A DNA stretch of 64,000 nucleotides, from contig JAIQFE010000010.1 of the NCBI GenBank assembly GCA_020073445.1, positions 88,740-152,739 of the forward strand. Reading direction: 5' to 3'. This document shows, piece after piece, positions 1 to 64,000 of this stretch. The position numbers and the translations under genes were made by a program. The notes under the pieces are model-generated. The model was not told the origin of the DNA, searched no databases, and was given only the letters and a program-made list of their open reading frames with translations. Numbering within the stretch: the first letter of the stretch is position 1; every line of letters begins with the position of its first letter. This DNA is from Terriglobia bacterium (GTDB taxonomy: Bacteria; Acidobacteriota; Terriglobia; Bryobacterales; Bryobacteraceae).

Positions 1-252
1 CGGTTGGCCTCATAGTCGGCTGGAGTGAGCGCCGAGCAGTAGGCTCCGGCGCCTACCAGGTACTGGTCGAAGCGATTCAGATCGTCGTAGGTGACCTTGT
101 TGGGCTGCTGGCCGAGGATGCCGCCGAGATTACCTCTCCACAGAGATCCCGCACCAATACCGACGCTGCCCACGCCAGGAACGCCGACGCGCGGCACGAC
201 CTGCGCTTGTGCGCCGAGGCAGACGACAAACAGTAGCGCGCGGGAAATCCGC
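1..252 (-). CDS. Hypothetical secreted protein, partial. N-terminus is in the window; C-terminus lies beyond the window start.
   Basis: Minus-strand reading frame starts with ATG at 252..250 and runs off the window edge. Translation begins MRISRALLFVVCLGAQAQVVPRVGVPG..., which is signal-peptide-like. It is absent from the ORF track because there is no stop inside the window. It lies 3' of two CsgG-like genes on the same strand. Confidence 0.4.
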
Positions 253-263
253 ATGGGGCCTAC

Positions 264-1235
264 TTATTTCCTGACAACATCTCCGACCACGGGAGTCGGG
301 CCGCCCGACGCGGCGAATGTTCCGGTGGAGATGCGATCGCGAACGTTGGTGATCGTGAGCTTGCCGATCGGGGTGGTCTGCACGTCCAGAACCTCGCCCG
401 TCTTGGGATCCTTGATTTCTTTGCCCTTGTGATAGATGGTGAAAGTCTGGCCTTTGGCGAGACCCGCGGCGCTTCCGGCGTTGATCGTGATGTTGGCTCC
501 GTCGACGTCCGCCACGACGGCGTCCAGGTCGTCTTCACGGCTGCCGGCGCTACCTGTCGTAGGCCCTGCCGCGATTTGTTGAGAGAGCTTGTTCACGGCG
601 TCCATGGTGGCTTCGCCGATGATCGTTTCCGCGAAGTTCGAGCTGGTCATGTTGAAGCCGCCGCCCGCGCCTACGCCGCCCGCAAACATCGCTGCGCCGA
701 AGCCCTTGCTGGTGCGCTTGGATTCGCCGCGAGCCTCGCCGCTGCCGACAACCTCGCTGGTTTCCGCGTCCACCAGGCGGTAGTCGATGACGACGACGGC
801 CTTGGCATCGGATTTCGACCCGCCGATGACGCCGCCCGCGCCGCCCACGATCGCTCCGGCTGCCCCGCCGACCTTGCGATCATCGCGGCCAAACACGACG
901 ATGTCGCCCATCAGTGTCAGATCCGCACCGCGAATCTGGCCGACGCGCGCGCCGGTCCCTTGCTTCACGCGATTGCTGGCTGCGAAATCCTGCTCCTTGG
1001 TGAGGTTCGCAACCTTGCGGCGCTCCACCACGGTGAACTTGCCATCCTGGGTAATCCGCGTGGTCAGCATGGCGGCGATGCCGGTACCGATGTTCTGCTG
1101 CGTGCCGAAGATCGCCTGGACACTGGTCATCACGGTGGAGTAATCGAAGGGCTCGATCATCAGCGCCTTCTTGGTCTGTGCTGATACCAGGGTCGCCGAC
1201 GCGGCGAGTAAGCTTACCAGAAGTTTTTTGTTCAT
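264..1235 (-). CDS. CsgG-family (curli-secretion-channel-like, COG1462) lipoprotein, paralog 1.
   Basis: 323 aa. Signal peptide MNKKLLVSLLAASATLVSAQ. Contains the conserved block VERRKVANLTKEQDFAASNRVKQGTGARVGQIRGADLTLMGDIVVFGRDD, shared almost verbatim with the next gene and resembling the CsgG LERQGL..NERK / IMVEGSIIGYE region. Confidence 0.65.
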   Translation of the reverse strand: MNKKLLVSLLAASATLVSAQTKKALMIEPFDYSTVMTSVQAIFGTQQNIGTGIAAMLTTRITQDGKFTVVERRKVANLTKEQDFAASNRVKQGTGARVGQIRGADLTLMGDIVVFGRDDRKVGGAAGAIVGGAGGVIGGSKSDAKAVVVIDYRLVDAETSEVVGSGEARGESKRTSKGFGAAMFAGGVGAGGGFNMTSSNFAETIIGEATMDAVNKLSQQIAAGPTTGSAGSREDDLDAVVADVDGANITINAGSAAGLAKGQTFTIYHKGKEIKDPKTGEVLDVQTTPIGKLTITNVRDRISTGTFAASGGPTPVVGDVVRK

Positions 1236-1247
1236 GTGAGTGGCCCT

Positions 1248-2621
1248 CTATAACTTCTTGCGCGCCATGAAACCGACCTTTGCGGGTGATCCCGTATAAG
1301 TTCCGGTTGCAACTTTATCGCGCACGCTGGTGATCGTCATCTCGCCGGTTTTCTCGGTCACCACGTCCAGGGTTTCCTTGGTCACCGGATCTTTGACTTC
1401 CCGAATGATGTTGAGGATCTCGAAGACCTCGCCGACGTTAACGCCATCGTTCGATCCAACGTTAAGCACGAGCGTCTTTCCGGAAACGTCGGCCACGCGG
1501 CCTTCCACTTCACGAACCGACTTCTTCATGTTGGTGGTCTGTTCCAGGAGAATGTCCGCGAGCTTGTTGACGCAATCCTGCGTGGCTTCGCCGATGATCG
1601 TCTGAGCGAAGTTCGAACTGGTCATGTCCACCTGAACTCCGGCCACGCCCTTGCCAATCGCGCCGCCGATGGCGCCGAGAGCGTTGCCCTTGCGGGACGA
1701 CTCGCCGCGAGCCTCGCCGGTGGCGATGATTTCGGACGTCTCTGCGTCGATCAGCCGGTAGTCGATCACGACCACGGCTTTGTCTTCATTCTTGCTGGCC
1801 GCGATGCCGCCGATCACTCCGCCGATCAGGCCGCCGCCCTTGACGCTCCTCTTCTTGTCATCCCGGCCGAAGACCACGATGTCTCCGGATAGCATTGCGT
1901 CAGCGCCAGAGATCTGGCCCACGCGGGCTCCGGTGCCTTGTTTGACCCGGTTGCTCGCGTTAAAGTCCTGCTCCTTGGTCAGCGTGTTGATCTTGGCGCG
2001 CTCGACGATGACTACCTTATTCGCCTGTGCCAGCCGCGTAACCAGCATGGCGCGAATGCCTTTGCCGATGTCCTGCTGGGTGTTGAACACCGATTGCACC
2101 GCGGTCTTCACCGTGGAGTAGTCAAATTCGTCGACAATCACGCGCTTCTTCTGCGCTTGCGTAGTGGGCCCGGAAGCGGCCGGAGCGGCGGCAGCACTCG
2201 CTACGGGTTCAGGAGCAGGTGCGGGAGCTGGCGCGGGCGCCGGAGCGGCGGCCGCAGTGGGAGCCGGAGCCGGCGCGGGAGCAGCGGCTGCAGCTGGAGC
2301 GCTGCCCGGATCGAGCATCACGCTGATAATGTTTTCCGATACGCCGTTATTCTTGAGCTTCACCATGTCAGCGGTGGTCAGATCGAACGGCTTGTTCTCG
2401 CGCTGCAGCCCCCGAATGATCAGGCTCTCCGAGAGTCCGGCTTTGACCGACTCGATTACCGAATCGACCCGAGAGGGGGCGGCTTTCGTCGCGGCTTTCG
2501 CCGGCGCGGCTTTGGGCGCCGCTTTGGAGGCCGGTGCGGGCGCCGGGGTCTGGCCCACGGTAATCCCGACGGCAAAGCCGGCCAACACTACGAGTCCGAG
2601 CGTGAACGTCTTGAGTTTCAT
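1248..2621 (-). CDS. CsgG-family lipoprotein, paralog 2, with an extra N-terminal domain and Ala/Pro-rich linkers.
   Basis: 457 aa. Signal peptide, then a PAPAPA linker, then a roughly 60-aa module (DSVIESVKAGLSESLIIRGLQRENKPFDLTTADMVKLKNNGVSENIISVM), then a second AAPAPAPAPAP linker. The CsgG-like core is highly similar to 264..1235. A 12-nt spacer separates the two genes, suggesting one operon. Confidence 0.65.
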   Translation of the reverse strand: MKLKTFTLGLVVLAGFAVGITVGQTPAPAPASKAAPKAAPAKAATKAAPSRVDSVIESVKAGLSESLIIRGLQRENKPFDLTTADMVKLKNNGVSENIISVMLDPGSAPAAAAAPAPAPAPTAAAAPAPAPAPAPAPEPVASAAAAPAASGPTTQAQKKRVIVDEFDYSTVKTAVQSVFNTQQDIGKGIRAMLVTRLAQANKVVIVERAKINTLTKEQDFNASNRVKQGTGARVGQISGADAMLSGDIVVFGRDDKKRSVKGGGLIGGVIGGIAASKNEDKAVVVIDYRLIDAETSEIIATGEARGESSRKGNALGAIGGAIGKGVAGVQVDMTSSNFAQTIIGEATQDCVNKLADILLEQTTNMKKSVREVEGRVADVSGKTLVLNVGSNDGVNVGEVFEILNIIREVKDPVTKETLDVVTEKTGEMTITSVRDKVATGTYTGSPAKVGFMARKKL

Positions 2622-2855
2622 CTAGAATCCTCCTGCTTAACGAATGGGAAACTGCGCCGCGCAATCGACTCTGCCAAGCCGATCGCTATCTTCTTAAGAT
2701 CACTTAGGATGCTGTGCTTTAGTATGTCGATCCTGAAAGATCCGTGTCAAGGCCATCATCCCTGGAAACACACTGGATAGATCGGCAAGGAATGCGCGCG
2801 CCATTAATCGCGGCCGCGACGGCTAAGTAAGTGCTAAAATCGCCTCGGCGGCATC

Positions 2856-3863
2856 GTGAGCATGTGGCGAAACATCGCGCTTTTGCTGGGCATTTCCCTG
2901 ATCGCCGGGGGACACGCCTGGGCGCAAGTCGTTACGCCGCGCGTGAAGCCGCCTAAGAAGGAAAAAGAGCCGGAGACCCAGACGTTACCGCTTCCACCCG
3001 AGCCTCCATCGGCGGTGATTGCGGAGACAGGCAAATTGGCGTTTCACGTCTCGCCGCTCTCGGCCAAGGGTCTGCTGACCCAGCAGGTGCACGATGCGCT
3101 CAAGGCGCTCGATCGGGCCAGCGGGGGTGCGACATTCGTGAAGCTGCGCGCGTTTGTCGCGGGCACCGGGGACATGCGCCGCGTGGCGACCATCGTGGCC
3201 GAGGATTTCTCGGATAAGAAAATGCCTCTGCCTGCGGTGACGACGATCCAGGTCGGCGCGCTTCCCATGGATGGCGCACAGGTGGTGATCGAGAGTATCA
3301 ATGCCGAGAAGAAGGTGGTGAATCCCAACGGCCTGGCGTTCTTTTCGGCCCAGCACGTCCCGGAGTTGGCGGCGGCGGCTAAGGCACAAGACGCGGTCAT
3401 GGTGCAGGTCACCTGCTTCGTGGGGGACCTCAATCAGGTGGATAGTGCGCGGGCGGCGGTAGCATCGGCGTTTCCGGGGTCAGCCGCGAACTTCGTGCAA
3501 CTCACGCGGCTGGCGGTCGAGCCGGGGACTGCGTGTGAAGGCGTAGGACGCCTCCAGAAGCCGGGAAACAGTCCGGCCAAGCTGGTGTTCACCGCCACCC
3601 AGATGGCGTTTGGGGATCAGGAGCAGGCCCTTCGGCTGGCTTACGGCCGTCTCGGACGGGCGCTCCAATCCATGAAAGCCTCTTACGCCGATGCGCTGGT
3701 GATGAGCGTTTATTCATTAGGCCGGCCAATGCCCGACAAAGCCGCGGCGCTGGCCCCCGAGTTCCTGGGTGGCGCCCACCCCACAGGCTCGACGCAAATC
3801 GTGGAAGGGCTACCCTCCTTGGACGCCACCGTCGCGATCGAGCTGATTGCCGCAGGCCCTTGA
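2856..3863 (+). CDS. Secreted protein with two tandem RidA/YjgF/TdcF-like (endoribonuclease L-PSP family) domains.
   Basis: 335 aa with an N-terminal signal peptide. Both halves show the RidA pattern: domain 1 is GATFVKLRAFVAGTGDMRRVATIVAEDF...PAVTTIQVGALPMDGAQVVIESI; domain 2 is AVMVQVTCFVGDLNQVDSARAAVASAF...FVQLTRLAVEPG. Confidence 0.5.
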   Translation: MSMWRNIALLLGISLIAGGHAWAQVVTPRVKPPKKEKEPETQTLPLPPEPPSAVIAETGKLAFHVSPLSAKGLLTQQVHDALKALDRASGGATFVKLRAFVAGTGDMRRVATIVAEDFSDKKMPLPAVTTIQVGALPMDGAQVVIESINAEKKVVNPNGLAFFSAQHVPELAAAAKAQDAVMVQVTCFVGDLNQVDSARAAVASAFPGSAANFVQLTRLAVEPGTACEGVGRLQKPGNSPAKLVFTATQMAFGDQEQALRLAYGRLGRALQSMKASYADALVMSVYSLGRPMPDKAAALAPEFLGGAHPTGSTQIVEGLPSLDATVAIELIAAGP

Positions 3864-3982
3864 CACCGCATCTCGTAACTGTTACTTTCTATTGAGATTT
3901 GCGGGTCAGACCGATTACCTCAACGGATGTACGCCGCAGCCGAATCCCGCGCCTCGGGGTCCGGTAGGATCTGGAGTCAGAC

Positions 3983-4483
3983 ATGGCTTATACGATAAAA
4001 GTGAACGGGCAGTCCAAGACTGTAGATGTGCCCGCGGATACGCCCCTACTGTGGGTGCTCCGAGACGTTCTTGACATGAAAGGCACCAAGTTCGGCTGCG
4101 GAGCCGGGCTTTGCGGTGCCTGCACGGTCCACGTGAACGGCAAAGCAGTCCGGTCTTGCCAGACACAAGTGGGCACCGTGAAAGATCCGGTGACGACGAT
4201 CGAAGGGTTGTCGGTAGACGGAACGCATCCAGTGCAGAAAGCCTGGATGGAAGTCGACGTCCCGCAGTGCGGGTATTGCCAGGCTGGCCAGATGATGACC
4301 GCATCGGCGCTGCTCGCGACCAAACCTCAGCCTACCGACAAGGACATTGACTCCGCTATGTACGGCAATCTTTGCCGCTGCGGAACGTATCTCAGAATTC
4401 GCCAGGCGATCCACAGGGCGGCTCAGCTAGCGTCCTCGCGGCCGGCGACCTCTGGCGGCGGCGCTGGAAGGGCAAGGGAGTAA
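3983..4483 (+). CDS. (2Fe-2S)-binding small subunit of a molybdenum hydroxylase (isoquinoline 1-oxidoreductase alpha / aldehyde oxidoreductase small-subunit type).
   Basis: 166 aa. Plant-type ferredoxin motif [12 protein letters not shown] and a second cluster motif [10 protein letters not shown]...CRCGTY. Lies immediately upstream of the Moco large subunit. Confidence 0.85.
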
Positions 4484-4495
4484 GGGAGAACGATC

Positions 4496-6823
4496 ATGAA
4501 AAAGAAAAACACCGTGAAGAATATCGATCGTCGCTCCTTTTTGACCGTGGCAGCCACCGGAACGGGTGGCGTGCTGTTTGGACTGGTATTTAAGGCGGAT
4601 GCCCAGCAGGGCGCTGCCAAAGGCGCTCCTCCGGCCGGAGGCCGTGGCGGCGCGGGTGGCTTCGGAGGCCCGGGTGCCGCGCTGAAGCCTGCCGACTTCA
4701 TCACCGTCAACTCCGACAACAGCGTCACCATCGTCGCGAAGAACCCCGAAGTAGGCCAGGGCGTTCGCTCGTTGTTGCCGATGCTGATCGCCGAAGAACT
4801 CGACGTCGATTGGAAGGACGTTAAAGTCGTCCAGGCCGATCAGGATCAGGCTAAGTACGGCGGCCAGATCGCGGGCGGCAGCACGGCGACCCCAACCAAC
4901 TGGGTTCCGATGCGGCAGCTCGGCGCGCAGGCGCGGATGATGTTCGTCAACGCCGCGGCGCAGACCTGGAATGTTCCCGCAGCCGATCTGACTACCGGTT
5001 CCGGCAAAGTGATGCACAAGGCATCTAACCGGACCATCACCTACGGCGAACTGGCTTCGAAAGTGGCCAGCATGACGCCTCCGGATGCCGCGTCGATCAA
5101 GTACAAGGATCCGAAAGACTACAAGATCATCGGGACGACGGTTCCCAGCCCCGATCTTCCCAAGATCATCACCGGCAAGCCGGTTTTTGGCATCGACCAG
5201 ACTGTTCCTGGCATGCTGTACGCCGTGTACGAGAAGTGCGGCGTGTTCGGCGGCAAGGTTAAGACGCATAATCTCGACATGATCAAGACGCTGCCGGGCA
5301 TCAAGGCTGCGTTCGTGGTTGACCGGCCGGACATCACCGCCGCGGTACTACCCGGCGATCCGGGTCTTGAGAGCGGAATCGCGATCGTCGCGGAATCGTG
5401 GTACCAGGCGAATTCGGCTCGCAAGAAGCTGCAAGTCACCTGGGACGAAGGCACTCGCGCGACTGCGGATCACAGCAGCACCGCGTACGCCGCGAAAGCG
5501 CAAACCATCGGCATGGGCGAGCCCATGAGCACCACGCGCAAGGACGGTGATCCGGAAGGCGCCATCAAGACTGCGGCCAAGAAAGTGGAAGCGAACTATA
5601 CGTATCCGTTTATTTCGCACGCACCGCTCGAACCGCAGAACTGCACGGCGCATTATAAGGACGGCAAGCTGGAGCTGTGGACCAGCAGCCAGATTCCGAC
5701 GGGCGCCCGTGGGTTGGCTGCCACGGCTTGCGGCATCGATCAGAGTGCCATCACGCTGCACATGGTCCGCGGCGGCGGCGGCTTCGGCCGGCGCTTGACC
5801 AACGATTACGCGGCGGAAGCGGCGTACATCTCCAAGGAAGTCGGAGCTCCGGTAAAGCTGCTCTGGACCCGCGAAGACGATATGAAGCACGACTATTATC
5901 GTCCCGGCGGGTACCAGTTCCTTTCGGCCGGTCTCGACGCGTCGGGCAAGGTAGTCGCGTGGCGGAATCACTTCGTCACCTACGGCGCCAAGAACGACGG
6001 CCAGGGCAAGGGTCCCGCGATCCAGTCCGTCAGCGCGGGCGGCATCGGCGCGACCGAGTTCCCGCAACCGTTCATCGAGAACTTCGCGCTGTACACTTCG
6101 GCTCAGCCGCTGGCGATCCGCACGGGTTCGCTGCGCGCTCCGACGAGCAACGCGATGGCGTTCGTCACGCAGAGCTTCATCGACGAGCTGGCGCATGCCG
6201 CCGGCAAGGATCCGGTGCAGTTCCGCCGCGATCTGTTGTCGCAGACCAAGCCCGCTCCTCCTCCTGCACCTGGCGGATTCGGTGGCGGTAACGCGTTCAA
6301 CGCGTCCCGTATGCGTGGCGTCCTTGACCTGGTCGCCGAGAAGTCGGGCTGGGGCAAGAAGACGCTTCCCAAGGGCACCGCGATGGGCGTGGGTTTCCAC
6401 TTCAGCCATAGCGGTTACTTCGCGGAAGTCGCCGAAGTCACCGTTAGCGGCAACAAGAAGGTGAAGGTGAACAAGGTGTGGGTCGCCGCCGACATCGGCA
6501 GCACCATCATCAATCCCGGTCAGGCGATGAACATGGCGCAGGGCGCCATCATCGATGGCATGGGCGCGATGATGGAGCAGGAGATTACGGTGGATCACGG
6601 CCACGTGGTGCAATCGAACTTCGATACGCATCCGCTGCTCCGGATTACCGCGGCTCCGGCCGACATCGAAGTGCACTACGTCCTGTCGAACAATCCTCCG
6701 ACTGGTATGGGCGAACCGTCCATGCCCCCGATTCTGCCGGCAATCGCGAATGCGATCTTCTCGGCAACGGGCGATCGCGTCCGGTCGCTGCCTTTCAAGA
6801 AGGCGGGCTATAGCTGGGCGTAA
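4496..6823 (+). CDS. Molybdopterin-dependent oxidoreductase large subunit (IorB-like, xanthine dehydrogenase family) with a Tat signal.
   Basis: 775 aa. Twin-arginine leader NIDRRSFLTVAATGTGGVLFG. Size and composition are typical of the aldehyde oxidase / xanthine dehydrogenase Moco-binding fold. The start is 13 nt after the 2Fe-2S subunit stop, so the two are probably co-transcribed. Confidence 0.8.
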   Translation: MKKKNTVKNIDRRSFLTVAATGTGGVLFGLVFKADAQQGAAKGAPPAGGRGGAGGFGGPGAALKPADFITVNSDNSVTIVAKNPEVGQGVRSLLPMLIAEELDVDWKDVKVVQADQDQAKYGGQIAGGSTATPTNWVPMRQLGAQARMMFVNAAAQTWNVPAADLTTGSGKVMHKASNRTITYGELASKVASMTPPDAASIKYKDPKDYKIIGTTVPSPDLPKIITGKPVFGIDQTVPGMLYAVYEKCGVFGGKVKTHNLDMIKTLPGIKAAFVVDRPDITAAVLPGDPGLESGIAIVAESWYQANSARKKLQVTWDEGTRATADHSSTAYAAKAQTIGMGEPMSTTRKDGDPEGAIKTAAKKVEANYTYPFISHAPLEPQNCTAHYKDGKLELWTSSQIPTGARGLAATACGIDQSAITLHMVRGGGGFGRRLTNDYAAEAAYISKEVGAPVKLLWTREDDMKHDYYRPGGYQFLSAGLDASGKVVAWRNHFVTYGAKNDGQGKGPAIQSVSAGGIGATEFPQPFIENFALYTSAQPLAIRTGSLRAPTSNAMAFVTQSFIDELAHAAGKDPVQFRRDLLSQTKPAPPPAPGGFGGGNAFNASRMRGVLDLVAEKSGWGKKTLPKGTAMGVGFHFSHSGYFAEVAEVTVSGNKKVKVNKVWVAADIGSTIINPGQAMNMAQGAIIDGMGAMMEQEITVDHGHVVQSNFDTHPLLRITAAPADIEVHYVLSNNPPTGMGEPSMPPILPAIANAIFSATGDRVRSLPFKKAGYSWA

Positions 6824-6877
6824 TTCCTAGTGAGCTGTAACATGAAGAGGGGGTGCGCAAGCGCCCCCTTTTTCTTT

Positions 6878-8026
6878 ATGAGACTCCGGATTCTATCTCT
6901 CGCGCTGCTGGTCCTCGCGGCAGCTTCCGCAGTTTTCGCCGAGACCGACACCGTCAGCGTGGCTTCTCCGGACGGGCAGCTGGTGTTGCGGCTGTTTGTC
7001 GTGTCGCCGAAGGACGCCATCCTGGTGCGGCTGGCTTACTCGGTGACCTTTCACGGGAAGCTGCTGATGGATACCTCCCTGCTCGGGATCGCGATCCACG
7101 ACCAGGAAGTGTTTCTCGGAGAGACCGTGGGGTTGGTCAGTGCGACCCCGGCATCCGTGAACCAGCCTGGCAACCGCTACAATTCCCTCATCGCGCAATA
7201 TATTCAGAATGGTTCGTTGGGACGCCGCATCACGATCGAAGCGCGCGCATACGACGACGGCATCGCCTTCCGCTATTACATCCCGCGCACCAGTACTGTG
7301 GAGGACTTGCAGATCGAAGAAGAGCTGACCGATTTCCATTTCGCTCAGGATGGAGATGCGTACACGGCGGTCGCTCCCGATTACCAGTCGAAAAAAGGCG
7401 ACTACGGCAAAACGAAAATGAGCCGCATCGAGCGAAGCTCCCTTCTCGCGCTGCCCCTTCTGGTCGAACAGCCCGGAGTGGGCTGGGTGGCAATCACCGA
7501 GGCACAAATCGACAACTTCCCCGGGATGTACGTGTTCCATCCCGAGGGCACCACGATGCGCACGACGCTCACGCCGCGCTTCGATGACGCGGCTCTGACG
7601 ATGCATGGAGTCTCGCCGGCGGAGACTCCCTGGCGGGTCCTGATGGTCGCAACCGAGCCTCGCAAGCTGCTTGATTCCGACATCGTCAAGAATCTGAACC
7701 CGGCCTCCGCGATCGCCGATACGTCCTGGATCAAGCCGGTGAAGGATTACGTTCCCATCACATACTCGGCCGATCTGGCGGACCACCTGCCGGAGGAGCT
7801 CACGAGAGCCCAAAAATCGGGTGCGGCTGGTGTGACGATCGACCTCATGCATCGCTCCGACCAGCAGATGATCGCACTCTACCGTCGCGCGGCCAAGGCT
7901 GCAGCCGAGCATCACCTGATGATCGAGTTTCTGAACGGTCCGACCCCGGATGGGATCGAGCGAACCTGGCCCAACGTGGTCGCGCGCGAGGACACGCAGT
8001 TCAAGCGCCTGCTCGGGAGTTTCTAG
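6878..8026 (+). CDS. Glycoside hydrolase family 97-like protein, apparently truncated: N-terminal domain plus a fragment of the catalytic domain. Probably a gene remnant.
   Basis: Start chosen at MRLRILSLALLVLAAASAVFA (signal peptide); the track ORF begins 6830. The N-terminal domain matches the GH97 pattern (...GWVAITEAQIDNFPGMYVFHP..., ...TPWRVLMV...ADTSWIKP). The C-terminal stretch VTIDLMHRSDQQMIALYRRAAKAAAEHHLMIEFLNGPTPDGIERTWPNV resembles the SusB catalytic-domain block (KIDFMDRDDQEMV...YHLMVDFHG..KPTGL.RTYPN). The protein is only about 383 aa against about 650-740 for intact GH97, so most of the TIM barrel and the whole C-domain are missing. Confidence 0.5.
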   Translation: MRLRILSLALLVLAAASAVFAETDTVSVASPDGQLVLRLFVVSPKDAILVRLAYSVTFHGKLLMDTSLLGIAIHDQEVFLGETVGLVSATPASVNQPGNRYNSLIAQYIQNGSLGRRITIEARAYDDGIAFRYYIPRTSTVEDLQIEEELTDFHFAQDGDAYTAVAPDYQSKKGDYGKTKMSRIERSSLLALPLLVEQPGVGWVAITEAQIDNFPGMYVFHPEGTTMRTTLTPRFDDAALTMHGVSPAETPWRVLMVATEPRKLLDSDIVKNLNPASAIADTSWIKPVKDYVPITYSADLADHLPEELTRAQKSGAAGVTIDLMHRSDQQMIALYRRAAKAAAEHHLMIEFLNGPTPDGIERTWPNVVAREDTQFKRLLGSF

Positions 8027-8030
8027 AGCG

Positions 8031-8549
8031 CTATTCGTCTAGTGCAGCGAAGATTTCCGAGAGGGGCACGGTCAGGGTCGGGTTTTCCGTTTGGAGAATC
8101 CCATTCTTGGCCTCATGGACGCCCTCTTTGGTATGTACCCAGGCGCGTCGCGTGGCCGGATCGATTACCCAAATGTACTGTACTCCGAATTTCAGATAAT
8201 CGTCGATGCGTTGTTGAAACTTGGTCGTCCGGTCCTCCGGGGAAAGCACCTCGATGCATATGAAGGGAGGCGTGCGAAAGATCTGATCTTTAGGCCCTTC
8301 TCCCACATAGACGCAGACATCCGGAATCCGGAACCGTGTGGGCGAGACCTGGACTCGCTGCTCGGGATAGACAAGGACTTTCCATTCTTTCTTCCGTGAT
8401 CGGAAGTAGTAAAGGAATTCGCCCTGAAGTGTGCTGTGATCTCGTGCGCCCAAATTGCGCTCCTGGACCTCGCCATCCACGTAGTCGCAATCCGGGCTAT
8501 ACGCGGTGCGCAGATACTCGGCGACGGAAATCAGCGCTGCGGACTTCAC
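8031..8549 (-). CDS. Uma2-family (DUF820) putative restriction-endonuclease-like protein.
   Basis: 172 aa. Typical Uma2 length and pattern: ...VSPTRFRIPDVCVYVGEGPKDQIFRTPPFICIEVLSPEDRTTKFQQRIDDYLKFGVQYIWVIDP... It is convergent with the truncated GH97 gene, only 4 nt away. Confidence 0.7.
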   Translation of the reverse strand: MKSAALISVAEYLRTAYSPDCDYVDGEVQERNLGARDHSTLQGEFLYYFRSRKKEWKVLVYPEQRVQVSPTRFRIPDVCVYVGEGPKDQIFRTPPFICIEVLSPEDRTTKFQQRIDDYLKFGVQYIWVIDPATRRAWVHTKEGVHEAKNGILQTENPTLTVPLSEIFAALDE

Positions 8550-8574
8550 GATTTTAGTTTACTCCTTGCCCCAA

Positions 8575-9828
8575 TTACTCGCCGCGAATGAGGTCATCGA
8601 AGGTCTCGCGCTTGCGGATCACGCGCCAGGAACCGTTCTCGATCAATACCTCAACGGGGCGGGGACGGGCGTTGTAGTTGGAGGCTTGCGCGAAACCGTA
8701 AGCGCCAGTAGTGCACACGGCCAGAAGATCACCCGGAAACACTTCGGGCATCTGGCGATCCTGAGCCAGAAAATCGCCGGACTCGCAGACCGGCCCCACT
8801 ACATCCGCGCGCAGCCCGCAATCGGCTGACGTTGCGCGCAGCGGAAGGATCTCGTGATGCGCGTCGTAAAGAGCCGGGCGGATCAGGTCGTTCATGGCGG
8901 CATCCACCACCACGAATTCCTTGTCTCCGCTCTTCTTGCGATACAGCACGCGGGTGATCAGAACTCCCGCGTTGCCGACGATCGACCGCCCGGGTTCCAG
9001 GAACAAATGCAGATCATACCCGGCGACCTTCTCCCGGAGGGCGGCAGTAAATTCCGCGATGGGCGGAGCCGGCTCGTCCGGTCTGTAAGTCACGCCCAGG
9101 CCGCCACCGAGATCTGCGTGTCGGATGTCGAAGCCCTTGGCGCGCAAGCAGGCGATCAACTCGAGGACGCGGTCCGCGGCTTTCATCATCGGCTCAAAAT
9201 CGAACTGCTGCGAGCCTATGTGGCAGCTCACTCCTTCGAGCAGCAGGTTTTCGTACAGGCGGGCGCGTTCATAGACCGCCTCGGCCTGGCCGATATCGAC
9301 TCCGAACTTGTGGCCCAGACTCCCGGTCGCGATATGGGCGTGAGTGTCGGCGGCCACGTCAGGATTCACGCGGAGCGCAACACGAGCCTTGATCCCGCGG
9401 CGATGTGCCAGAGCATCCACGAGGGCAAGTTCCGGCTCCGATTCGCAATTGAACGCGAAGATTCCCGCGGCGAGCGCGGCATCGATCTCCTCCGAGGTTT
9501 TGCCCACGCCCGAGAAAACAACCTTGGCGGGATCGCCCCCGGCTTTGAGAACGCGATACAACTCGCCTCCGGAGACGATGTCGAAACCGGCGCCGGCGGC
9601 CGCGAGCAGGCGCAGGATCGCCAAATTGCCGTTGGCTTTCATCGCATAACATACTGTGTGCGGAACGCCCTGCAACGCGTCGTCATAGGCGTGATAATTC
9701 GCCAGAATGGTGGCGGCGGAGTACACATAGCACGGCGTTCCGACCTTAGCCGCGATGTCGGCCAGTACTACGCCGTCGCAGGAAAGAGCGCGACCCACAT
9801 AATCCATCGGTCTCATTGCCGGCTTCAT
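8575..9828 (-). CDS. lysA: Diaminopimelate decarboxylase.
   Basis: 417 aa. Fold-III PLP decarboxylase signatures (..CYAMKANGNLAILRLLAAAGAGFDIVSGGEL.., ..CESGDFLA..). Its start overlaps the stop of the upstream gene by 4 nt. Confidence 0.85.
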   Translation of the reverse strand: MKPAMRPMDYVGRALSCDGVVLADIAAKVGTPCYVYSAATILANYHAYDDALQGVPHTVCYAMKANGNLAILRLLAAAGAGFDIVSGGELYRVLKAGGDPAKVVFSGVGKTSEEIDAALAAGIFAFNCESEPELALVDALAHRRGIKARVALRVNPDVAADTHAHIATGSLGHKFGVDIGQAEAVYERARLYENLLLEGVSCHIGSQQFDFEPMMKAADRVLELIACLRAKGFDIRHADLGGGLGVTYRPDEPAPPIAEFTAALREKVAGYDLHLFLEPGRSIVGNAGVLITRVLYRKKSGDKEFVVVDAAMNDLIRPALYDAHHEILPLRATSADCGLRADVVGPVCESGDFLAQDRQMPEVFPGDLLAVCTTGAYGFAQASNYNARPRPVEVLIENGSWRVIRKRETFDDLIRGE

Positions 9829-11579
9829 GCAAGCACCCTCATCACAACTACCGTTTGATCGTCGAAGATCTGCGCGGATCCGCGGAACTTGTCCACGGCC
9901 GCGATGATGGCGTCCGCAATGGCCTGTGGAGCCTCGGTCCCCTGCTTCTTGAGAACACGCATGATGCGCTCGCGGCCGAATTCGTCGCCCTTTTCGTTGG
10001 GCTGCTCGTCGACGCCGTCCGAGTAAAGGACCAGAACATCGCCCGGTTCGGATGCGATTTCCACTTCATCGTATTCACGGCCCTCGAGCAAACCGATGGG
10101 CACGCCTTCGATCTTAGTCTCCAGAATCTCACCCTTGCGAAGAACCAAAGGTGGTGCGGAGCCGGCATTCGAAAGTAGAAAGTGCCGCGAAGCCGGTTGC
10201 CACAGGGCAATCAGAAGCGTGGCGTATTGAGCTTCCACTTTCCGTTCGAGCAGCGTTTCATTTAGCTTCTGAATCAGCTCCGCGGGCTGGCGCCGCCGCG
10301 AGAGTGTCCGGAGCAATCCCGAGAGCAGTGCTCCGTACAAAGCGGCCGCGGCACCTTTTCCACTTACGTCTCCAAACGCAATGACGCAGGCGCCCTCCTC
10401 GGCGTGATCGAAAAACCCGAACACGTCGCCGGAGATTTCCCGAGCCGGGCGGTTTCGGATCCCGGTCACGAGGCCCTGTATTTCCGGATCTTCGCGCGGC
10501 AATAGGATGCGCTGGACCTTGCGCGCCGCCTTCAAATCCTGATCCATGCGCTGCTCGCGCTGGTTCACTTCCTCATACAGACGGGCGTTCTCTACGGAAC
10601 TCGCGATCTGCTGGGCCAGCAGGGAGAGCGTGCGCTGATGGTCCTCGGTGAAGAATGAGATGCGCTCGCTTTCCACGTCGAGCACGCCGGCGACGCGGTC
10701 CTGCACGATCAGCGGAACCGCGAGTTCCGATCGGATTCCTGGATGCGAGGCGATATAGCGCGAATCGGCGCCGGTATCGAGCACACGAACCGGCTCGCGC
10801 GATTCCACGGCCGCGCCGGTAATGCCTTTTCCCAGGGGAATGTTGTCGATCTTCACTCTCTTGTCGTAGCGAACACTGAAGCGGTTTCGCAGAATGCTCC
10901 GTTCGTTGTCCACCAGGAAGACGCTGAAGGCATCGTAAGGGATCAGAGCCCGCGTAGCCGAGGCAATCTTCGTCAGCAGCTCATCCAGATCCAGGATCGC
11001 GCTAAATTCCCGCGAAAGATGAGCCAGGGTCCGAAGGGTGCGATTCTGCCGGTCGACGCGCCGGTACAGCCTGGCGTTTTCAATAGAAGAGGCCACGCGC
11101 GAACCGATCAGGCTGAGCATGGAACGGTCCTGCTCGCCGTAGGCCTTCACGCGAGTCGACTGGACGTCAAGCACGCCCACCAGCTTGCCCCGGGCGGTCA
11201 TCGGCACGGCCAATTCGCTGCGAACGGCGTCCAGAGCGTTCAGATATCGCGGGTCCTGGCTGACGTCTTCGACCAGCACGGGCTCGCGACGCGCAGCGGC
11301 TGTTCCGACGATTCCCTCACCGAGAGGAATCGACAGGCTGCGCACAACTTCCTCACGGTGTCCGATGGCGTGCCGGATGGTGAGCGCGTGCGTCCGCTCG
11401 CTGTACAGCAGAATGGCGAACACATCGTAGGGAACCACTTCCTTCACGATGGAGGCGATGGTCGAAAGCTGCTCCGCCAGATCGAGCGTCTCAGAGCTGA
11501 CGCGCGACACTTCGAGAAGAAAGTCCAGAAGTTCGGCGCGCTCCCGGAAACGAAGCGCGGTACGGCGTGGGGTTGTCAC
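9825..11579 (-). CDS. GAF-GAF-PP2C (SpoIIE-type) serine phosphatase, probably a partner-switching regulator.
   Basis: 584 aa. Two GAF-like segments (..[27 protein letters not shown].. and ..[27 protein letters not shown]..) are followed by a PP2C core (..[13 protein letters not shown].., ..[11 protein letters not shown]..). Confidence 0.8.
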
Positions 11580-12262
11580 TGCTTGATGGCCTCCACGATT
11601 TGAACTCCGGAGCTGGTGCCGATGCGATTCGCACCCGCTGCTCGCATGGCTTCCAGGTCTTCCAGAGTACGGACTCCGCCAGACGCCTTGACGCCGATAT
11701 CCGAACCGACGGTGCGACGCATCAGGGTTACATCGTGGACCGTTGCGCCTTGGGTCGAGAATCCCGTGGAGGTCTTGACGAAATCTGCGCCGGCCTGCTG
11801 ACTGATGGTGCAGGCGGCGATCTTTTGATCGTCATTCAGCAGGCAAGTTTCGAGAATCACCTTGACGATCGCGCCGCGAGCGTGAGCGGCAGTCACCACA
11901 GCCGCGATGTCGGCGCGGACCGCATCGAGGTTGCCCCCGCAAAGCTCCCCGATATTCAACACCATGTCGACTTCCCGTGCTCCCGCGGCGATGACCGCTT
12001 CCGTTTCCGCCACCTTGATGGCCGTGGTATTCGCGCCCAGCGGGAATCCCGCGACAGCAGCTACTTGCACGGGAGATCCAGCCAGCTCGGACGCCGCCAA
12101 CCCAACCCAGTAGGGATTTACGCACACCGTGGCGAATCCGTACAGGCGCGCTTCCTGGCACAACCGGCGGATATCAACGCCGGTCGCCTGCGGTTTGAGC
12201 AGGGTGTGGTCGATCAGGGCGGCGATCTCGCGCACGAGTCCCACTGAGGTACTTGGGGGCAT
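11576..12262 (-). CDS. deoC: Deoxyribose-phosphate aldolase.
   Basis: 228 aa. DeoC signature including the Schiff-base lysine region (..[10 protein letters not shown]..) and ..[29 protein letters not shown]. Confidence 0.85.
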
Positions 12263-12316
12263 TCTTCATAATATCGTGCTCGTCGGCACAATGGCCTTCG
12301 GTATTATGAAGAGATC

Positions 12317-13537
12317 ATGGAAACCGCCGTAGCCACGCCTGCCACATCGGTAATCGATCTAGAAGCCAAGTACTTATTCCAAAACTATGCGCGGTACCCG
12401 CTGGTCCTGCATCGTGGCAAAGGATGCTACGTCTACGATACGTCCGGCAAGCGCTATCTGGATCTGATTGCCGGCATCGGAGTGAATGCCCTGGGCCACG
12501 CCCACCCGCGCCTGATGAAGGTGATCCGGGAGCAGGCCGGGCGAATGCTCCACTCCTCGAATCTGTACTATCACGAGTATCAGGGACCGCTCGCGGAGCG
12601 CATCGCTAAAGTCACCGGTCTGGACCGCGTGTTCTTCTGCAACTCGGGAACCGAGGCCATGGAAGGCGCGCTCAAGATCATCCGCGCGCACGGCAAGAAA
12701 ATCAGCCCCCACAAGTTTGAGACGGTGGCCTTGTTCGATTCCTTTCACGGCCGGACGTTCGGCGCCCTTTCGATCACAGGCCAGGAGAAGTATCGCAGCG
12801 ACTTTGAACCGATGCTGCCCGGGGCCCGCTTCGTGCATCGCAACGACATCGGTGCGCTGGAGCAAGTGATCGGCGAGAATACGGCGGGGATCGTCATCGA
12901 GATTGTGCAGGGCGAAGGCGGGATCAATCCTCTGACCGACGAATATATCCGCGCGGCCCGCGACCTGGCGAACCGCCACAATGCGCTGCTGGTATTCGAC
13001 GAGATCCAGTGCGGCGTCGGGCGGCCCGGAGCCTATTTCTCGTATCAATTGCTGGATCCCGTGGTGATGCCCGATATCACCACGGCTGCCAAGCCGCTAG
13101 CGTGTGGGGTTCCTCTGGGCTTTGTCGCGGCCACCGAGCGCGCGGCGAATGCGATCGGCAAGGGCCAGCACGGGACCACGTTCGGCGGCGGACCGCTGGC
13201 GTGCCGGATCGCTCTTGAGTTCTTCGACATCCTGGACGAGCTGCTCCCGAACATCATCCATGTTGGCGGGTATTTCCGGATGCAGTTGATGGAACTGGCC
13301 AAGAAGTTCTCGTTCATCCAGGAAGTGCGCGGCTACGGCCTGATGATCGGAGTGGAGCTTGAGTTCTCGGGCAAGCAGATCGTGCTGGATGCCATGGAGC
13401 AGGGCCTGTTGATTAACTGCACGCACGATAAGGTTCTCCGCGCGCTGCCGCCTTATATCTTGAGCGAGCAGGATGTGGACCGGGCAGTGAGCGTGCTGAA
13501 AAAGGTCTTCAAGAAGGCGAAGCCGCCGGAAGCCTAA
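12317..13537 (+). CDS. argD: Acetylornithine/succinylornithine aminotransferase (class-III PLP aminotransferase).
   Basis: 406 aa. N-terminal ..LHRGKGCYVYDTSGKRYLDLIAGIGVNALGHAHP.., then ..VFDEIQCGVGRPGAYF.. and ..TAAKPLACGVPLG.. (the PLP lysine is in the T..K motif). Confidence 0.85.
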   Translation: METAVATPATSVIDLEAKYLFQNYARYPLVLHRGKGCYVYDTSGKRYLDLIAGIGVNALGHAHPRLMKVIREQAGRMLHSSNLYYHEYQGPLAERIAKVTGLDRVFFCNSGTEAMEGALKIIRAHGKKISPHKFETVALFDSFHGRTFGALSITGQEKYRSDFEPMLPGARFVHRNDIGALEQVIGENTAGIVIEIVQGEGGINPLTDEYIRAARDLANRHNALLVFDEIQCGVGRPGAYFSYQLLDPVVMPDITTAAKPLACGVPLGFVAATERAANAIGKGQHGTTFGGGPLACRIALEFFDILDELLPNIIHVGGYFRMQLMELAKKFSFIQEVRGYGLMIGVELEFSGKQIVLDAMEQGLLINCTHDKVLRALPPYILSEQDVDRAVSVLKKVFKKAKPPEA

Positions 13538-13604
13538 TAGTGTAGTGGGGACAGGCTACTCTGTCCCCTCGCGTTAACTCGTGATTTCGCGCACGGGCCT
13601 GGGA

Positions 13605-13630
13605 GTGGACAGAGCTGCCTGTCCCTATTT
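13605..13630 (+). terminator. Putative intrinsic terminator of argD.
   Basis: Hairpin GGACAG-agctgc-CTGTCC (13607..13624) followed by CTATTTT. A second hairpin, GGGGACAG-gctact-CTGTCCCC at 13547..13568, uses the same GGACAG/CTGTCC arms. Both lie in the convergent gap between argD and the guanylyltransferase gene. Confidence 0.45.
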
Positions 13631-13652
13631 TCAGCAAACCGGCCTCACGCGG

Positions 13653-14726
13653 CTACAACAGATGATGGTGGCCGGCCGCTTCCAGGAGCTTCACCAGCTC
13701 GCCGACCTGCTGGGCACGGCCGCGGTCGGCGATGAGCAAAGCGTCGGGCGTATCGACCACGATCAGGTCTTTCACGCCTAGCAGCGCTACCAGCTTCTTC
13801 TCGGCGTCGACGTAATTGCCCGTGCTGTTCTCGATCATGGTGTGCGTGCGCAGGGCATTGCCCGCCCGGTCGCGCGCATGCAGCTCATACACGGCGTTCC
13901 AGCTGCCGACGTCGTTCCAGGCGATATCGCCCGCCGGCAGTCCGACCACGTTGGCCGCACGTTCGAGCACGGCGTAATCGATCGAGATGTTCTCAGTCTT
14001 GGGAAACGCCTCTCCGAGGCTCTTGGCAAATTTCCGTGAACCGAACGGAGGAAGACTGGCCAGCAGGCTCGCGGTCTTGGGCAGATGCTGACGCAAGGCG
14101 TCCAGCAGGACCGATGTCTTCCAGAAGAACATTCCCGCATTCCAATAGAAATTGCCTGCTTTAAGAAAACGCGCGGCAGTCTTGGCGTCGGGCTTTTCGC
14201 GGAACCGCTTCACTGGCAGCGACTCCGACCCGCCGGGCTGCACGCCCTTCGGAAACTCGATATAGCCGTAACCGGTCTCGGGCCAGCGCGGCTGAATCCC
14301 CAGCACCACGATCTTGCCGGCCCGCGCGGCCTTCAGGGCGGCCTTGAGCAGGCGGACGTACTCACGCGGCTTGCCGATCACGTGGTCGGCCGGGAATACG
14401 CCCATGATCGATTCCGGATCGAGGCCGTAAAGAATCTGCGCAGCCAGGCCAATCGCGGGCGCCGTGTTGCGCTGAGCGGGCTCGGCCAGGATCTGGCGCT
14501 TGGGGACTTCCGGGAGCTGGCGAACGATCTCGTCCCGCAGATGGCCATTCGTGAGGATCCAGATTCGCTCGGGAGGCAGGACGGGACGCAGCCGGTCGAC
14601 GGTCTGCTGGATCAGGGAGCGGTCGCCGAACAGCCGCAAAACTTGTTTGGCAGTTGCGCGGCGGCTCTTGGGCCAGAAGCGGGTTCCCCGGCCACCGGCC
14701 AGTATCAGTCCGTGCACGTGTTCCAT
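13653..14726 (-). CDS. Mannose-1-phosphate guanylyltransferase (nucleotidyltransferase only; no PMI domain).
   Basis: 357 aa. Start MEHVHGLILAGGRGTRFWPKSR, the G-x-G-T-R sugar-nucleotidyltransferase motif. Length fits ManC/CpsB without the isomerase domain. Confidence 0.8.
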   Translation of the reverse strand: MEHVHGLILAGGRGTRFWPKSRRATAKQVLRLFGDRSLIQQTVDRLRPVLPPERIWILTNGHLRDEIVRQLPEVPKRQILAEPAQRNTAPAIGLAAQILYGLDPESIMGVFPADHVIGKPREYVRLLKAALKAARAGKIVVLGIQPRWPETGYGYIEFPKGVQPGGSESLPVKRFREKPDAKTAARFLKAGNFYWNAGMFFWKTSVLLDALRQHLPKTASLLASLPPFGSRKFAKSLGEAFPKTENISIDYAVLERAANVVGLPAGDIAWNDVGSWNAVYELHARDRAGNALRTHTMIENSTGNYVDAEKKLVALLGVKDLIVVDTPDALLIADRGRAQQVGELVKLLEAAGHHHLL

Positions 14727-14741
14727 GGGATTACTGGGCTC

Positions 14742-15476
14742 TTATTGAACTGGGTATCCGCGAATCAGCTTCAGTTCCCGATCCCAGCGCGTCTTGAAGA
14801 AGAAATTCTTGGCGAGATCGATGAAGTGATCGGAGCTGTAACCCACCAGGTCCGCGGTGGGCGCGTCGTAGGACCAGAAGATCAGCAGGGGCTTGCCGAT
14901 GATGTTCTCGCGCGGCACAAAGCCCCAATAGCGGCTGTCGAGCGAGTTATCGCGGTTATCGCCCATGGCGAAATAGCTGTCGGGCGGGACCACCAGCTCG
15001 CCGTTCTGCACATGCTCGGCGAGCATCTGTTTTGCGCGGTCATAAACGGGACCATCCGGCTCTGTCGGGAAATTATCGCGATACGGATCCGGGCTGGGGA
15101 AAATATGCTGCGCGTACGGCTCGGTGAGCGGCTTACCGTTCAAATAGACCACCTTGTTGACGAGGTGAATGTGGTCGCCCGGGACGCCCATTACTCGCTT
15201 CACGTAATTCTGCGAGATGTCCATCGGGTAACGGAACACGATGATATCGCCGCGCTTGGGCTCCGTGTACGGCAGTATGTAGCGGGAAATTGAGCCGGGC
15301 GGGGCATAGGACAGCTTGTCTACCAAGAGGTGATCTCCCACCATCACGGTGGTGTCCATGGAGGGCGTGGGCACGATGAAAGCTTGCACCAACGTCGTGG
15401 TGCCGAACAGCAGAATCAGGATGTTCAGAGTCCACTCGTGGAAAAAGTTCCGGACGGAGTCGGCGTATCGGGTCAT
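14742..15476 (-). CDS. lepB: Signal peptidase I.
   Basis: 244 aa. Catalytic Ser box ..VPTPSMDTTVMVGDHLLVDK.., Lys box ..KRGDIIVFRYP.. and ..YVKRVMGVPGDHIHL.. Confidence 0.85.
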   Translation of the reverse strand: MTRYADSVRNFFHEWTLNILILLFGTTTLVQAFIVPTPSMDTTVMVGDHLLVDKLSYAPPGSISRYILPYTEPKRGDIIVFRYPMDISQNYVKRVMGVPGDHIHLVNKVVYLNGKPLTEPYAQHIFPSPDPYRDNFPTEPDGPVYDRAKQMLAEHVQNGELVVPPDSYFAMGDNRDNSLDSRYWGFVPRENIIGKPLLIFWSYDAPTADLVGYSSDHFIDLAKNFFFKTRWDRELKLIRGYPVQ

Positions 15477-15482
15477 GGGATC

Positions 15483-16442
15483 CTACTTGATCGGATAGCC
15501 GTGGATCAGCATGAAGCTGCGGCGCCAACGGGTCTTAGTGAAGATATGCTCCGCCAGGTCGACAATATGATCCAGGCTGATGGAGGAAGTATTGAGCTGA
15601 TCCGTGGGCGCGTCGTAGGACCAGTAAATGACCAACGGCTTGCCGATGATGTTCTCGCGCGGAACGAATCCCCAGTAGCGGCTGTCGAGCGACGAATCGC
15701 GGTTATCGCCCATCGCGAAATAGGAATTGGGCGGAACCACAACTTCCCCGTTGACGACGTGATTCAGCAGCATGTCGGTCGCGCGGCGGTCCACGGAAAC
15801 GTTCGGCTCACCCGGGAAATTATCGCGATAAGAATCGATGTAGTCCGACTTGTGATACGTGTACGGCTCATCCAGGCGAACGCCATTCAGGTACACCTGC
15901 TTGTTGATGACGCGGATGCGGTCGCCGGGAACGCCGATGCAGCGCTTGACGAAAGTCTGGTTGATCTCCACCGGATAGCGGAAGACGATGATGTCGCCGC
16001 GCTTCACATCGGTATACGGCAGGAGATACTTGCTCACCGGACCATAGGGAGCGAACGCCAGCTTGTCGACCAGAAGATGATCGCCGATTAGCAGCGTATC
16101 TTCCATGGATCCCGTCGGAATCACATACGCCTGGACCAGGGTCGTGGTCAGGAACAGCAGCAGCAGGATGGTGATGGTCCATTCGGCGATGGTGCTGCGC
16201 GGGCGCTCATGGTTCGGATCGTCTGGAGCAACGACCGGAGCAGCAGGTACCGCTTCTTCGGTGGCGACGGCGCCGTTAAGGCCCGGCGACTCGGCCGGTT
16301 GCAACTGAGGGACCTCGGAGACAGTACCCGAACTCAAGGGCGGGGAGGGGTCCGTGGGATCTTGGGGGGTCACTACTTCTATCTTACCGGATAGCCGGGA
16401 AAGCCCCAATTCGAGGCGAAGCGGGCGGTAGAATACCAGCAT
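15483..16442 (-). CDS. lepB: Signal peptidase I paralog with a longer N-terminal cytoplasmic extension. The start is uncertain; the track ORF extends to 16661.
   Basis: The C-terminal about 250 aa parallel the adjacent lepB (..IPTGSMEDTLLIGDHLLVDK.., ..KRGDIIVFRYP.., ..FVKRCIGVPGDRIRV..). I placed the start at the ATG at 16442..16440 (MLVFYRPL...). It overlaps the divergent ATG of the 16441 gene by 2 nt, so the true start could be elsewhere. Confidence 0.7.
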   Translation of the reverse strand: MLVFYRPLRLELGLSRLSGKIEVVTPQDPTDPSPPLSSGTVSEVPQLQPAESPGLNGAVATEEAVPAAPVVAPDDPNHERPRSTIAEWTITILLLLFLTTTLVQAYVIPTGSMEDTLLIGDHLLVDKLAFAPYGPVSKYLLPYTDVKRGDIIVFRYPVEINQTFVKRCIGVPGDRIRVINKQVYLNGVRLDEPYTYHKSDYIDSYRDNFPGEPNVSVDRRATDMLLNHVVNGEVVVPPNSYFAMGDNRDSSLDSRYWGFVPRENIIGKPLVIYWSYDAPTDQLNTSSISLDHIVDLAEHIFTKTRWRRSFMLIHGYPIK

Positions 16443-17355
16443 GTTACGTCTCACTCTCTTTGGTGTCCTCGCGCTGGGAAGCGCGTATGGGGCTTCGTGC
16501 GATCGGGCGTGTTTGAAGACCACGCTGGACCAGTATCTGACCGCCGTGGTGCAGCACAAGCCGGCGTCCGCGCCACTATCCGTCGGGTTCCGGCAGACCG
16601 AAAATGCGATGGTGCGGAGGCTGGGCACGGGCCTATGGGAAAGCGCAAAAGGTCTGGGCAAGCTCCAGCTCAGATTTTTCGATCCGGAGAGCGGGCAGGC
16701 AGGCTATTTCGGAACACTGGAAGAGGCGACCGGCCCCGCCATCGTGACGCTGCGGATGAAGGTCGAGGACCGCAAAATCTCCGAGGCTGAATGGGTACTG
16801 GCGAGGAAGGGCGATCCGGGCTTGGGGCCCCTTGGTGGTGGACAGGCAACAGCAGCCTACAACGATGTCCCTAATCTGCTGGCACACGCACCGGGCGAGC
16901 GCGTTGCTCCGAAAGCCGGGCGCGTTTCCCGCTCGGAGTTGATCGCCATCACCAACAGCTATTGGGACGGGCTGTCGGCGCATGACGGAAAGCTCATTCT
17001 GGCGCACCCCGGCTGCACGCGACTCGAGAACGGGACGCTGACGACGCAACGGTCGCTTCCGGCGGGCGGCGAGACGGACTGCACATCGGAAGGAGCCATG
17101 GCGAATATTTTCGCGGTGACGGCCCGGCGCTATCCTATCGTCGATGAAGAGGCCGGAGTGGTGCTTAGCCTGGTGCTCTTTGAGCGCAAGCCAGGCATCG
17201 CGATGCGCCGCAATCTTCTGGCCGAGTGGTTCTTCATCGAACAGGGCAAGATTCGCTCGATCTACGCGTCGATGTACTATCCAGATGCGGAAGCGATGGC
17301 GCCGAACTGGCCGCCCTATGACGGCAACTGGCCGATTTTGCCGGCGCCTAAATAG
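16441..17355 (+). CDS. Hypothetical secreted protein.
   Basis: 304 aa. Signal peptide MLRLTLFGVLALGSAYGASC. Protein-like composition, no family recognised. Its 3' end overlaps the convergent NMO gene by about 40 nt. Confidence 0.5.
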   Translation: MLRLTLFGVLALGSAYGASCDRACLKTTLDQYLTAVVQHKPASAPLSVGFRQTENAMVRRLGTGLWESAKGLGKLQLRFFDPESGQAGYFGTLEEATGPAIVTLRMKVEDRKISEAEWVLARKGDPGLGPLGGGQATAAYNDVPNLLAHAPGERVAPKAGRVSRSELIAITNSYWDGLSAHDGKLILAHPGCTRLENGTLTTQRSLPAGGETDCTSEGAMANIFAVTARRYPIVDEEAGVVLSLVLFERKPGIAMRRNLLAEWFFIEQGKIRSIYASMYYPDAEAMAPNWPPYDGNWPILPAPK

Positions 17356-18437
17356 GCAGCGGCGTCGTCCCAGATCTGTTGGACCAGATCGGCGGCTGGG
17401 ATCGGTCGTGCCAGCGCGGCGGATTGACCTGCCCACACTTGCATGCGATGGTGGTCGCCGGCGGCGGCACCGGCTTCTTTCATCGCGGCGGTCAAGCCTC
17501 GCTGGACCGGATACGGTGCGGGAAGCGGAGCATCGTGCGATGCAGCCGCTCGTACATAATTGGTCGCGATCGCGCGGCCCAGGCGTCCGGTAAAAGCTCT
17601 GGTGAGTGTGGTGCCTTCGGGTTCGAGATCGACGAGCGCGTTTGCCCACGCGGGATGGGTCTGGGCTTCCGGACACCGTAGAAAGGCCGTCCCGAGCATC
17701 GCCGTACTGGCGCCCAGAGTCAAAGCGGCGGCCACGCCCCGGCCGTCGCCAATCCCGCCGGTCGCGATGATCGGGAGGTCGATCACATCGGCAAGACGGG
17801 GGACCAGTGCGAACAAACCCACGCCTTGGCGCTCGGCGGCCGCAGGGTCGGCTGGGTAAAAGAACGATCCTCGATGGCCACCGGCTTCATAACCCTGGGC
17901 GATGATCGCATCCGCACCCGCATCGCGCGCGAGTTTTGCCTCGTGGATCGTGGTGGCGGTTGCGAACCACGCGATACGACGGTCCTTTAGCCGTGTCACA
18001 AAGGACGCGGGGAACACGCCCATGATGGAAGACACGGCTGTGGGCGCGACCTCCAGCAACGTCTCGCACTGCGCATCGAAGTCAGGCGGAACCGTGTCAC
18101 CGGCAGACGCCGGCACCGTTGGACCCCACGACTCGAGAAATTTCCTGATTCGTTCCTCGGTGGCAGGATCCCGGATTGGCTTGGGATCTGGAATCCACAG
18201 GTTTATCTGGAAGGGACCGCTGCTGCTGGATCGGAATTCCTGTACCTACGAGCGGATTCCCGCGGGTGGTGTGAGCAGGGCGCCGGTCGCACCCATTCCC
18301 CCGGTGTTCGCCACGGCGATGGAGAGGCTCGCAGGAGAGGCACCTGCCATGGGAGCAACCAGTATGGGGACCTTGAGGCCGTATGTTTCGCAGAATGAGT
18401 TGGCGCGATCGAGTGGGAGCGATCTCTTGATCGTCAT
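17316..18437 (-). pseudogene. Nitronate monooxygenase (2-nitropropane dioxygenase family) interrupted by a single in-frame TAG at 18248..18246.
   Basis: Track ORFs 18246..18437 (MTIKRSL...VPILVAPMAGASPASLSIAVANTGGMGATG...) and 17316..18116 are in the same frame. My manual translation across the gap gives ...PAGIRS*VQEFRSSSSGPFQINLWIPDPKPIRDPATEERIRKFLESWGPTVPASAGD... This contains the NMO PFgvNl-type motif (GPFQINLW) and continues into ..IIAQGYEAGGHRG.. The only interruption is one amber codon. Confidence 0.65.
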
Positions 18438-18518
18438 GCTCTCAATATAACCGCGGAATTACGTCTGAACCTTTGGGTGGTGACCGCTCCATCACCGTCG
18501 CGGCTCGGTACAGGGGAG

Positions 18519-19892
18519 CTATTCCGGCGGCTCGTCCGGCAGATCGTCGATGCGATTTTCGAAGCGAGTATATTGCCCCAAAAACCGCAGCGGCACTGTC
18601 CCGATCGGACCGTTACGTTGCTTAGCGATGATCAGGTCGGCCAGCCCCTTCAAGCTAAGGTCGTCCCTCTTGTAAATTTCCTCGCGGTGGATGAAGCCGA
18701 CCAGGTCGGCGTCCTGCTCAATCGATCCCGAGTCGCGGAGATCGCTCAACATCGGCTTGTGATCGCCCGGCCGTTGCTCGGAGGCGCGGCTCAACTGCGA
18801 CAAAACTAAGAAGGGCACTTCCAGGTCCTTGGCCATCAGCTTCAGGCCGCGCGAAATGGCCGATACTTCCTGGTTGCGGTTCTCGATCCGGCCCATGCTG
18901 CTCATCAACTGGAGATAGTCGATGATCACCAGCGCCAGGCCATGCGTGTTCTTCAGGCGCCGCAGCTTGGAGTGGACGTCCATCAGGTTGACGCCCGCCG
19001 AATCGTCCATAAACAGCGGCGATTCGGTAATCTGCGCCAACGTGAAATGCAGCTTTCGGCGCTCCTCTTCGTTGAGGTAGCCCGCTCGAAACTTGTGCTG
19101 GTCGACGCGCGCGCCCGCGCACAGCAAGCGCGTCAGCAAACTCGCCGACGACATTTCGAGCGAGAAGATCGCCACCGGCTTCTGCATCTGCGGATGCGTC
19201 GCCACGTGCTGCGCGATGTTGAGTGCCAAAGCCGTCTTGCCCATGGATGGCCGAGCCGCCAGGATCACCAGCTCACCTGCGTGGAGGCCGCCGGTCATCT
19301 CATCGAACTTCGCAAATCCGGTACTGAGGCCCCGCACGCGCTGGCTGGGATCGAGAAAGGCGTTGGCGCCGCCCGGGAAGCTCTCGACGATGCTGGCAGG
19401 CGAAGATAGTTGCTCGCTCGCCGATGCCTCACCCAGCTTCAGCAGCGATTCTTCCGCCGACGCCAGGATCTTGTCCGGCTGCTCTTCACCGATCAGGCAG
19501 CGATCAATAATCCTCTGCGAGCTGAAGATCAGCTTGCGCAGCATCGCCTTATCCTTGACGATGCGGACGTAGCTGTCGAGGTTGGTGATCTCCGGCAGGC
19601 CGTCGTCGAGCGAGACTAGGTACGCCAGGCCGTCCACCGATTCGAGCTGGCCCTGCTTCATCAGCTCTTCGGCGAGGGTGACGCGGTCGATGCGCTCGCC
19701 GCGCCCGTACAGATCCCGCATGCGGCCGTAGATGCGGCGGTGCTTCTCCAGGCTGAAGTCTTCGGGTGATAAGGAACCCGCGACCTGGAGGTATACTGCG
19801 TCGTTGAGCAGGATCGAGCCGAGAACCAGCCGCTCGGTGTCTACGCTTGCGGGCAGACCTTTCTCAAATGTCAGATCCGCGGTTGCCATCAT
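18519..19892 (-). CDS. dnaB: Replicative DNA helicase.
   Basis: 457 aa. DnaB N-terminal domain (..ERLVLGSILLNDAV..), Walker A ..ILAARPSMGKTALALNIA.., and ..LVIIDYLQLM.. Confidence 0.9.
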   Translation of the reverse strand: MMATADLTFEKGLPASVDTERLVLGSILLNDAVYLQVAGSLSPEDFSLEKHRRIYGRMRDLYGRGERIDRVTLAEELMKQGQLESVDGLAYLVSLDDGLPEITNLDSYVRIVKDKAMLRKLIFSSQRIIDRCLIGEEQPDKILASAEESLLKLGEASASEQLSSPASIVESFPGGANAFLDPSQRVRGLSTGFAKFDEMTGGLHAGELVILAARPSMGKTALALNIAQHVATHPQMQKPVAIFSLEMSSASLLTRLLCAGARVDQHKFRAGYLNEEERRKLHFTLAQITESPLFMDDSAGVNLMDVHSKLRRLKNTHGLALVIIDYLQLMSSMGRIENRNQEVSAISRGLKLMAKDLEVPFLVLSQLSRASEQRPGDHKPMLSDLRDSGSIEQDADLVGFIHREEIYKRDDLSLKGLADLIIAKQRNGPIGTVPLRFLGQYTRFENRIDDLPDEPPE

Positions 19893-20107
19893 TTTGGGGT
19901 GCTTCTTACCTTAACCGGTTCGTCACAGTCCGTTACACTTTTTTTTGGCCGTTCCCCTTCTCGCACTTACAACGAGGAAAAACCTGTGGAAGATCGTGCG
20001 CGAACGGTGAACGCCAACTTGTTGAGATCAAAGCCGCGGCGGAACGATTTCCACACACACTCTCTAAATCATTTTACCGCGATTGTGTTTTGGAGGGTGG
20101 ACGGCGC

Positions 20108-20872
20108 CTATTGCTTAGCGTCGTCCTTCTTGGCTTCGTCTTTCGGGGGCTCGGCAGGAAGCGGTTCGATCACCGCCGTGGTGATCTTGTCGAGCCGTGG
20201 GAAGTTCTTTTCAAGGAATGCATTGCCCTGGTTCATGATCTCGCCTTGGAGATTCGTGACCTGCTCGCCGTAGCCGGTATACAGCATGTCGAGATTATCC
20301 AGACCTTCGATCACTTCGCCAAAGGGGGCGAATCCCATGCTGTCCAGGTAACCGTTGTCTACCTTGCTGATGAAAACCTGCACGGAGCGGCTATTCTTGT
20401 CGCCAGTGGAGGCAAAGGTGACCATGGCGCGTTTGTTGGACTGAATCGGACGGTCGTCGAACATGGTGTGTTCCATCCAGACTCGCGATATTTCCGGCCG
20501 TGAAGGGATTCCGAACTGCGCGAATTGCTTGGTGGAGCGGAAGATGACGTTGTTGTTATAGAAACCGGCGCGAACCAGGTTATAGAAGCGGTCGGCGCCA
20601 ATGGGCGCCCAGTTCTTGGTGACGCGGATGACGATGGGTCCCTTGGTGGTGTTCAGCTTCACCAGGTACACCGGGGGCGCTTTCGCGTTCAGCGTCGACG
20701 GGTCGAGCAGATTCGGTCCAGCTTTAGCCTTGGTGGCCGCTTTGGGCGCACCGGCCTTTGGCGCGCTTTTTGCAGCGGGTGCCGGGGCAGATTTGGTCTG
20801 CGCGAGCGCGGCGGCACACACCGCTGCCAACAACATGATCGAGGAGAGGAAAGCGTTCTTCATACGAAGCAT
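20108..20872 (-). CDS. Secreted cyclophilin-type peptidyl-prolyl cis-trans isomerase with a C-terminal K/D/E-rich tail.
   Basis: 254 aa. Signal peptide and an Ala/Lys/Pro-rich linker, then the cyclophilin core (..VIFRSTKQFAQFGIPS.., ..MVTFASTGDKNSRSVQVFI..). Confidence 0.7.
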   Translation of the reverse strand: MLRMKNAFLSSIMLLAAVCAAALAQTKSAPAPAAKSAPKAGAPKAATKAKAGPNLLDPSTLNAKAPPVYLVKLNTTKGPIVIRVTKNWAPIGADRFYNLVRAGFYNNNVIFRSTKQFAQFGIPSRPEISRVWMEHTMFDDRPIQSNKRAMVTFASTGDKNSRSVQVFISKVDNGYLDSMGFAPFGEVIEGLDNLDMLYTGYGEQVTNLQGEIMNQGNAFLEKNFPRLDKITTAVIEPLPAEPPKDEAKKDDAKQ

Positions 20873-20881
20873 TATTCTATC

Positions 20882-21475
20882 TCAGATTCCGAAGGGTTCC
20901 GTCAGCGTTTTCGTCCACTCGTTGAAGGCGATCTTTTCTCCCTGGCGGTTGTGCCACCAGCCGTTGGACGTAAAGTATTTGTCCGGCGCGGCCACGACGA
21001 CGAATTTCAGGTCTGGCGCGGCGGTGCGGTAGATCTTTCCAGCGCGGCGGGTATGGTAATCGCTGGTGACCAGCAGCACTTTGTGCGCGCCCATCTGGCG
21101 CAGTCGCACAATCGCATCGTGCGCTTCCTCTTTGGTGGATAGGGCGTCGTTTTCAAAATGCAAGAAGTAAGACGCGGGGTATCCGGACTTCACCGCAAAG
21201 GGTATCGCCAGGTCGCACTCGTATTGCCCGTAGACTCCGGAAGGCCCGCTGACCAGGACCTTGGAGACGTAGCCTCGCCGGGCGAGTTGAGCGGCTTTGA
21301 GGATCCGGTTGCCTTCTCCATCGCCTGCCAGCACCAGGGCGATATCGGCCTTTTCTGGCGGATCGGCCTGGATCAGGTAGGAACCGAGTTCTGTCAGGAC
21401 TGCGTTATGGAAAATGACCCCGAGGATGACAATGGCGATGAAAAGGAGCGCAAGAATACGAGTCGAACGCTTCAA
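20882..21475 (-). CDS. YdcF/DUF218 (ElyC/SanA-like) family protein.
   Basis: 197 aa. N-terminal TM helix. DUF218 pattern ..ADIALVLAGDGEGNRILKAAQLARRGYVSKVLVSG.. and ..VLLVTSDYHTRRA.. Confidence 0.7.
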   Translation of the reverse strand: MKRSTRILALLFIAIVILGVIFHNAVLTELGSYLIQADPPEKADIALVLAGDGEGNRILKAAQLARRGYVSKVLVSGPSGVYGQYECDLAIPFAVKSGYPASYFLHFENDALSTKEEAHDAIVRLRQMGAHKVLLVTSDYHTRRAGKIYRTAAPDLKFVVVAAPDKYFTSNGWWHNRQGEKIAFNEWTKTLTEPFGI

Positions 21476-21481
21476 TGAAGT

Positions 21482-22096
21482 TTACTGCTCGTCGGAGCCG
21501 CGCTGGTCCAGCCTGCCCACGGATTTCAGCCGCTGGAACATTCGCTCGATTTCTTCTTCCTCTTCGGGCCGCAGCAGAGGCCGGTAGACCGGGGAAGATT
21601 GACGTTGGGGGCCGGACTCGAGTGTCTTTCGAGGTTCGGATCTTTTCTCAAGCCCAGGCTTTTCTCCCGGCTCTCCCCAAGCCTGACGATAGGGAATCCC
21701 GTCGAGCAGCGCGTTGCGCGAGTAGCGTCGCAGGTGACGCAGCAAACTGGTGGAGGAATCCAGGTCGCCGGCGTATAATAGGAACACGCGGCGGTCGGTG
21801 GAAAGCGTCAGAGAGACGACCAGAGGAGCAATCCAGCCGGTCTGGTCTAGCCTGCGAATTTCGCGCCATAGGATAATCCGCCGGCCCAGTTGCAGATGGG
21901 TCTCATAGATTTCGATTTCGGGTTGCCACAGGAGCGTGATCAACGCCACCGAAGTTACGCCGAAGAGTCCGGCCGCGATCCAGGTGGAAGGCCAGCGCAG
22001 GCCGGTCCAGGCTGAGAAGATGGTTCCGCAGATCGCCAGAAGCGCAAACAGAAGGTAGCGGCGTGAAGGTCGGTAGCGGGCCAGCGGGCGACTCAC
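21482..22096 (-). CDS. Hypothetical membrane protein (two N-terminal TM helices, acidic C-terminus).
   Basis: 204 aa. Its ATG overlaps the stop of the upstream small ORF in an ATGA arrangement. No family recognised. Confidence 0.5.
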   Translation of the reverse strand: MSRPLARYRPSRRYLLFALLAICGTIFSAWTGLRWPSTWIAAGLFGVTSVALITLLWQPEIEIYETHLQLGRRIILWREIRRLDQTGWIAPLVVSLTLSTDRRVFLLYAGDLDSSTSLLRHLRRYSRNALLDGIPYRQAWGEPGEKPGLEKRSEPRKTLESGPQRQSSPVYRPLLRPEEEEEIERMFQRLKSVGRLDQRGSDEQ

Positions 22097-22359
22097 CCTT
22101 TCAGACTACCACTAGTCTTTGGGGGACAGGAAGCTGTTTCGTGGTTGGCTAAATCTGTCCAGCGGACGTACCACTTGGCAAAGTCGATGTCCGCCTCCGA
22201 GGGGATCAAGGGGAAGCTGGCGATCACTTCAGGGATGGACGTTTGATCGAGCTTCCCTTCGGTACGGATCCGCTCTATAGCGCTTGAACTTGCCGTCGGA
22301 CCAATGACGAAAGTGCAATCGCCAGGGACCATTGGTTCCAGTTCTACGGAGGTCATATC
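22093..22359 (-). CDS. Small hypothetical protein (about 88 aa).
   Basis: Internal ATG of track ORF 22093..22593 (MTSVELEPMVPGDCTFVIGPTASS...). The upstream part of that track ORF is Arg-rich wrong-frame-like sequence. The ATG overlaps the TGA of the 22353..22595 ORF (GATATGACC), and the stop overlaps the next gene's start (ATGA). Confidence 0.4.
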   Translation of the reverse strand, partial: DMTSVELEPMVPGDCTFVIGPTASSSAIERIRTEGKLDQTSIPEVIASFPLIPSEADIDFAKWYVRWTDLANHETASCPPKTSGSLKG

Positions 22360-22595
22360 GAAATACCCTTTCCCATGCGTTCGCACTGCTTGAAAAGATC
22401 GGCTTCCATGACGAGCACAGGCCGCCTGAGCCAGAGCACCGTCGCCACTCCGCCAGCGAAGTCGCCCGGTTGCCATTCCACGATCGAGCCCGCCGGTATG
22501 ACGGTATCGGAGATGGAGTCTTTGGCCACGGCGATCAGCGGAACATTCACTCGAAAAGCGACTAACTTGTTTGGATTTGTCTTGCTGTACCACAT
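22353..22595 (-). CDS. Small hypothetical protein (80 aa).
   Basis: MWYSKTNPNKLVAFRVNVPLIAVAKDSISDTVIPAGSIVEWQPGDF... has a beta-rich, protein-like pattern. It is the first gene of a minus-strand run of five closely spaced or overlapping genes ending with the cyclophilin. Confidence 0.4.
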   Translation of the reverse strand: MWYSKTNPNKLVAFRVNVPLIAVAKDSISDTVIPAGSIVEWQPGDFAGGVATVLWLRRPVLVMEADLFKQCERMGKGISI

Positions 22596-22725
22596 GCCAT
22601 CTACCAGTGCACCGGACGGCCCAACGCTATGTGCTTGATTGCAGGCTCCGGCCTAAGGTGGATGACGTACGGCAACTGGGCCAGAGAACTCAACCGGGCT
22701 GTGCGAAACCGCTCGCGGGCCCGAG

Positions 22726-23604
22726 TTACTGCGTGGTCGGGAACGTCTTGGAGATGTGGTCGTGCCAGGTGAGGTTTTCTTCATCGACCAGCGCCCAGAC
22801 CAAACCGAGTCCTGCGGAAAGCAGGCTCAGCAGGCTGGCGATCTGGCGAATGCCGCGCTGCTCGCGGTCCGGCCGCCGGCCGTCGAAATCCACCAGGCGC
22901 AATCCGGCGAAGCGCATCCCCGGGGAATCGCCGTTGGCCAGGCACCACAGAGCCCGATAGAACAGCGCGATGACAACCGTGACTCCGAGCATGAAGGACA
23001 GAGCCTGGCGATCCAGGGCTACCTGGCCTCCTGACAGGAAGAAAATCGTCAGGAATACGGCCACGCCCATCAGAACCAAGCTGCCGTCCACGGCCGCCGC
23101 GACCAGACGATGCGTGGGAGCCGCCACGGGCGCATCGCAATCGATGGTCTCTCCCGGCTGGACGCGGACTTCTGCCGGCGATTCCTGAAATCCCAGGCTT
23201 CGCTGTAGGTGGCTCTGCTGGGAATCCGAACGGCGATGCTGCGACCGCATGGGAGAAACCCCGCGAGTCGCCGGGCGTTGCCGGGTCGCCGTCCGAGTCG
23301 TGTCGCGATGTGTGTCGCGATGATAGGGGTGCAGCGGTGTCAGCGTCGGGATGGGAATGACTTTGCTTCCCGCGGTCCCGTCCCGAAAAAGAGAGGTCTG
23401 ATAGTTGGGAGTCTCCTGCGGCTGCGCGGGAAGGGGATCCTCCGCGGCAAAAACATCCAGGGCGGGCGCGGTGGCGGCCCCACTAATCCCATTCGCGCTG
23501 CGGACAGGGAAAGGCCCGGGCGCATCGCCGTTGAGGCGCCGACCGCAATGGACACACCGATCCTCCGCCTCTTCGTTCACGGCGCGGCAGTGCGGGCAAT
23601 GCAT
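22726..23604 (-). CDS. RDD-family membrane protein with an N-terminal zinc-ribbon (start at MHCPHC; the track ORF extends to 23748).
   Basis: CxxC...CxxC zinc ribbon (MHCPHCRAVNEEAEDRCVHCGRR), a long Pro/Arg/Thr-rich linker, then a C-terminal RDD-like TM domain (..RLVAAAVDGSLVLMGVAVFLTIFF..GMRFAGLRLVDFDG..). The upstream 48 codons (MLRRIKEKKEIKALKRNRSRAR...) may or may not be translated. Confidence 0.6.
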   Translation of the reverse strand: MHCPHCRAVNEEAEDRCVHCGRRLNGDAPGPFPVRSANGISGAATAPALDVFAAEDPLPAQPQETPNYQTSLFRDGTAGSKVIPIPTLTPLHPYHRDTHRDTTRTATRQRPATRGVSPMRSQHRRSDSQQSHLQRSLGFQESPAEVRVQPGETIDCDAPVAAPTHRLVAAAVDGSLVLMGVAVFLTIFFLSGGQVALDRQALSFMLGVTVVIALFYRALWCLANGDSPGMRFAGLRLVDFDGRRPDREQRGIRQIASLLSLLSAGLGLVWALVDEENLTWHDHISKTFPTTQ

Positions 23605-23698
23605 AATCGGGTCTGGTTCCTTGGACTCCGGCCACCTTGAACTTGGGACGCTTGGTGACCTTTTTGGTCTTGACTGTTCTAGCCGCGCTCTGCTACGG

Positions 23699-26071
23699 TT
23701 GCGCTTGAGAGCTTTTATCTCTTTCTTCTCTTTTATCCTTCGTAACATAAACCAGCCGATTTGTCACGGACTTTGTGTGCTAGTCCTGGCCGGTTTACTT
23801 ACGCCCAGCACTACGTTACAAGCCCAAACCTACCGGCCCACCTTACCTCCGCCCGCCGTTCCGGTCCAGCCGGGCCCCAACCCCAATCTGGCGATCCGGC
23901 CGCCCCGGCCCACGGCTCCCGGACCCGGCGAGACCGCCAAGACCCAGGGGGATCAAGAGGAATCCGATGGCAAGGTGCTGCACCTGCGCGGCAACGCCCG
24001 CGTCGAGACGGCGGATGCTCTGCTCACCGCCGATGAGATCGACTACAACCAGGAAACACACGAAGCTGAAGCTCGCGGCAAGGTCCGTTACGAGAGCTTC
24101 TCTCACGGCGAGAAGCTGAATTGCGACAGGGCGGAATACAACACGGAGAGCAAGACCGGAAAATTCTATAACGTCAACGGAACTTCGCCCGCCCGCATCG
24201 AGGCCCGCCGTGGACTGTTGACCACGCAGAATCCCTTTTACTTTAGCGGCGAATGGGCTGAAAAGACGGAGGATCGCTACCTCCTGCACAACGGCTTCCT
24301 CACCGATTGCCTGATCCCGGCACCCTGGTGGAGGCTCAAGGGGCCGACCTTCGACATCATCCCCGGGGACCGGGCGATCTCCAAGGCGTCGTGGTTCTAC
24401 GTCAAAGAAGTTCCCATCTTTTACACGCCATACTTCTACAAATCGTTGAAGAAGCAGCCGCGCCGCAGCGGCTTGCTCACCCCTAGCATCGGCAACAGCT
24501 CCATTCGGGGAAAGACCGTGGGCGTCGGCTATTTCTGGGCGATCAATCGCAGCTACGACCTTACCTATCGCGGATTGTTCTACTCCCAGACCGGGTTTGG
24601 ACATCAGGCCGATTTTCGCGGCGTGGTAAGCAAGAACACCTACTTCGATGTCTCCCTCTACGGCATAACGAGCACCAATGCCAACGCCATCTCGCCTAGC
24701 GGATTGGTGCTGTCGGTGGAAGGAAAGTCGGACTTGGGCAAGGGTTGGGAGGCGCGTGGCGATCTCAAGTATTTGTCATCCTTCGTTTTCCGCCAGCAGT
24801 TTACGCAGTCCTTCGACGAGGCCGTCTCGTCGGAAACTCACTCGGTGGGCTACATCACCAAGCACTGGTCCGATTACGGCTTCAATTTCGTGGCGGAGCG
24901 CAACGTCAATTTTCAAAGCACCGCTCCTAACGATGAGATCGTGCTTCGTAAGCTGCCGGAGGTGCAATTTACCGAGCGTGAGCATGAGGTGGGGAAACTG
25001 CCCGTATGGTTCTCCTTCGATAGCAGTTTCGGGTTGGAGCGCCGCACCGAGCCCGAGTTCCAGACCCGCCAGTTCGTACAGCGCGTGACTTTCGAGCCGC
25101 GCGTGATGACCGCCGTGCACTGGCACGGATTCGATCTTGCGCCCAGCTTCGGCGTTCACGAGATCGCCTACGATTCCCGCATCACCAACAATGTGGTGAG
25201 CGGCGACAATGTGCAGCACTTCGCCCGAGACGTCTCACTGGATGTATCTGTGCCGCCGCTTTCGCGGATCTTCGATGCTCCGAAGTGGATGGGTCGCGGA
25301 AAAGGAGCCAAGCTCAAACACGTCATCGAGCCGCGGGTGACCTATCGCTACGTCACCGGGATCGAAGATTTTAACAATGTAGTCCGGTTCGACGATACGG
25401 ATATTCTCAACGATACGAACGAAGTCGAGTACTCGCTGACCAATCGGCTGCTGGCGAAAGACAGCAACGGAAGCGTGTCCGAGGTACTGAGCTGGCAGCT
25501 ATGGTACAAGCGCTATTTGGATCCAACCTTCGGCGGCGCCGTGATCCCCGGCCAGCCGAACGTCCTGATGAGCACCGTGGATATCACGGGCATTCCGTTT
25601 GTGGATGGGGCCCGGCATCAGTCGCCGGTGGTGAGCGTGCTCCGGTACCAGTCGAACCTGAACCTGGAATGGCGCGCGGATTACGATCCGGTCCAGCATG
25701 GAATCATCGACAGCGGAATCAGTGTCGACCGGCGCGTAAAGCAGTTGTTCGTTTCACTGGGAGACTACCTGTTGAAGAGCAATCCTCTGCTGGGGGCTCC
25801 GGGCTCCAATCAGTTGCGCGGACAGGTTACCTATGGCGGCGATAACCGGCGCGGGTGGAACTATGGGTTCAGCGCGTTTTACGACTATCGCCTGGGCGTG
25901 ATGCAGTTCGCGCAGAGCCAGGTGACCTACAACACCGATTGTTGCGGCTTCAGCGTGCAATACCGGCGATTCAACTTCGGTACGCGCGATGAGAACCAGT
26001 TCCGTGTGGCGTTCGCGGTGTCTAACATCGGCAGCGTGGGAACGTTACGGAAGCAGGATCGGATCTTCTAG
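23699..26071 (+). CDS. lptD: LPS-assembly outer-membrane protein LptD (OstA family), probable TTG start.
   Basis: The track ORF starts 23405, but its first about 100 codons are antisense to the RDD gene. A TTG at 23699 gives the signal peptide LRLRAFISFFSFILRNINQPICHGLCVLVLAGLLTPSTTLQAQ. OstA-like N-terminal domain (..GNARVETADALLTADEIDYNQETHEAEARGKVRYE..) and a large beta-barrel-sized C-terminal region. The cognate lptE lies about 9 kb downstream. Confidence 0.6.
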   Translation: MRLRAFISFFSFILRNINQPICHGLCVLVLAGLLTPSTTLQAQTYRPTLPPPAVPVQPGPNPNLAIRPPRPTAPGPGETAKTQGDQEESDGKVLHLRGNARVETADALLTADEIDYNQETHEAEARGKVRYESFSHGEKLNCDRAEYNTESKTGKFYNVNGTSPARIEARRGLLTTQNPFYFSGEWAEKTEDRYLLHNGFLTDCLIPAPWWRLKGPTFDIIPGDRAISKASWFYVKEVPIFYTPYFYKSLKKQPRRSGLLTPSIGNSSIRGKTVGVGYFWAINRSYDLTYRGLFYSQTGFGHQADFRGVVSKNTYFDVSLYGITSTNANAISPSGLVLSVEGKSDLGKGWEARGDLKYLSSFVFRQQFTQSFDEAVSSETHSVGYITKHWSDYGFNFVAERNVNFQSTAPNDEIVLRKLPEVQFTEREHEVGKLPVWFSFDSSFGLERRTEPEFQTRQFVQRVTFEPRVMTAVHWHGFDLAPSFGVHEIAYDSRITNNVVSGDNVQHFARDVSLDVSVPPLSRIFDAPKWMGRGKGAKLKHVIEPRVTYRYVTGIEDFNNVVRFDDTDILNDTNEVEYSLTNRLLAKDSNGSVSEVLSWQLWYKRYLDPTFGGAVIPGQPNVLMSTVDITGIPFVDGARHQSPVVSVLRYQSNLNLEWRADYDPVQHGIIDSGISVDRRVKQLFVSLGDYLLKSNPLLGAPGSNQLRGQVTYGGDNRRGWNYGFSAFYDYRLGVMQFAQSQVTYNTDCCGFSVQYRRFNFGTRDENQFRVAFAVSNIGSVGTLRKQDRIF

Positions 26072-26337
26072 CAGACAGGCAGAATACCGTGGAGAATTTC
26101 ACACGTCCCGCGTCAGGGGCGCCCGCGTCGAACCGGAACAACAAGTACGAATCGGCGACCTCTAATGTCTCCAGCAGCTTTGTCCGAGTGGCTCGTAAGC
26201 CAGCCGCAAGGTCGGGCTCACTTCAACAACACCGTTTTCAGGGACGCCAGGCGTCAACCGGAAGATAATGCGAAAGCAAAGGCTTCGGGGCACCCAGCAA
26301 ACACACGCTCCTCACCCGAAGCGCGTATCATCACTAA

Positions 26338-29043
26338 ATGGCCGGACACCACCTACTCCTCCATCTGCCGGAGAACTGGTCCAATGACGAACGCGGTGCT
26401 TTCTTCGAAGACTTTATCGGCGACCTTTTGCGCCCAATGCGTCTTGCTGTGGAGAAGCGGCTGCGCGTCACGGGCATGGAAATCGATTTGTTGGCCCGGG
26501 GGTTAGACCAACCCCGAAAGGTTCTGGTCGAGTGCAAAGCGCAACGCGACGCGCTGCCAGCCGATGTAATATCCAAGCTCCTAGGGAATGTCACAATTCG
26601 TGGGGCAGACAGCGGGTGGCTCTTCTCTGCCAGCGACTTGGGGAAAGATGGCCGAGGTCAGTGGGAGGAGATACAGAGACAGCCGCAGCTAGCTTCGAAA
26701 TTCATGTGGTTTCCGCCCGAACGGATAGTGGCGATACTTCTCGACCAGCGAACAATTGTTGACCCGACAACCGCTCTGCTGAAACTAACGCCGCAAACCG
26801 AAACCTTTGGAGATGCGACTCTGATCTGTGCGCCCAAAGGCAAGTTTTGGCTAATAGAAATACTGCGCGACGGTCTTCCTGCTTCTTATACCGTAGTCAA
26901 TGCCGCGGACGGTGCACCCCTGGACGAGGAACAAGCTCTAGAGGTGGCGGGGTTTTCAGATCGGTTCATCGCACTGACTTTCGAAGACGTGCGTGCTTCA
27001 ACCGTCTCAATCTATCAACCCCCTCCACATTCGCCCATCGCTCGCGTTGTGCCAGGAGACACGTGGGATGACCTTCGCCCAGCCCGTCCGAACGACTTTG
27101 TAGGTAGAGACGATCTCATCAAGGATATTTTTCAATTCCTTGAGCAGGTGCGAATGGGCAATACGGCAACCAGGACCTTCGCCGTTCAAGGACCTAGTGG
27201 CTGGGGCAAGAGTTCCCTCGTGATCAAACTTGTTGACCTCGTCAGTAAGGGTCGGCGAATAACGAACTGCTCGTTGACGGCAGTCGACAGCCGTTCTGCT
27301 ACATCCGCAGCGTTCGTAAGTGGAGCTATTCGCCTTGCCTTGAATGACGCAGCGGCTGCGGGGCTACTCAGCAACGCAAATCACGACATTGTTAGCCTGA
27401 CGCATCCGCTTGATTCTCCGGATATCTTGTCCGCAGCAGAGCAATTGAATCAAAACAGCGGTGTGGTGATACTCGTCTTTGATCAATTCGAGGAGCTTTT
27501 CACCAAGGAAGCGCTTTTCGAAACCTTCAACGCCATCAGAGAACTGAGCGTTGATCTAGACAGCAAACAAATTCCGATTGTGCTCGGATTTGCATGGAAA
27601 ACGGATGTATCTTTGCCCCAGCAGCATCCGGCGTATCATTTATGGCACTCACTCGCCGATAGGCGAAAGGATTTCAGAGTCCGACAGTTTGGCGCACCAG
27701 ACATTGGCAAAGTTATCACGCACGCCCAACGCCAAATTGGCCTCTCTTTGGTCCCGGCCTTGAGAACAAGATTGATAGAACAATGCCAAGGGTATCCTTG
27801 GTTGCTCAAGAAACTGCTCGTGCATGTAGCCAAGCGCTTAGAGGAGGCTGCTTCTCAGTACGAACTCCTTGAACGAGAATTGGATGTTCAAGCATTGTTT
27901 GAAGAAGACTTAGCTGGGCTCGCATCCGACCAAGTACGCTGTCTCAAATATGTCGCCGAGCGAGCTCCAGCGTATGTCTCAGAGGTTGAAGAGCATTTTA
28001 GCTCGGAAATCGCGAATTTCTTGCTGTCGAAGAGGCTGTTGGTCCGAAGCGGATTGAACTACGTAATTTATTGGGACATCTTCCGTGACTATCTGGTCGA
28101 GGGCCGTGCCCCTCAAATACCTTGGACACGAACGTTCCAGCGCGATCCCAACTCAGCAGTTCAAGCGGTAAGGTGTGTTTCACAAGAGCAACCGATTTCG
28201 GTAAAGCGCATCTCCGAACTGCTCGGCGGGTCCGAGAGAGGTTGGGTTAACGTGATGAGCGATCTTGTAGCCCTCCAGCTTGTAGACAGGATCGCAGAAG
28301 ACAGTTATCGTCTTGCCCCGCACGTCAAGTCCATATCCCCTGTTGACCTAGCTGTCCACATCCATGGACAGCTCTCACGCCACGTCGTATGTCGAGAACT
28401 GACAGCGATAGAGAGAGATGCTATCGTTTCTAACGACATGCTGGACCGTCTAGTAGAGAAAACAAGGCCAGCGAGCACTCCCTCTCCCGTCGTAATCCAT
28501 CAGTACGCGATGAATCTGAAGAAGTGGTTATTGTTTTCCGGACATCTAGAAGAGCGCGGAAGTTTTCTCTACCGGCCAGCCGGTAAGGGTTCACAAATGG
28601 GCCTGCTGAAAGCCCGCAAGAATCGAGGGAAGAAGTTCTTAGGGAGTGGAACACCGGATGCGCTCATGAAACTTGTCGCCCTCCTTGCAGGAGGGGGTAG
28701 CGATGGCGTCCCCGAAGCACAACTGATGAAAATGGGCCTAAGAAATGCAGTTTATGACGCGGTCGCGTTGCAACTCGTCGATCGAACTGAAGATCGAGCG
28801 GTGCGGTTGGCTCGCTCTCTGCGCGACACGCGCGATTTTGATCAGATCGTTCGCCGTGAGATCATCAAACAGCCAAGCACTGCTATCGTTGCGGCCGCAC
28901 TACGTGACTCACCCGACATCTCGAATTTGGCGCTGGGAGATAAGTTGAGAACTGGGCTTCAACAAGATTGGAGACCAACGTCGGGGCTTCGATACGCGAA
29001 TGGTGTGAGACGGTATTTTGAATGGGCTTCGCGGCCAACATAA
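26338..29043 (+). CDS. Fusion protein: Mrr-type PD-(D/E)xK nuclease domain, NB-ARC/STAND-like P-loop NTPase, and tandem winged-helix modules. Candidate single-gene antiphage/defence NTPase; not assignable to a named system.
   Basis: 901 aa. PD-(D/E)xK residues: FEDF (aa 23-26), GMEIDLL (D50), KVLVECK (E65, K67). NB-ARC-like entry FVGRDDLIKDIFQFL, then Walker A QGPSGWGKSSL (nt 27190-27216). Walker B VVILVFDQFEE (nt 27463-27495). GxP-like CQGYPWLL (nt 27784-27807). The C-terminus has repeated wH-like modules ending DLVALQLVDR (nt 28261) and DAVALQLVDR (nt 28756). Hand-counted 60-nt lines inside the gene give 45-50% GC against 63-67% in the flanks. Confidence 0.75.
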   Translation: MAGHHLLLHLPENWSNDERGAFFEDFIGDLLRPMRLAVEKRLRVTGMEIDLLARGLDQPRKVLVECKAQRDALPADVISKLLGNVTIRGADSGWLFSASDLGKDGRGQWEEIQRQPQLASKFMWFPPERIVAILLDQRTIVDPTTALLKLTPQTETFGDATLICAPKGKFWLIEILRDGLPASYTVVNAADGAPLDEEQALEVAGFSDRFIALTFEDVRASTVSIYQPPPHSPIARVVPGDTWDDLRPARPNDFVGRDDLIKDIFQFLEQVRMGNTATRTFAVQGPSGWGKSSLVIKLVDLVSKGRRITNCSLTAVDSRSATSAAFVSGAIRLALNDAAAAGLLSNANHDIVSLTHPLDSPDILSAAEQLNQNSGVVILVFDQFEELFTKEALFETFNAIRELSVDLDSKQIPIVLGFAWKTDVSLPQQHPAYHLWHSLADRRKDFRVRQFGAPDIGKVITHAQRQIGLSLVPALRTRLIEQCQGYPWLLKKLLVHVAKRLEEAASQYELLERELDVQALFEEDLAGLASDQVRCLKYVAERAPAYVSEVEEHFSSEIANFLLSKRLLVRSGLNYVIYWDIFRDYLVEGRAPQIPWTRTFQRDPNSAVQAVRCVSQEQPISVKRISELLGGSERGWVNVMSDLVALQLVDRIAEDSYRLAPHVKSISPVDLAVHIHGQLSRHVVCRELTAIERDAIVSNDMLDRLVEKTRPASTPSPVVIHQYAMNLKKWLLFSGHLEERGSFLYRPAGKGSQMGLLKARKNRGKKFLGSGTPDALMKLVALLAGGGSDGVPEAQLMKMGLRNAVYDAVALQLVDRTEDRAVRLARSLRDTRDFDQIVRREIIKQPSTAIVAAALRDSPDISNLALGDKLRTGLQQDWRPTSGLRYANGVRRYFEWASRPT

Positions 29044-29232
29044 AGTGGTTCTTGCCCGTGATCATCCCCAAAGTTCGGCTTCTGGGAACTTGGGGTTGGC
29101 TCCGTCAGAATGGATGGCGACTCGTACAAACTGAAGCCGAACCTAGCCAGGAAGCGGAGATTCGGGCAGCTGGTCCTAACCGCCTGTTGGTTCGAAGGAC
29201 GCCCGATGCTCAACGGGTTTATGAGGTTGTTT

Positions 29233-29577
29233 CTAGTCCGTCTTGGTCGTGGTGCTGGCGGGCTTCGATTCGGTCTTAGTCTCGGATGACTTCGTCTCGG
29301 AGGACTTCGATTCGGCAGGTTTGGATTCGGTGGACTTTGACTCGGCCTTTGTGTCTGCGTCTTTTTTATCCGAGTCTTTCTTCTGAGAAGAAGATCCGCT
29401 CTTAGCGTAGTCGGTAGCGTACCAACCGGTGCCCTTGAGGCTGAATCCGGACAAGGATATCAACCGTTCCACCGTTCCTCCGCAGGCTTCGTGAACGGTC
29501 AGCGGGGCGTCGGCGAACTTCTGGATCACTTCAAACTTTTCGCCACACTTCGAGCATAGGTATTCGTACAACGGCAT
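29233..29577 (-). CDS. FmdB-family zinc-ribbon regulatory protein with a repetitive S/K/E/T-rich C-terminal tail.
   Basis: 114 aa. MPLYEYLCSKCGEKFEV...HEACGG is the FmdB CxxC...C motif. The tail is ..KKDSDKKDADTKAESKSTESKPAESKSSETKSSETKTESK.. Confidence 0.75.
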   Translation of the reverse strand: MPLYEYLCSKCGEKFEVIQKFADAPLTVHEACGGTVERLISLSGFSLKGTGWYATDYAKSGSSSQKKDSDKKDADTKAESKSTESKPAESKSSETKSSETKTESKPASTTTKTD

Positions 29578-29592
29578 AAACTTTGCGGCGTC

Positions 29593-30819
29593 CTAAGGAA
29601 CGATCGATTTCAGCGACTCGTAACCGTGCTTCAGGATCTCGTCCTCGCCGGGTTTCGCCGGCTGAGCGGGCGTTATCGGCTGAACGTTCGGCGAATCGTC
29701 ATCGGGTTCGACAATAGCCGTGGTTTCCGCTTGCAGCACGTTGGGAGTGACGTGCACGTCCTGGATGGCTTTCCCGCTGGGGGTATAGTATTTGGCGACC
29801 GAAAGGATCACCGCGCTGCCGTCGTCCATGGTGATGGCCTTGCGAATGGCGGCGTCTCCGTAGGTCGGTTCGCCGACCACCGTGGCGCGTTTGGAGTCAA
29901 GCAAAGCACCCGCGGCGATCTCCGCCGCTCCCGCCGTCCCGCGATTCACCAGCACCACCAGAGGCAGTTTGGTGATCGCCTTGGACGCAGTAGCCGGATG
30001 ATCCTGGCGCGGGGATTTCTGTCCCTGCGTGTAGGTGATCAGACCCTTGTCCATGAACAGATTTGCTACCGCGATGCCTTCTTCGTCCGGTCCAAGTGCG
30101 CAATAACGGAGGTCCAGCATCAGGCGTTTGGCGCCCTGCTTTTCGAGGTCGGTGATCTTCGTGGCGATGTCCTTGGCGCGGCCCGCTTGCAGGGTCGAGG
30201 TGGTGATCAGGCCGATGGCATCGGGGCCCTGATCGGTGACCAGCTTCCCGCTGACCGCCGGATACACCAGCGGAGCGCGCACCAGAGTCATCTTCTGCGG
30301 ATCGGCTTGCTTCGGCGTGAGCACGCTCATCTCAATCGAGGAGCCGGGCTCGCCTTGCAGCAAAATCTCGGCGAATGCCAAAGGCATGTCGCGCGTGGCG
30401 ATATTGTTGATGGATTCGATAACGTCGTTGGTCGAAAGGCCGGCTTTCGCGGCGGCCGATCCAGGCAGGGCGTCGACGACGGTCAGATAGCCCAAGCGCC
30501 GCGCCAGGGTCAAGCCGACGTCGGCCTTCCCGGTGCCTTTTTCCTTCTGATACTGCTTATATTGGTCCGCGTTGAGGTAGCTGGCGAAAGGATCCAGCGC
30601 TTCGAGCATGCCGTTGATCGCCCCGGCCGTCACGGCCTTCATGTCGGGTTCCTCGACGTAGTCCTGCTTGATGTGCGACAGAACGTCGGTGTAGACACCT
30701 AACTGCGTGTAAGGCTGATCTCCGGTACCAGCGCCCCGGCCTCGTACGGCCCCGAACAGCAACAACACGACCAAGCAGGTGGAGGATGCAACGACGGCGA
30801 ACTTAAAACGACCATTCAT
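29593..30819 (-). CDS. S41-family carboxyl-terminal processing protease.
   Basis: 408 aa. N-terminal TM/signal. PDZ-like segment, then the S41 catalytic region (..LVVLVNRGTAGAAEIAAGALLD.., ..GEPTYGDAAIRK..). Confidence 0.8.
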   Translation of the reverse strand: MNGRFKFAVVASSTCLVVLLLFGAVRGRGAGTGDQPYTQLGVYTDVLSHIKQDYVEEPDMKAVTAGAINGMLEALDPFASYLNADQYKQYQKEKGTGKADVGLTLARRLGYLTVVDALPGSAAAKAGLSTNDVIESINNIATRDMPLAFAEILLQGEPGSSIEMSVLTPKQADPQKMTLVRAPLVYPAVSGKLVTDQGPDAIGLITTSTLQAGRAKDIATKITDLEKQGAKRLMLDLRYCALGPDEEGIAVANLFMDKGLITYTQGQKSPRQDHPATASKAITKLPLVVLVNRGTAGAAEIAAGALLDSKRATVVGEPTYGDAAIRKAITMDDGSAVILSVAKYYTPSGKAIQDVHVTPNVLQAETTAIVEPDDDSPNVQPITPAQPAKPGEDEILKHGYESLKSIVP

Positions 30820-31010
30820 GGCGAAAGGCCCTCTCAGTCTTGAGCATAGCAGGTCGGAATTAGGGATAGGCAGGACCCAGAGTACTAGGGAGTACCGGAC
30901 CCCACAAATGCAACTGGCTCTGTAGGTTAACCGAATAGGGTCCGATTTCCGAATCCCCCGGGTGCGCCCCTCATCTATTCACATGGTTCAAGAAAGGAGG
31001 CTAGAGCCGG

Positions 31011-32990
31011 GTGGCTCTACCATTTATGACTATCGGGTTCTTCAGCGCGCTTCTGGTCGCGGCAGCGATGGGCGGCGTTTTGCTGATCCTGCTGTCGTCT
31101 TTTTATAGCGTCGGTCCCACAGAGGTGGGACTGGTTCGCAAACGTTTTGGGGCAAAACTTCCGGGCGACAGTCCCGTGGCAACGAAAGGCGAGGCCGGAT
31201 ATCAGGCGGACATGCTGATGCCTGGTCTTCGCTTCAAGCTAAGCCTGGTATACGCGGTGACCAAACACCCCTGGGTGCAAGTACCGGCGGGGCAGATCGG
31301 CGTCGTGATTTCGCAGGTGGGCGAAGCCTTGCCCATCGGGGCGAAGTCGGCCGTGTATAAACCGGAGTTCGGGAACTTCGCCGACGTTCGGACGTTTATG
31401 GCGAAAGGCGGACAGAAAGGTGTCCAGAGGCCGGTGCTTTCGCCGGGCACTCTGGCGCCGATTCATCCGGTGGCCTTCCTGGTGATCACGCGAGCGGAAG
31501 TGTTCGGTGTGTCTATCTCCGCGGATCTGCGCGCGCTGGCCAGATCGAAAGGCCGGCTCACGTTCGAGGCGTTCGGGCTTAGTCCGAACCAGCTCGAAGT
31601 AACGCGGATCTCTCCGCGGCCGACGGAAGGCGGCAAAGTGGTCGACATGGTTGGGATCGTGACGACGCTCGAAGGACAGCCGCTGCCGGCGGGCGATATC
31701 GCCAGCCGCTTGGGCGGATTCGATGACATTGCTAAGCTCGAAACCGCTGGTGAAGAGGGCAGTACGGACGCCCGCCTTATCGAGACGATTCTGGGCAGCC
31801 AGAACAATCGTCACAACGCCTACCAGGATTTTCAGAAGTTCCTGGACCTGGGCGGACGGATCGGATTGCAGCACGATCCGCTGCTGTATGGCGCATACAA
31901 CCTGAATCCGTTCCTGGTGCGCGTGGAAGAAGTGCCCATGCTGGTGATCGAACAGGGCCAGGTCGCCGTGGTCAAGGCGTACGTTGGTCTGCCGACGCAA
32001 GACACTTCGGGTGCCGAGTTCAAATTCGGAAGCCTGGTGCGTCCGGGACATCGGGGCATCTGGCAAGACCCGCTGCGTACCGGCAAGTACCCCATTAATC
32101 CGCGCTGCTACCAGGCGGTAATCGTGCCGACGTTCATCATCACGCTGAACTGGGCCGACGCGGTATCGCAGGCTCACAACCTGGACGCGCAGCTCAGCCA
32201 GATCGAAGCCAAGAGCAGTGAGGGCTTCCAGTTCGCCATCGACCTGCAGGTCCAGATTCACATTCCGGACACGCAGGCGCCGTACGTAATTTCGATGGTG
32301 GGCAGCGTTCCGAACCTGGTGAATGAAGTCCTGCAGGCGGCGGTAGGCAACCATTTCCGCAATAAGCTGCAGAGCATGCCGGCGGTGAAGTTCATCGGCA
32401 GCCGCGAAGAGGTCCAGCAAGGTGCGTTCGACTACGTGAAGACCGAGCTGGCCAAATATCGGGTGGAGACGCGCGGCGTGTACATTCAGGCCGTGGTGCT
32501 GCCGCAGCAACTGGTGCAGGTCCTGACGCAGCGGGAAATCGCCAATCAGGAGATCGCCACGTATCAGATGCAGAAGGCCGCGCAGGACCAGCGCATCGAG
32601 ACCGAGAAGGCCAAAGGCACTGCCGACATGCAGGCCGATCTGGCCAAGTCGCAGGTGGGCGTGACCATTCAGACCAACCGGACGGCTTCGCGCAAGATGG
32701 AAGCCGAAGGTGAGGCGACCTACATCGAGCAGACCGGCACGGCGCAAGGCGCGCAGGTACGATCGGTCGGTTTGGCTCGCGCGGAAGCCTATGAGCGTCA
32801 GGTGAAGGCTCTGGGCGAAAGCGCCACGGCGTTCGTCAACTCCGTGGAGGCGTTGTCGAAGAGCAATGTACCCTTCGTGCCCAGCACGCTGGTGATGGGA
32901 TCGAACGAGGGCGGCGCTCTGGAGGGCCTGATGGCGCTGATGATGCGCCAGATGGGGGCGGCTGGGCAGAAACCGCCGCTCGCTTCTTAA
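31011..32990 (+). CDS. SPFH/band-7 flotillin-like membrane protein (YqiK type).
   Basis: 659 aa. GTG start 10 nt after AAAGGAGG. N-terminal TM (FFSALLVAAAMGGVLLILL), an SPFH domain, and a long coiled-coil Q/A/E-rich region (..EIATYQMQKAAQDQRIETEKAKGTADMQADLAKSQ..). Confidence 0.75.
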   Translation: MALPFMTIGFFSALLVAAAMGGVLLILLSSFYSVGPTEVGLVRKRFGAKLPGDSPVATKGEAGYQADMLMPGLRFKLSLVYAVTKHPWVQVPAGQIGVVISQVGEALPIGAKSAVYKPEFGNFADVRTFMAKGGQKGVQRPVLSPGTLAPIHPVAFLVITRAEVFGVSISADLRALARSKGRLTFEAFGLSPNQLEVTRISPRPTEGGKVVDMVGIVTTLEGQPLPAGDIASRLGGFDDIAKLETAGEEGSTDARLIETILGSQNNRHNAYQDFQKFLDLGGRIGLQHDPLLYGAYNLNPFLVRVEEVPMLVIEQGQVAVVKAYVGLPTQDTSGAEFKFGSLVRPGHRGIWQDPLRTGKYPINPRCYQAVIVPTFIITLNWADAVSQAHNLDAQLSQIEAKSSEGFQFAIDLQVQIHIPDTQAPYVISMVGSVPNLVNEVLQAAVGNHFRNKLQSMPAVKFIGSREEVQQGAFDYVKTELAKYRVETRGVYIQAVVLPQQLVQVLTQREIANQEIATYQMQKAAQDQRIETEKAKGTADMQADLAKSQVGVTIQTNRTASRKMEAEGEATYIEQTGTAQGAQVRSVGLARAEAYERQVKALGESATAFVNSVEALSKSNVPFVPSTLVMGSNEGGALEGLMALMMRQMGAAGQKPPLAS

Positions 32991-33004
32991 GAAGTCGCAG
33001 TTCT

Positions 33005-33649
33005 TCAGTCCTGGCGGGGCGGGCGATTCGCGTCGCTCGCCCGGCGTCTTCCCAACACCAGCGACAAAAGCCCCAGTCCGGTTGAAATCATCACAGCCGG
33101 TTCAGGAACTGGTATGAAATTGTACTGGAAGAACGATGGGTCATAGTAGAAGTAACCTGGGTCGGGATCGTAGAATTGCTGCAAACCCACGTGCACTGTC
33201 CCGCCGCCGATTAGCGGGATAGTGATCCCCGATGTTGTGAAGCTCCCCGAGGCGGAGAAGCGTCCGCTGGCACCGCTCGGACCGTTACTCGGACCCAGCG
33301 CGGCATTGAGATACGACGTCACGTCCAGGTTGACAGCGCCGAATGTCGGATCGCAGACCGGGCAAGTCGGTGATAACACGACGCTCGCCGACACGTGATC
33401 CGTGAACGTTGTCACCCCATAATAAGGGGGGAACGAATCCGTCATATTCACAGAGAAAAGGCTGAAGTCCACACCTCCGGTCGAAAAGTGGAGCGTTAAA
33501 TCGTCCGTCTCGCCCAGAAAATTGTGGTTGAGGACCGAATAACTGCGGGAGATGGAGCCGCCTGTAATCTCTGTCACGGGTTCCGCCCGGAGCGCCAAAA
33601 CACCAAACGCGCCCAACCCGAGAGCCATAAGGCACGGTTTCATTGACAT
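33005..33649 (-). CDS. PEP-CTERM sorting-domain protein (exosortase substrate).
   Basis: 214 aa. Signal peptide. C-terminal VPEP-AVMISTGLGLLSLVLG-RRR matches the PEP motif + TM + basic cluster. Confidence 0.75.
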   Translation of the reverse strand: MSMKPCLMALGLGAFGVLALRAEPVTEITGGSISRSYSVLNHNFLGETDDLTLHFSTGGVDFSLFSVNMTDSFPPYYGVTTFTDHVSASVVLSPTCPVCDPTFGAVNLDVTSYLNAALGPSNGPSGASGRFSASGSFTTSGITIPLIGGGTVHVGLQQFYDPDPGYFYYDPSFFQYNFIPVPEPAVMISTGLGLLSLVLGRRRASDANRPPRQD

Positions 33650-33713
33650 AAGTCCTCCTATGGTGACCAGGAACGCGAAGATGGGAGCAATTCGCGCTCC
33701 AAAGGTTTAGGGG

Positions 33714-33743
33714 TTGTCAACCCAAGTCCACCTGCGATATCCT
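33714..33743 (+). promoter_or_regulatory. Possible sigma-70-type promoter of rpsT.
   Basis: TTGTCA (33714..33719), then 18 nt, then TATCCT (33738..33743), about 10 nt upstream of the rpsT ATG. Sequence-only guess. Confidence 0.25.
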
Positions 33744-33752
33744 ATAGATTCC

Positions 33753-34022
33753 ATGGCAAACACAGTTTCCGCGCTGAAGCGCGTCCGAATGACCGAACGC
33801 CGGACGGGCGTCAACCGGACCCGCAAGACTCGTCTCCGTCACCAGATCCGCGCAATGCGCCGGCTTCTGGAGTCGAAGGACGCCAAGGGTGCGACCGAAC
33901 TCATCCCGAAGACTTTCTCGGTGATCGATCGCGCCGCCAAGTGGGGCATCATCAAGAAGAACACGGCTGCCCGTTATAAGAGCCGTCTGTCGATCCGGAT
34001 TCGCAAGATCGCAAGCGCGTAA
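33753..34022 (+). CDS. rpsT: 30S ribosomal protein S20.
   Basis: Start at the internal ATG of track ORF 33714..34022: [40 protein letters not shown]... (89 aa). Basic, alpha-helical S20 pattern. Confidence 0.85.
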
Positions 34023-34028
34023 CGCGCC

Positions 34029-35102
34029 TTAGCGCGCCGTTAACGCGAACACCATCTCTTCCATCAAAATGCGGTCGTCGGGACGAGCGTCCCGAAGTCC
34101 GCGATCTGTTTCGAACACCTTCTCTACAGCCAGTGCCAGGTGTTCTTTCGAGAATGCTTCCATAGTCTGCTCGATCTGCCGAGCCCGTTCGGGCCACATG
34201 CGCGCGCCCAGTTTATTGAAGTGCGCCTGAATCTGGCTGGCGCCTCGCAGTCCTGCCTCACGAGCCGCAAGCGCGGTCCGAAACTGCGTAGCGAGGAAGG
34301 TCAGAGCAAGAGGCATATATTCGCCTGACCGTGAGAGCGTGTCCAGGATATCGAGAGCCCTGGCACGGTCACCCCGGCCCAGTGCGGCCACGAGGACGAA
34401 GATGGTGCTCGACTGTGCGTCGGGGACCAGCGCGGCGATATCGCCGGCAGTGATCTTGCGCGCAGTTCCGGCGAACAGCCGCAGCTTCTCGATTTCCATG
34501 GCAATGCGCGAGGCGTCGCCGCCGGTGGCTTCGAGCAGCAACGCCAATTCCGCAAGACCCAGTTGGATCCCGGCTTCCTTGGCTAACTTCTGGGCCAGGA
34601 AACGCGCGGCTTCCGGCGCATAGGGACGGAACTCGACCTTGGCCGGCACCGCCGCGAAGAATGTTTCCACCCGCTCCATTCGAGGCTTATCTTCGCCTTC
34701 AAACTCGTAACGTGAGCAGTCGATCACCAGGGTCACGTCCGGCGTGGGCTCTTTCAGGTAAGCGGCGAGACTGGCTCCGCCGGTCTCGTCCTCGGCTTCG
34801 GCGTCCTCACTGTTCGCGCGGCCTCGGGGCGCACGCGGGACAGCGGCTTCGGCCGCGGCGAGCCAGATCAATCGGCGCGAGGCGAACAGTGACAGCGCAC
34901 GTGCATCGTCCAGCGCGGCTGCGAGCGGGGTCCGATCCAGATCGTGGCGCGTAAATCCGTTCTCGCGTTCGTCGGGCGTGAGTACGGCATCGAGCAGCGC
35001 GCGGCGGCAGCGCGTCCGCTCAAACGCTTCGGGGCCCAAAAAAAGATAGGCGGGTTCGGGACCGTTCTTCGCTAGCCTTGCTAGAAACTGATCGGGCGTC
35101 AT
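34029..35102 (-). CDS. holA: DNA polymerase III subunit delta.
   Basis: 357 aa. ..PAYLFLGPEAFER.. N-terminus and ..GGDASRIAMEIEKLRLFAG.., typical of HolA. Conserved lptE-holA adjacency. Confidence 0.75.
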   Translation of the reverse strand: MTPDQFLARLAKNGPEPAYLFLGPEAFERTRCRRALLDAVLTPDERENGFTRHDLDRTPLAAALDDARALSLFASRRLIWLAAAEAAVPRAPRGRANSEDAEAEDETGGASLAAYLKEPTPDVTLVIDCSRYEFEGEDKPRMERVETFFAAVPAKVEFRPYAPEAARFLAQKLAKEAGIQLGLAELALLLEATGGDASRIAMEIEKLRLFAGTARKITAGDIAALVPDAQSSTIFVLVAALGRGDRARALDILDTLSRSGEYMPLALTFLATQFRTALAAREAGLRGASQIQAHFNKLGARMWPERARQIEQTMEAFSKEHLALAVEKVFETDRGLRDARPDDRILMEEMVFALTAR

Positions 35103-35114
35103 ATCGTCTGAACT

Positions 35115-35624
35115 TCAGAAATTTTCGAGAACGGCGCTGACGATGGAACGGGCCACTTGCTGTCCAGCGCGCTTCAGCGCAGGATCGCTTTCCTCGAAGT
35201 ACTGGGGGGCATCCGGGCTGATCTGGTAAGTCTCGCGCACGTCAAAGTTCTTCCGGTCAAAGAGGACCTTACCGGTGGTTCGCTCCGTCAGCGTGACGGA
35301 GAGCGTCACGCGCAGTTCGGCGTAGGCTGCGCGGCCATTCGCGGGATCGAAGGTGGTCGGATTAAAAGAATAGTTGACCACCGCGCCGCGCAGAACCGCG
35401 TCCGCGGTATTCGTGTCGGGCACGATCCGGTAGCGCGTGCGAGTCAGAAATTCGCGGGAGATCGCCTCCGGCATCTGATCCGAAAGCTTGTAGCGCGTAG
35501 TCAGATTGTTGAAGGCCGGGATCGCGATGGTGTGGACGGTCTTCGGCAGGGTGGTGTCCGTAGCCGCGAACTTGTAGCCGCAGCAGGCCAACGTCAGCGG
35601 AAGCAGCGCCAGCAGGTACCTCAC
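35115..35624 (-). CDS. lptE: LPS-assembly lipoprotein LptE.
   Basis: 169 aa. Lipobox LTLAC-C. LptE-like pattern, positioned immediately upstream of holA as in many Gram-negatives. Confidence 0.65.
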   Translation of the reverse strand: MRYLLALLPLTLACCGYKFAATDTTLPKTVHTIAIPAFNNLTTRYKLSDQMPEAISREFLTRTRYRIVPDTNTADAVLRGAVVNYSFNPTTFDPANGRAAYAELRVTLSVTLTERTTGKVLFDRKNFDVRETYQISPDAPQYFEESDPALKRAGQQVARSIVSAVLENF

Positions 35625-36619
35625 AAACTTTCCTTGGCCACGGCGACAGCATTTTCAGCCGCCAGACGCAGATTATCCGACGCCAGCCAAAACCATGACG
35701 CGCGCGGCTGATTGTGGTCGACGGCGATCGCACCCACGCTCAATCCACTTTGTCCGGCCATGCCGACGTTCGACGGAGGCTCATCCGTGCGCACATCGAG
35801 ACCCGCTTGGACCAAGGCTCTCGTGAGCGATTCGGCGCCGGGATTCTCTTCGAACTCCACCCAGGCCGAGATGCTGTGCCCGTGAAACACCGGCGCCTGT
35901 ATCACGCGCAGCGAAGGCATGGGAATGCCGGGCCAGGCGGTCAGCAGCGACGCCAGATGCTTCTCCACCCGCTGCTCGATGCTTTCCAGCGGCTCCAGGG
36001 CTTCTTCGCCGTAACGCGCCAGCATGTTGAACGCGAGCTGCGTATCGAACACGTCCATTTTCAGTTTCTGGAAAGACAGCACGCCGACGGTTTGCTGCTG
36101 CAATTCGTCCAGGCCTCGCTGGCCGCGCTCGCTGGCCGGTTCGAACACGTGCACCACGGACCGGCGAATCGTTGCCACTTTGGAAAGGCGTCCCAGGAGC
36201 ATCGCCAGAGCGATGGCCGCGGGGTGTGCGATGACTTGTATGGGCGAATCGGAATGCTGTGGCGCAGGGTCGGCGAAAGGCGCGCGCAGCCGGGCTTCAG
36301 GCTGTTCTTCGAGCCCGCCCGCCAGATCGATAAGCCGCGGACCGCCCTTGGGATTGACCTTGAGTGCCCTGCGGCTGGACGCGGGCGAGCCCGCTAAGAA
36401 CGCAACCGTGGTTCCCGCCAGACTTTCGGCCGTAAGCGGCGCCATGACGATCGGCTCATCGCCTTCCGCGGAGAGTTTGGCGGTGCCGTCTCCGGATGCG
36501 GAGATCAATTGCACGCGCGGCGCTGGTTTGGTTTCGCCCAGCACTTCACGGATTTCTTTCGCCAGCAGCGTGTCGCCACCCACCAGCGCGATCAGGGGAC
36601 GCTCGGTTAGGCTAGCCAA
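35621..36619 (-). CDS. Aspartate-semialdehyde dehydrogenase-fold protein lacking the catalytic Cys and the NAD(P) glycine loop (Asd-like pseudoenzyme, or divergent chemistry).
   Basis: 332 aa. C-terminal ..FWLASDNLRLAAENAVAVAKE.. matches Asd ..LWVVADNLRKGAALNAVQIAE.. The block ..QLAFNMLA.. and His-containing ..APVFHGHSISAWVEF.. match Asd ..QIAFN.. and ..VPVF.GHS.. Where Asd has NPNCST, this protein has IAHPAAIAL, with no Cys. The N-terminal dinucleotide motif is degenerate (ALVGGDTLLA versus VGATGAVG). Confidence 0.6.
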   Translation of the reverse strand: MASLTERPLIALVGGDTLLAKEIREVLGETKPAPRVQLISASGDGTAKLSAEGDEPIVMAPLTAESLAGTTVAFLAGSPASSRRALKVNPKGGPRLIDLAGGLEEQPEARLRAPFADPAPQHSDSPIQVIAHPAAIALAMLLGRLSKVATIRRSVVHVFEPASERGQRGLDELQQQTVGVLSFQKLKMDVFDTQLAFNMLARYGEEALEPLESIEQRVEKHLASLLTAWPGIPMPSLRVIQAPVFHGHSISAWVEFEENPGAESLTRALVQAGLDVRTDEPPSNVGMAGQSGLSVGAIAVDHNQPRASWFWLASDNLRLAAENAVAVAKESL

Positions 36620-37535
36620 CTTGATGCTCCGGCCGGTTGTCCGGTTGAGAGTGCGATGGACGCAGGCGGCGGCGTATGATGCCTCCGGCGCGGATCGCGA
36701 TGCCGCTGAGAACGTAGCAGAGCGACATCCCCAGCAACATGGGCTGCGACAAGTCCCAGATCAGGTAGATCAGGATACTCAAGACGACGAAGGTTATCGG
36801 AGATCGCGGACGCACCAGGCTGAGGTCCTTGAAGCTGGGATAGCGCCAGGTGCTGACCATCAGGAACGCAAGCAGTCCGAGTACCGCGAGCCAGACCGTC
36901 GAAAAGACCCAGGACTCCAGAGGGCCGCTATCGACGAAGGCGTAGACCACGCTGGCCACCATGGCGGCGGCGGCTGGAATCGGCATTCCCACGAAGTACT
37001 TGCGATCCGCGCGCCCGGGATTCTTCGGTACGGGATTGACTTGGACATTGAAACGCGCCAGGCGCAGCGCCCCGCACAGCAGAAACAGAAACGCACAAAA
37101 GTATCCGGCACGATGCAAGTGATCCACCGTGAGCGGGGCAGGCGGGGCACTGGCGAACTCGACGCCCCAAGCGTAAGCCAGCACGGCCGGCGCGATGCCG
37201 AAACTGATCACGTCGGCCAGCGAATCCATTTCGCGGCCGAAATCGCTGACGGTTTTGGTGAGGCGCGCGATGCGGCCATCCAGGCCGTCGAGAAAGACGG
37301 CGACACCGATGGCAATCGCAGCGGCGCGAAAATGTCCGCTCGCGGCAGCCTGCGAGTTCGCCTGTACATTCAGGAGCGCCCCGCGGAATGCTTCCATGAT
37401 GGAGTAGAAACCAAGGAATACGTTGCCCGCCGTGAACAAAGTCGGCAAGGCGTAGGCCGCGCGCCGGGGACTCCTGTCGGGCGAGCGTGGATCGATCAGC
37501 CGTTCTTGCAACCGCAATCGTTTCATTCCGCTCAT
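36612..37535 (-). CDS. pssA: CDP-diacylglycerol--serine O-phosphatidyltransferase (CDP-alcohol phosphatidyltransferase family).
   Basis: 307 aa. Motif ..FLDGLDGRIARL....DSLADVISFGIAPA.. (D-G-x2-A-R-x8-G-x3-D-x3-D). Multiple TM helices. Confidence 0.8.
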   Translation of the reverse strand: MSGMKRLRLQERLIDPRSPDRSPRRAAYALPTLFTAGNVFLGFYSIMEAFRGALLNVQANSQAAASGHFRAAAIAIGVAVFLDGLDGRIARLTKTVSDFGREMDSLADVISFGIAPAVLAYAWGVEFASAPPAPLTVDHLHRAGYFCAFLFLLCGALRLARFNVQVNPVPKNPGRADRKYFVGMPIPAAAAMVASVVYAFVDSGPLESWVFSTVWLAVLGLLAFLMVSTWRYPSFKDLSLVRPRSPITFVVLSILIYLIWDLSQPMLLGMSLCYVLSGIAIRAGGIIRRRLRPSHSQPDNRPEHQVG

Positions 37536-38167
37536 ACGGCCTCCGTTGCCGCAGCCTCACGAATACGGGCAAGGATGCTTGAACCCGCGCTTACGCGGTC
37601 GCCCGGGCTCACCACAATCTCCCATTCGGGGCCTAGAAATACATCGACGCGCGAACCGAACTTGATCAGCCCGATGCGCTCGCCTGGCTCCAGAATGTCG
37701 CCCGGCTTTTTGTAACAAATAATCCGGCGGGCGATCAAGCCGGCGATCTGCTTGAACATTACGGTCGTGTGAACGCCGCCGACGATCCCGTCCACGGTTA
37801 TGATGCTCTGCTCGTTGGCGTCGCTGGCCTCGGTTTTGTTGGCGGCCAGAAACTTGCCCTTTTTGTAAGTGACGCAGGTAACCTTGCCGGGAATCGGCGT
37901 CCGATTCACGTGGACATCGAAGACGTTGAGAAAAATGCTGATGCGGTTTGCGCCCGATGCGACGGGCCGGATCGCGACCACTTTGCCGTCCGCCGGGGAC
38001 ACGGCGACAGGGCCCGGAGGAACCTGGCGCTCGGGATCGCGGAAGAAATTCAGGCAGAAGACCGCGAGAACGTAGAAGGGCAGGGCATAAGGCCATCCCA
38101 ATAGGTACGTGGCGACGGCAGCACCTCCCAGCAACCCACCCGCATAGTAGTAGCCGTAGGACAGCAT
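37532..38167 (-). CDS. psd: Phosphatidylserine decarboxylase (short, archaetidylserine-decarboxylase-like form).
   Basis: 211 aa. N-terminal TM. ..GKVTCVTYKKGKFLAANKTEASDANEQS.. and ..IKFGSRVDVFL.. with the GS processing site region. Overlaps pssA by 4 nt. Confidence 0.75.
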   Translation of the reverse strand: MLSYGYYYAGGLLGGAAVATYLLGWPYALPFYVLAVFCLNFFRDPERQVPPGPVAVSPADGKVVAIRPVASGANRISIFLNVFDVHVNRTPIPGKVTCVTYKKGKFLAANKTEASDANEQSIITVDGIVGGVHTTVMFKQIAGLIARRIICYKKPGDILEPGERIGLIKFGSRVDVFLGPEWEIVVSPGDRVSAGSSILARIREAAATEAV

Positions 38168-38203
38168 CTACCACTATTGTCGCACCGAGGCTCGGGATTG
38201 AAG

Positions 38204-38291
38204 TGGGGCAGGATTGTATCCAGCAAGCGGGTTTGGAACCCGCTGCCAGCGCCGGTTGGAAATCGGCGCGCAGGTTGAAAAACCTGCCCCA
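38204..38291. other. Nested inverted-repeat structured element in the psd/VOC divergent intergenic region (possible structured RNA leader or protein-binding site).
   Basis: Outer 9-bp arms TGGGGCAGG (38204..38212) and CCTGCCCCA (38283..38291) enclose two internal hairpins. One is a perfect palindrome GCGGGTT-tgg-AACCCGC (38227..38243). The other is GCGCCG-gttggaaat-CGGCGC (38249..38269). Confidence 0.4.
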
Positions 38292-38413
38292 CACGATCCT
38301 TGATGCTTAAGTTGTCGGTCGGCTTCGCCTCTATGTGATCGATCATGAGGACCTGCATGGGGCGCTCCGGTAATTCCAAACGCGGTTTTGCGTGGCGAGG
38401 ATAGAATCGGAGG

Positions 38414-38761
38414 ATGAGCCATGCAAAGCCGGAAAACCAGATCGACTATATCGAGCTGCCCGCGTCCGATATCGAGAAAACCAAGACCTTCTATCGATCG
38501 GTTTTTGGCTGGGAGTTTACCGACTACGGTCCCGACTACACCAGCTTCCACGACGGTCGCATGGCCGGCGGCTTTACCAAATTGCAGGCTCCTGGCACGG
38601 GCGTGTTACTCGTGATCTATTCGACCGATTTGGACGCGGTTCAGAAAAAGATCCTGGCCGCTGGCGGACGGATCGTCAAGGACACGTTCTCGTTTCCCGG
38701 CGGGCGGAGATTTCACTTCTCCGATCCGAATGGCAACGAACTCGCCGTCTGGAGCGAATGA
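38414..38761 (+). CDS. VOC-family (glyoxalase / bleomycin-resistance fold) protein.
   Basis: 115 aa. ..IDYIELPASDIEKTKTFYRSVFGWEF.. and ..GNELAVWSE, a typical single-domain VOC. Confidence 0.75.
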   Translation: MSHAKPENQIDYIELPASDIEKTKTFYRSVFGWEFTDYGPDYTSFHDGRMAGGFTKLQAPGTGVLLVIYSTDLDAVQKKILAAGGRIVKDTFSFPGGRRFHFSDPNGNELAVWSE

Positions 38762-38762
38762 A

Positions 38763-39143
38763 ATGGTCGAAAGCGCTGAAAAAGACCCGCGCGTATACCT
38801 CGCGGCCGAGAGGACGCTGCTGGCCTGGATTCGAACCGGACTGGCCATGATGGGATTCGGATTCGTGGTGGCGCGGTTTGGACTCTTTCTGCGGGAAATG
38901 CAGGCTGTCCAGCAAGGCACGCCCCTGGCATCCGGCCGCGGATCGCTATGGTTCGGGATCGCGCTGGTCCTGATGGGAGTACTGGTGAATCTTTCCGCGG
39001 TGTTTCACCACAAGCGCCTGGTGCGCGAGTTGAGAGAAGGCAATTGGGATGCCGATCGTCCGGCACGTACCGGAATGATCGTAGCGGTTGTGCTCGCCAT
39101 CGCCGGTTTGGCGGTCGCCATTTATTTGCTGACCGTGCGCTAG
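38763..39143 (+). CDS. DUF202/YidH-family small membrane protein.
   Basis: Start at the ATG 1 nt after the VOC stop: MVESAEKDPRVYLAAERTLLAWIRTGLAMMGFGFVVARF... (the ERT-LAW-RT motif of DUF202). Two or three TM helices. Confidence 0.7.
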   Translation: MVESAEKDPRVYLAAERTLLAWIRTGLAMMGFGFVVARFGLFLREMQAVQQGTPLASGRGSLWFGIALVLMGVLVNLSAVFHHKRLVRELREGNWDADRPARTGMIVAVVLAIAGLAVAIYLLTVR

Positions 39144-39174
39144 TTTATTTCGGCGATGCTTACTTGCGGGCGTC

Positions 39175-41583
39175 TCATTTGCGCACTGCCAGCACGCTAA
39201 CGCCGGCCGGAACATCGACCCTACTGGGCGGCTGCTTGAGCGTCGCGGAAAACGATGCAGGCTCATTCGATGTCCTGACCCAAACCGTCTGCGTCGCGCC
39301 TTTGGCGAACTGAATCTCTACCGGAACATCGACAGAGAAGTTAACGTCGACGGAGGATTGTTCCACCGTGCCGGAGATCTTCCACGACGGAGCTTTGCCT
39401 TTGACCGAGTATTTTACGCGCAGCGTAGGGATGCCGGTGGAGTACACCCAGTTGTCGAAGAAAACCTCCATCGAGTCGGCGGACACGCCCGGGGGCAGCG
39501 ATTTCTTGACCAGATCCAGCAGATCCGCGGTGCCCATCGCACGAAATTGGTATTGGCGCCGCACCTCCGCCAGTACCTTGAGGAAGCGCTCATTGCCCAA
39601 CCGCTTCCGCAGCATATGCAAAACCCAGGCACCCTTCTCATACGTGATGACGCGGTACGCCTCGGATGTTTTCGATGCCTCCAGGCGATAGCCCCAGGTG
39701 ACGGGTCCAGCCGATTCCACGGTCTGGCTGTCTTCGCCGGTCTTGAGCAGGTCAGCCTGAAAGTCCGCCATGACTTCGTCCAGAGCCTTGGACCCTTTCT
39801 TCTTCTCCAGCCACAGCAGCGCGGAATAGTGGGCCAGCCCTTCGAACAGCCATTCGTCCTGATAGCTCTTGGGCATGACGATATTGCCCCACCACTGGTG
39901 CGCCACTTCGTGAGCCGCCATCAAATCGGAAAAGAAAGTCTGCAAGGTTGCGTTGCGCGCTGCCGCTGGCCGCTCCAGCGGATCGAGATACGAGAGCGTG
40001 GACAAATACACCAGGCCCGGAAATCCCTGCCCGAAAGTACCCGGGATCGGCGCTACCGTTAGTGTCTTTAGAGGAGGAGGGCCGAAGAGCCCCGAGAAAT
40101 ATTGGAAAGATGCCGACACATCCGCCGCGACGGCGTTCAGCCGCGCCAGTGGATCGGGCGGCGTCGGGGTTTGAACGATGGTCGTCAGTTCTCGCCGCGG
40201 CGGAGTCCGTGGACCCATTGGGATCACCTGGGTATAAGTAGTAGTCTTGGGCGGCGGTTGTAGTGCGGGGTCGAGATTGCGATTCCCGAACACGTCCACC
40301 GTGAGCCCGCCCGCGGACATGGAACTCTTCTCATAGTTACCGAGATTGAATCCCGCCACGCGGATAGGCACGGGAGTGCGGCGCTCGGTGTTCCGGTAGT
40401 CGCCATCGATGGTGTCCATCACGATGTCGCCCGGCGTGACCAGCGTGAGCCGGCGGGGGTAGCGGAATACCAAATCGTAATCCGCGAAAGCCGATCCGCT
40501 GCGGGGATACCAATTGGAGCGGCCGCCGACGGAATAGACTCCGTTGCCGGGGCTGGTGATGAGCGCTCCTTCGTGTTCGAACTCCACTTTGTGCACGCTG
40601 CCGGGCGCGAGGGCATCGGGCGTCGTGAGCAGGAAAACGTCGTTCTCGTCAGCGCGCAGCGCGCGGCTGCGGGTGGACTCGCTGATCAGCAGTTCCACGG
40701 GTGCTCCGTCCATTCGCGCCGCGGTGACCTGCTCCGCGCGCGAAACTTCGAACGCAAACGCCCGCAGCGGCTGGGATCCGATCTTCAGAGTGGCGCGGGT
40801 GACGGCCCGCAGACGCAGGTTTTCGTCGAGCGACGCTTCTATCCGGAATTGGGTCAGCGAAAACAACGGATCGGGAGGCGCGGCTGCACCGCTGCGAAAG
40901 CGGCGGGCGGCAAATCTTGTCCAGACATCGTAGACCACGCGTTGGCCGCGTTCCATCAATTGGCCGACCACCACTTGTTCGGATGCGGCGGGATCGTAAA
41001 TCACGTCGAAATTTCCGAGCGCCTTGCCGGCCAGCGCAGTCAACAGCAGCCCGTCCTTGCGGCCCGGAGTAAGGAGGTCGCCCGCGATGCGCGGCGCGAA
41101 GCTATCCAGGATATTGGAAACCACCGGCGCCCATTGTTCCGCCAGCAGCGGGGCCATCTCGGGAGCTTTGCGTCCCGAGCCCTTCTCGATGCTCTCAAGG
41201 AGTTGCCGCGCGGTATCGTCGGTGAACAGCAGCAGCGCCCTGGTGAAGTGTTCGTTGAGATTGGGGGAACCGGTGAAGCGCGCGAGCGACTGCCGTTCGC
41301 CACGCTGGGGCGGCAGCAGCAGGACCTCGCCATCGCCTCCCTCGACATCGGCGGTGAAGACCGCCGCGATCCGTTCCCCGGCTACGGGCTTGGAAAAAAT
41401 CAGGTAGCCTTCGTTGAAATAGAGCTTGATGTCTTCTTTATAGAGGCTCAAGTCGCGGACGCGATAGCACTGGTCGAGGTCCAGGCCTGCGTTCTTGACG
41501 GCGCGCGAGGTTTCCACCGCGGTAGGACCGGCGGCCCAGCCGGCCAGCGGCAGGATCAAAAGGAATACAGCTCTCCGAACCAC
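39175..41583 (-). CDS. Secreted M1-family zinc aminopeptidase.
   Basis: 802 aa. Signal peptide. Gluzincin motif HEVAHQWWGN (HExxH) with downstream ..WLFEGLAHY.. (the E and Y of M1 peptidases). Confidence 0.8.
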   Translation of the reverse strand: MVRRAVFLLILPLAGWAAGPTAVETSRAVKNAGLDLDQCYRVRDLSLYKEDIKLYFNEGYLIFSKPVAGERIAAVFTADVEGGDGEVLLLPPQRGERQSLARFTGSPNLNEHFTRALLLFTDDTARQLLESIEKGSGRKAPEMAPLLAEQWAPVVSNILDSFAPRIAGDLLTPGRKDGLLLTALAGKALGNFDVIYDPAASEQVVVGQLMERGQRVVYDVWTRFAARRFRSGAAAPPDPLFSLTQFRIEASLDENLRLRAVTRATLKIGSQPLRAFAFEVSRAEQVTAARMDGAPVELLISESTRSRALRADENDVFLLTTPDALAPGSVHKVEFEHEGALITSPGNGVYSVGGRSNWYPRSGSAFADYDLVFRYPRRLTLVTPGDIVMDTIDGDYRNTERRTPVPIRVAGFNLGNYEKSSMSAGGLTVDVFGNRNLDPALQPPPKTTTYTQVIPMGPRTPPRRELTTIVQTPTPPDPLARLNAVAADVSASFQYFSGLFGPPPLKTLTVAPIPGTFGQGFPGLVYLSTLSYLDPLERPAAARNATLQTFFSDLMAAHEVAHQWWGNIVMPKSYQDEWLFEGLAHYSALLWLEKKKGSKALDEVMADFQADLLKTGEDSQTVESAGPVTWGYRLEASKTSEAYRVITYEKGAWVLHMLRKRLGNERFLKVLAEVRRQYQFRAMGTADLLDLVKKSLPPGVSADSMEVFFDNWVYSTGIPTLRVKYSVKGKAPSWKISGTVEQSSVDVNFSVDVPVEIQFAKGATQTVWVRTSNEPASFSATLKQPPSRVDVPAGVSVLAVRK

Positions 41584-41621
41584 TTTGGAATCTAGTCTAC
41601 TCCAAATGGCAGGGCTGCTTG

Positions 41622-42131
41622 CTAGATGAACATTTCCTCGTCAACGGTGACTTGATCCGGGCTGGGACGAGTGCCGCGCATCAGGAATCCCAGTGCCGCG
41701 CGAACGCCCGCGGCCACGCCGTTGATTCCGCGGATGGGTGCCAGGATTCCCTTGTGCACCAACTCGACGGTATCCTGAGCGCGATTGAGGGCGTCCTCCA
41801 CCACGATTTCGGCGCGCTCCAGTTGGCGGCGAGTCCTCAAGGAAGCGTCCTGCAGAACCTCCTCCACGGTCTCCATTTGCTGCCTGGCGACATCCAGGAT
41901 CTGATTGGTCCGGGTGGTGATTTCCGTCATCTTGATGCGTGCTTCATCGATGGTGGCGCGCGAAGTCTCGACCAGCGCATCCACTTTGACGGTCAGCGGA
42001 ACGATCCGGTCGCGCAGCTCCCGCGAGGCCTTATAAGTTCCATACAGCATGGCCGCCTGAAAGATCAGAGCTGCCGCGGAAACTGCGACGAACACGGCAA
42101 TCAGTGCAAGAAATATTGTCTGGTTATCCAT
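41622..42131 (-). CDS. Hypothetical membrane-anchored coiled-coil protein.
   Basis: 169 aa. One N-terminal TM (IFLALIAVFVAVSAAALIF) followed by a helical R/E/Q-rich region. No family recognised. Confidence 0.45.
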   Translation of the reverse strand: MDNQTIFLALIAVFVAVSAAALIFQAAMLYGTYKASRELRDRIVPLTVKVDALVETSRATIDEARIKMTEITTRTNQILDVARQQMETVEEVLQDASLRTRRQLERAEIVVEDALNRAQDTVELVHKGILAPIRGINGVAAGVRAALGFLMRGTRPSPDQVTVDEEMFI

Positions 42132-42179
42132 ATGACTCGCGAGCGGGCCCTCCGTCCCGCATGGCGGCCGCTCTGGTCT

Positions 42180-42473
42180 CTAATCGGTCTGCGGCGTCTT
42201 CACCGCTTCGCGATACGCCTGTTTCCCGGCGTCGACCGCCGCTGACAGATTCTCCTTATGGCGGCGAATCTGGTCCTTGCCACGATCGATTGTTTCCGCG
42301 GCCGTGTCACGCAGGTCTTCGGCGCGGCGCTTTACATAATCCGTGCCCTCTTCGGCTTTGCTGCGCAGGAACTCGCGAGTTTCCTCGCCCGACTTCGGTG
42401 CGAACAGCACCCCGACAGCCACGCCCAATCCCAAGCCTAGGAAAAAGTACGACAGCTTGTTATCGTCCTCCAT
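42180..42473 (-). CDS. YtxH-like small membrane-associated protein.
   Basis: Start at the internal ATG (MEDDNKLSYFFLGLGLGVAVGVLFAPKSGEETREFL...). A glycine-zipper TM followed by an amphipathic helix, as in the YtxH/DUF883 class. Confidence 0.55.
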   Translation of the reverse strand: MEDDNKLSYFFLGLGLGVAVGVLFAPKSGEETREFLRSKAEEGTDYVKRRAEDLRDTAAETIDRGKDQIRRHKENLSAAVDAGKQAYREAVKTPQTD

Positions 42474-42610
42474 CTCCGTTACTCCTTTCAATAAGTTCGC
42501 CCATGTCACTCACAGAATAGCAGTGTGGGACCCACTCTGCTGATACAGCGGAGGCGTGCTTCATTTCGCGAATCGTGATCCTGGAATCGAGATGATAGAC
42601 TGGTGCAGCT

Positions 42611-43723
42611 ATGACGCGCCGCGTCGCGTGCCTTATCCTCCTGGTGGTGCCGGGACCGGCGTTCAGCCAGGGTCCCCCGGAGTCTTTGTCCGATACTTTC
42701 CAAGACGTTCGCCGGATCGTGGCGATCGGCGACGTTCATGGCGACTATCAGCGTTTCCTGGAGGTGCTGCGCACTGCGGGGCTCGTCGACGCCAGGAACG
42801 CGTGGACCGGCGGCGACACCCACCTGGTGCTAACCGGCGACTTTGTCGATCGCGGGGATCATTCGGCCCAGGTGCTGGATTTGCTGATGGAGCTGGAACC
42901 GCAGGCTAGCAAAGCGGGAGGCCGGCTGCACGCGCTAATCGGAAATCACGAGGCCATGGATCTGTATGGCGATCTGAGGTACGTGACCAAGGACGACTTC
43001 GAGGGGTTCCAGCGGCCCGATTCCAAGGATCTCCAAGACCGGCAGATGCGCGCGGCGTTGGACGATCTCAAGCGTCAAGGCACGCCGCCCGCGGACGAAA
43101 GCGCGTGGCGCAAGAAGTTCCAGGACGAACACCCGCTGGGATGGGTGGAGCATGGCCTGGCGTTTCAGCCCAATGGCAAATACGGAAAATGGATACGCCA
43201 ACTGAACGCCATCGTCAAGATCAACGATGCGGTTTTCCTGCATGGCGGCATCAGTTCGAAGTATGCCGCTTTGACTCGCGGCGAAATTAATACCAAGGTC
43301 CGGGCAGAGCTATCCGATTTCAGCAAGCTCGCCAAGGGAATCGTCACCGCCGACGATGGTCCGCTGTGGTACCGCGGCATGGCGCAGCTGCCAGAGGACG
43401 ATCGGGGAATGGCGAAACTGCTGCCCCAGGTCCTGGCGAAGCAACAAGTCCGGCACATCGTGATCGGTCACACTCCTCAGCTGGCCGTGACGCCGCGCTT
43501 CGACGGAAAGGTGATTGCGATCGACGTGGGATTATCGAAGCCGTTTGACGGGCCGCCGGCGTTTCTCCTGATTGAGGACGGCAAATACTTCGCAATGCAC
43601 CGCGGCCGCCGTCTCGACTTGCCGGTCGATGGGGGGAACCTGGTGGAATATCTCAGAGCGGCAGCCGCATTAGAGCCGGATAATTCGCGTCTGCGCCGGG
43701 CGGTCCAGAAGGGCCGGCCCTAG
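42611..43723 (+). CDS. Secreted PPP-family metallophosphoesterase (Shewanella-like Ser/Thr phosphatase type).
   Basis: 370 aa. Signal peptide. Motifs GDVHGD, GDFVDRG, GNHE and ..HGG.., the calcineurin-like phosphoesterase signature set. Confidence 0.8.
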   Translation: MTRRVACLILLVVPGPAFSQGPPESLSDTFQDVRRIVAIGDVHGDYQRFLEVLRTAGLVDARNAWTGGDTHLVLTGDFVDRGDHSAQVLDLLMELEPQASKAGGRLHALIGNHEAMDLYGDLRYVTKDDFEGFQRPDSKDLQDRQMRAALDDLKRQGTPPADESAWRKKFQDEHPLGWVEHGLAFQPNGKYGKWIRQLNAIVKINDAVFLHGGISSKYAALTRGEINTKVRAELSDFSKLAKGIVTADDGPLWYRGMAQLPEDDRGMAKLLPQVLAKQQVRHIVIGHTPQLAVTPRFDGKVIAIDVGLSKPFDGPPAFLLIEDGKYFAMHRGRRLDLPVDGGNLVEYLRAAAALEPDNSRLRRAVQKGRP

Positions 43724-44520
43724 TTCCTCTTAGGGCGGTCGAACAACGCGCTGTCGCCTTTGGCTTCGAACAACTTCACAATGAGATCGCGCCTGGCTAA
43801 CAGACCCTGAACTTCCGCTTTAGTCAGTTCCTTGCCCAGTTCCTTGCTTAAGGTAGCTTCGTCCAGGGTTTTCATTTTGGCGAGCAGGTTCCGGTCACAG
43901 CTCTTTAGAACGCTCGGATCTTTCAGAGCCTTGTGAACCCGAAAAGCCCGGCTGTGGTCGATCAACCAGAGATGCCAGCTCTTGTCGATCAGCATGTTGG
44001 TCTGGTTGCGGTCCATGTTGTAGATCAACTGATCGAAGACCTGCATGACATTGTTCTCACGGTTCCACGCTTCCTGGTCGGGAGGCTGGGTGTTCTTGGC
44101 CCTCCGCTCGGTCTCGTCCATCATGATGTTGTCGATCCACCATGTGAAGGACGCGCTCTTCCCGTCAAAGGACCGCTTCACCGAAGGAGGAATCATGTCG
44201 TCGAGCCCCAGCAGCCGCGCCAGCTTCCAGCCGGCGATGTTGAACTTGTACGTGTCTTTGAATCCTATTTCGTTCAGAAAACTCGTCTTGTAGTCGTCGA
44301 TGGTTTGCACACTGGCCTCGTGAGTGAGGGCGCCGTCGCTCAGGCTGACACGCAAGGTCCCCGTGACGCCCTTCTTCGCTTCCTTACTCTGCGTGACCTT
44401 TGCTTTCGTCAGGAAATCCTCTTGTTGTTGCGATGTGAGCGTGTCGGCCGCGTGCAGCAGGCTGAAGGGAATTGCCAGCAAAACCGCAGCGAGGGCGGAA
44501 CGGTGACAGAATGTTCGCAT
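43720..44520 (-). CDS. Secreted protein with a PI3K/PI4K-like atypical kinase catalytic core (inferred).
   Basis: 266 aa. Signal peptide MRTFCHRSALAAVLLAIPFSLLHAAD. Catalytic-loop-like NMDRNQTNML and activation-loop-like LWLIDHS, with the two Asp exactly 18 residues apart as in DRHxxN...IDFG of PI3/PI4-kinases. Convergent with the phosphatase gene and overlapping it by 4 nt. Confidence 0.4.
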   Translation of the reverse strand: MRTFCHRSALAAVLLAIPFSLLHAADTLTSQQQEDFLTKAKVTQSKEAKKGVTGTLRVSLSDGALTHEASVQTIDDYKTSFLNEIGFKDTYKFNIAGWKLARLLGLDDMIPPSVKRSFDGKSASFTWWIDNIMMDETERRAKNTQPPDQEAWNRENNVMQVFDQLIYNMDRNQTNMLIDKSWHLWLIDHSRAFRVHKALKDPSVLKSCDRNLLAKMKTLDEATLSKELGKELTKAEVQGLLARRDLIVKLFEAKGDSALFDRPKRN

Positions 44521-44573
44521 AATTCACAGCAGTCTATCACCATCCGTTGTAGTAAAATAGGCCCCTAAATTAC

Positions 44574-45935
44574 ATGTCTGCCGCTAAAGCGACGGATTCC
44601 GGCCCGAAGAAAGGCGCCGCGGAGAAAGTCTTGTCTCTGCTGGCCGATGTGCGGGCGGGCGAGGGCGTCGGCGTCTTGTTGCTGGCGCTGAACTCTTTCC
44701 TGCTGCTGATGAGCTACTACCTGCTGAAAACCGTGCGGGAGCCGCTCATCTTGACCCAGGGCGGCGCCGAGGTGAAGGCGTATTCGGCCGCGCTGCAGGC
44801 GCTGCTCTTATTGGGGATCGTCCCGGCCTACGGGGCACTGGCTTCGCGCGTCAGCCGCATCCGCCTGATCACCTGGGTCACGCTGATATTCGTAGTAAAT
44901 CTCTTGCTGTTTTACGCCTTCGGCGTGGCGGGAGTGCGCGAGGGCGTGGTTTTCTTCTTATGGGTGGGAATCTTTAACGTCTTCGTCGTGGCCCTGTTCT
45001 GGTCCTTCGCCAACGACTTGTACTCCGAATCCCACGGAAAGCGCCTGTTTCCCGCGATAGCGATCGGCGGCTCGCTGGGAAGCCTGGTGGGAGCCCAGGC
45101 GGCTGCCATGATCATGCGCGTCACCGGTCCGTATCCCTTGATGCTGATCGCGGCCGGGGTGCTGGTGGTCTGTATCCTGATCAGCCGCGTGATTCATTAC
45201 CGGGCTGCGTCCGACGCGGCGCATTTTTCCGCCGGACACGCGGCGGCTCCGTTGGCCCGAACGGGCACCCTGGAACTGCTGCTGCGCGATCGTTATCTGC
45301 TGCTGATCGCGTTGCTGGTCTTGCTGCTGAATGTGGTGAACAATTCCGGCGAGTTTCTGCTCGGGAAGCTGGTCACGGCCGATGCGATTCGCGTGGCCGG
45401 TTCCAACATAGGCCTCCAGGAAAAGATCATCGGGGAGTTTTACGGACACTACGAGGTCTGGTACAACAGCGTGGCGCTGGGGTTGCAGATGTTCGCTGTG
45501 TCCCGCATCTTCCGGTACGCGGGAGTTCGCGGCGCGCTGTTCGTCCTTCCCGCCCTGGCCATGGGGAGTTATTCGTTCCTGCTGTTGCTGCCGGTACTGC
45601 CGGTGATACGCTGGCTCAAAATCCTGGAGAACGGCGCGGATTACTCGGTGCAGAACACCACGGTGCACGCGCTGTTCCTGCCCACCAGCCGGGAGGCGAA
45701 ATACAAAGCCAAGGCGGCTATCGACACGTTCTTCAAACGTGCAGGAGATGTGATCGAGGCAGGCGTCGTTAAGGTGGGATCCCTGTTCGAACTCGGGATT
45801 CAGGGCTTTGCCGTGATCAATCTGGTGTTGACCCTGGTCTGGTTCGCCGTGGCTTTCGCAATCGCACGCGCGCACCGCAGGCGGGCCGAGAAGGAACCTC
45901 AGCCGAAAACTGCGGACGCACCCGTTCTAGCATGA
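44574..45935 (+). CDS. TLC/AAA-family (ATP:ADP antiporter-like) MFS-type transporter.
   Basis: 453 aa, about 11-12 TM segments. The N-terminal amphipathic region and ..LLLALNSFLLLMSYYLLKTVREPLIL.. resemble the Npt/Tlc family. Confidence 0.5.
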   Translation: MSAAKATDSGPKKGAAEKVLSLLADVRAGEGVGVLLLALNSFLLLMSYYLLKTVREPLILTQGGAEVKAYSAALQALLLLGIVPAYGALASRVSRIRLITWVTLIFVVNLLLFYAFGVAGVREGVVFFLWVGIFNVFVVALFWSFANDLYSESHGKRLFPAIAIGGSLGSLVGAQAAAMIMRVTGPYPLMLIAAGVLVVCILISRVIHYRAASDAAHFSAGHAAAPLARTGTLELLLRDRYLLLIALLVLLLNVVNNSGEFLLGKLVTADAIRVAGSNIGLQEKIIGEFYGHYEVWYNSVALGLQMFAVSRIFRYAGVRGALFVLPALAMGSYSFLLLLPVLPVIRWLKILENGADYSVQNTTVHALFLPTSREAKYKAKAAIDTFFKRAGDVIEAGVVKVGSLFELGIQGFAVINLVLTLVWFAVAFAIARAHRRRAEKEPQPKTADAPVLA

Positions 45936-48124
45936 AGTTCCCCGGGCTTCCGAATTCCTCCACGGCCCGCCAGGCGATTCTGGTGTCGGGCCTGATGATG
46001 GCCTGGCAGCTGGCCGCGAAGACCACGCGCGATAGCTTGTTCCTGGCCGTGTTCCCGGCCTCGGCTCTTCCTCCAGCCGTGGGAGCGGCGGCCGTCTGCT
46101 CCATCATCGTTGCGCTTTTCAGTGCGAAGTTGGTGCATCGCTTTGGTCCTTACCGGTTGATTCCATCGGTGTATCTGCTGGGCGCCGGACTACACGTGGC
46201 CGAGTGGATACTTCTCACGACCTTTCCCCGGCCTGTCGCAGCGTTCATTTATATCCACATCATGGCGCTCGGTCCAGTGATGCTCTCCGGATTTTGGGCC
46301 CTGGCCAGCGAACGGTTCGATCCCCGCGAGGCTCGCCGTCGATTCGGCCAAATCGCGGGCGCCGGGACTCTGGGAAGTCTGGCAGGCGGCTTGATGGCGG
46401 AGCGGGTCGCGGCCCTGACCACCAGCGCCGACCTACTCATTCTGCTCGCGGTGCTGCAGCTCGCGGGCGGCCTGGCCTTATTCCGCTTCGCTCCGCAACA
46501 CTCGGCGGAAAAGAAGCATGAGATTCCTTCTTTTCCTGAAATGCTTTCGGGCGCGCCCTACCTGGTGGGGCTGGCTGCCTTCGTGATGCTGATCTCGATG
46601 AGCGCGGCCGGTCTCGATTTTCTTTTCCGCTCGAGCGCCCTCACGCAGTTTGGCAAAGGCGCCGCCCTCAGCCGATTCTTCGCGATCTTTTACACGTCCA
46701 CTTCCTTGGCGACATTCGGGGTTCAAGCCGGCCTCAGCCGGATTTGGCTAAAGCGGTTCGGTCCGGGGCACACCGTGGCCGTACTTCCCGTGGCTGTAAC
46801 CGGGGTCAGTCTGGTGTCCCTGCTGGTTCCCGGCGCGGCGGCTATCTTCTTTAGCCGGGGACTGGAGGTTCTGCTGAGAGGATCGCTGTTCCGCTCCGGA
46901 TACGAGCTGTTCTACACGCCTATGCCGGCGGCCGAGCGGCGCTCGGTCAAAACCGTGATCGATATTGGAGCGGACCGTCTCGGAGAGGGATTGGCCGCCG
47001 CGTCGATTCAGCTCTTGCTGGTGTTCCCCGCGGAGATTTCCTTCCGCGTCATCCTCGCCGCTACTGCGATATGGGCGGGCGTGGCCTCGTGGCTCGCGTT
47101 CCGGCTGGATCGGGCCTACATAGCGGTGCTGGAAAAAGGCCTGGCACGCCAGACCGTCACGATTACTCCGGAAGAAGCCGAGGATGCCGTTACGCGATCG
47201 ATCGTGCTCCGTTCGTCGTCGATGATTGCCGGAGTGGGAGCGGGGCAGCACGGATCCGATTCTCTGCCTATCCATCCCGCCGATATCACCTTGCGTCGGC
47301 TGGCTGAATTGCGATCCAAGGACCCGCTGCGCGCGCGAGCGGCACTGCACGCCATCGATTTGCGGGATCCGCTGCTGGTGCCGCAAGTGATCGCACTGCT
47401 GGGCCGTGATGAAACGGCGCGCGCCGCTCACGAGGCTCTTTCCAGGGCGGCCGATAACATCGCGGGACAGCTCGCGGACCGCCTGGCTGATCCCATGGAG
47501 AACGAAAAAGTTCGCCGCCGCATTCCGCGAGTGCTGGCGGCCTCGAAGAGTCCGCTGGCCTGGCAGGGCCTGTTCCGGCAACTGCGCGATGAGCGCTTCG
47601 AAATTCGCCAGCGCTGCGCCAAGGGGCTCGAGAAGATGCTTCAGGTGAATCCAGAGTTCCGGCCGCAGCCCGTTGCAGTGTTCGAAATCGTCGCCAGCGA
47701 GCTGACCATCAGCCGGAAAAGTTTATCGAAAGCGGCGGCGGCGTCAGCGCCAGAGGAGGCGGATGGCGCGGACTTAGTCGACGAGGTGCTGCGCGAAAGA
47801 GGATCGCAGGTGATGACGCATGTCGCGACGCTGCTGGGTCTGGTGCTGCCTCAGCAATCCGTCCGGCTGGCGTTTCGGGCGCTATATACCGAAGACGCGA
47901 AGCTGCGTGGCGTCGCGCTGGAATATCTGGACAGTGTCTTGCCCAAGGGACTTCGCGAGCAGTTGGCCGCTCAGATCGAGGGTCCTGTGGCGCGTCCCGC
48001 GAAGAGCGGAACGGCTCCCGAGGAGGCCTTGTCCAATCTGATGGATGAGAGCCCGTCGATCATGGCGCGGCTGGAGCACCTAAGGGGCGACGCGCCGGAG
48101 CGCAAGGGTTCGTCGGGAACATAG
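45932..48124 (+). CDS. Membrane-transporter-like domain fused to a C-terminal HEAT-repeat region.
   Basis: 730 aa. The N-terminal about 400 aa have multiple TM helices, paralogous in style to the upstream transporter. The C-terminal about 300 aa have Ala/Leu/Arg-rich repeats (..PLLVPQVIALLGRDETARAAHEALSRAADNIAGQL..RIPRVLAASKSPLAWQGLFRQLRDERFEIRQRCAKGLEKM..) typical of HEAT/PBS repeats. ATGA overlap with the upstream gene. Confidence 0.55.
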   Translation: MKFPGLPNSSTARQAILVSGLMMAWQLAAKTTRDSLFLAVFPASALPPAVGAAAVCSIIVALFSAKLVHRFGPYRLIPSVYLLGAGLHVAEWILLTTFPRPVAAFIYIHIMALGPVMLSGFWALASERFDPREARRRFGQIAGAGTLGSLAGGLMAERVAALTTSADLLILLAVLQLAGGLALFRFAPQHSAEKKHEIPSFPEMLSGAPYLVGLAAFVMLISMSAAGLDFLFRSSALTQFGKGAALSRFFAIFYTSTSLATFGVQAGLSRIWLKRFGPGHTVAVLPVAVTGVSLVSLLVPGAAAIFFSRGLEVLLRGSLFRSGYELFYTPMPAAERRSVKTVIDIGADRLGEGLAAASIQLLLVFPAEISFRVILAATAIWAGVASWLAFRLDRAYIAVLEKGLARQTVTITPEEAEDAVTRSIVLRSSSMIAGVGAGQHGSDSLPIHPADITLRRLAELRSKDPLRARAALHAIDLRDPLLVPQVIALLGRDETARAAHEALSRAADNIAGQLADRLADPMENEKVRRRIPRVLAASKSPLAWQGLFRQLRDERFEIRQRCAKGLEKMLQVNPEFRPQPVAVFEIVASELTISRKSLSKAAAASAPEEADGADLVDEVLRERGSQVMTHVATLLGLVLPQQSVRLAFRALYTEDAKLRGVALEYLDSVLPKGLREQLAAQIEGPVARPAKSGTAPEEALSNLMDESPSIMARLEHLRGDAPERKGSSGT

Positions 48125-48140
48125 GCTGACCCCACTTGAG

Positions 48141-48575
48141 TCAAACAGGCCGACGCGGCACCCAGACGTTCGGAGTCACGACGAATACTACCTCGCCCCT
48201 CTGATTCCGAGCCGTGGATCGGAGCTTCACGATGCCGTGAGTGGGCTTGGACTTCGAAGGCCGGATCTCGAGTATTTCCGTCTCGACTTGAATGGTATCG
48301 CCGGGACGCACTGGCAGCGGCCATGCCATGTTGTCCACGCCCATTCCCAGGATGGGTAAACTCCCCAGCGGCTTCGCGTCGGCAACCAGACGCATCACCA
48401 GGGCACCGGTATGCCATCCGCTGGCGATTAATCCGCCCTCTGCGTTCGGGTCCGTATGCATCGGCTGCGGGTCGAATTTGCGCGAGAAGTCGAGGATCTC
48501 CGCCTCCGTGATCGTCACCGAGTCTGTTTTGGTTTTTTCGCCGACCTGAAGGTCTTCTAGGTAACGATCACTCAC
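48141..48575 (-). CDS. MaoC-like (hotdog fold) dehydratase.
   Basis: GTG start at 48575 overlapping the LytTR stop (GTGA). ..VSDRYLEDLQVGEKTKTDSVTITEAEILDFSRKFDPQPMHTDPNAEGGLIASGWHT.. is the MaoC dehydratase signature. Confidence 0.7.
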   Translation of the reverse strand: MSDRYLEDLQVGEKTKTDSVTITEAEILDFSRKFDPQPMHTDPNAEGGLIASGWHTGALVMRLVADAKPLGSLPILGMGVDNMAWPLPVRPGDTIQVETEILEIRPSKSKPTHGIVKLRSTARNQRGEVVFVVTPNVWVPRRPV

Positions 48576-49348
48576 AGCTTCAGCAGCGCTCGCAGCCGCT
48601 TGGTCTGGACGCGGCTCACCGGGATCTCGGTCTGTTTCTTGTCGTCCATGCGGAGCTGGAAACTGGACTTGAACCACGGGATCACTTCCTTGATCCGGTG
48701 GATGTTCACCAGATAAGACCGGTGCACGCGCCAGAAAGTATCGGGATCGAGATTGGATTGCAGCTCTTCTATGGTTCGGTAATTGGACTGGCCTTCCAGG
48801 TTACTGGCGACCACGGTGATCAGCCCGTCGTCGATGGTGGCGTAGACCACGTCCTGCGCGTCGACGATGAAGTTCCGCTGGTTGCTTCTCACCAGGAGCT
48901 TGCTGCGCTGCAGGGCAGGCTTGGGCGAAGGCGGCTCAGGCGGGGCGCCTTTATTTCGATCGCTTACCGCTTTGCGTGCGCGATCCACGGCCACCGTCAG
49001 GCGTTCCTTGTCGACCGGCTTCAGGACGTAATCGAGCGCTTCCCACCGGAAAGCCTCCACGGCGTACTGATCGTAGGCCGTGGCCATGACGAAGTGGGGC
49101 AGGGGAATGTCGAGCTCCCGCAGCTTGCGGATGACGCTCATGCCGTCCAGGCCGGGCATCTGGACGTCCAGGAACACCAGGTCCGGCTCCAGATCCTGGA
49201 TGAGCTTCAGCGCCTCAAGGCCATTAGACGCCGTGGCGATGATCTCGATATCGGGGAACTCCTTGAGCTGGTAGGCCAATTCCTCGGAGGCGAGTTTTTC
49301 ATCGTCCACCAGGATCGCGGAGATAGTCGCAGTCGCGCGATTCTGCAT
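48572..49348 (-). CDS. LytTR-family two-component response regulator (orphan; no kinase gene adjacent).
   Basis: 258 aa. Receiver domain (..ILVDDEKLASEE.., ..LVFLDVQMPGLDG.., ..ATAYDQYA..) plus a C-terminal LytTR DNA-binding domain (..FWRVHRSYLVNIHRIKEV..). Confidence 0.85.
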   Translation of the reverse strand: MQNRATATISAILVDDEKLASEELAYQLKEFPDIEIIATASNGLEALKLIQDLEPDLVFLDVQMPGLDGMSVIRKLRELDIPLPHFVMATAYDQYAVEAFRWEALDYVLKPVDKERLTVAVDRARKAVSDRNKGAPPEPPSPKPALQRSKLLVRSNQRNFIVDAQDVVYATIDDGLITVVASNLEGQSNYRTIEELQSNLDPDTFWRVHRSYLVNIHRIKEVIPWFKSSFQLRMDDKKQTEIPVSRVQTKRLRALLKL

Positions 49349-49477
49349 GAAATGCTAGTATATCAAGACAGGTGTTTTGCCCTCGCACGTCTTCGCCGCT
49401 CCCTGCATCGAAACGGCCTAAGACGACTGCCGGTGTCCAGAGGGCACGCCCGATAGGCCCAGGTAGGCCAGGAGGAT

Positions 49478-50797
<1,320 letters not shown>

Positions 50798-50839
50798 TCT
50801 CGCCTCGCGCGCGCCCGGCTTGCCTATGAATGTCTGCCC

Positions 50840-51838
50840 ATGAATTCCCTCGTTATAGGAGGAACAGGATTCGTCGGCCAGACGTTGGTGGCAGAGCTCC
50901 TGAAAGCCGGCCACAGCGTCACCGTGATGCACCGCCGCGCCAAGCATAACCTGGGCCGCAAAGTCCGAAATATCATGGCCGACCGCAATGACGCGCAGGC
51001 CGTGCGCGCCGCACTGGCCGGGACGAAATTCGAGCTGGTCTTCGACAACGTCTACGATTGGGAACGCGGCACCACCGCGGGCCACGTGGAAGCCACGGTG
51101 CGCGCGGCTGGCGACAATATCAAGCGCTACGTATTCATGTCGAGCGTCGCGGCGTACGGCGACGGGCTGAATCACCACGAAGGCGACGCTCTGGCTCCCG
51201 ATGACGCACCTGAGTTGTACGTCCGCAACAAGGCCATGAGCGAACGCGCCCTTTTCCGCCTGCATCAGCGGATCGGACTGCCGGTGGTGACGCTGCGTCC
51301 GCCCTACATTTACGGGCCGGGCAATCCGTTTTATCGCGAAGCGTTTTTCTGGGATCGTTTGCGCGCCGGCCGCGCCATCATTGTTCCGGGCGACGGCCGC
51401 CGCCTGATGCAGTTCGTTTATATTAAGGACCTGGTGAAGGCGGCGATACGCGCTATCGACGAACCAGCCGCCATCGGGCACGCGTTCAACATCGCCAATC
51501 CCCGGCCGATTTCCCAGACGGAGGCCGTGGAAGCCTTCGCCAAAGCCTGCCGCAAGCAACCTAAGTTTGTCCGGATCCCGCGCGAATATATCCTTCGCGC
51601 GGGCGGGCATCCCATGGGTCCGAAGTTGTATTTCGGAATGTACCTGGACGTTCCACCGATCACCCTCGTCACAGCCAAGGCTCAGAGGGTGTTGAAATTC
51701 AAACCTACGGACTTCGTCGCGGGCTTAAAAGAGACCCACCGGTGGTACGTCCGCAATAATGGCTTTCCTAAGCCGGATTTTGGGTTTGAAGACGGGCTGC
51801 TGGCGAATGCGCCAGTCCTCTCGCCGTCGAAGGCCTGA
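50840..51838 (+). CDS. NAD-dependent epimerase/dehydratase (extended SDR) family protein.
   Basis: 332 aa. MNSLVIGGTGFVGQTLV Rossmann motif; ..YVRNKAMSE.. (the YxxxK region). Confidence 0.75.
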   Translation: MNSLVIGGTGFVGQTLVAELLKAGHSVTVMHRRAKHNLGRKVRNIMADRNDAQAVRAALAGTKFELVFDNVYDWERGTTAGHVEATVRAAGDNIKRYVFMSSVAAYGDGLNHHEGDALAPDDAPELYVRNKAMSERALFRLHQRIGLPVVTLRPPYIYGPGNPFYREAFFWDRLRAGRAIIVPGDGRRLMQFVYIKDLVKAAIRAIDEPAAIGHAFNIANPRPISQTEAVEAFAKACRKQPKFVRIPREYILRAGGHPMGPKLYFGMYLDVPPITLVTAKAQRVLKFKPTDFVAGLKETHRWYVRNNGFPKPDFGFEDGLLANAPVLSPSKA

Positions 51839-52304
51839 CGCGCCTCTTCAACTGGGCAGGTTCCAGAAAACGCGGCGCGTAGAATCGTGCCCGGCATCCT
51901 GTGCAGCGGAAGGGCCGGAGCAAGACCACGGATGCGGCCGCATCCAGAAAGCCGTCTGAGCGGGATCGCCTCACTTTGGGCGCTCCGCAACGCCAGCACT
52001 GCGGTAGAGAAAAGCCTCGCACAACACTCCGGATGATGAACCCGGCACAAATCAACGCGGCTACCAACAAAGATGGAATGAAGGCAAAAACCCGGGGATC
52101 CATAAATGGGACGCTTACTCCTAACTTTGAAGCTGGAGTGCACGATTCATTCCAAAGCCTAGTACCTCCTAAGCTGCTGGTGGCACGGAAGTACTAAGGT
52201 TCCTGGCGGTTTTGCCCCGGTAGTTTTCCCGGAACAATCTGCACACCTTAGGAAAGATCTGCTTGACGGCTCTCAGGATTCAGTCGTATGATTGAAACGA
52301 ACGT

Positions 52305-52922
52305 ATGACTGAAAGGACCGACACCAAGGTCAAGATACTGGACGCCGCGGAGAAGCTATTTGGAATGAATGGCTTTGACGGCACTTCCCTGCGCGATATC
52401 ACCTCCGCCGCGGACGTCAATCTCGCCGCTATTAACTATCATTTTCAGACCAAAGATAGCCTGATCGACGCGATTGTGGCCCGCCGCATCGAGCCGGTCA
52501 ACAAGAAGCGATTCGAGCTTCTGGATGCCGCGGGTCCGAATCCTACCGTTGAGCAGATCCTGACAGCGTTCATGGCCCCGGTCATGCAGGTCAAAGTCGA
52601 CGCGCTGGTGCCGCTGATCGGAAGGATCCTCTCTAACCCGGAGCTGTTTGTCGAGCGCGTTTTCCATAAACATCTGGTTCCGGTGTCGCGGCGTTTCGTC
52701 GAAGCGTTGTCCAAGGCGCTGCCGGAACTGCCGCCCTCGGAGATCCTGTGGCGACTGCATTTTTCGGTAGGAGTGATGACGCACACCATGCTGTGGGGGA
52801 GAATTTTCCCTAGAATCACCAACGGAGTGTGTGATATTTCCGACCGCGAGGCGCTGGTGGACCGGACGGTGCAGTTCGTTGCCGCAGGGTTTCGTGCCCC
52901 GGCATCCAAAGGGAGTGACTGA
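52305..52922 (+). CDS. TetR/AcrR-family transcriptional regulator.
   Basis: 205 aa. N-terminal HTH ..ILDAAEKLFGMNGFDGTSLRDITSAADVNLAAINYHFQTKDSL.. Confidence 0.85.
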   Translation: MTERTDTKVKILDAAEKLFGMNGFDGTSLRDITSAADVNLAAINYHFQTKDSLIDAIVARRIEPVNKKRFELLDAAGPNPTVEQILTAFMAPVMQVKVDALVPLIGRILSNPELFVERVFHKHLVPVSRRFVEALSKALPELPPSEILWRLHFSVGVMTHTMLWGRIFPRITNGVCDISDREALVDRTVQFVAAGFRAPASKGSD

Positions 52923-52923
52923 T

Positions 52924-54240
52924 ATGAAACGATTCCTACCCGCACTCGTACTTCTTGCCCCGTTGGGGTTTGCGCAGGACGTCATGCAATTGACCCTGAA
53001 GCGCGCCGTGGACATCGCCCTGACGCCTGAAGGCAGCGCCCGTGTGGCGCTGGCCGAGCAATCGGTCCGGGTGTCGGAAACGCACGTGAATCAGGCTCGT
53101 TCGGCGTTTTTTCCCAATGTCGATGGCACGGTGAACGAGCGCAGCCAAACCGTCAACCTGCACACGTTCGGCTTCAACTTCAGTTTTCCGGGATTCTCGA
53201 TTCCGAGCATTGTGGGGCCCTTCAGTATCTTCGACGCGCGCGCCTCCACGCAATTAACGGTGCTGGATTTCACGACCATCCGCAAGTATCAGGCCTCGCG
53301 CACCGGTTTGCAGGCCGCCAAAGCGGATCTGGATGTGACCAAAGACCAAGTCAGCGAGCAGGTGGCTCGTGCGTATCTCGCCAGCCTGCGCGAGGACGCC
53401 GCATACGAGGCGGCGCGCGCCAATGTCGAACTTTCCGAGGCCCTGCTGCGGCTGGCGCAGTCGCAGAAGGACGCCGGCACCGGAACGGGTATCGAAGTCA
53501 CGCGCGCGCAGGTGCAGTTGGCAAACGATCGCCAGCGCCTGATCGTGGCCGAGAACAATCGCCGCCGGGCGGTCCTGCAGCTGTTGCGGGCCATGGGCCT
53601 CGATCTGAAAGTGGATGTTCAGCTGAGTGACAAGCTCTCCTATCAGCCGGTGGATACCGCCGCGGTGGAATCGCTTCTCGAAACCGCGCGTAAGGGCCGC
53701 TCCGACCTGAAGGCGCAGCAGCAGCACCAGCAGACTGCCCGCATGAACTATTCGGCAGTGGAAGCCGAGCGGCTGCCCTCGGTCTCCGCGTACGGCGACT
53801 ACGGGACCATCGGAAACGAGATCGTGGGTGCGCATCCGACGCATACCATCGGGGTTCAGCTCAAGGTGCCGTTGTATGACGGCGGGCGGCGATCTTCGCG
53901 TAAGCAGGAAAGTCTGCTGCAAGTTCGTGAAGAAGAAATTCGCACGCGCGACTTAGGGTTGCAGGTGGAACTGGATGTACGGCTGGCGCTCGACAGCCTG
54001 CGTTCGGCCGACAGCCAGGTGAAGACGGCGGGTGAGGGATTGACGCTGGCGCAGAGCGAACTGGAACAAGCCCAGCGCCGGTACCAAGCCGGCGTGGCGA
54101 ATTCGCTCGAGGTCACGGATGCGCAAACCCGCTTGGATCGCGCGCGCGATAACCAGGTGGATGCGCTTTATAACTACAACCTTGCCCGGTTGGAATTAGC
54201 TACGGCCACCGGCGCCATTCAGGAGTATGTCCAGAAATGA
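52924..54240 (+). CDS. TolC-family outer-membrane efflux protein.
   Basis: Start at MKRFLPALVLLAPLGFAQD (the track ORF starts 52831). Two repeated coiled-coil / beta-barrel halves, ending ..LNYNLARLELATATG.. Confidence 0.8.
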   Translation: MKRFLPALVLLAPLGFAQDVMQLTLKRAVDIALTPEGSARVALAEQSVRVSETHVNQARSAFFPNVDGTVNERSQTVNLHTFGFNFSFPGFSIPSIVGPFSIFDARASTQLTVLDFTTIRKYQASRTGLQAAKADLDVTKDQVSEQVARAYLASLREDAAYEAARANVELSEALLRLAQSQKDAGTGTGIEVTRAQVQLANDRQRLIVAENNRRRAVLQLLRAMGLDLKVDVQLSDKLSYQPVDTAAVESLLETARKGRSDLKAQQQHQQTARMNYSAVEAERLPSVSAYGDYGTIGNEIVGAHPTHTIGVQLKVPLYDGGRRSSRKQESLLQVREEEIRTRDLGLQVELDVRLALDSLRSADSQVKTAGEGLTLAQSELEQAQRRYQAGVANSLEVTDAQTRLDRARDNQVDALYNYNLARLELATATGAIQEYVQK

Positions 54241-55412
54241 AGAAACGACGAGTAGTCCTGATTCTTCTGGTGCTGGCCGCCGCGAGCGGCGGTGCGTGGT
54301 ACTGGTATTCCGAAGCCAGGAATCACAACACCAATATTATCCCAGTGTCCGGCAATCTGGAGCTCACGCAGGTGGACCTTTCCTTTAAAACGGCGGGACG
54401 CATGACGGAGCTGGCGGTGCGCGAAGGCGATTTCGTGAAGAAGGGCGACCTGATCGCGAAGCTCGATTCCGCACAGTTGGAGCAGCAACTGCTGCGCGAC
54501 CAAGCTGCGGTCGCGTCGGCGCAATCCTCCTTGCAGCAATTGCAGACCTCGATCGAATACCAGGCCGCGACCATCGACAGCGACATCTCCACGCGCCGGG
54601 CGGAGCTGGCGCAGGCGCAGGCGAAGCTGGATGAACTGCTGGCGGGAAGCCGTCCGCAAGAGATACAGCAGGCGCAATCGGCCGTTGCGGACGCGAAAGC
54701 CTGGAACGACCAGGCGAAGTCGGATTGGGAACGCGCGCAAACGCTATTCTCGCGCGAGGATATTTCGAAGTCGCAGTACGACCAGGCCCGCGCGAAACTC
54801 GACAGTACTGCGGCGCAGCTTCGGCAGGCGCAGGATCGCCTGGCATTGGTACAGGAGGGCCCGCGCAAGGAAGAAATCGCCGGAGCGCGTGCCCAGGTGG
54901 CCCGGTCCCAGGCAGCGGTGCAGACCGCGGAAGCGAATCGGATCGAGCTGCGGCGCAAGCAAGAGGAACTTGCTGCGCGAAGGTCGGAGATCGACCGCAC
55001 GCGCGCACAAGTCGGCATGACGCAGACGCAGATCGCCGATTCGACGATCTTCGCGCCCATCGATGGCGTGGTCCTGGTGAAGTCGGCGGAAGCGGGCGAA
55101 GTGATCGCCGCCGGAACTACTATCGTGAGCCTGGGGGATATCGCACACCCGTGGCTGCGCGCGTATATCAATGAAACCGATCTAGGGCGGATCAAGCTGG
55201 GCGGCAAGGTGCAGCTCAGCACGGATTCGTTCAAGGGCAAGACCTACGAGGGCCGCATCTCATTCATTTCGTCCGAAGCGGAATTCACGCCGAAGCAGAT
55301 TCAGACCAAGGAAGAGCGGGTGAAGCTGGTGTACCGGATCAAGATCGACGTCGACAATCCGCACCAGGAGCTGAAGAACAACATGCCCGTCGACGGAGAA
55401 ATACTTTTGTGA
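54237..55412 (+). CDS. HlyD-family periplasmic adaptor (membrane fusion protein).
   Basis: 391 aa. N-terminal TM, a long coiled-coil (..LQQLQTSIEYQAATIDSDISTRRAELAQAQAKLDEL..) and a C-terminal beta-domain. ATGA overlap with the tolC-like gene. Confidence 0.85.
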   Translation: MKKRRVVLILLVLAAASGGAWYWYSEARNHNTNIIPVSGNLELTQVDLSFKTAGRMTELAVREGDFVKKGDLIAKLDSAQLEQQLLRDQAAVASAQSSLQQLQTSIEYQAATIDSDISTRRAELAQAQAKLDELLAGSRPQEIQQAQSAVADAKAWNDQAKSDWERAQTLFSREDISKSQYDQARAKLDSTAAQLRQAQDRLALVQEGPRKEEIAGARAQVARSQAAVQTAEANRIELRRKQEELAARRSEIDRTRAQVGMTQTQIADSTIFAPIDGVVLVKSAEAGEVIAAGTTIVSLGDIAHPWLRAYINETDLGRIKLGGKVQLSTDSFKGKTYEGRISFISSEAEFTPKQIQTKEERVKLVYRIKIDVDNPHQELKNNMPVDGEILL

Positions 55413-56326
55413 GCATTGTCACGGCACAGGGGCTGACCCGTCGCTTCGGCGCGCTCACCGCTGTGAGTCATCTGGATCTGGAAATCCAGGAGGGCGAGAT
55501 TTTCGCTCTGGTGGGTCCGGACGGAGCCGGTAAGACCACCACCATGCGCCTGCTGTGCGGCTTGATGGACCCGACCGAAGGCAAGGCGATTGTCGCCGGC
55601 CACGATGTGTCGAAAGAGCTCGATCAGGTCAAGGATCAGATCGGTTACATGGCGCAGCGTTTCGGCCTGTATGGCGATCTCACGGTGAACGAGAATATGG
55701 CGTTCTATGGCGATCTGTTTGGCGTGATCGGCCGTGAACGCGAGGAATTGAGCGGACAGCTCATGCAGATGACGCGCATGGAACCGTTCGGTACGCGCCA
55801 AGCTGCGAAACTCTCTGGCGGCATGAAGCAGAAGCTCGCGCTGATGTGTACGCTGTTGCACAAGCCCCGTGTCTTATTTCTGGATGAGCCTACAAACGGT
55901 GTGGATCCGGTTTCGCGGCGGGATTTCTGGGCGATCCTCTACCAGCTGGTGAGCGAAGGCCTGACGGTTCTCGTGTCTACCGCGTATCTGGACGAAGCCG
56001 AGCGTGCCAATCGCGTGGGCATGATGCACAAAGGACGGTTGATCCGCTGCGACGCCCCAGCGAAGCTGAAGGAGAGCCTGGAGGAGAACTGTTACCGGGT
56101 CCATTTCCCGCATCCGGAAGAAGCCCGGCCACTGCTCGAAAGCCAACCGGGCGTGCTGGGCGTATATCATGCCGGCATCGAATATCACTTGTTTGTTGAC
56201 GAGCGCGTGACTACGGTCGAGAGCTTGCTGAAGCTGACCCCATTCACGTACCAGCGCATCGTGCCCTCGCTCGAAGACGTGTTTATCGCGCTGGAGCGCA
56301 AGGAAGAAGTGGCCCATGCTGCCTAG
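55409..56326 (+). CDS. ABC transporter ATP-binding protein.
   Basis: GTG start overlapping the HlyD stop. Walker A GPDGAGKTT, signature LSGGMKQKL, Walker B VLFLDEPT. Confidence 0.85.
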   Translation: MSIVTAQGLTRRFGALTAVSHLDLEIQEGEIFALVGPDGAGKTTTMRLLCGLMDPTEGKAIVAGHDVSKELDQVKDQIGYMAQRFGLYGDLTVNENMAFYGDLFGVIGREREELSGQLMQMTRMEPFGTRQAAKLSGGMKQKLALMCTLLHKPRVLFLDEPTNGVDPVSRRDFWAILYQLVSEGLTVLVSTAYLDEAERANRVGMMHKGRLIRCDAPAKLKESLEENCYRVHFPHPEEARPLLESQPGVLGVYHAGIEYHLFVDERVTTVESLLKLTPFTYQRIVPSLEDVFIALERKEEVAHAA

Positions 56327-56421
56327 AAGATGGCCGCTCACTGACGTTCGCGGTTCGGTGCCAAGTGCGGGACCCCAGTGCACAGAACTGCGCGGGCCAG
56401 CAAGCGGCCAGGAGGGACCGC

Positions 56422-57381
56422 ATGCAGCCTAAGAACGGCAATGGACCCGCGGTCCGCATCGAGAAGCTGGTCAAGCGCTTCGGTGATTTCGTCGCGGTCG
56501 ACAATGTATCGATCGACGTCGCGCGCGGCGAAATCTTCGGATTCCTGGGTCCCAACGGGGCGGGGAAGTCGACCACCATTCGCATCATGTGCGGACTGCT
56601 GGCGCCCACGTCAGGCCGGGCCACTGTAGGCGGTTACGACGTCGCGACGCAGTCGGAACTGGTCCGCCAGAACATCGGCTACATGTCGCAGAAGTTCTCG
56701 CTCTATGAGGATCTGTCGGTGGAGGAAAACATCGAGTTTTTCGGTGGCGTTTATGGCGTGTCTCCCGAAAAGCTTGCACAGCGCCGCGACTACGTTCTGC
56801 GCATGGCCAACCTGGAAGACCGCCGCAAAGCCTCGACGCGCGAACTTCCCGGCGGTCTGAAACAACGCCTCGCGCTGGGCTGCGCGATCCTGCACGAGCC
56901 TCCCATTCTTTTTCTGGACGAACCCACTAGCGGTGTGGATCCGGTGGCGCGGCGAAATTTCTGGGATCTGATTTACCGGCTTTCCGAGGCGGGCCACACC
57001 ATCTTCGTCACTACGCACTATATGGACGAGGCCGAGTATTGCCACCGCGTCGCGCTGATGTATGGCGGACGCGTCATCGCGCTCGGTTCGCCGACGGAGC
57101 TGAAGACCGCATTCGGCGAGCGCCATCTGCTGATGCTCGAAACCACGGACCTGTTGGGAGCCATGAAGGCGCTACGGGGCCGTCCCGCCATCGTAGACGT
57201 CGCGGTGTTCGGAAGCGGACTGCATATCAAAGTGGACGACGAAGCGCGTGCGATGCCGGAAATCCAGTCTGCTTTGGCCGGCGCCGGAATCAAGATCGGC
57301 GCGCTGGAGCCGATTCCGCCGTCCATGGAGGACGTGTTCGTGGGGTTGATCGAAGAGCAGGAACGCGCGGTGGCCAAATGA
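56422..57381 (+). CDS. ABC transporter ATP-binding protein (second ATPase).
   Basis: Start at MQPKNGNG... Walker A GPNGAGKST, signature LPGGLKQRL, Walker B ILFLDEPTSGVD. Confidence 0.85.
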   Translation: MQPKNGNGPAVRIEKLVKRFGDFVAVDNVSIDVARGEIFGFLGPNGAGKSTTIRIMCGLLAPTSGRATVGGYDVATQSELVRQNIGYMSQKFSLYEDLSVEENIEFFGGVYGVSPEKLAQRRDYVLRMANLEDRRKASTRELPGGLKQRLALGCAILHEPPILFLDEPTSGVDPVARRNFWDLIYRLSEAGHTIFVTTHYMDEAEYCHRVALMYGGRVIALGSPTELKTAFGERHLLMLETTDLLGAMKALRGRPAIVDVAVFGSGLHIKVDDEARAMPEIQSALAGAGIKIGALEPIPPSMEDVFVGLIEEQERAVAK

Positions 57382-58511
57382 ACTTTAGACGAACCAGCGC
57401 GATGGCTCGCAAAGAGCTGCTGCACATCATTCGCGATCCTCGCAGTCTGATGGCCGCCCTGACGCAGCCTGTCATGGTACTGCTGCTTTTCGGGTATGCG
57501 CTCAGCCTGGACGTCGACCGGATCCCGACGATGATCTATGACGCCGACCGCAGCGCGGTGAGCCAAAACCTGGTTCAGGAGTTTCGCGGCTCGCGATATT
57601 TTCAGATCGTGGACGAAGTCGATTCCTACAAGCCTATAGAACGCGCCATGGATCAGCGGCGCATCCTGGTCGGCGTCGCGATTCCGTACGATTACTCGCG
57701 CAATCTTCTCGCCGGCAAGGAAGCTCCGGTGCAGATTCTGCTGGACGGCGCCGATTCGAACACGGCTTCCATCGCCCAGGGATACGCGGAGGGTCTGGTT
57801 CAGACCTACGCGCGCCACGCTCGCGAAGACGCCCAAAGCATGCGCGCGGGCAGCGTTCTTCAGCCTCCCGTGGACGCCAGTGTTCGCGTCTGGTACAACC
57901 CCGATCTGCTCTCGCGAAATTTTATCGTCCCGGGGCTGATTGGCGTGATCACCATGATCATCGCGGCGCTGCTCACGTCGCTGACCATCGCGCGCGAATG
58001 GGAAAACGGGACCATGGAACAGTTGCTTTCGACGCCGGTGCGTCCTATTGAAATGGCGCTCGGAAAACTCTCCGCGCATTTTCTGCTGGGGCTGACCGAC
58101 ATGCTGATCGCCTTGTTCGTGGGCGTGGTTATCTTCAAAGTGCCGCTGAAGGGCAGTCCGGTGCTCTTGCTGTTTTCCGCATGCGTTTTCCTGTATGGGG
58201 CGCTGGCATGGGGACTTTACATCTCTGCCATGTTCCGAAACCAGCTCGCGGCCTATCAGATGGGTACGCTGACCTCGTTTCTGCCGGCGTTCTTGCTGTC
58301 GGGCTTCATCTACCCCCTCGCGAATATGCCGTGGATCATTCGCGTGATCTCCGTTATCATTCCGGCCCGCTACTTCATCGACATGACCAAGGGGATTTTC
58401 CTGAAGGGCACGGGACTGCAATTGCTGTGGTTCGATCTGCTGCTGTTGATTGTGTACGCGGTGGGCATTTCCTTCCTGGCTGTCCGAAAACTGAGGCAGA
58501 AAATCGCGTGA
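57378..58511 (+). CDS. ABC-2-type transporter permease.
   Basis: Start MNFRRTSAMARKELLHIIRDP overlapping the ATPase stop (ATGA). Six TM segments with a large first periplasmic loop, typical of ABC-2. Confidence 0.8.
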   Translation: MNFRRTSAMARKELLHIIRDPRSLMAALTQPVMVLLLFGYALSLDVDRIPTMIYDADRSAVSQNLVQEFRGSRYFQIVDEVDSYKPIERAMDQRRILVGVAIPYDYSRNLLAGKEAPVQILLDGADSNTASIAQGYAEGLVQTYARHAREDAQSMRAGSVLQPPVDASVRVWYNPDLLSRNFIVPGLIGVITMIIAALLTSLTIAREWENGTMEQLLSTPVRPIEMALGKLSAHFLLGLTDMLIALFVGVVIFKVPLKGSPVLLLFSACVFLYGALAWGLYISAMFRNQLAAYQMGTLTSFLPAFLLSGFIYPLANMPWIIRVISVIIPARYFIDMTKGIFLKGTGLQLLWFDLLLLIVYAVGISFLAVRKLRQKIA

Positions 58512-58521
58512 GGATTACGCC

Positions 58522-59667
58522 ATGAGACAACGCCTCCGCTCCATGATTCGCAAGGAATTCCTGCAGGTCTTTCGCGACCCGCGCATGCGCGGCATGCTGT
58601 TCCTCCCGCCGCTGATTCAGTTGCTGGTTTTCGGCTACGCGGCGAATCTGGACGTCAATACGGCCAAGATCGCCTGGATGGACCAGGATCAAAGCCCGCA
58701 GAGCCGTGAGCTGTACTCGCAGTTCGTGGGGTCCGGCCGGTTCATCATTGCATCCATGCCGGAGAACGAGAAGCAAATGCAGCTCGCTATGGATCGCGGC
58801 CAAGTCGACGGCGTGATCCGCGTCCTCCCGGGATTCGCCCGGGATGTCGAACGCGGCCGCCCGACCAGCGTCCAGGTCCTGCTCGACGGCACCAATTCCA
58901 ACGCCGCCTCCATCGTCTCCGGTTACGCCGGCCAGACCATCGCTCGCTTTACCGGCGACGTGATGGCGAATCGCCAGCGGCAAAAACTGGTCGCGGCAGG
59001 CGTGCCCATGCACCCCGCGGTTCCCCAGGTCTTCACCGAGGCGCGCGTCTGGTTCAATCCCGAACTCAAGAGCCGCAATTATTTCATCCCCGGCGTGATC
59101 GTCAACATCATCATGCTGGTGACTCTGTCCCTAACCACCATGGCGATCGTCCGGGAAAAGGAGCTGGGGACCATGGAGCAGCTCATGGTCACGCCGATTC
59201 GTCCGGCCGAGCTGATTCTGGGAAAGACGCTGCCTTTCGTGGTGATCGGTTTCTGGGACATGCTGCTGGTGCTGGGCGCATCGCTGGTGATCTTCGACAT
59301 GCCTTTCGCCGGCAGCTTCTGGCTGCTGTGCCTGGCGTCGCTGCTGTTCATCCTGACGACGCTGGGCGCGGGCCTGCTGATTTCGACCATTTCTCACACC
59401 CAGCAGCAGGCCAACCTGGCGACGTTCCTGCTATTTCAGCCGTTCCAGATGCTGAGCGGATTTACGTTCCCGATCCGCAGCATGCCCCAGGCGGTGCAGT
59501 GGTTCACGTTCTTCAATCCCATGCGATATTTCCTGGAAATCGTGCGCGGCATCTTCCTGAAGGGGTCGGGGATCGATACTTTGTGGCCGGAGCTGCTCGC
59601 CTTAGGCGTTTTTGGCGTGACGATCCTGTGGATCAGCGTCCTGCGGTTCCACAAGCACCTGGAATGA
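58522..59667 (+). CDS. ABC-2-type transporter permease (paralog).
   Basis: 381 aa. MRQRLRSMIRKEFLQVFRDPRMRGMLF.. Same topology and motifs as the preceding permease. Confidence 0.8.
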   Translation: MRQRLRSMIRKEFLQVFRDPRMRGMLFLPPLIQLLVFGYAANLDVNTAKIAWMDQDQSPQSRELYSQFVGSGRFIIASMPENEKQMQLAMDRGQVDGVIRVLPGFARDVERGRPTSVQVLLDGTNSNAASIVSGYAGQTIARFTGDVMANRQRQKLVAAGVPMHPAVPQVFTEARVWFNPELKSRNYFIPGVIVNIIMLVTLSLTTMAIVREKELGTMEQLMVTPIRPAELILGKTLPFVVIGFWDMLLVLGASLVIFDMPFAGSFWLLCLASLLFILTTLGAGLLISTISHTQQQANLATFLLFQPFQMLSGFTFPIRSMPQAVQWFTFFNPMRYFLEIVRGIFLKGSGIDTLWPELLALGVFGVTILWISVLRFHKHLE

Positions 59668-59690
59668 CCGCGTTGGTACACTGAAAATAG

Positions 59691-60908
59691 ATGGATTCCC
59701 GCCGGAATTTCGTCGGCAAGGTCGCTTACGGCCTGGCCGGGACCCTGGCCGCTGGGCCCGCCCGCGTCCTGGGAGCCAACGACCGCATTCGCATCGGCAT
59801 CATTGGTGCTGGCGACCGCGGGATGGAGCTGGTCAATCATATCCGCGCCTGCGCCAATACTGAAATTGCGGGATTTGCCGACGTCTACGCCAAGCGCCTG
59901 GAGACGGCCGCGGGGACAGCGCCCGGCGCGGCGATCCACAGCGATTACCGGAGTCTGCTGGACGATCCTTCCGTAGACGCCGTGATCATCGCGACGCCCC
60001 AGCATCTTCACGCGCAGCAGTTCTGCGATTCGATCGCGGCCGGCAAGCACGTGTATCTCGAAAAAGCGATGGCATTGAGCGTAGCTCAAGCCAAGGCGAT
60101 GCGCGCGGTCTACGAAGGCGACCGCCGCCGTCACGTGGTCCAGGTCGGCCACCAGGCGTGCTCCACCGGGCATGTTACCGACGTCCATCAATTTCTCTCT
60201 CGGCCGGACCGCTTAGGAAAGATCACAGCGATCAGCATGCAGATGCATCGCAACACGCCGGCGAACAAGCCGCAGTGGGCTCGGCCCGCTCTGCTGACGC
60301 CGGATATGACGCCCGACCGTCTGGACTGGGCCGCCTTCCTGGGCGATGCGCCGCAGCACGAGTTCGATCCAAACCGGTTCGTCCACTGGCGATACTTTTG
60401 GGATTACTCCGGCGGAAGCGTCTTCGAGCACATGAGCCAGCAGTTGAGCTTCTGGTACGGGACGTTGAATCTGGACATTCCGCAATCGGCCACCATGAAG
60501 GGCGGCATCTACCTGTGGAAAGACGGCCGCCAGGTTCCGGATACCGTCAGCGTGACACTGCAGCAGCCCGAAGAAATCCTGGTCAGTTGGGTATCGGGCC
60601 TTGGGAACAATCAGCTGGGAGTCACCGAAGACGTGCTGGGCACGCATGGATCGATTACGCGCGCCAGCCAGGTCCGCTATGTGCCGCAGAAAGTGAACCG
60701 GCCCGATCTGCAGGAAGCTGTCGGGCGCACGGCGCACATCCCGCAGGCCCATTTGCAGAATTTCCTCGACTGTGTCCGGCTGGGTGGCGAGCCGAATTGT
60801 CCGTTCGAGTTGGGCTATCGCGTCTCGATCGCCTGCCGTATGGCTGTGGACAGCTATCGCGAAGGCCGCACGGTTCGCTGGGACCAGCAGCGCGAAGAGA
60901 TCGTTTAG
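59691..60908 (+). CDS. Gfo/Idh/MocA-family oxidoreductase with a Tat signal.
   Basis: 405 aa. [19 protein letters not shown] twin-arginine leader. Rossmann ..[12 protein letters not shown].. and ..EKAMAL.. (the EKP-like motif). Confidence 0.8.
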
Positions 60909-60933
60909 CTCCGGGAAGCGTTCCAGTCAACCC

Positions 60934-62076
60934 ATGGATTTCGGATTCACCGAAGAACACCACCAGCTTCGCAAAACCATTCGAGCGTTCACCGAAGCGG
61001 AAATGCTGCCGCACGTCATGGAGTGGGATGAATCGCAGCAGTTCCCGGTGGAGATATTCCGCAAGCTCGGCGAGCTGGGCGTGCTCGGCGCGGTGTTTCC
61101 GGAAGAGTTGGGCGGGTCGGGTTACAGCTACGTGGACTATGCGATCCTGGTCGAAGAGCTGGCCCGCGTGGATCCGTCTATCGCGCTGAGTATCGCGGCG
61201 CATGTTTCCCTGTGCGCGAATCACATCTATCTTGCGGGCGACGACGCGCAGCGCCGGAAGTACATCTCCAAGCTCGCATCTGGCGAATTGATCGGAGCAT
61301 GGGCGCTGACCGAACCTGAATCCGGTTCGGACGCCGGCGGCACACGGACTGCCGCCGTTCGTCAGGGCGACTGCTGGGTGCTGAACGGCAGCAAGACCTT
61401 CATCACCAACGCGCACATGGCCGATGTTTTCGTCATCATGGCGATGACGGACCGGGCGCAGGGAACGCATGGCATCTCGGCGATCCTCGTCGAAAAAGGC
61501 ACGGCTGGTTTCCGCGCTGGCAGAAAAGAAAATAAGCTGGGCATGCGGTGCTCGCCTACGGGCGAGCTGATCTTTACCGATTGCCGCGTGCCGGCTGCGA
61601 ACTTGATCGGCAAGCAGGGCGAGGGATTTATCGACAGCCTGCGAGTGCTGGACGGTGGCCGGATCTCCATTGCCGCTCTAAGCGTCGGCGTCGCGCAGGG
61701 GGCCTACGAGGCGGCGCTCAAGTATTCCAAGCAGCGGAAACAGTTCGGACGCTTCATCTCGGAATTCCAGGCGATCCAGAACAAGCTGGCCGACATGGCC
61801 ACGGAGATCGACGCGGCGCGGCTGTTGACGCTGCGCGCTGCCTGGCTCAAGGACACCGGAGCATCGGTGAACAAGGAATCTTCGATGGCCAAGCTGTATT
61901 CGTCCGAGGTCGCGGTGCGCGTCGCCAACGAAGCGGTCCAGATTCACGGCGGCTATGGGTTCATCAAGGACTATCCGGTCGAAAAGTTTTACCGCGACGC
62001 GAAACTGTGCACCATCGGCGAGGGGACTAGCGAAATCCAGCGCATGGTGATCGCCCGGCAGCTGCTCAAGAGCTAA
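60934..62076 (+). CDS. Acyl-CoA dehydrogenase (short/branched-chain type).
   Basis: Start at [12 protein letters not shown] (the track ORF starts 60772). ..[16 protein letters not shown].., ..[34 protein letters not shown].. are ACAD signatures. Confidence 0.85.
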
Positions 62077-62079
62077 TAC

Positions 62080-62976
62080 ATGACCGACGCCGCGCAGAAA
62101 ATCGTCGACGGCGACTTGCGCGCGCTGGCCCGCGCCGCAACCTGGATCGAGAACCGCCATCCGGAAGCCGAGCCCCTGCTGCGCGAGCTTTTCCCGTACA
62201 CCGGACGAGCTTTGATTATCGGCGTCACCGGGCCCCCCGGGGCGGGTAAGAGCACTTTGTGCGACCAATGTGCCCGGTTGATTCGCAAGGAAGGGAAGAC
62301 CGTCGGCGTGATCGCGGTGGACCCCAGCAGCCCCTACTCCGGTGGCGCCGTCTTGGGCGATCGCATCCGCATGCAGGAGCACCATGCCGATCCGGGTGTC
62401 TTCATCCGTTCGATGGCAACCCGAGGATGGCTCGGAGGCCTCGCGCGCGCGACGACCGAAATGACCATGCTGCTCGATGCCGCGGGCCGCGATGTCGTGC
62501 TGGTGGAGACTGTCGGCGTTGGACAGGACGAAGTCGAGATCGCACGTTTGGCTCACGTGACGCTGGTGGTGCTGACGCCGGGCGCGGGAGACGATGTCCA
62601 GACGCTCAAAGCGGGTATCATGGAGATCGCTCAAGTGTTCGTCATCAACAAGTCCGATCTCCCCGGCGCGGATAAGCTGCAGCGCGACATCCATGCGGCG
62701 ATGGGTCTGGCGCACGGCCCGGAGGTCGAAATCGTTAACACGGTGGCGCTAGAAGGCAAGGGCGTGGCGGATGTGCTGGCGGCTGCCAGGCGCGCGGAAC
62801 CGCGAGGTCGCAGCGAAGAGCGATCCGCGCAAATCTGGGCTGCCCGATTGCGGGAAATGCTGCGTGACCGGATGCTGGATCGCTTCTCTGCCGAAATGTT
62901 TCTGACAGCCGGACGCGAGGTCGCGGCACACCAGCGCGATCCTTACACAATTCTGAATGACTGGCTCAAGAATTAA
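62080..62976 (+). CDS. meaB: Methylmalonyl-CoA mutase-associated GTPase (MeaB/ArgK family).
   Basis: 298 aa. P-loop GVTGPPGAGKST, ..VLVETVGVGQDE.. and ..NKSD.. G-protein motifs. Confidence 0.85.
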   Translation: MTDAAQKIVDGDLRALARAATWIENRHPEAEPLLRELFPYTGRALIIGVTGPPGAGKSTLCDQCARLIRKEGKTVGVIAVDPSSPYSGGAVLGDRIRMQEHHADPGVFIRSMATRGWLGGLARATTEMTMLLDAAGRDVVLVETVGVGQDEVEIARLAHVTLVVLTPGAGDDVQTLKAGIMEIAQVFVINKSDLPGADKLQRDIHAAMGLAHGPEVEIVNTVALEGKGVADVLAAARRAEPRGRSEERSAQIWAARLREMLRDRMLDRFSAEMFLTAGREVAAHQRDPYTILNDWLKN

Positions 62977-63355
62977 TCACTTAGGGATCGCAGTGCGCTC
63001 GATCGATCAGGCGCTGCAGTTCTATCGCGACCAGCTCGGCTTGACTGTATCACTGCGGGAAACGGTCGCGGTCGAAAAAGTTCACGCCGCGATGCTTCCC
63101 GTGGGCGAATCGCGCATCGAGCTTCTGGAAGCCACAGGCCCCGATTCGGTGATCGCGAAGTTCATCGACAAGCGCGGCGAAGGACTGCATCACGTGGCTC
63201 TCACGGTCCCCGACCTGAGCGCGGCTGTCGAGCGGCTCAAATCCGCGGGTGCGCGTCTGCTGAACGAGCCTCGCGCCGGCGCCGGCGGACACCTCTACGT
63301 ATTTATCCACCCCGCCTCAACCGGCGGAGTGCTCTTGGAATTGATACAAGCATGA
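62957..63355 (+). CDS. Methylmalonyl-CoA epimerase (VOC family).
   Basis: 132 aa. ..[23 protein letters not shown].. and ..[12 protein letters not shown].. Overlaps the meaB 3' end by 20 nt, so an alternative start is possible. Confidence 0.75.
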
Positions 63356-64000
63356 AACCAACCATTGGCATCATCGGCGGCAGCGGACTGTACTCCATGC
63401 CGGGATTCGAAAGACATGAAGAGCGTGTGGTCCAGACGCCCTGGGGCGAGCCTTCGGACGCCTATATCGTGGGCCATCTTGGCGGACGGGAAGTGGCGTT
63501 TCTTGCGCGGCACGGCCGTGGACACCGCACCTCGCCCTCGGAACTGAACTTCCGCGCCAACATCTGGGGCATGAAAGCGCTGGGCGTCGAGCGCATTATC
63601 TCCCTCAGCGCGGTGGGCTCGCTCAAAGAAGAGCACAAGCCTCTCGATTTCGTCGTCCCGTACCAGTTCATCGATCGTACCCGCGGCCGGATATCCAGTT
63701 TCTTCGGCGAAGGACTGGTCGCGCACATCAGCTTCGCGCATCCCATTTGCACCCAGATGGCCGACGTCGCCTATGCCGCCGGTCAGGATGCGGGCGTGCG
63801 CGTCAAGCTGGGCGGCACGTACCTTTGCATGGAGGGCCCGGCGTTTTCGACTCTTGCCGAATCCAACATGTATCGAAGCTGGGGAGTAGACGTCATCGGC
63901 ATGACCAACCTTCAGGAAGCCAAGCTAGCGCGCGAAGCGGAGATCTGTTACACCACCATCGCCATGGTGACCGATTACGATTGCTGGCATCCCGAGCATG
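63352..64000 (+). CDS. mtnP: S-methyl-5'-thioadenosine phosphorylase, partial (C-terminus beyond the window).
   Basis: The ATG at 63352 overlaps the epimerase TGA (ATGA). My translation [19 protein letters not shown]...[29 protein letters not shown]...[20 protein letters not shown] matches MTAP/PNP-family motifs. No stop before the window end. Confidence 0.8.

What the first reader, a model, noticed from the sequence alone, without database searches (positions are those of the whole stretch)
17316..18437. Nitronate monooxygenase gene interrupted by a single in-frame amber codon (not a frameshift)
The two track ORFs 18246..18437 and 17316..18116 are in the same frame. My translation across the 130-nt gap is protein-like throughout and contains the conserved NMO PFgvNl-type motif: ...PAGIRS-TAG-VQEFRSSSSGPFQINLWIPDPKPIRDPATEERIRKFLESWGPTVPASAGD... 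The 374-codon gene is therefore intact apart from one TAG at 18248..18246. Possible explanations are a very recent nonsense mutation (an incipient pseudogene), a sequencing or assembly error, or, least likely, stop-codon readthrough.
Basis: seen in the sequence. Interest (0 to 1): 0.5.

Follow-up and report, generated by a model that had tools for sequence, protein, structure and literature searches.

The report
Recent nonsense mutation in NMO-family gene
An uncultured Bryobacteraceae bacterium carries one G-to-A change that turns a conserved tryptophan codon into a stop early in a flavin oxidoreductase gene; the change is real and found across its population, but it is an ordinary, very recent gene knockout.

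Summary
On the minus strand, 18437..17316 is one 374-codon frame of an NMO-family (PF03060) gene, broken only by TAG at 18248..18246.

- **Which residue is hit:** the TAG replaces a tryptophan. 119 of 120 closest proteins have W there, and 77 of 77 GTDB genomes that cover the site have TGG. The sister lineage reads TCA-TGG-GTC.
- **Not an assembly error:** eight contigs from eight other assemblies, made by two pipelines, carry the identical gene with the TAG. No intact allele of this lineage was found.
- **Not a code change:** the same gene ends in TAG exactly where relatives end in TAA (...QLPS*). dnaB next door also ends in TAG.
- **Not conserved recoding:** no other lineage has TAG at this site.
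- **No other decay:** the gene has 2 deviations at 171 conserved columns, against a mean of 3.2 for intact homologs. dN/dS against the sister is 0.09, with no excess of nonsynonymous changes on this branch.

The best reading is a recent TGG-to-TAG (W64stop) mutation that dominates this population. It leaves a 63-residue stub without the catalytic histidine and most of the barrel. Low-level readthrough cannot be excluded from 64 kb. This is an ordinary finding of low interest.

The parts
17316..18437 (-). Complete reading frame of the NMO-family (PF03060) flavin oxidoreductase gene: 374 codons including one internal TAG and the terminal TAG
   Evidence: PF03060, E 1e-69, residues 21-356. One search found homologs at 75-90% identity that are 355-373 aa long and uninterrupted.
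18246..18248 (-). Premature amber codon, W64stop (TGG to TAG; on the plus strand CCA to CTA)
   Evidence: One search shows the sequence. W is present in 119 of 120 homologs and TGG in 77 of 77 GTDB loci. The sister lineage L083/L091 has TCA TGG GTC. The TAG is present in 8 further assemblies.
18249..18437 (-). The only part still expected to be translated: a 63-residue N-terminal stub (ATG at 18437), holding the first barrel strand and the APMAG motif
   Evidence: Alignment to 4Q4K places the conserved Asn (N79), the catalytic His of EAGGH (H188) and the rest of the barrel downstream of the stop.
17319..18245 (-). 309 intact codons downstream of the stop, now untranslated (inferred) but with no further lesions
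   Evidence: No second stop or frameshift. There are 2 deviations at 171 conserved columns against a mean of 3.2 in intact homologs. dN/dS is 0.09, with branch counts of 40 synonymous and 16 nonsynonymous against 45 and 22 in the sister.
17316..18116 (-). The 266-aa ORF from GTG 18116 that gene callers report. It is most likely an artefact of taking the first start codon after the stop, not a real product
   Evidence: It is called as a 266-aa NMO fragment in 8 assemblies. It would lack residues 1-107, which include the first two barrel strands (alignment; inference).
17316..17318 (-). Terminal TAG stop of the same gene, used as an internal control for the genetic code
   Evidence: the window reads ...CAG TTG CCG TCA TAG, while L091, L001 and L002 read ...CAG TTG CCG TCA TAA at the same place (QLPS*).
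18519..19892 (-). Context: dnaB, 81 nt upstream on the same strand, also ending in TAG. The dnaB-NMO order is conserved in the sister lineage
16513..17355 (+). Context: convergent DUF8021 gene overlapping the NMO 3' end by 40 nt. NMO is therefore the last gene of its co-directional run, and the stop has no downstream gene to affect

Best explanation
A single G:C to A:T transition changed codon 64 of an NMO-family flavin oxidoreductase gene from TGG (Trp) to TAG (stop) in one lineage of an uncultured Bryobacteraceae bacterium. The allele is real and is the only one seen in that lineage's population. Translation should end after 63 residues, giving a stub without most of the FMN-binding barrel and the catalytic histidine, so the gene is inactivated. 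Everything downstream is still intact because the mutation is too recent for further decay. What is shown: the mutation, its polarity, its presence in many assemblies, and normal use of TAG as a stop. What is inferred: loss of function and absence of a useful product.
For: - **Position and polarity:** TAG aligns to W in 119 of 120 homologs and to TGG in 77 of 77 GTDB loci across several phyla. The sister lineage, whose DnaB protein is identical with 82 synonymous differences, has TGG.
- **Reality of the allele:** seven contigs from seven assemblies or runs hold the identical 1122-nt gene with TAG, and an eighth is identical from nt 78. They come from two pipelines (MEGAHIT k141 and Logan). Sampling through the neighbouring genes, which does not depend on the stop, gave only TAG carriers wherever the site was reached.
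- **TAG is a stop here:** the same gene ends in TAG where relatives have TAA, dnaB ends in TAG, and 28 of 74 coding-like ORFs end in TAG.
- **Recency:** 2 deviations at 171 columns that are at least 95% conserved, against a mean of 3.2. dN/dS is 0.09. Polarised counts are 40 synonymous and 16 nonsynonymous on this branch against 45 and 22 on the sister. From these counts I estimate that less than about 10% of the branch can have been neutral.
- **Severity:** H188 of EAGGH, N79 and most of the barrel lie after the stop.
Against: - No reads, transcripts or peptides were available, so loss of the full-length protein is inferred and not shown.
- The absence of decay fits a very recent knockout, but it would also fit a gene still translated by readthrough.
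- Only 64 kb of the genome was seen, so a suppressor tRNA elsewhere cannot be excluded (none in the window).
- The eight assemblies may not be independent. Six ENA accessions fall within a span of 61 numbers, and no sample metadata could be retrieved.
Confidence: 0.9

Rival explanations
1. Sequencing or assembly error: the genome really has TGG, and the TAG is an artefact of this assembly.
For: A single-base substitution is the smallest possible error. No reads could be inspected.
Against: Eight other contigs from eight assemblies or runs, made by two assembly pipelines, carry the same TAG in an otherwise identical gene. No TGG version of this lineage exists among 5.8 billion protein clusters, where the best hit is 90% identical. 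None was found in the JGI metagenome scan that allowed either base.
Confidence: 0.02
2. The gene is still functional because the TAG is read through by a natural amber suppressor tRNA, near-cognate decoding or programmed readthrough, giving some full-length enzyme.
For: The downstream 309 codons show no decay. A second amber variant (E190stop in a signal peptidase paralog) occurs in one population sample 3.4 kb away. Only 64 kb of the genome was searched for tRNAs.
Against: - The TAG is not conserved in any relative: 77 of 77 have TGG, and a degenerate TAG-only pattern found nothing in JGI metagenomes.
- TAG is a common genuine stop here, including on dnaB and on this gene itself. An efficient suppressor would extend those proteins.
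- No other gene in the window is split by an in-frame stop.
- The lack of decay is explained just as well by recency.
Confidence: 0.04
3. The gene now works as two polypeptides, or as a re-initiated 266-aa C-terminal fragment starting at GTG 18116.
For: Gene callers report a 266-aa NMO fragment. Split barrel proteins can sometimes reassemble (general knowledge).
Against: The two ORFs would leave residues 65-107 unmade, including the conserved PFQINLW strand with N79. No ortholog among 80 genomes or 120 proteins is split here. The GTG is simply the first start codon after the stop.
Confidence: 0.02
4. TAG is reassigned to an amino acid (for example Trp or pyrrolysine) in this organism.
For: None beyond the single in-frame TAG.
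Against: The NMO gene ends in TAG at exactly the position where three relatives have TAA. dnaB ends in TAG where the sister's identical protein also ends. TAG closes 28 of 74 coding-like ORFs. There are no other in-frame TAGs in genes of the window.
Confidence: 0.01

Closest known systems
Intact orthologs in Bryobacteraceae and other Acidobacteriota metagenome-assembled genomes (for example P0001/L091 at 90% aa identity, and P0008/L001 from DASYSG010000087 and L002 from CAVROL010000001 at 84-85%)
   Same: Same length and domain, and the same C-terminus ...GQLPS. Two further features were checked only in the sister-lineage contigs: position directly downstream of dnaB (L083, L091) and the same convergent DUF8021 neighbour with a 40-nt overlap (L091).
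   Different: All have TGG (Trp) at codon 64 where the window has TAG. The window also has a 4-residue insertion (FYPA) after GGHRGSF, shared only with the intact P0014.
Pseudomonas aeruginosa PA4202, class I nitronate monooxygenase (PDB 4Q4K/4QIS)
   Same: It is the best solved relative (E 2e-52 over residues 13-358). The APM motif, the Asn of the second strand, the catalytic His of EAGGH and one Tyr align. The positions are those named in PMC11510023 and bioRxiv 10.64898/2026.09.13.751228.
   Different: The relationship is distant. The Lys307-equivalent position aligns to Ala, and codon 64 aligns to Ala in PA4202, so the Trp is specific to this subfamily. Activity on nitronates is unproven for this subfamily, and family annotation alone does not fix the substrate.
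Ordinary young bacterial pseudogenes made by a single nonsense mutation
   Same: There is one premature stop at a conserved sense position and no other lesion. The change is a G:C to A:T transition, which from my own knowledge is the commonest class of spontaneous mutation in bacteria.
   Different: Nothing of note. The allele is seen in every sampled contig of its lineage rather than as a rare variant.

Membership tests
Pfam NMO (PF03060) flavin oxidoreductase family | Profile score above the curated gathering threshold over the whole domain | tested here: met
   235.9 bits against a cut-off of 28, E 1e-69, residues 21-356 matching profile positions 10-329 of 331, in one stretch across the stop.
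Class I nitronate monooxygenase (PA4202 type) | Conserved active-site positions (Met of APM, Asn of the second strand, catalytic His, Tyr, Lys) within four motifs | tested here: inconclusive
   In the phmmer alignment to 4Q4K, M30, N79, H188 and one Tyr align, but the Lys307 equivalent is Ala. The four motifs themselves were not scored.
Class I nitronate monooxygenase (PA4202 type) | [quoted passage not shown] | not testable with these tools
   This needs an enzyme assay. stresses that annotation in this family does not establish the substrate (PA1024 is a counter-example).
Enoyl-ACP reductase FabK (TIGR03151) | Equivalog model score above its cut-off | tested here: not met
   129.9 bits against a cut-off of 453.1.
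Nonsense-mutation pseudogene | In-frame stop at a position that is a sense codon in orthologs | tested here: met
   W in 119 of 120 proteins, TGG in 77 of 77 genomes, TGG in the sister lineage.
Nonsense-mutation pseudogene | The stop is present in the organism's DNA and is not an artefact | tested here: met
   The same TAG in 8 further assemblies from two pipelines. Reads were not inspected.
Nonsense-mutation pseudogene | The codon is read as a stop in this organism | tested here: met
   The terminal TAG of the same gene sits where relatives have TAA, and dnaB ends in TAG. This is indirect evidence from sequence only.
Nonsense-mutation pseudogene | No full-length protein is made | not testable with these tools
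   This needs proteomics or a reporter assay.
Programmed stop-codon readthrough or recoding | The in-frame stop is conserved among relatives | tested here: not met
   No relative has it: 77 of 77 have TGG, and the TAG-only degenerate pattern gave 0 hits in JGI metagenomes.
Programmed stop-codon readthrough or recoding | Dedicated decoding machinery (suppressor tRNA, pyl genes) | tested here: inconclusive
   There is no tRNA in the 64-kb window. The rest of the genome was not available.

The most novel reading that the evidence does not exclude
The amber codon is tolerated because this bacterium has some amber-suppressing activity, such as a natural suppressor tRNA or high near-cognate readthrough. 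The enzyme would then still be made at a low level. That would also explain a second amber variant in a neighbouring gene in one population sample.
Probability: 0.03. Interest if true: 0.5.

Novelty: already known. Interest (0 to 1): 0.08.

Why it matters
It matters little beyond annotation. The locus should be annotated as one NMO-family pseudogene (W64stop), not as a 266-aa "nitronate monooxygenase" as gene callers currently report it in at least eight public assemblies. It is a clean example of a very young inactivating allele that dominates a wild population of an uncultured soil-type acidobacterium. That could serve as a strain marker, or as one data point on how dispensable this widespread but functionally unresolved oxidoreductase subfamily is.

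Tried and rejected
- **Source genome:** a search of GTDB species representatives did not find it. The best hit was 85% aa identical, so the organism is placed only as Bryobacteraceae-like from the names of its neighbours.
- **JGI metagenome scans:** both returned nothing. One used a near-exact pattern allowing TAG or TGG, and the other a degenerate TAG-only pattern. They give no intact allele and no second TAG lineage. The collection may simply not hold this lineage, because all hits came from ENA and Logan.
- **Screen for other split genes:** my first composition screen missed the NMO site itself because local GC3 there is only 0.62-0.73. After relaxing it the site was recovered. All other candidates were ordinary gene junctions or antisense shadow frames. 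The screen is heuristic.
- **Stops inside GTDB homologs:** the four apparent cases were alignments running past the true ends of shorter proteins.
- **The 4-residue insertion after GGHRGSF:** I considered it as a sign of decay and rejected that, because the intact homolog P0014 has a similar insertion.
- **Promoter and terminator scan around the gene:** nothing above chance.
- **Not attempted:** structure prediction, which was not needed for the verdict, and sample metadata for the ENA and SRA accessions, which could not be looked up.

Full report
**1. The observation**

On the minus strand the sequence reads ...GGA ATC CGC TCG TAG GTA CAG GAA TTC..., with TAG at 18248..18246. Translating 18500..17316 in one frame gives a start at ATG 18437, then 63 sense codons, the TAG, 309 more sense codons and a terminal TAG at 17318..17316. 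The stretch between them is 129 nt and has no stop.

The joined 373-residue product matches Pfam NMO (PF03060) in a single stretch covering residues 21-356 (E 1e-69, 235.9 bits against a cut-off of 28). The FabK equivalog model is far below its cut-off (129.9 against 453.1).

**2. What the TAG replaces**

A search of 5.8 billion protein clusters returned thousands of homologs. The best 120 are 75-90% identical, 319-521 aa long (most 350-375), uninterrupted, and where named come from Bryobacteraceae, Bryobacterales or Acidobacteriota MAGs. In their alignment the TAG column holds W in 119 and G in 1.

Protein databases could hide split genes, so I repeated the survey on DNA. Of 80 GTDB loci encoding a relative, 77 cover the site and all 77 have TGG. 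None of the 80 has an internal stop; four apparent cases were alignments running past shorter proteins' true ends. TGG to TAG is one G-to-A transition.

**3. Is the TAG real?**

- Looking up the window's DnaB protein by exact sequence found three metagenome contigs. Two match the window at 100% over the 2.7-2.8 kb compared around the gene (99.2-99.99% over their full overlap) and have the TAG.
- The third, L083, is a sister lineage about 90% identical in DNA. Its DnaB protein is identical despite 82 nucleotide differences, all synonymous (10 at first and 72 at third codon positions). It reads TCA TGG GTC at the site.
- Looking up the 266-aa fragment found eight contigs from eight assemblies or runs: ERZ27248000, ERZ27247943, ERZ27247996, ERZ27247955, ERZ27247946, ERZ27247939, SRR15677227 and SRR29366202. 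All read TCG TAG GTA. Seven contain the identical 1122-nt gene, and the eighth is identical from nt 78.
- That look-up favours TAG carriers, so I also sampled through the convergent neighbour gene. Six contigs were found; four reach the site and all four have the truncated call.
- No intact allele of this lineage appears anywhere. The best protein hit is 90% identical, the members of that cluster are also 90%, and a JGI metagenome scan allowing TAG or TGG found nothing.

An assembly error is therefore excluded for practical purposes. One caveat remains: six ENA accessions are numerically close and may come from one study, and I could not retrieve sample metadata. Independence is shown only at the level of libraries and of two assembly pipelines.

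**4. Is TAG a stop in this organism?**

- The gene's own terminal codon is TAG, at exactly the place where L091, L001 and L002 have TAA after the same ...QLPS.
- dnaB, 81 nt upstream, ends in TAG at the end of a protein identical to the sister's.
- 28 of 74 coding-like ORFs in the window end in TAG.
- There is no tRNA gene in the window.
- A composition-based screen for other genes split by an in-frame stop recovered only the NMO site, plus ordinary gene junctions and antisense shadow frames.
- A degenerate pattern demanding TAG in the G-I-R-S-*-V-[QE]-E-F context found nothing in JGI metagenomes.

Reassignment and conserved programmed recoding are not supported.

**5. Age of the mutation**

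Apart from the stop, the gene looks like a working one.

| Measure | Window gene | Comparison |
|---|---|---|
| Deviations at 171 columns that are at least 95% conserved | 2 | mean 3.2, range 0-11, in intact homologs |
| dN/dS against sister L091 | 0.09 (dS 0.62) | – |
| Polarised changes on the branch, with L001 and L002 as outgroups | 40 synonymous, 16 nonsynonymous | 45 and 22 on the sister branch |

Neutral evolution would give about 2.8 nonsynonymous changes per synonymous one (810 against 291 sites).

A 4-residue insertion (FYPA) right after the catalytic GGHRGSF is nearly unique. It also occurs as AYPG in the intact homolog P0014, so it is not a sign of decay. Within the sampled population the gene has no variation at all, so no within-population selection test is possible.

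**6. Consequence (inferred)**

The closest solved structure is P. aeruginosa PA4202, a class I nitronate monooxygenase (4Q4K/4QIS, E 2e-52). By that alignment the stub of 63 residues keeps only the first strand and the APM motif. N79 of the PFQINLW strand, H188 of EAGGH and the rest of the barrel lie after the stop.

The 266-aa ORF from GTG 18116 is simply the first start codon after the stop and would lack residues 1-107. Together the two ORFs would leave residues 65-107 unmade. A functional split enzyme is therefore unlikely.

The gene is the last in its co-directional run (peptidyl-prolyl isomerase, dnaB, NMO) and is followed by a convergent gene overlapping it by 40 nt. No polar effect on other genes is expected.

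**7. Family and function**

Membership of PF03060 is met. Class I status is only partly supported. The Met, Asn, His and Tyr positions listed in PMC11510023 and in bioRxiv 10.64898/2026.09.13.751228 align, but the Lys307 equivalent aligns to Ala. The bioRxiv paper also warns that annotation in this family does not settle the substrate, since PA1024 is an NADH:quinone reductase. "Nitronate monooxygenase" is therefore a family label here and not a shown activity. Trp64 is specific to this subfamily, because PA4202 has Ala at that position.

**8. Verdict**

This is a real, very recent TGG-to-TAG nonsense mutation (W64stop) that dominates one natural lineage of an uncultured Bryobacteraceae-like bacterium and most probably inactivates the gene. 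This kind of event is well known, so interest is low. The only residual open point is whether low-level readthrough still gives some enzyme, which sequence from 64 kb cannot decide.

Noticed in passing
window 14907..14909 (minus strand), inside the second S26 signal-peptidase gene 14742..15476; L081 (ERZ27248000): The only difference between the window and the 11.4-kb contig L081 is G to T at 14909. It turns GAG (E190, in the conserved GFVPRENIIG box) into TAG and shortens the called product from 244 to 189 aa. This is a second amber nonsense variant in the same population, seen in one sample only; L085 and L095 are intact.
   Followed up: partly
window 16005..16143 against L082 (ERZ27247943): All 31 mismatches between L082 and the window fall in a 139-nt stretch, and most are spaced three bases apart (third codon positions of the first S26 peptidase gene). 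The remaining 3.8 kb is identical. This looks like a recombination tract or a strain-chimeric contig end.
   Followed up: no
L086 (ERZ27247996) beyond the point matching window 16202: This contig matches the window through NMO and DUF8021 but then diverges. It carries a 405-aa gene on the opposite strand where the window has the S26 peptidases. The sister lineage L091 has a patatin gene at the corresponding place. This suggests structural variation next to the locus.
   Followed up: no
window 18519..19892 (dnaB) against L083: The 457-aa DnaB protein is 100% identical between the window and a sister lineage despite 82 nucleotide differences (10 at first, 0 at second and 72 at third codon positions). 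That is unusually strict purifying selection over a dS of this size.
   Followed up: partly
window 17850..17861 (minus strand), NMO residues 193-196: There is a 4-residue insertion FYPA immediately after the catalytic GGHRGSF motif. It is absent from 118 of the 120 aligned homologs and present in similar form (AYPG) only in P0014.
   Followed up: partly
L091 1874..2789 (sister lineage, JGI 3300005329): The DUF8021 gene that is one 280-aa ORF in the window is called as two overlapping pieces (85 and 235 aa) in the sister-lineage contig. This suggests a frameshift or an assembly error there.
   Followed up: no
window 17316..17355: The convergent NMO and DUF8021 genes overlap by 40 nt at their 3' ends. 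The same overlap is present in the sister lineage L091.
   Followed up: no

Follow-up and report, generated by a model that had tools for sequence, protein, structure and literature searches.

Between the core genes lptD and fmdB-ctp lies a GC-poor stretch of roughly 3 kb, which the initial annotation described as a one-gene islet and proposed to be an insertion. Where does this gene come from, and what might its product do? We have followed up both questions within the window, that is, the whole 64-kb stretch of DNA analysed here. We think it likely that the locus holds a horizontally acquired one-gene insertion at the lptD/fmdB junction, with a single-protein, defence-type STAND NTPase acting by the mechanism proposed below as its cargo.

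The features of the locus are collected in Table 1, and the Pfam matches given there bear out the naming of lptD, fmdB and ctp as neighbours. In the relatives L001-L005, lptD and ctp have amino-acid identities of 79-88% and 88-95%, respectively. The mechanical open reading frame of lptD begins at 23405; the start in the table is that of the gene called in L082, a contig identical to the window, whose coordinates 7440-9734 correspond to window positions 23777-26071. Only one gene is found in the islet, as had been claimed, and the overlapping open reading frames 26165-26506 and 29022-29279 have no family matches. Searches of the islet spacers for promoters, terminators or structured RNA gave nothing above chance; in the upstream spacer a promoter scan found no consensus and folding found no notable structure (z-score -0.73). 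A repeat motif occurs in this spacer at 26113 and 26238. The segments of the downstream spacer shared with L002 thus form part of the older junction rather than of the new cargo, and at most about 26090-29107 is new DNA.

Table 1. Features of the lptD/fmdB junction, in window coordinates.
Feature	Position	Strand	Details
lptD, left core flank	23777..26071	+	Pfam LptD_2, E=7.9e-14; called gene of 764 aa; stop TAG at 26069-26071
Hexamer TTCTAG, left copy (lptD end)	26066..26071		Right copy at 29231-29236 (fmdB end)
Upstream spacer, 266 nt	26072..26337		Only 26072-26089 common to the relative L001; blastn homology ends at 26089
Islet gene, 901 aa	26338..29043	+	Mrr nuclease / nSTAND1 NTPase / tandem winged-helix
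Mrr_cat PD-(D/E)xK nuclease domain, aa 20-111	26395..26670	+	E48, D50, E65, C66 and K67 invariant in 36 family members
nSTAND1 / AAA_16 P-loop NTPase, aa 252-504	27091..27849	+	Walker A G288, G290, K291, S292, S293; Walker B D382-Q-F-E-E386
C-terminal module, aa 596-901	28123..29040	+	Duplicated winged-helix units, aa 604-660 and 773-824, a helical bundle after each
Downstream spacer, 189 nt	29044..29232		29108-29172 and 29222 onward common to L002 (blastn, alignment)
FmdB-type zinc-ribbon gene, right core flank	29233..29577	-	Pfam Zn_ribbon_8, E=9e-16; stop is CTA on the + strand, 29233-29235
ctp, carboxy-terminal processing protease, core gene	29593..30819	-	Pfam Peptidase_S41 E=1.2e-35, PDZ_6, CtpB_N-like

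The compositional anomaly is real, although smaller and less sharply bounded than first described. Positions 26150-29230 have 53.5% G+C against 60.7% in the remainder of the window, a difference of about 7 points rather than the 15-20 points implied by an earlier contrast of 45-50% with 63-67%. The line counts behind that contrast hold in part: the flanking 60-nt lines at 25801, 26101 and 29641 contain exactly the 38, 40 and 40 G+C reported, and lines with 27, 28 and 30 of 60 are present in the open reading frame, but they are extremes of a gene that averages 31.9 of 60 (53%; range 26-37) over its 45 lines. Similarly, GC does not drop abruptly at about 26150; the left edge is gradual and the deepest values (0.49-0.50) are reached at 27350-28100. 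Nor does it recover at about 29230, as values of 0.53-0.56 persist to about 29600. Here the fmdB gene is GC-poor too (GC1 0.417, GC3 0.704) because of its amino-acid composition and its repetitive tail (units of 15 nt repeated at 29299-29345 and once more, as a fourth copy, at 29257-29273), a cause other than that of the islet.

Sliding GC, codon-usage and tetranucleotide analyses, which the initial annotation had suggested as checks, all single out the islet as an outlier in the window. Over sliding segments of 3,081 nt (mean GC 0.603, SD 0.018) the minimum of 0.530 falls within it at 26551, about 4 SD low, and the tetranucleotide distance over 3 kb has its window maximum there (z = 5.3). The gene itself has a GC of 0.531. 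Its GC3 of 0.545 compares with 0.743 +/- 0.048 for the 38 open reading frames of the window with at least 200 codons (z = -4.15), and in codon usage, too, it scores lower than any other of these 38 (z = -3.7), while GC1 (0.626) and GC2 (0.422) are both typical of the window. The deficit lies at synonymous sites, with GC1 and GC2 normal, and therefore the dip is not an amino-acid effect. Thus, the protein-independent deviation that characterizes acquired islets is found in GC3, codon usage and tetranucleotides alike.

The comparison with related genomes, also proposed at the outset, reveals the corresponding empty site. Among 80 related Bryobacteraceae/Acidobacteriota lptD loci, none carries the islet gene. 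In L004 and L005, lptD and fmdB are directly contiguous and their stop codons overlap (in synthetic form, the empty junction reads ...GGATCGGATCTTCTAGTCCGTCTTGG...). A metagenome scan, whose junction pattern demands the same stop-codon overlap, added four contigs in which the two genes abut (L103, L105, L106 and L107), and at least six relatives in all have an empty site of this form. In L021, L018, L032 and L044 the genes are separated by gaps of 3-63 bp, and in L001, L002, L003, L016, L037 and L039 the junction is filled by unrelated cargo. The two hallmarks of an acquired islet that rest on comparison, absence from relatives and an intact empty site, are therefore present, at a distance set by flanks only 81-89% identical to the window in relatives without the gene; the metagenome pattern scan returned only relatives at 81-87% flank identity and no empty-site allele from the same species (>95% identity).

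Two outcomes had been named that would have spoken against an insertion: frequent dips of this kind at K/E/S-rich genes, and the same gene at the same locus in relatives. Neither occurred, since at the islet gene only GC3 is low, no other 3-kb stretch of the window approaches its low GC, and the second is excluded by the 80 loci; the reading of the locus as an inserted islet is supported on these grounds.

The islet arrangement itself is common only to four contigs, each matching the window at 100% identity. Every identical copy is a contig from a metagenome, and the window therefore probably stems from a metagenome-assembled genome, which raises the thought that the islet is an assembly chimera. 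We consider this hardly credible, as the four contigs were assembled independently (ERZ27248000, ERZ27247997, SRR15677227 and SRR15677229) and agree completely across both junctions and the islet.

Acquisition is supported not only by the synonymous-site anomaly and the empty or differently filled junctions of relatives, but also by homologues in unrelated contexts. The five closest homologues (84-86% amino-acid identity) lie in five different genomic contexts, and each is GC-poorer than its flanks. These genes keep a GC of 0.52-0.54 in hosts of 57-67%. The family, with more than 700 homologues, WP_309153600 from Lysobacter and WP_263343418 from Burkholderia among them, is found across Acidobacteriota, Proteobacteria, Myxococcota and Deinococcota, distant full-length homologues reside on plasmids, and 392 representative clusters carry the C-terminal module; phage genomes yielded no homologue. 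At the nucleotide level, similarity to the nearest homologues does not extend beyond the open reading frame, starting exactly at 26338 and ending at 29029-29036, and for this reason we rejected a mobile unit defined by shared flanks. Defence-type genes are typically GC-poor, mobile and patchy in distribution. In this context, P0001, one of the five closest homologues, has a complete Lamassu system (LmuA, LmuB, LmuC) 5.5 kb away and adjoins a CHAT protein, P0012 adjoins PDC-S01, and P0009 adjoins a resolvase and a TIR-effector-like gene. In the window the islet gene stands alone among housekeeping genes, outside any defence island.

Divergence within the family informs on the age of the event and on the constraint acting on the gene. 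The dN/dS of 0.04-0.05 indicates strong purifying selection, and the dS against the nearest known homologues is saturated (>1.5), so that no recent donor is identified. From the composition and the absence in relatives with flanks 81-89% identical, the acquisition may nevertheless be termed recent. The saturated dS against all known homologues, together with the lack of a recent donor, would also fit a gene that is native to the locus and was lost from the relatives, its low GC3 reflecting weak expression or rare-codon selection. The low GC that the family retains in many high-GC hosts could likewise be due to selection, for instance for limiting the expression of a toxic nuclease. However, several lineages would each need a precise loss that restored the overlapping stops, and the scenario would have to account for a gene carried by none of the 80 relatives, for nearest homologues in five unrelated contexts of other hosts and for unrelated cargo at the same junction elsewhere. 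We disfavour this scenario as very improbable.

How the gene was inserted can be approached only through the junctions. In agreement with the initial annotation, we found no integrase or transposase domain among the Pfam families of genes called within +/-10 kb, no tRNA in the 64 kb that could serve as integration target and no significant flanking repeat; Rfam families had no match in the 64 kb and terminal inverted repeats were not found at the islet. A mobility signature of this kind is common in acquired islets but not obligatory. The sole flanking repeat is the hexamer TTCTAG at the ends of lptD and fmdB, where empty sites hold a single TTCTA(G/A). The pair could be a 6-bp target duplication, albeit a statistically unsupported one, as local alignment of the lptD 3' end with the right junction scored no better than shuffled sequences (p=0.59). 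Alignment and shuffle test likewise gave no support to the idea that a right-junction motif common to the window, L001 and L002 is a decayed lptD duplicate; the motif may instead represent an older spacer or the terminator of fmdB. The 85-aa open reading frame overlapping the gene end (29022-29279) was considered as what is left of a partner gene, namely the 311-aa gene located after P0001 in L081, and this was dismissed because the two show no similarity. Because no mobility gene is present, the gene most likely would have entered either by homologous recombination via the conserved flanks or by illegitimate recombination.

The encoded protein of 901 aa combines three parts. Its N-terminal domain matches the Mrr_cat profile (PF04471) and retains the catalytic E...D...ExK, which identifies it as an Mrr-type nuclease. 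The central domain matches PF20703 (nSTAND1) over aa 252-504, where its score of 55.8 bits (E=8e-15) exceeds the cutoff of 27.1; the matches to Mrr_cat and AAA_16 likewise pass their respective Pfam cutoffs. Residues of both Walker motifs, A and B, are invariant in the family. In the AlphaFold2 model (pLDDT 87.6) the NTPase is followed by a helical region and then a winged helix at aa 530-577 (27925-28068), and profile, Walker motifs and this succession of domains agree in identifying an nSTAND1 protein. UniRef accordingly names homologues 'nSTAND1 domain-containing NTPase'. The best fold matches are STAND/NLR proteins and AAA+ initiators, among them MalT, NLRP3, NOD2, NRC2 and ZAR1. The C-terminal module, presumably the sensor or target-binding part, is strongly basic (pI ~10, net charge ~+12). 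Each of its two recognition helices has few basic residues and an Asn...Asp pair that is invariant (N638/D642 and N803/D807), and family members match MarR_2 and HTH_24. At the level of named families, NCBIfam gave no family-level match for the protein, and PADLOC v2, Avs models included, none that was convincing (best SspC, E=0.0016, and PDC-S02, E=0.008, over short stretches); neither a catalogued Avs family model nor a sensor structural cluster was matched.

The closest parallels in overall design are the Avs proteins. The effector of Avs4 is Mrr-like, and characterised Avs proteins are considerably larger than 901 aa. Avs3 and Avs4 were reportedly first described by Gao et al. in Science in 2022. 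Like Avs proteins, the islet protein comes from a single gene and has three parts, a DNA nuclease effector at the N-terminus, a STAND NTPase in the middle and a presumed sensor at the C-terminus, and Avs genes too are patchy, horizontally transferred and often near other defence genes. In contrast, its NTPase belongs to the nSTAND1 clade, and in place of a large TPR-like, WD40 or FGE-sulfatase-type sensor it has a basic tandem winged-helix C-terminus of about 300 aa, below the sensor cutoff of 400 aa used in a 2026 STAND census. A 2026 preprint counts Avs3, Avs4 and Avs7 as characterised families, Avs7 was described by Lee et al. 2026 (PMC13581612), and a role as antiviral sensors is established for STAND proteins whose N-terminal effector is a nuclease (PMC13581612).

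The nSTAND1 clade was defined as one of conflict-system NTPases in predicted counter-invader systems, and the architectures described rely on multi-gene systems and on adaptor domains of the effector-associated or death-like type (Kaur, Burroughs, Iyer, Aravind 2021, eLife, PMC8195603). The islet protein shares with them its PF20703 match above the gathering score. It differs in being a stand-alone fusion of a direct nuclease effector and a winged-helix C-terminus, in which adaptor domains were not detected, nor was a partner gene. A further comparison can be drawn to Mrr (PF04471), a type IV restriction endonuclease that depends on DNA modification, and to DpnI-like enzymes that join a nuclease to a winged helix, given the same catalytic family as Mrr, an intact E...D...ExK and winged-helix domains. 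In Mrr the winged helix is N-terminal and the nuclease C-terminal. This order is reversed in the islet protein, where a STAND NTPase of about 350 aa separates the nuclease from the winged helices, of which there are two, each with the unusual invariant Asn/Asp pair.

By analogy, the protein is best read as an NLR/Avs-like defence nuclease with a predicted function. As in Avs and NLR-like proteins, the basic C-terminal winged-helix pair would bind a cue or target derived from the invader. Binding would free the nSTAND1 NTPase for NTP binding and oligomerisation, and the oligomer would gather the N-terminal Mrr-type PD-(D/E)xK nuclease domains for DNA cutting. The outcome could be that the invader is stopped or that the infected cell is killed.

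The same acquired islet could instead encode an NTP-dependent, type IV-like restriction enzyme that depends on DNA modification or structure and is not a protein-sensing suicide switch. Its winged helices would read the state of the DNA (methylated, otherwise modified or in an unusual conformation), and the NTPase would license Mrr cutting. The conserved and basic C-terminal module, the MarR_2 and HTH_24 matches of family members and a nuclease of the Mrr type IV family are in line with this, as is the existence of modification-dependent enzymes that fuse PD-(D/E)xK and winged-helix domains, namely DpnI (PMC3424567, PMC4117772) and winged-helix-fusion endonucleases (PMC11037411). However, the invariant Asn...Asp pairs and the scarcity of basic residues are unusual for a DNA-reading helix, and the winged-helix fold is generic, so that fold matches do not establish DNA binding. 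Moreover, none of the characterised type IV enzymes is known to employ a STAND NTPase, which also tells against this possibility. We regard it as unlikely, though worth keeping in mind.

A related idea, to which we assign a still smaller chance, is that the family forms a distinct NLR-like class in which the basic, duplicated, Zalpha-like winged-helix array senses nucleic acid and not a phage protein. The cue would then be a conformation or modification of invader DNA or RNA, and NTP-driven oligomerisation would couple sensing directly to the Mrr nuclease. If true, the islet protein would be a STAND immune protein that detects nucleic acid by means of an unusually small sensor, and a C-terminal module that reads nucleic acid would widen the known sensing range of bacterial NLR-like proteins.

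Winged helices at the C-terminus could also belong to a regulator, that is, a STAND-type signal transducer comparable to MalT or AfsR that would use them to bind DNA and has no part in defence. Solved structures gave no significant match by sequence, and the best of them is indeed AfsR (E=0.036). Yet a regulator has no need of the invariant catalytic set in the N-terminal Mrr nuclease. There is no conserved neighbouring target operon, the context differing in every genome; in several genomes the neighbours are defence genes, and the patchy distribution across phyla and on plasmids suggests mobility. We judge a regulatory role highly improbable and retain the reading as an NLR/Avs-like defence nuclease.

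The islet is real but fairly ordinary. Its protein draws attention to a widespread architecture of predicted function, in which an Mrr nuclease is joined to an nSTAND1 NTPase and two winged helices, and whose short, basic, winged-helix 'sensor' is unlike the large, repeat-based ones that antiviral STAND proteins characterised so far possess. The locus also offers a clean textbook case of an accessory gene placed where convergent core genes normally share stop codons, with the empty site kept in several lineages. This combination of a gene at the lptD/fmdB junction and empty sites in related lineages marks the junction as a flexible and recurrently variable site in Bryobacteraceae, a lineage of soil bacteria that has received little study. 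Hotspots for defence and accessory genes between conserved core genes have been described for the pangenomes of Pseudomonas and E. coli. As in these, the site is a fixed core-gene junction that is empty in some lineages and holds varied accessory or defence cargo in others; it differs in consisting of the overlapping stop codons of two convergent genes, in its mostly metabolic or stress-related cargo and in having neither integrase nor tRNA. Most of the cargo at the junction is of that type (glyoxalase, cupin, DUF3738, DJ-1, cytochrome P460, M56 peptidase), so that the site is one of general flexibility rather than a hotspot reserved for defence. The L003 junction includes a TIR-effector-like gene in its cargo and, unlike the window, has an unmistakable 69-nt duplication.

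In an LptD scan with one genome per species, 80 related loci were recovered, all from Bryobacteraceae, Bryobacterales, Terriglobia or other Acidobacteriota (79-88% LptD identity for the nearest), and a tblastn search with the proteins of the window detected the islet gene at none of the 80. The convergent genes lptD and fmdB overlap at their stops in two of these loci, L005 and L004 (TTCTAA/TTCTAG; intergenic length -4); DNA inserted there has to restore both stop codons. The two genes are separated by 3-63 bp in L021, L018, L032 and L044, and a junction-pattern scan of metagenome contigs revealed abutting stop codons in four more loci with 81-87% identical flanks (L103, L105, L106 and L107). 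The window's homology to its relatives ends at 26089 and restarts at 29108/29222-29231, so that the window-specific DNA amounts to at most about 3.0 kb. Otherwise, the arrangement occurs only in four contigs 100% identical to the window, whose origin in four separate assemblies or runs excludes an assembly chimera. The comparison with empty sites in related genomes, suggested by the initial annotation itself, supports its view of an acquired one-gene islet.

Different cargo occupies the same junction elsewhere: cupin, glyoxalase and DUF3738 genes in L001; DUF3738, two glyoxalases, DJ-1 and DUF4331 in L002; a 304-aa TIR-effector-like protein in L003; a 471-aa ORF without Pfam match in L016; an M56 peptidase in L037; and cytochrome P460 with a MetA-pathway protein in L039. 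Three lineages with differing cargo have in common a motif of about 45-65 nt immediately downstream of fmdB (...GAAGCCGRAC..AGCCAGGAAGC..CGGGCAGYTG), which is missing at empty sites; it may be a terminator of fmdB or what is left of an earlier insert displaced by later cargo. The 1.15-kb insert of L003 (Terriglobia MAG JAIQFI010000016.1) is bounded by a 69-nt duplication of the lptD 3' end (68/69 identical); this points to a recent event, recombination or integration, that used the lptD terminus. Recombination at this terminus thus does bring cargo to the site, in one lineage at least.

For the window islet, the insertion mechanism is not visible in the sequence. TTCTAG stands at the lptD end and at the right junction and is single-copy at empty sites; the pair is compatible with a 6-bp duplication, but four of its six bases are constrained by the two stop codons, and a formal test found no repeat at the islet junctions beyond chance (p=0.59). 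The islet probably arrived either by homologous recombination, as a replacement through the conserved flanks, or by illegitimate recombination, with any signature since decayed. The called genes within 10 kb on either side are housekeeping (dnaB, LptE, DNA polymerase III delta subunit, ribosomal protein S20, asd, psd and others) and include no integrase or transposase domains, and no tRNA, tmRNA or Rfam family was found anywhere in the 64 kb.

The drop in G+C is real but was overstated in the initial annotation. A 300-nt sliding profile falls from about 0.58-0.60 upstream to 0.49-0.56 across ~26150-29600, with the lowest values (0.49-0.50) at 27350-28100. The stretch 26150-29230 has 53.5% G+C versus 60.7% in the remaining window, and among all 3,081-nt stretches (mean 0.603, sd 0.018) the minimum, 0.530 at 26551, lies about 4 SD under the mean. 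The three flank lines quoted earlier (38/60, 40/60 and 40/60) are exact on recount; the quoted lines of 27/60, 28/60 and 30/60 are present in the ORF but represent the low extremes of its 45 60-nt lines (average 31.9/60). Because, in addition, the flank lines exceed the window mean, the contrast shrinks from 15-20 points to about 7. Nor does G+C recover at 29230, as had been claimed: it remains at 0.53-0.56 to ~29600 for a different reason, the native fmdB-type gene being GC-poor. The low GC1 of this gene (0.417, with GC3 0.704) stretches the apparent dip about 350 nt past the true islet; its C-terminal tail is low-complexity and repetitive.

Within the islet gene, synonymous positions account for the deficit. 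In a comparison of the longest non-overlapping ORFs its GC1 (0.626) and GC2 (0.422) are ordinary, and its GC3 is 0.545 versus 0.743 +/- 0.048 in the 37 other ORFs of at least 200 codons (z=-4.15). The gene is also the poorest match to the window's codon usage (z=-3.7), and 3-kb windows over it show the greatest tetranucleotide distance (z=5.3). This pattern rules out amino-acid composition, the explanation named at the outset as a possible refutation. Two further ORFs of low GC3 may be spurious or further small acquired genes; at the first, which has no Pfam match, two small genes (87 and 80 aa) are called on L082, a contig identical to the window.

Coordinates of the features discussed (window positions unless a locus or amino acids are given)
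Feature	Location	Strand	Remarks
Low-GC3 ORF	22093-22593	-	GC3 0.521
RDD-family gene	22726-23748	-	divergent from lptD
lptD, mechanical start	23405		TTG, 888 aa
lptD, called start	23777		764 aa
lptD stop	26069-26071		TAG; gene matches Pfam LptD_2 (E=7.9e-14)
TTCTAG pair	26066-26071; 29231-29236
Islet gene	26338-29043	+	901 aa
Mrr_cat	aa 20-111		Pfam, above curated cutoff
nSTAND1/AAA_16	aa 252-504		Pfam, above curated cutoffs
STAND winged-helix region	aa 506-595		acidic
C-terminal winged-helix units	aa 604-660; 773-824		modelled
fmdB-downstream motif	29108-29172; L002 17121-17185; L001 ~15150-15215
FmdB-type zinc-ribbon gene	29233-29577	-	Zn_ribbon_8 E=9e-16
17-nt repeat in fmdB	29299-29345		three units, 15-nt spacing
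Fourth repeat copy	29257-29273
ctp	downstream	-	Peptidase_S41 with PDZ
Low-GC3 ORF	38392-38850	+	GC3 0.484
Shared stop codons	L004 4459-4462; L005 4407-4410	both	TTCTAG or TTCTAA; zero intergenic DNA
L003 duplication copies	12572-12640; 13787-13855
L003 cargo	12683-13597	-	304 aa; PADLOC TIR-effector model, E=6e-8
L081 low-GC block	12685-21644
L086 TIR-like gene	11087-12079
L108 gene pair	1-1709

Judged by sequence comparison, the islet gene family moves between genomic contexts. Of the protein's 713 scored homologues, the five nearest (84-86% aa) each have a different, unrelated setting: P0001 after ribonucleotide reductase and before a CHAT protein and a Lamassu system, and P0005, P0004, P0002 and P0003 next to an alpha/beta hydrolase, a PQQ dehydrogenase, a Fic protein and unknown ORFs, respectively; lptD and fmdB are absent from all five contigs. 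Nucleotide similarity to them (73-78%) runs from the start codon to within 15 nt of the stop and, being confined to the ORF, marks their flanks as unrelated. Homologue genes in high-GC hosts have 0.51-0.54 G+C versus 0.57-0.69 in their flanks, and one in a 45%-GC Smithellaceae genome has 0.46. At greater distance the family extends to Lysobacter, Burkholderia, Corallococcus, Deinococcus and Thermoanaerobaculia, plasmids carry full-length homologues (24-31% identity), and none was found in phage genomes. Against the closest homologues dN/dS is 0.04-0.05 with saturated dS, which indicates strong constraint on the protein and that no recent donor is sampled.

In an alignment of 36 sequences (32-86% identity), the nuclease residues E48, D50, E65, C66 and K67 are invariant, as are Walker A (G288, G290, K291, S292, S293) and Walker B (D382-E386). 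The last 306 aa, modelled separately (pLDDT 89.5), form two winged-helix units, each followed by a helical bundle; the units are an internal duplication (35% identity, E=5e-6), and some family members match MarR_2 or HTH_24. This region is basic family-wide (median pI 9.7, net charge +12), and its profile covers 392 representative clusters, mostly of 890-946 aa with identical layout. No family-level match was found in PADLOC models, NCBIfam equivalogs or PDB sequences. The islet cargo belongs to a known kind of system, the single-protein STAND NTPase with nuclease effector, as an uncharacterised member with an atypical presumed sensor module.

Variants occur as well. The full-length homologue P0053 (48% identity, 1,015 aa) carries PF19960 without Mrr_cat in precomputed Pfam domains, which hints at the N-terminal effector swapping typical of STAND defence proteins. 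About ten representative clusters of 407-440 aa (P0155, P0170, P0189, P0192, P0199, P0205, P0216, P0248, P0254, P0258) match only aa ~490-901 of the family. In contig L108 such a C-terminal-type gene overlaps an upstream NTPase-part gene by 4 nt, suggesting a split two-gene version; recurrent frameshifts are also possible.

Avs/NLR-like proteins share the order of effector, STAND NTPase and C-terminal module. In these proteins a ligand at the C-terminal sensor lifts autoinhibition, NTP binding makes the protein oligomerise, and the resulting proximity of the N-terminal nuclease domains activates them (PMC13581612); nSTAND1 itself was defined as a conflict-system clade (PMC8195603). Based on architecture, conserved motifs and gene neighbourhoods, we propose the same logic for the islet protein: a ligand at the C-terminal module would lift autoinhibition, NTP binding would then drive oligomerisation, and this would join and activate the nuclease domains. 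Chief among the uncertainties is the ligand of the small basic winged-helix module. It may recognise a phage protein, as Avs families do, or a nucleic acid, as do DpnI-like/Mrr-like modification-dependent enzymes (PMC3424567, PMC4117772, PMC11037411). Both recognition helices bear invariant Asn/Asp pairs, which match neither possibility neatly.

Several homologues have defence neighbours. In L081 (JGI Ga0672845_0000156, host ~65% GC), the closest homologue, P0001 (86% aa), begins a low-GC block that also holds a 311-aa unknown gene overlapping its stop, a 1,268-aa CHAT protein and, 5.5 kb away, a complete Lamassu (LmuA E=6e-85, LmuC E=1e-48, LmuB E=2e-168). PDC-S01 (E=4e-81) directly follows the homologue in L088, H-NS and DUF5906 genes share the region of the Lysobacter homologue, and in L086 P0009 stands between a resolvase and a TIR-effector-like gene, with a umuDC-like pair adjoining. 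The L086 TIR-like gene is homologous to the L003 junction cargo over its full length (29% identity, E=4e-35), which argues that one pool of defence-type genes colonises these sites. It combines an N-terminal zinc-ribbon-like CxxC...CxxC motif with a TIR / nucleoside-deoxyribosyltransferase-like C-terminus, and the two genes may represent an unnamed defence family. GC-poor, mobile defence-type genes between core genes are common; less ordinary are the presumed winged-helix sensor and a flexible site that lies at overlapping stop codons and has been used repeatedly.

At the left flank, the mechanical lptD ORF and the RDD-family gene have over 300 nt in common. On the identical contigs lptD is called with a later start, though inconsistently (764 or 816 aa), and thus the mechanical start is over-extended.

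Follow-up and report, generated by a model that had tools for sequence, protein, structure and literature searches.

A compact Mrr nuclease-nSTAND1 protein with a tandem winged-helix sensor, a candidate antiviral receptor inserted as a one-gene cassette in an acidobacterial genome

Introduction

Most Avs2 proteins, and Avs8A (PD-lambda-4A), combine an Mrr-like nuclease with a STAND NTPase (PMC13601566, PMC12236752), and the Avs8A protein of this build degrades DNA once its trigger is bound (PMC12236752, PMC13601566). As far as the accessible parts of the published accounts go, bacterial STAND receptors with known triggers (Avs2, Avs7, Avs8 and Avs10-21) sense phage proteins. The largest survey to date, by Lee et al. 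(2026), covers Avs1-24 with 589 NTPase clades and 684 sensor structural clusters; it describes mostly TPR-like repeat sensors and leaves C-terminal regions of <400 aa out of its sensor clustering (PMC13581612).

Two other groups of systems are relevant. The nSTAND1 clade dates from 2021, when it was set up for NTPases of conflict systems; these systems carry EAD/Death-like adaptors, peptidase/TIR-type effectors and lectin/FGE-type domains, according to the accessible text of the two descriptions (PMC8195603, PMC10907252). EAD domains are themselves conflict-system adaptors (PMC7159879). Mrr_cat also occurs with winged-helix (wH) modules in type IV Mrr and wH-fusion endonucleases (PMC11037411).

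Here, a gene that touches on all three groups is described from a 64,000-nt stretch of a Terriglobia bacterium genome (contig JAIQFE010000010.1, positions 88,740 to 152,739), referred to as the window. An initial annotation had read the gene as an undescribed defence module, and its 901-aa ORF is present exactly as described, with every quoted motif recovered within 3 nt of the position given for it. What is new is its small sensor of tandem wH units; the NTPase clade and the logic of coupling Mrr to STAND are known, the latter from Avs2 and Avs8.

Domain architecture

The nuclease and NTPase portions of the protein comprise the following features.

26338..29043, + strand: 901-aa ORF with Mrr nuclease, unknown domain, nSTAND1 NOD and tandem-wH sensor (ORF, Pfam, AF2 model)
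26338..26745, + strand: Mrr_cat PD-(D/E)xK nuclease domain, aa 1-136 (Pfam PF04471, E 7.5e-8)
26755..26982, + strand: beta-rich domain between nuclease and NTPase, aa ~140-215 (DSSP of AF2 model)
27088..27612, + strand: nucleotide-binding domain (NBD), aa 251-425, with Walker A at 27187-27219 (K291) and Walker B at 27463-27495 (D382) (Pfam nSTAND1, AAA_16)
27625..27852, + strand: helical domain HD1, aa 430-505, with CQGYPWLL at 27784-27807 (AF2 model)
27856..28113, + strand: winged-helix domain (WHD) of the NOD, aa 507-592 (AF2 secondary structure)

The N-terminal domain matches Mrr_cat (PF04471) over aa 20-111 with 32.9 bits against a curated Pfam cut-off of 21, and this match recurs in nearly all homologs. 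Its motifs FEDF (aa 23), GMEIDLL (aa 46, including D50) and KVLVECK (aa 61, including E65 and K67) hold the catalytic triad, encoded at 26485-26487 for D50 and 26530-26538 for E65-x-K67. None of these three residues varies among 97 full-length homologs (32-86% identity). The Mrr-type PD-(D/E)xK fold proposed initially holds up, and conservation of the triad argues for an active, predicted DNA-cleaving nuclease.

The central region belongs to a STAND NTPase, as had also been proposed. nSTAND1 (PF20703) matches aa 252-504 with 55.8 bits (curated cut-off 27.1); AAA_16 is matched too, and ATPase_2 matches some homologs weakly. Residues G288, G290, K291, S292 and S293 of Walker A (QGPSGWGKSSL, aa 284) and D382-E386 of Walker B (VVILVFDQFEE, aa 376) are invariant in the 97 homologs, as are P487, W488 and L489 in the GxP-like motif of HD1 (CQGYPWLL, aa 483). 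HD1 is strongly basic, with a family median charge of +8, and the WHD is the most conserved segment of the protein (66% mean identity). Together, these parts form the NBD-HD1-WHD arrangement of a NOD, with Walker A, Walker B and the GxP-like motif in place and NLRP3, MalT, NOD2 and Cdc6 as structural neighbours. The first winged helix (aa ~507-592), which had been counted towards the sensor, is the WHD of the NOD.

A beta-rich domain at aa ~140-215, overlooked in the initial annotation, contains strands at 157-165, 168-177 and 180-188 plus helices in the AF2 model (DSSP), and has a mean identity of 38% among homologs. Pfam searches of the isolated segments aa 136-250, 505-601, 596-751 and 752-901 returned no match at E<=10, neither to Mrr_N nor to any other DNA-binding domain, and gave the beta-rich domain no family assignment.

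Comparison with described systems

Like Avs2 and Avs8A, the protein places on one chain an Mrr-type PD-(D/E)xK effector at the N-terminus, a STAND NTPase in the middle and a sensor at the C-terminus; the Avs-like logic recognised at the outset is indeed the architecture of Avs8A and of most Avs2 proteins. It also resembles them in its horizontal mobility and its association with defence islands (PMC13601566, PMC12236752, PMC11564622). Unlike them, however, it has no sequence match to the PADLOC AVAST or PD-Lambda-4 models or to solved Avs chains, and its NTPase falls in the nSTAND1 clade. The Avs sensor is a long C-terminal region, TPR-like in Avs2, whereas here it is a tandem-wH array of ~300 aa in a protein of only 901 aa; and while Avs8 has Avs8B, this protein has no partner gene.

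Searches for a name gave little. With PADLOC v2, no family-level match was found for the whole protein: AVAST, bNACHT, PD-Lambda-4 and all other models fail, and the sole matches, SspC (E 0.0016, on the P-loop) and PDC-S02 (E 0.008, on the nuclease), amount to generic P-loop and nuclease noise. NCBIfam likewise gave no family-level match for the whole protein, and PDB sequence searches with the single sequence and with a 97-sequence profile gave nothing significant, solved Avs chains included. No paper naming the Mrr + nSTAND1 + tandem-wH architecture, and no experimental test of any family member, was found in the searchable literature; nor was the architecture found in the accessible text of the nSTAND1 descriptions (PMC8195603, PMC10907252). 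Homologs are labelled 'nSTAND1 domain-containing NTPase' or, by NCBI, 'restriction endonuclease'. The claim that the module is undescribed and without a named family holds only in part: it fits the architecture, which none of the PADLOC, NCBIfam and PDB sequence searches placed in a named Avs family, but not the NTPase, which sits in the named nSTAND1 clade, nor the Mrr+STAND logic, which has been described.

The protein shares with the nSTAND1 conflict-system NTPases (Kaur, Burroughs, Iyer and Aravind 2021; PF20703) an NTPase above the gathering threshold, and with their systems the use of EAD adaptors, since EAD7 is present at the N-terminus of one family variant and EAD1 at the C-terminus of another. 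Sequence identity to NLRP3, NOD2, MalT and Apaf-1 is 12-15%, and these have LRR, TPR or WD40 sensors and CARD, PYD or HTH domains instead of a nuclease. The archaeal ATPase_2 proteins Paby2304 (PDB 2qen) and SSO1545 (PDB 2fna) have neither an Mrr N-terminus nor a tandem-wH tail.

A precise one-gene insertion

The gene lies in a precise inserted islet with the following features.

26072..29230, no strand: inserted islet of 3,159 bp, holding the STAND gene and non-coding flanks only (blastn against empty-site relatives)
26066..26071, no strand: TTCTAG direct repeat, left copy, containing the LptD_2 stop codon (junction sequences)
29231..29236, no strand: TTCTAG direct repeat, right copy, containing the stop codon of the minus-strand Zn_ribbon_8 gene (junction sequences)

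In blastn comparisons with the empty-site relatives L070, L050 and L063, homology stops at 26070/26071 and restarts at 29231. Each of these three empty sites has one copy of the repeat, TTCTAG in L050 and the one-base variants TTCTAA in L070 and TTTTAG in L063, and ~26 syntenic acidobacterial relatives are without the gene. The insertion falls between two convergent housekeeping genes, and the flanking genes (LptD_2, Zn_ribbon_8, S41 peptidase, RDD and Band7) agree with the earlier description of a solitary gene. The low-GC islet noted there is equally clear: GC is 0.537 in the islet against 0.604 in its flanks, dipping to 0.51-0.54 against ~0.60, and the gene's GC3 is 0.55 against 0.70-0.81 in neighbouring genes. 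The gene was acquired horizontally as a one-gene cassette.

No mobility gene was found in the islet and no convincing terminal inverted repeats at its edges. Within the window, no tRNA was found, Rfam gave no RNA family match, and promoter-like and terminator-like sites were not above chance.

Homologs and their neighbourhoods

Full-length homologs of 24-86% identity are scattered patchily across many phyla, including Acidobacteriota, Pseudomonadota, Myxococcota, Deinococcota, Bacillota, Cyanobacteria and Fusobacteriota. More than 300 homologs are genome-resolved, and Lysobacter, Burkholderia and Acinetobacter baumannii are among the carriers. They are always solitary in the loci examined, and in the loci compared no homolog has a neighbour in common with the window copy. 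No homolog was found in 50,697 phage genome records. This patchy spread, the lack of shared synteny and the empty sites in ~26 syntenic relatives do not describe a vertically inherited core gene; on fold, inheritance and the match to named defence families alike, the outcomes that would have told against the initial annotation were not observed.

A STAND regulator of transcription or housekeeping, like MalT/AfsR, in which the winged helices would be a DNA-binding output and the nuclease-like domain non-catalytic, is very improbable: the gene is an accessory one that close relatives lack, its base composition is foreign, no conserved neighbours present themselves as regulation targets, and the nuclease triad is invariant across the family.

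Ten homolog neighbourhoods were inspected, and several contain defence genes. For example, the 86%-identical homolog adjoins a CHAT protein and has a complete Lamassu system 5.5 kb away (LmuA/B/C, E 6e-85, 2e-168 and 1e-48). Another homolog adjoins PDC-S01 (E 4e-81) and a caspase, and a third adjoins a TIR-like effector. With just 10 neighbourhoods, this association is anecdotal rather than statistical, and the window copy itself, surrounded by housekeeping genes and outside any defence island, counts against a defence reading.

Other homologs sit on or beside mobile elements: some are cargo adjoining Tn7/Mu-type rve+TniB genes, one lies in an ICE-like region with TraT, ParB, ArdC and RES, and others adjoin a resolvase with UmuDC or are plasmid-borne. 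The gene is accessory and horizontally transferred, and several homologs lie near defence genes or mobile elements. The mobile contexts, with the 6-bp direct repeat at the window insertion, would also suit a weapon or addiction module of mobile elements, used in competition between plasmids, ICEs or transposons or in post-segregational killing, in which the STAND switch senses a rival element. We consider this improbable, given that the window islet has no mobility gene, that many copies lie in chromosomal housekeeping contexts, and that nucleotide homology to the nearest homologs begins exactly at 26338 and stops at the ORF ends. Defence genes commonly ride on mobile elements, so the mobile context does not discriminate between the readings.

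Some apparent variants of the architecture were set aside. A ~420-aa 'sensor-only' protein (P0183) starts at family position ~490 and has an overlapping upstream ORF encoding the NBD, which makes it the family architecture in split or frameshifted form and not a new one. Four proteins without an Mrr match (P0192, P0265, P0242 and P0132) may be N-terminally truncated calls and were not counted as effector swaps.

The winged-helix sensor

Behind the NOD, the C-terminal sensor of ~300 aa contains two duplicated canonical winged helices.

28135..28323, + strand: sensor winged helix A, aa 600-662, ending in DLVALQLVDR
28330..28578, + strand: sensor helical unit with beta-hairpin, aa 665-747 (AF2 models)
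28579..28653, + strand: basic low-confidence loop, aa 748-772 (pLDDT dip)
28654..28815, + strand: sensor winged helix C, aa 773-826, duplicate of winged helix A, ending in DAVALQLVDR (internal repeat)
28816..29040, + strand: C-terminal four-helix unit, aa 827-901 (AF2 models)

This sensor is far smaller than those of Avs proteins with known triggers. It is built of canonical wH units, and the internal duplication, first suspected from the strings DLVALQLVDR (aa 642, nt 28261) and DAVALQLVDR (aa 807, nt 28756), is borne out by a repeat of residues ~635-696 against ~800-855 (34% identity over 62 aa, pairwise E ~1e-6). Conserved positions include H682, Y723 and W730 in the helical unit (invariant in the 97 homologs) and R802, N803 and D807 in winged helix C. 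Searching 1.84 billion representatives with an HMM of the sensor gave only 388 clusters; of the full-length carriers listed, nearly all share the ~900-aa architecture. Some ~397 aa follow the Pfam NTPase match (505-901) and ~306 aa follow the WHD; being under the 400-aa limit, the region probably fell outside the sensor clustering of Lee et al. (2026), and the protein is probably absent from those clusters.

Conservation is also lowest in the sensor, where mean identity is 28-42%, compared with 60-66% in the nuclease and NOD; the C-terminal four-helix unit evolves fastest (28%). In immune receptors, the sensor is usually the least conserved region.

E. coli Mrr also pairs an Mrr_cat nuclease with a wH, which lies at its N-terminus, and such enzymes have no NTPase switch. 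An NTP-gated relative of type IV restriction nucleases could be envisaged, in which the tandem wH units bind foreign DNA (modified, unusually structured or at ends), the NTPase assembles or clamps on it and Mrr cuts selectively, giving direct restriction rather than protein-triggered suicide. Mrr_cat with wH is the domain set of Mrr-type and wH-fusion type IV enzymes (PMC11037411), HD1 and the loop at aa 748-772 (charge +7 in the window copy) are strongly basic, and the NCBI label is 'restriction endonuclease'. Nevertheless, this reading seems unlikely. In a type IV enzyme of the Mrr or wH-fusion kind, one would expect a wH with a conserved basic surface for reading DNA, joined directly to the nuclease, whereas here a 340-aa STAND NOD lies between Mrr_cat and the wH units, which have no conserved basic recognition surface. 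DNA readers usually make basic contacts, but these units are close to neutral, with a family median pI of 6.8 and 8.9 and a net charge of 0 to +1, and their invariant helix-3 residues are Asn and Asp, with R802 as the one conserved Arg. In addition, homolog neighbourhoods show no conserved partner methyltransferase, and the sensor surface, the fastest-evolving part, suits recognition of a target that varies, for instance a phage protein, better than that of an unchanging DNA chemistry.

The sensor wH units do have the fold of Zalpha domains. Zalpha nucleic-acid readers use a recognition-helix Asn, a Tyr four residues on and a wing Trp (N173, Y177 and W195 in ADAR1). By motif register only, helix 3 of the first sensor unit has the invariant N638 with D642 at +4, the second has N803 with D807, and the wing carries Y657; Asp appears to take the place of the key Tyr. 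A further reading, which we hold to be unlikely, is that the wH array detects infection through nucleic acid, for example by a DNA or RNA in an unusual conformation, by a modification or by an end, and not through a folded phage protein.

Proposed mode of action

Anatomy and context point to a defence function, and the protein is probably a one-chain, NLR-like receptor of the antiviral-STAND type, horizontally acquired, with an abortive-infection nuclease as its effector. By likeness to Avs2, Avs3, Avs4 and Avs8, we infer autoinhibition, ligand-triggered oligomerisation, nuclease activation and abortive infection. At rest, the C-terminal ~300-aa wH array and the NOD would keep the protein a monomer with its nuclease inactive. 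Once the wH sensor bound a ligand derived from infection, the NOD would be free to oligomerise in an ATP-dependent manner, which would gather the N-terminal Mrr-type PD-(D/E)xK domains into an active DNA-cleaving assembly; the indiscriminate DNA degradation that followed would abort the infection. Winged helices classically bind nucleic acid, so a protein trigger is an assumption here: we regard a phage protein as the most likely ligand and a nucleic acid as a less likely one.

Implications

The family fills the blind spot left by the 400-aa limit in the survey of Lee et al. (2026): a probable 900-aa receptor found in many phyla, with a ~300-aa sensor of duplicated winged helices. The window offers an unusually clean natural experiment, with a precise one-gene insertion and empty sites in close relatives. 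If the protein protects against phages, it would be a minimal, tractable NLR-like nuclease and would sharply raise the question of how infection is recognised by a sensor that is so small and has no repeats. Should a nucleic acid prove to be the trigger, this would be the first nucleic-acid-sensing STAND nuclease, a bridge from type IV restriction (wH + Mrr) to NLR-type immunity and a new sensing modality for bacterial NLR biology.

Domain architecture and conservation

The STAND gene (26338-29043, forward strand) encodes a single protein of 901 aa. An initial annotation, made from the sequence alone, read it as an Mrr nuclease, a STAND NTPase and tandem winged-helix (wH) modules fused in one candidate defence protein. 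The reading frame is real, and every motif quoted was found within 3 nt of its given coordinates. In Pfam, Mrr_cat matched aa 20-111 at 32.9 bits (cut-off 21), in agreement with the Mrr-type PD-(D/E)xK N-terminus that had been claimed. The central STAND NTPase also stood, with nSTAND1 matching aa 252-504 at 55.8 bits (cut-off 27.1), although this clade already had a name. AAA_16 was matched as well, and NACHT and NPHP3_N gave matches below threshold. When 97 full-length homologs (32-86% identity) are aligned, the nuclease triad D50/E65/K67, Walker A (G288-x-G290-K291-S292-S293), Walker B (D382-Q-F-E-E386) and P487-W488-L489 of the GxP-like motif are all invariant. The AlphaFold2 model of the full-length protein is confident (pLDDT 89.1, pTM 0.74).

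Predicted domains of the STAND protein (AlphaFold2 model)
aa 1-136: Mrr nuclease
aa ~140-215 (window 26755-26982): beta-rich domain
aa 216-250: linker
aa 251-425: NBD
aa 430-505: HD1, a basic helical domain with the GxP-like motif
aa 507-592: winged helix completing the STAND NOD (NBD-HD1-WHD module)
aa 596-901: sensor
aa 600-662: sensor winged helix A
aa 665-747: sensor helical unit with hairpin
aa 748-772: sensor basic disordered loop
aa 773-826: sensor winged helix C
aa 827-901: sensor four-helix unit

The three wH modules that had been proposed are present, but one is re-assigned because this division places the first in the NOD, leaving a sensor proper of two duplicated winged helices and helical elements. 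The duplication, suspected from the strings DLVALQLVDR and DAVALQLVDR, is recovered between residues ~635-696 and ~800-855 (34% identity over 62 aa, E about 1e-6). The initial observation is thus confirmed and its interpretation supported with two refinements, namely the named NTPase clade and the first wH as part of the NOD. The beta-rich domain between nuclease and NTPase had been missed. It is confidently modelled as three hairpin strands with short helices, matched no family in Pfam, and has a mean identity within the family of only 38%.

Insertion at a variable junction

With the neighbouring S41 peptidase as query, a metagenome scan yielded 80 related acidobacterial loci (60-94% protein identity). 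The order S41 - Zn_ribbon_8 - LptD_2 is kept in about 26 of these, mostly with Band7 or RDD alongside, and the STAND gene is absent from all of them. At the empty sites L070, L050 and L063, LptD_2 and the Zn-ribbon gene converge with overlapping stop codons, and the junction in L050 reads ...GGATCTTCTAGTCGG... Homology of the window to these sites ends at 26070/26071 and restarts at 29231, which delimits a 3,159-bp insert.

Insert and flanking repeats
26072-29230: insert
26066-26071: TTCTAG direct repeat, one end
29231-29236: TTCTAG direct repeat, other end

As had been proposed, the gene is solitary, being the sole content of the insert, and lies in a low-GC islet (GC 0.537 vs 0.604 in the flanks; GC3 of the gene 0.55 vs 0.70-0.81 in its neighbours). 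At the nucleotide level, the closest homologs are similar (77%) over the ORF alone, from its start to its end. Neither terminal inverted repeats nor a mobility gene were found in the insert; the 6-bp repeat may reflect either target-site duplication or microhomology. From these comparisons, the STAND gene is a recent, precise and clean one-gene insertion.

The LptD_2 / Zn_ribbon_8 junction is empty in many related Acidobacteria and filled with unrelated cargo in others (L037-L039, L056, L058, L064, L106, L110-L113), making it a flexible, variable hotspot.

Cargo at the same intergenic point (putative identities, judged by eye from the translations)
CPBP/Abi-like membrane protease
IS200/RAYT-like transposase
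825-aa Ser/Thr kinase
DinB-like gene and nucleotidyltransferase-like gene
amidohydrolase
aspartate kinase and phosphoesterase

The small flanking gene (29233-29577, reverse strand) has an N-terminal Zn_ribbon_8 (FmdB-type, E 4e-14) and keeps its place beside the S41 peptidase in every relative examined. Its low-complexity, Ser/Lys/Glu/Thr-rich tail accounts for short direct repeats at 29257-29330. On the other side, the LptD_2 ORF as mechanically called (23405-26071, forward strand, 888 aa, TTG start) shares about 340 nt with the divergent RDD gene (22726-23748, reverse strand). Since the public call on the same contig begins later (816 aa), the true start is probably near 23621.

Distribution and neighbourhoods

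By word-indexed search, 713 relatives were recovered, of which over 100 are full-length (~900 aa) and have the same Pfam trio. The nearest are Acidobacteriota, at 84% and 66%; other labels include Lysobacter, Burkholderia, Acinetobacter, Corallococcus, Smithellaceae, Thermoanaerobaculia, Deinococcus, Gastranaerophilales, Lachnospiraceae, Oscillospiraceae, Bacilli, Fusobacteriaceae, an alphaproteobacterium and cyanobacteria. No homologs were found in phage genomes. On the IncF Enterobacter roggenkampii plasmid NZ_CP056149.1 (L032), a 664-aa hypothetical protein (5632-7626), directly downstream of an IS3 transposase, has 23% identity to query aa 169-708. Related partial matches turn up on further plasmids of Enterobacter and of Salmonella. 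Such proteins may form a related STAND family of enterobacteria or may be truncated copies.

Across the homolog loci compared, none of the window's neighbour genes recurs, and none of ten inspected neighbourhoods holds a conserved partner gene. Several of the ten are rich in defence or mobilome genes. For example, in L001 (contig Ga0672845_0000156), the 86%-identical homolog has a CHAT-domain protein of 1,268 aa beside it and, at a distance of 5.5 kb, a complete Lamassu system (18257-21644; LmuA E 6e-85, LmuC 1e-48, LmuB 2e-168). A second homolog adjoins PDC-S01 (4e-81) and a caspase; a third has a TIR-like effector and a resolvase next to it. In a further locus the gene comes after rve and TniB genes of Tn7/Mu type, with an integrase and Dcm/Vsr nearby, and in yet another its surroundings (TraT, ParB, ArdC, RES) look like those of an integrative conjugative element. 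In L001, a 311-aa ORF without a family match, absent from the window, overlaps the homolog's stop codon.

Sensor divergence and family variants

Compared with the window protein, nuclease, NBD, HD1 and WHD average 60-66% identity and the four sensor units only 42, 40, 36 and 28%, the pattern that an immune receptor with a diversifying recognition surface is expected to show. The sensor profile matched only 388 clusters among 1.84 billion representatives, and in nearly all full-length carriers listed the sensor occupies positions ~600-900 out of ~900 aa.

Two variants connect the family to the vocabulary of "conflict systems". P0053 (1015 aa) carries an extra N-terminal EAD7 before Mrr, nSTAND1 and sensor, while P0155 (810 aa) lacks the nuclease, begins at the NTPase and ends, after the sensor, in EAD1. 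Both EADs are adaptor domains for which a role in effector recruitment has been proposed (PMC7159879), and these variants suggest that some members recruit effectors in trans. Proteins of ~420 aa, considered as a separate "sensor-only" architecture, proved to be split copies of the same gene. In L114 (contig TANE21-1 scaffold_6568, 1-1709), two overlapping ORFs encode the NBD part and then a 420-aa HD1-WHD-sensor part; this layout recurs in several ~420-aa matches of the representative search, and copies that are split or frameshifted may therefore be common.

Mechanism and trigger

Of the possible readings, an Avs-like single-chain receptor has the best support, and its parts are present and intact. 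By analogy with characterised relatives, a ligand would be bound by the winged-helix sensor, the NOD would then oligomerise with ATP, and the clustered Mrr domains would degrade DNA, aborting infection. DNA cutting by Avs8A requires trigger, Mg2+ and ATP (PMC12236752); Mrr-like nucleases occur in most Avs2, and homotetramers are reported for Avs3 and Avs4 (PMC13601566).

One argument favours a protein as the trigger: the sensor wH units are close to neutral, the residues invariant in their helix 3 (N638/D642 and R802/N803/D807) are not basic contacts, and the sensor surface is variable. Another favours nucleic acid, as the closest relatives of the wH fold bind DNA or RNA, HD1 and the loop at aa 748-772 are basic, and wH plus Mrr_cat is a type IV restriction recipe (PMC11037411). 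Z-DNA binding is not proposed because the Zalpha signature Tyr appears, by motif register only, to be replaced by Asp.

Significance

The NTPase belongs to the nSTAND1 clade, which a computational study of 2021 defined as a conflict-system NTPase (PMC8195603). A 2026 survey counts 589 STAND clades, probably including that of the STAND gene, and limits sensor clustering to at least 400 aa. No description or test of the Mrr, nSTAND1 and tandem-wH architecture was found in the literature searched. The general principle of such receptors is already established, and the STAND gene belongs to a widespread, uncharacterised type of STAND nuclease that is encoded by one gene and whose winged-helix sensor is unusually small. 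Current surveys have a gap into which this compact sensor falls, and it could respond to a novel trigger.

Follow-up and report, generated by a model that had tools for sequence, protein, structure and literature searches.

What does a protein do that keeps the complete fold of aspartate-semialdehyde dehydrogenase (Asd) but has no catalytic cysteine, and why does its gene follow the genes for phosphatidylserine synthase and decarboxylase? These questions are raised by asdL, located in a 64,000-nucleotide stretch of acidobacterial DNA (the window). 'Dead' Asd paralogues of the USG-1 type have long been catalogued with no function assigned, and for the USG branch a loss of catalytic residues is recorded, with the remark that no further information exists (2025 review, PMC12041015). 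The idea of a pseudo-Asd protein is therefore not itself new; that one sentence is the only literature found that bears on the AsdL family or its operon. An earlier note, made from the letters of the window, had described AsdL as an Asd-fold protein lacking the catalytic Cys and the NAD(P) loop, and as either a pseudoenzyme or an Asd-derived protein of altered chemistry. The features discussed below are collected in Table 1.

Table 1. Genes of the psd-to-holA string and sequence elements of asdL (positions in the window; all on the minus strand)
Feature	Position	Strand	Description and basis
psd, phosphatidylserine decarboxylase proenzyme; opens the string	37532..38167	-	PF02666 (E 3e-41); FGSR self-cleavage motif at residue 170
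pssA, CDP-diacylglycerol--serine O-phosphatidyltransferase	36612..37535	-	PF01066; TIGR00473, 124 bits against a cut-off of 107
GGAG, Shine-Dalgarno-like element	36627..36630	-	7 nt 5' of the asdL TTG start, within the pssA 3' end
asdL, 332-aa Asd/USG-1-like protein without cysteine	35621..36619	-	ORF list, Pfam, AF2, Foldseek, dN/dS
VGGDTLLAKE (V13-E22), degenerate dinucleotide loop; Thr17 for the central Gly, Ala20 for the third Gly	36554..36583	-	translation, alignment
AHPAA (A131-A135), replaces the Asd NPNC / GGNC active-site turn, without a nucleophile	36215..36229	-	alignments, translation
EPASERG (E160-G166), replaces Asd YQAxSGAG	36122..36142	-	alignments, translation
Q241, replaces substrate-carboxylate-binding Arg267(Ec)	35897..35899	-	alignments, translation
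FHGHS (F245-S249), with H246 and H248	35873..35887	-	alignments, translation
lptE-like lipoprotein gene, GTG start	35115..35624	-	PF04390 (E 3e-14); lipobox LTLAC
holA, DNA polymerase III delta, last same-strand gene of the string in this lineage	34029..35102	-	TIGR01128, 170.6 bits against a cut-off of 80

Membership of AsdL in the Asd/ArgC superfamily follows from its fold and from a Pfam match to the C-terminal Asd domain above the gathering score (PF02774, 52.5 bits against a cut-off of 26). The N-terminal domain PF01118 gives no match on AsdL at E<=0.01; it still matches in distant family members. The TTG start assigned to the gene fits the N-terminus LASLTERPL, which is kept in loci L001-L003. 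An AF2 model built from a 100-sequence alignment has a pLDDT of 96.2 and presents the complete two-domain Asd fold with a confident Rossmann N-domain, while single-sequence input gave a pLDDT of only 35. When this model was searched with Foldseek, the top PDB match was 2hjs, the USG-1 homolog of Pseudomonas aeruginosa, at TM 0.84, with Asd structures next and about 20 top Asd-family chains at TM 0.76-0.84. The Asd fold claimed by the earlier note is thereby borne out, and the peptides that it had quoted lie where it had placed them (VGGDTLLAKE, AHPAA and FHGHS in Table 1).

The same P. aeruginosa protein (PA3116; NF004224 / PRK05671) is the best match of AsdL in phmmer (E 2.5e-19), among the curated models (110 bits) and, of the outsiders tested, on the family HMM. 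It shares with AsdL the two-domain fold, the Q-A-P-V-F strand in which Gln stands for Arg267, and the ELxxQT...LL and QxAFN segments. Unlike AsdL, it has a canonical GATGSVG loop and an active-site turn that contains Cys (SPCAV), and it has neither of the two His residues (FFGD). The Usg protein of E. coli (b2319, 'putative semialdehyde dehydrogenase'; NF005957 / PRK08040) is 31% identical to AsdL over 265 aa (E 1e-17), and it resembles AsdL in lacking the catalytic Cys (VPDS) and in carrying QAPVFYGH and RQLAFNML. Its loop, however, is still GATGAVG, and 46% identity with a genuine Asd2 (V. cholerae 2qz9) marks it as a far younger offshoot. True Asd enzymes (EC 1.2.1.11; TIGR01296 asd_B, V. 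cholerae Asd2 2qz9/2r00 and P. gingivalis 8juo) have the same fold and domain order (TM 0.80-0.83), but AsdL differs from them in having no Cys, no equivalents of Arg102, Glu241 and Arg267, a degenerate Gly loop, and S-E-R-G in place of S-G-A-G. By these comparisons, the nearest known relatives of AsdL are the orphan USG-1 proteins, with which it has in common an Asd-like sequence whose catalytic residues are lost.

Curated models place AsdL outside both groups. The NCBIfam Asd models align with it from end to end at scores far under their cut-offs, namely 66.9 bits against 324.2 for TIGR01296, 78.6 against 223 for NF011456 (3-5 times under the cut-off for these two) and 38.9 against 628 for NF005229. 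The USG-1 models behave likewise (NF004224, 110.5 against 284 bits; NF005957, 58.2 against 273), and the whole AsdL family falls below every curated Asd or USG cut-off. At 50% identity and E<=1e-30, the family amounts to 226 clusters. On the family HMM, members score 330-470 bits, compared with 203 for 2hjs, 167 for E. coli Usg and 135-147 for true Asds; the relatives of AsdL form, as judged from these scores, a discrete family. Its members were found in three acidobacterial groups, that is, Bryobacterales, 'Ca. Acidoferrales' and an Acidobacteriaceae-like group. The family is also represented on closed contigs of 4.6-5.3 Mb (ena:ERZ26858887 ctg242174, ERZ22147080 ctg80287c and ERZ25067493 ctg172211). 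AsdL is a variant of a known orphan, USG-1-like kind.

The former active site lacks its nucleophile. AsdL contains no cysteine at all, no column of the family alignment holds Cys in more than 20% of sequences, and the turn reads AHPAA, as found with HMMER, MAFFT and hmmalign alike; the loss of the catalytic Cys asserted in the earlier note stands. The residue opposite that Cys is A135 (against 8juo) or A134 (against 2hjs) by HMMER and P133 by MAFFT and hmmalign, an ambiguity that is immaterial because the protein has no cysteine and the family no Cys column. In the AF2 model, helix 133-146 has its N-terminus at this motif, and its H132 is found in 82 of 92 family representatives. The substrate-binding residues of Asd, Arg102, Glu241, Lys244 and Arg267 in E. 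coli numbering (PMC12041015), correspond to E104, I214, R217 and Q241; of these four replacements, only Lys to Arg is conservative. In EPASERG, E160 replaces Gln162(Ec) and E164 replaces the first Gly of S-G-A-G, the latter in all three groups. The catalytic His that the earlier note regarded as retained is so only in part: H248 does align with the acid/base His274(Ec) / His277(Hi), and this position is His in 100% of Bryobacterales sequences, but the feature is lineage-specific, with Tyr in 55 of 92 representatives and in 73% of Acidobacteriaceae-like sequences. Two residues upstream, H246 is a conserved His in most of the family and is absent from the 'Ca. Acidoferrales' group. AsdL does have further structural motifs in common with Asd, namely ID(98), S163, G166, ELxxQ, QxAFN, P243 and DN(315-316)xR.

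The cofactor loop is altered in a similarly consistent way. AsdL reads G14-G-D-T17-L-L-A20 where Asd and USG-1 proteins have G-A-T-G-x-V-G (8juo IVGVSGAVGQE; 2hjs VVGATGSVGEA), and position 17 is Thr or Ser in 89 of 92 representatives and in about 97-99% of each group. With the central Gly replaced by Ser or Thr in about 97% of the family, the lost glycine loop is a family trait, and profile and alignment comparisons with the Asd and USG-1 families confirm that both the Cys and this loop are gone. The GxxGxxG and S-G-A-G motifs are presumably the Gly-rich segments that contact NADP in Asd. Both hold larger residues in the family, namely Thr/Ser17 in the former and Glu164 in the latter. These motifs suggest that AsdL has probably lost canonical NADP(H) binding and catalyses no redox step. 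On the other side, the loss of NADP binding rests on motifs, and the N-terminal Rossmann domain is confidently folded.

Could the protein nevertheless be a genuine Asd with an alternative nucleophile, or else the product of a dying pseudogene? In many source databases, family members carry the name 'aspartate-semialdehyde dehydrogenase', and H248 aligns with the catalytic His. Against this stand the missing Cys, the absence of any Ser, Thr or Cys in residues 130-137, the replacement of Arg102, Glu241 and Arg267, and scores 3-16 times under the curated Asd cut-offs. A pseudogene, in turn, is contradicted by open reading frames that are intact in nearly all loci and by dN/dS values of 0.042-0.082 (AsdL against L001, L002, L003 and L006), compared with 0.06-0.14 for psd and pssA in the same pairs; asdL is as low as psd, pssA and holA. 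Such strong purifying selection (dN/dS 0.04-0.08), in a gene that has lost the nucleophile and the canonical loop, therefore indicates a pseudoenzyme or a neo-functionalised protein and no pseudogene, in line with the earlier proposal. On these sequence grounds, the reading as a true Asd or a decaying gene has virtually no chance of being right and is effectively refuted. The best explanation is that AsdL is a cytoplasmic protein with a complete two-domain Asd fold, descended from the Asd2/USG-1 lineage, that has given up Asd chemistry.

The genomic setting provides the second line of evidence. The 8-nt overlap between the pssA stop and the asdL start, noticed earlier, is real (36612-36619), and the TGA stop of asdL in turn overlaps the GTG start of lptE by 4 nt (GTGA). 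No terminator-like site was found on the minus strand inside the psd-pssA-asdL-lptE-holA string. The proposed sharing of an operon with psd and pssA thus agrees with one overlapping same-strand string, a GGAG element before the start and the lack of an internal terminator-like site; asdL is probably the third gene of a predicted psd-pssA-asdL transcript, with translational coupling. Both partner genes retain their catalytic motifs, pssA carrying the CDP-alcohol transferase motif DGLDGRIAR...G...D...D. A canonical asd is missing from the window, as had been stated, since tblastn with five Asd/Usg references detected no other Asd homolog in the 64 kb. No second homolog was seen in about 500 kb comprising the window, 27 of 29 acidobacterial loci and three non-acidobacterial loci.

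Across genomes, the gene immediately preceding asdL is a same-strand pssA in 88 of 89 loci, and psd is found upstream in all 70 loci whose flank is long enough. On the downstream side, all 28 Bryobacterales and Acidoferrales loci continue with lptE and holA, as against none of the 41 Acidobacteriaceae-like loci, where asdL ends the operon. The pssA linkage holds down to about 33% AsdL identity in three groups, while both outer flanks and the downstream partner vary over the same range. Co-occurrence with pssA and psd, which the earlier note had proposed as a check, therefore singles out the psd-pssA link as the conserved part of the neighbourhood in the three acidobacterial groups. In one Terriglobia MAG, a Ser/Thr kinase gene sits between asdL and lptE, so the break again falls after asdL. 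This insert (2.9 kb, locus L005) was considered as a possible leuS, by analogy with the proteobacterial leuS-lptE-holA cluster, but the kinase that it encodes has PD40 repeats.

This linkage could still be incidental, AsdL having a role unrelated to lipids, as in proteobacterial USG-1, and merely riding the psd-pssA transcript in Acidobacteriota. The closest characterised relatives in both sequence and structure are indeed USG-1 proteins, the usg gene of E. coli has pdxB and truA as its neighbours (pdxB-usg-truA-dedA) and is not next to pssA or psd, and the string in the window itself carries the functionally unrelated lptE and holA downstream. However, the pssA link persists in nearly every locus, at low identity and in three groups, while flanks and downstream partner change, and the family is set apart from USG-1 both by score (203 against at least 330 bits) and by loss of the Gly loop, which is still present in both 2hjs and the Usg protein of E. 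coli. Incidental linkage is accordingly considered unlikely.

A conserved family without Asd chemistry that holds a near-constant place after psd-pssA probably has a role linked to membrane-lipid synthesis. More specifically, AsdL may serve the phosphatidylserine synthase/decarboxylase module as an accessory subunit with no catalytic function, or at any rate no dehydrogenase activity, a proposal to which about an even chance is given. It would act as a scaffold, a regulator, or a sensor of a small ligand bound in the remodelled former active-site pocket (H132, E160, E164, Q241 and H246). In favour of an accessory role are the retention of the psd-pssA-asdL unit in at least three acidobacterial groups while its surroundings change, and purifying selection on asdL that matches the level seen for its essential neighbours. 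On the other hand, function cannot be proved from the order of genes alone, such operons mix unrelated essential genes (lptE-holA being an example in the same string), and the proteobacterial relatives occur in another context, pdxB-usg-truA. The near-invariant His132/His246 pair, together with Glu164 in the old active site, could also mean catalysis beyond binding.

This last point leads to the possibility that AsdL is a new enzyme, with a thiol-independent site formed by His132, His246, Glu160/Glu164 and Gln241, possibly binding a metal, whose substrate would be a metabolite of the serine/PS/PE pathway or another envelope precursor. The strongest conservation in the family is found in residues 151-200 and 241-255, stretches that line the former active site, and E164 and Q241 are kept in all three groups. 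H132 and H246 tend to occur or vanish together (both present in 84 of 98 representatives, neither in 6, mixed in 8). The very strong purifying selection would fit a catalytic role as well, and other members of the GAPDH-like superfamily function without Cys (PMC12041015). In the 'Ca. Acidoferrales' group, however, H132 is replaced by Pro or Ser and H246 by Tyr at an unchanged operon position; therefore, the function common to the groups cannot depend on the pair. In addition, the cofactor loop is degenerate, and the PssA/Psd pathway has no candidate reaction missing. A new catalytic activity appears somewhat unlikely.

Returning to the accessory role, a narrower form of it can be described, in which AsdL is a third, non-redox component of phosphatidylethanolamine synthesis that binds the phosphoserine head-group of phosphatidylserine (PS), or ligands derived from serine or CDP-DAG. 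It would then pass PS from PssA to Psd or tune both activities. The ligand for which the Asd scaffold evolved is an amino acid bearing a phosphate on its side chain (aspartyl-phosphate), and in Acidobacteriota the scaffold may have been repurposed; in this specific form the idea is quite improbable. If true, it would provide the first hint of what pseudo-Asd proteins of the USG-1 branch do.

The AsdL family is the most remodelled version among those examined, in that Cys and the canonical Gly loop are missing and conserved His and Glu residues have been gained. Unlike proteobacterial usg, it has a stable partner, the psd-pssA pair that makes phosphatidylethanolamine, which offers a testable handle on the role of a pseudoenzyme. 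Acidobacteriota are abundant in soils, and metagenome databases annotate thousands of family proteins as 'aspartate-semialdehyde dehydrogenase'. In metabolic reconstructions, such mislabelling would wrongly assign an additional asd to the host genomes.

Two minor observations concern gene arrangement. Three apparent pssA-asdL fusion proteins (P0126, P0215 and P0243) were considered as Rosetta-stone evidence and rejected; each is a fragment in which read-through or a frameshift bridges the overlapping stop and start, and such frameshift-like artefacts lend the accessory role no support. In B. subtilis, the order pssA-ybfM-psd is presumably another case in which the genes for PS synthase and decarboxylase share their transcript with a third, uncharacterised gene; the ybfM product is presumably a membrane protein unrelated to Asd, so that its likeness to asdL is one of arrangement only.

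The asdL reading frame described in the earlier note was confirmed, with GGAG 7 nt upstream of its start codon, and every peptide quoted there was found by translation where it had been placed. In the window, the gene (for the Asd/USG-1-like protein AsdL) lies in a tightly packed minus-strand string of five, psd, pssA, asdL, an lptE-like gene and holA, in which psd and pssA overlap by 4 nt, pssA and asdL by 8 nt (as previously read) and asdL and lptE by 4 nt. No minus-strand terminator-like site was found within the psd-to-holA string of the window, and catalytic motifs are present in both PssA and Psd.

Coordinates of features in the window and, where an L-number is given, in compared loci
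Feature	Position	Strand	Remark
Secreted-looking protein	33005-33649	-	214 aa
rpsT	33714-34022	+	
holA	34029-35102	-	
lptE	35115-35624	-	LptE-family lipoprotein gene
asdL	35621-36619	-	TTG start, 332 aa
FHGHS	35873-35887	-	AsdL translation
AHPAA	36215-36229	-	AsdL translation
VGGDTLLAKE	36554-36583	-	AsdL translation
pssA	36612-37535	-	
psd	37532-38167	-	
Glyoxalase/DUF202 pair	38414-39143		divergent
E. coli Usg	L032:4637-5650		
asdL/lptE insertion	L005:3145-5904	+	Ser/Thr protein kinase, 919 aa, PD40 beta-propeller repeats
pssA/asdL insertion	L055:4748-5884		379-aa lipoprotein-like ORF
pssA/asdL insertion	L086:5038-5904		two small ORFs, 123 and 165 aa
pssA/asdL insertion	L066:5243-5644		134-aa ORF, opposite strand
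Block before psd	L026:449-4371		
Block before psd	L113:2211-3424		
Block before psd	L114:165-3031		

The Pfam search matched AsdL to the C-terminal domain PF02774 of aspartate-semialdehyde dehydrogenase (Asd) only (52.5 bits against a cut-off of 26); the N-terminal PF01118 was not found. The NCBIfam Asd and USG models aligned over the full length, with scores far below their curated cut-offs: 110.5 bits against 284 for the top model, NF004224/PRK05671, and 66.9 against 324.2 for TIGR01296. An AlphaFold2 model built on a 100-sequence alignment (pLDDT 96.2, pTM 0.94) was matched best in the PDB by the USG-1 homolog of P. aeruginosa, 2hjs (TM 0.84, E 4e-27), followed by the true Asds of V. cholerae (Asd2), P. 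gingivalis and S. pneumoniae (TM 0.80-0.83). Because the model is confident and matches both 2hjs and these Asds, AsdL is predicted to contain two Asd-fold domains, both intact.

The claimed absence of the catalytic Cys was borne out by formal alignments, with AHPAA at the active-site turn and no cysteine anywhere in AsdL. With phmmer, A135 faces the Cys of NPNC in the P. gingivalis Asd structure 8juo and A134 that of SPCAV in 2hjs; MAFFT and hmmalign move the position two residues, to P133. This ambiguity is immaterial, since AsdL has no cysteine and no family-alignment column exceeds 20% Cys. A true Asd is excluded by this lack and by the scores below the curated Asd cut-offs. Further residues were mapped by MAFFT/hmmalign on E. 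coli Asd, whose own residues were verified and in which Arg102 and Lys244 serve the phosphate, Glu241 the substrate amino group, Arg267 the substrate carboxylate and His274 acid/base function (PMC12041015). The first four correspond to E104, R217, I214 and Q241 of AsdL, and Gln162 to E160. His274 corresponds to H248, so the "retained His" of the earlier note holds for the window's AsdL and its Bryobacterales relatives only, but not as a family property (Tyr in 55 of 92 representatives, His in 16). The family's conserved histidine is H246, two residues before it on the same strand and absent in the Acidoferrales group. The reduced glycine loop also stood: the alignment gives G14-G-D-T17-L-L-A20 against G-A-T-G-x-V-G in Asd and USG-1, and the central Gly is Ser/Thr in about 97-99% of sequences across all three family groups. 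Where Asd has the turn S-G-A-G, AsdL reads S-E-R-G; its E164 is shared by 78-100% of the sequences of each group. The N-terminal domain is the less conserved, with 4 near-invariant columns of 117 against 15 of 184 in the C-terminal domain. AsdL combines a full Asd fold with the loss of the canonical cofactor loop; judged from these residues, it can neither form a thioester nor hold aspartyl-phosphate as the ancestral enzyme did.

A pseudogene is excluded by the dN/dS of asdL, 0.042-0.082 in pairwise comparison with the orthologues of L001, L002, L003 and L006, no higher than psd, pssA or holA give for these pairs. Run exhaustively over 1.84 billion cluster representatives, phmmer gave 226 clusters at E<=1e-30, and an HMM built from 100 members scores members at 330-470 bits, 2hjs at 203, E. 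coli Usg at 167 and true Asds at 135-147. In effect, asdL is a maintained gene and its family is discrete. All named members found are Acidobacteriota, namely Bryobacterales/Bryobacteraceae, 'Candidatus Acidoferrales' and Acidobacteriaceae.

Some records call for separate comment. L011 (JBLNCW010000078.1), labelled 'Rhodospirillales bacterium MAG115', has the acidobacterial psd-pssA-asdL-lptE-holA/rpsT arrangement, an asdL 55% identical to the query and close similarity to L022 (Acidobacteriota); the contig was probably binned wrongly. In four MFD* long-read MAGs (L010, L021, L023, L024), tblastn matches are split over several frames; because psd, pssA, asdL, lptE and holA are all affected, the breaks are better explained by indel errors in assembly than by pseudogenisation.

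The neighbourhood was compared in 24 genome loci, 5 loci reached via distant members and 80 metagenome loci. In the Bryobacterales and Acidoferrales-type set, pssA lies directly upstream on the same strand in 28/28 loci, psd upstream in 27/27, and lptE and holA downstream in 28/28. In the Acidobacteriaceae-like set the corresponding counts are 60/61, 43/43 and 0/41 (for all loci, pssA 88/89 and psd 70/70); there asdL is the last operon gene, followed by unrelated genes, often on the opposite strand (trehalase, HD phosphohydrolase, ferritin-like, phage integrase). Since the pssA/psd linkage holds in both sets and lptE-holA in one only, the conserved unit is psd-pssA-asdL, and the asdL/lptE overlap of the window is lineage-specific. 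Insertions between pssA and asdL are rare (3/61 Acidobacteriaceae-like loci). In one Terriglobia MAG (L005), a same-strand kinase gene sits precisely between asdL and lptE and so splits the string of five. In a 406-aa metagenome protein (P0189), AsdL residues 151-275 continue directly into WD40-like repeats; this gene call, probably chimeric or frameshifted, may be related to the L005 insertion.

Among known proteins, those of the USG-1 type come closest, and the two references differ in which catalytic residues are gone. E. coli Usg (31% identity to AsdL over 265 aa, 46% to V. cholerae Asd2) likewise lacks the Cys (VPDS), shares QAPVFYGH and keeps the His there (FYGH), whereas 2hjs keeps a Cys (SPCAV) and lacks both His, with FFGD where His is expected. 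Pseudo-Asd proteins as such are already known, as a 2025 review reports lost catalytic residues, with nothing further known, both for the USG branch and for some sequences affiliated with Asd2 (PMC12041015). Unlike both reference USG-1 proteins, the AsdL family has lost the Gly loop; it also fails the curated USG models, it has its own motifs (AHPAA, EPASExG, FHGY, W309), and asdL lies behind psd-pssA rather than adjoining truA. We found no paper mentioning the family or the psd-pssA-asdL operon.

Strong constraint on asdL is accompanied by persistent co-operonic linkage to the phosphatidylserine synthase/decarboxylase pair. The most probable role of AsdL is to assist PS/PE synthesis as an accessory factor that is not a dehydrogenase, whether by scaffolding, by regulation or by sensing a ligand. 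Alternatively, it could be a neo-enzyme built on H132, H246, E160 and E164: the H132/H246 pair occurs in 84 of 98 representatives, and the two His tend to be retained or lost jointly. However, the Acidoferrales group replaces H132 by Pro/Ser and H246 by Tyr and yet keeps the operon intact, which argues that the shared role does not depend on this pair. Given the depth of psd-pssA-asdL conservation, a merely incidental linkage, with AsdL acting as USG-1 does elsewhere, is less likely. As the earlier note had stated for canonical asd, no other Asd homolog was found in the 64-kb window, nor in the about 500 kb of flanking sequence searched with it.

At the borders of the string, other groups carry a same-strand block before psd (MeaB-like GTPase, TsaB of the TsaD family, RimI-type acetyltransferase, DUF465, with or without redoxin), which is replaced in the window by the glyoxalase/DUF202 pair. 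Downstream, rpsT converges with holA, leaving 6 nt between stop codons, and nearly every Bryobacterales or Acidoferrales locus retains this pair. The secreted-looking protein beyond it has no Pfam match, and its C-terminal end, VPEPAVMISTGLGLLSLVLGRRRA, looks like a PEP-CTERM sorting signal.
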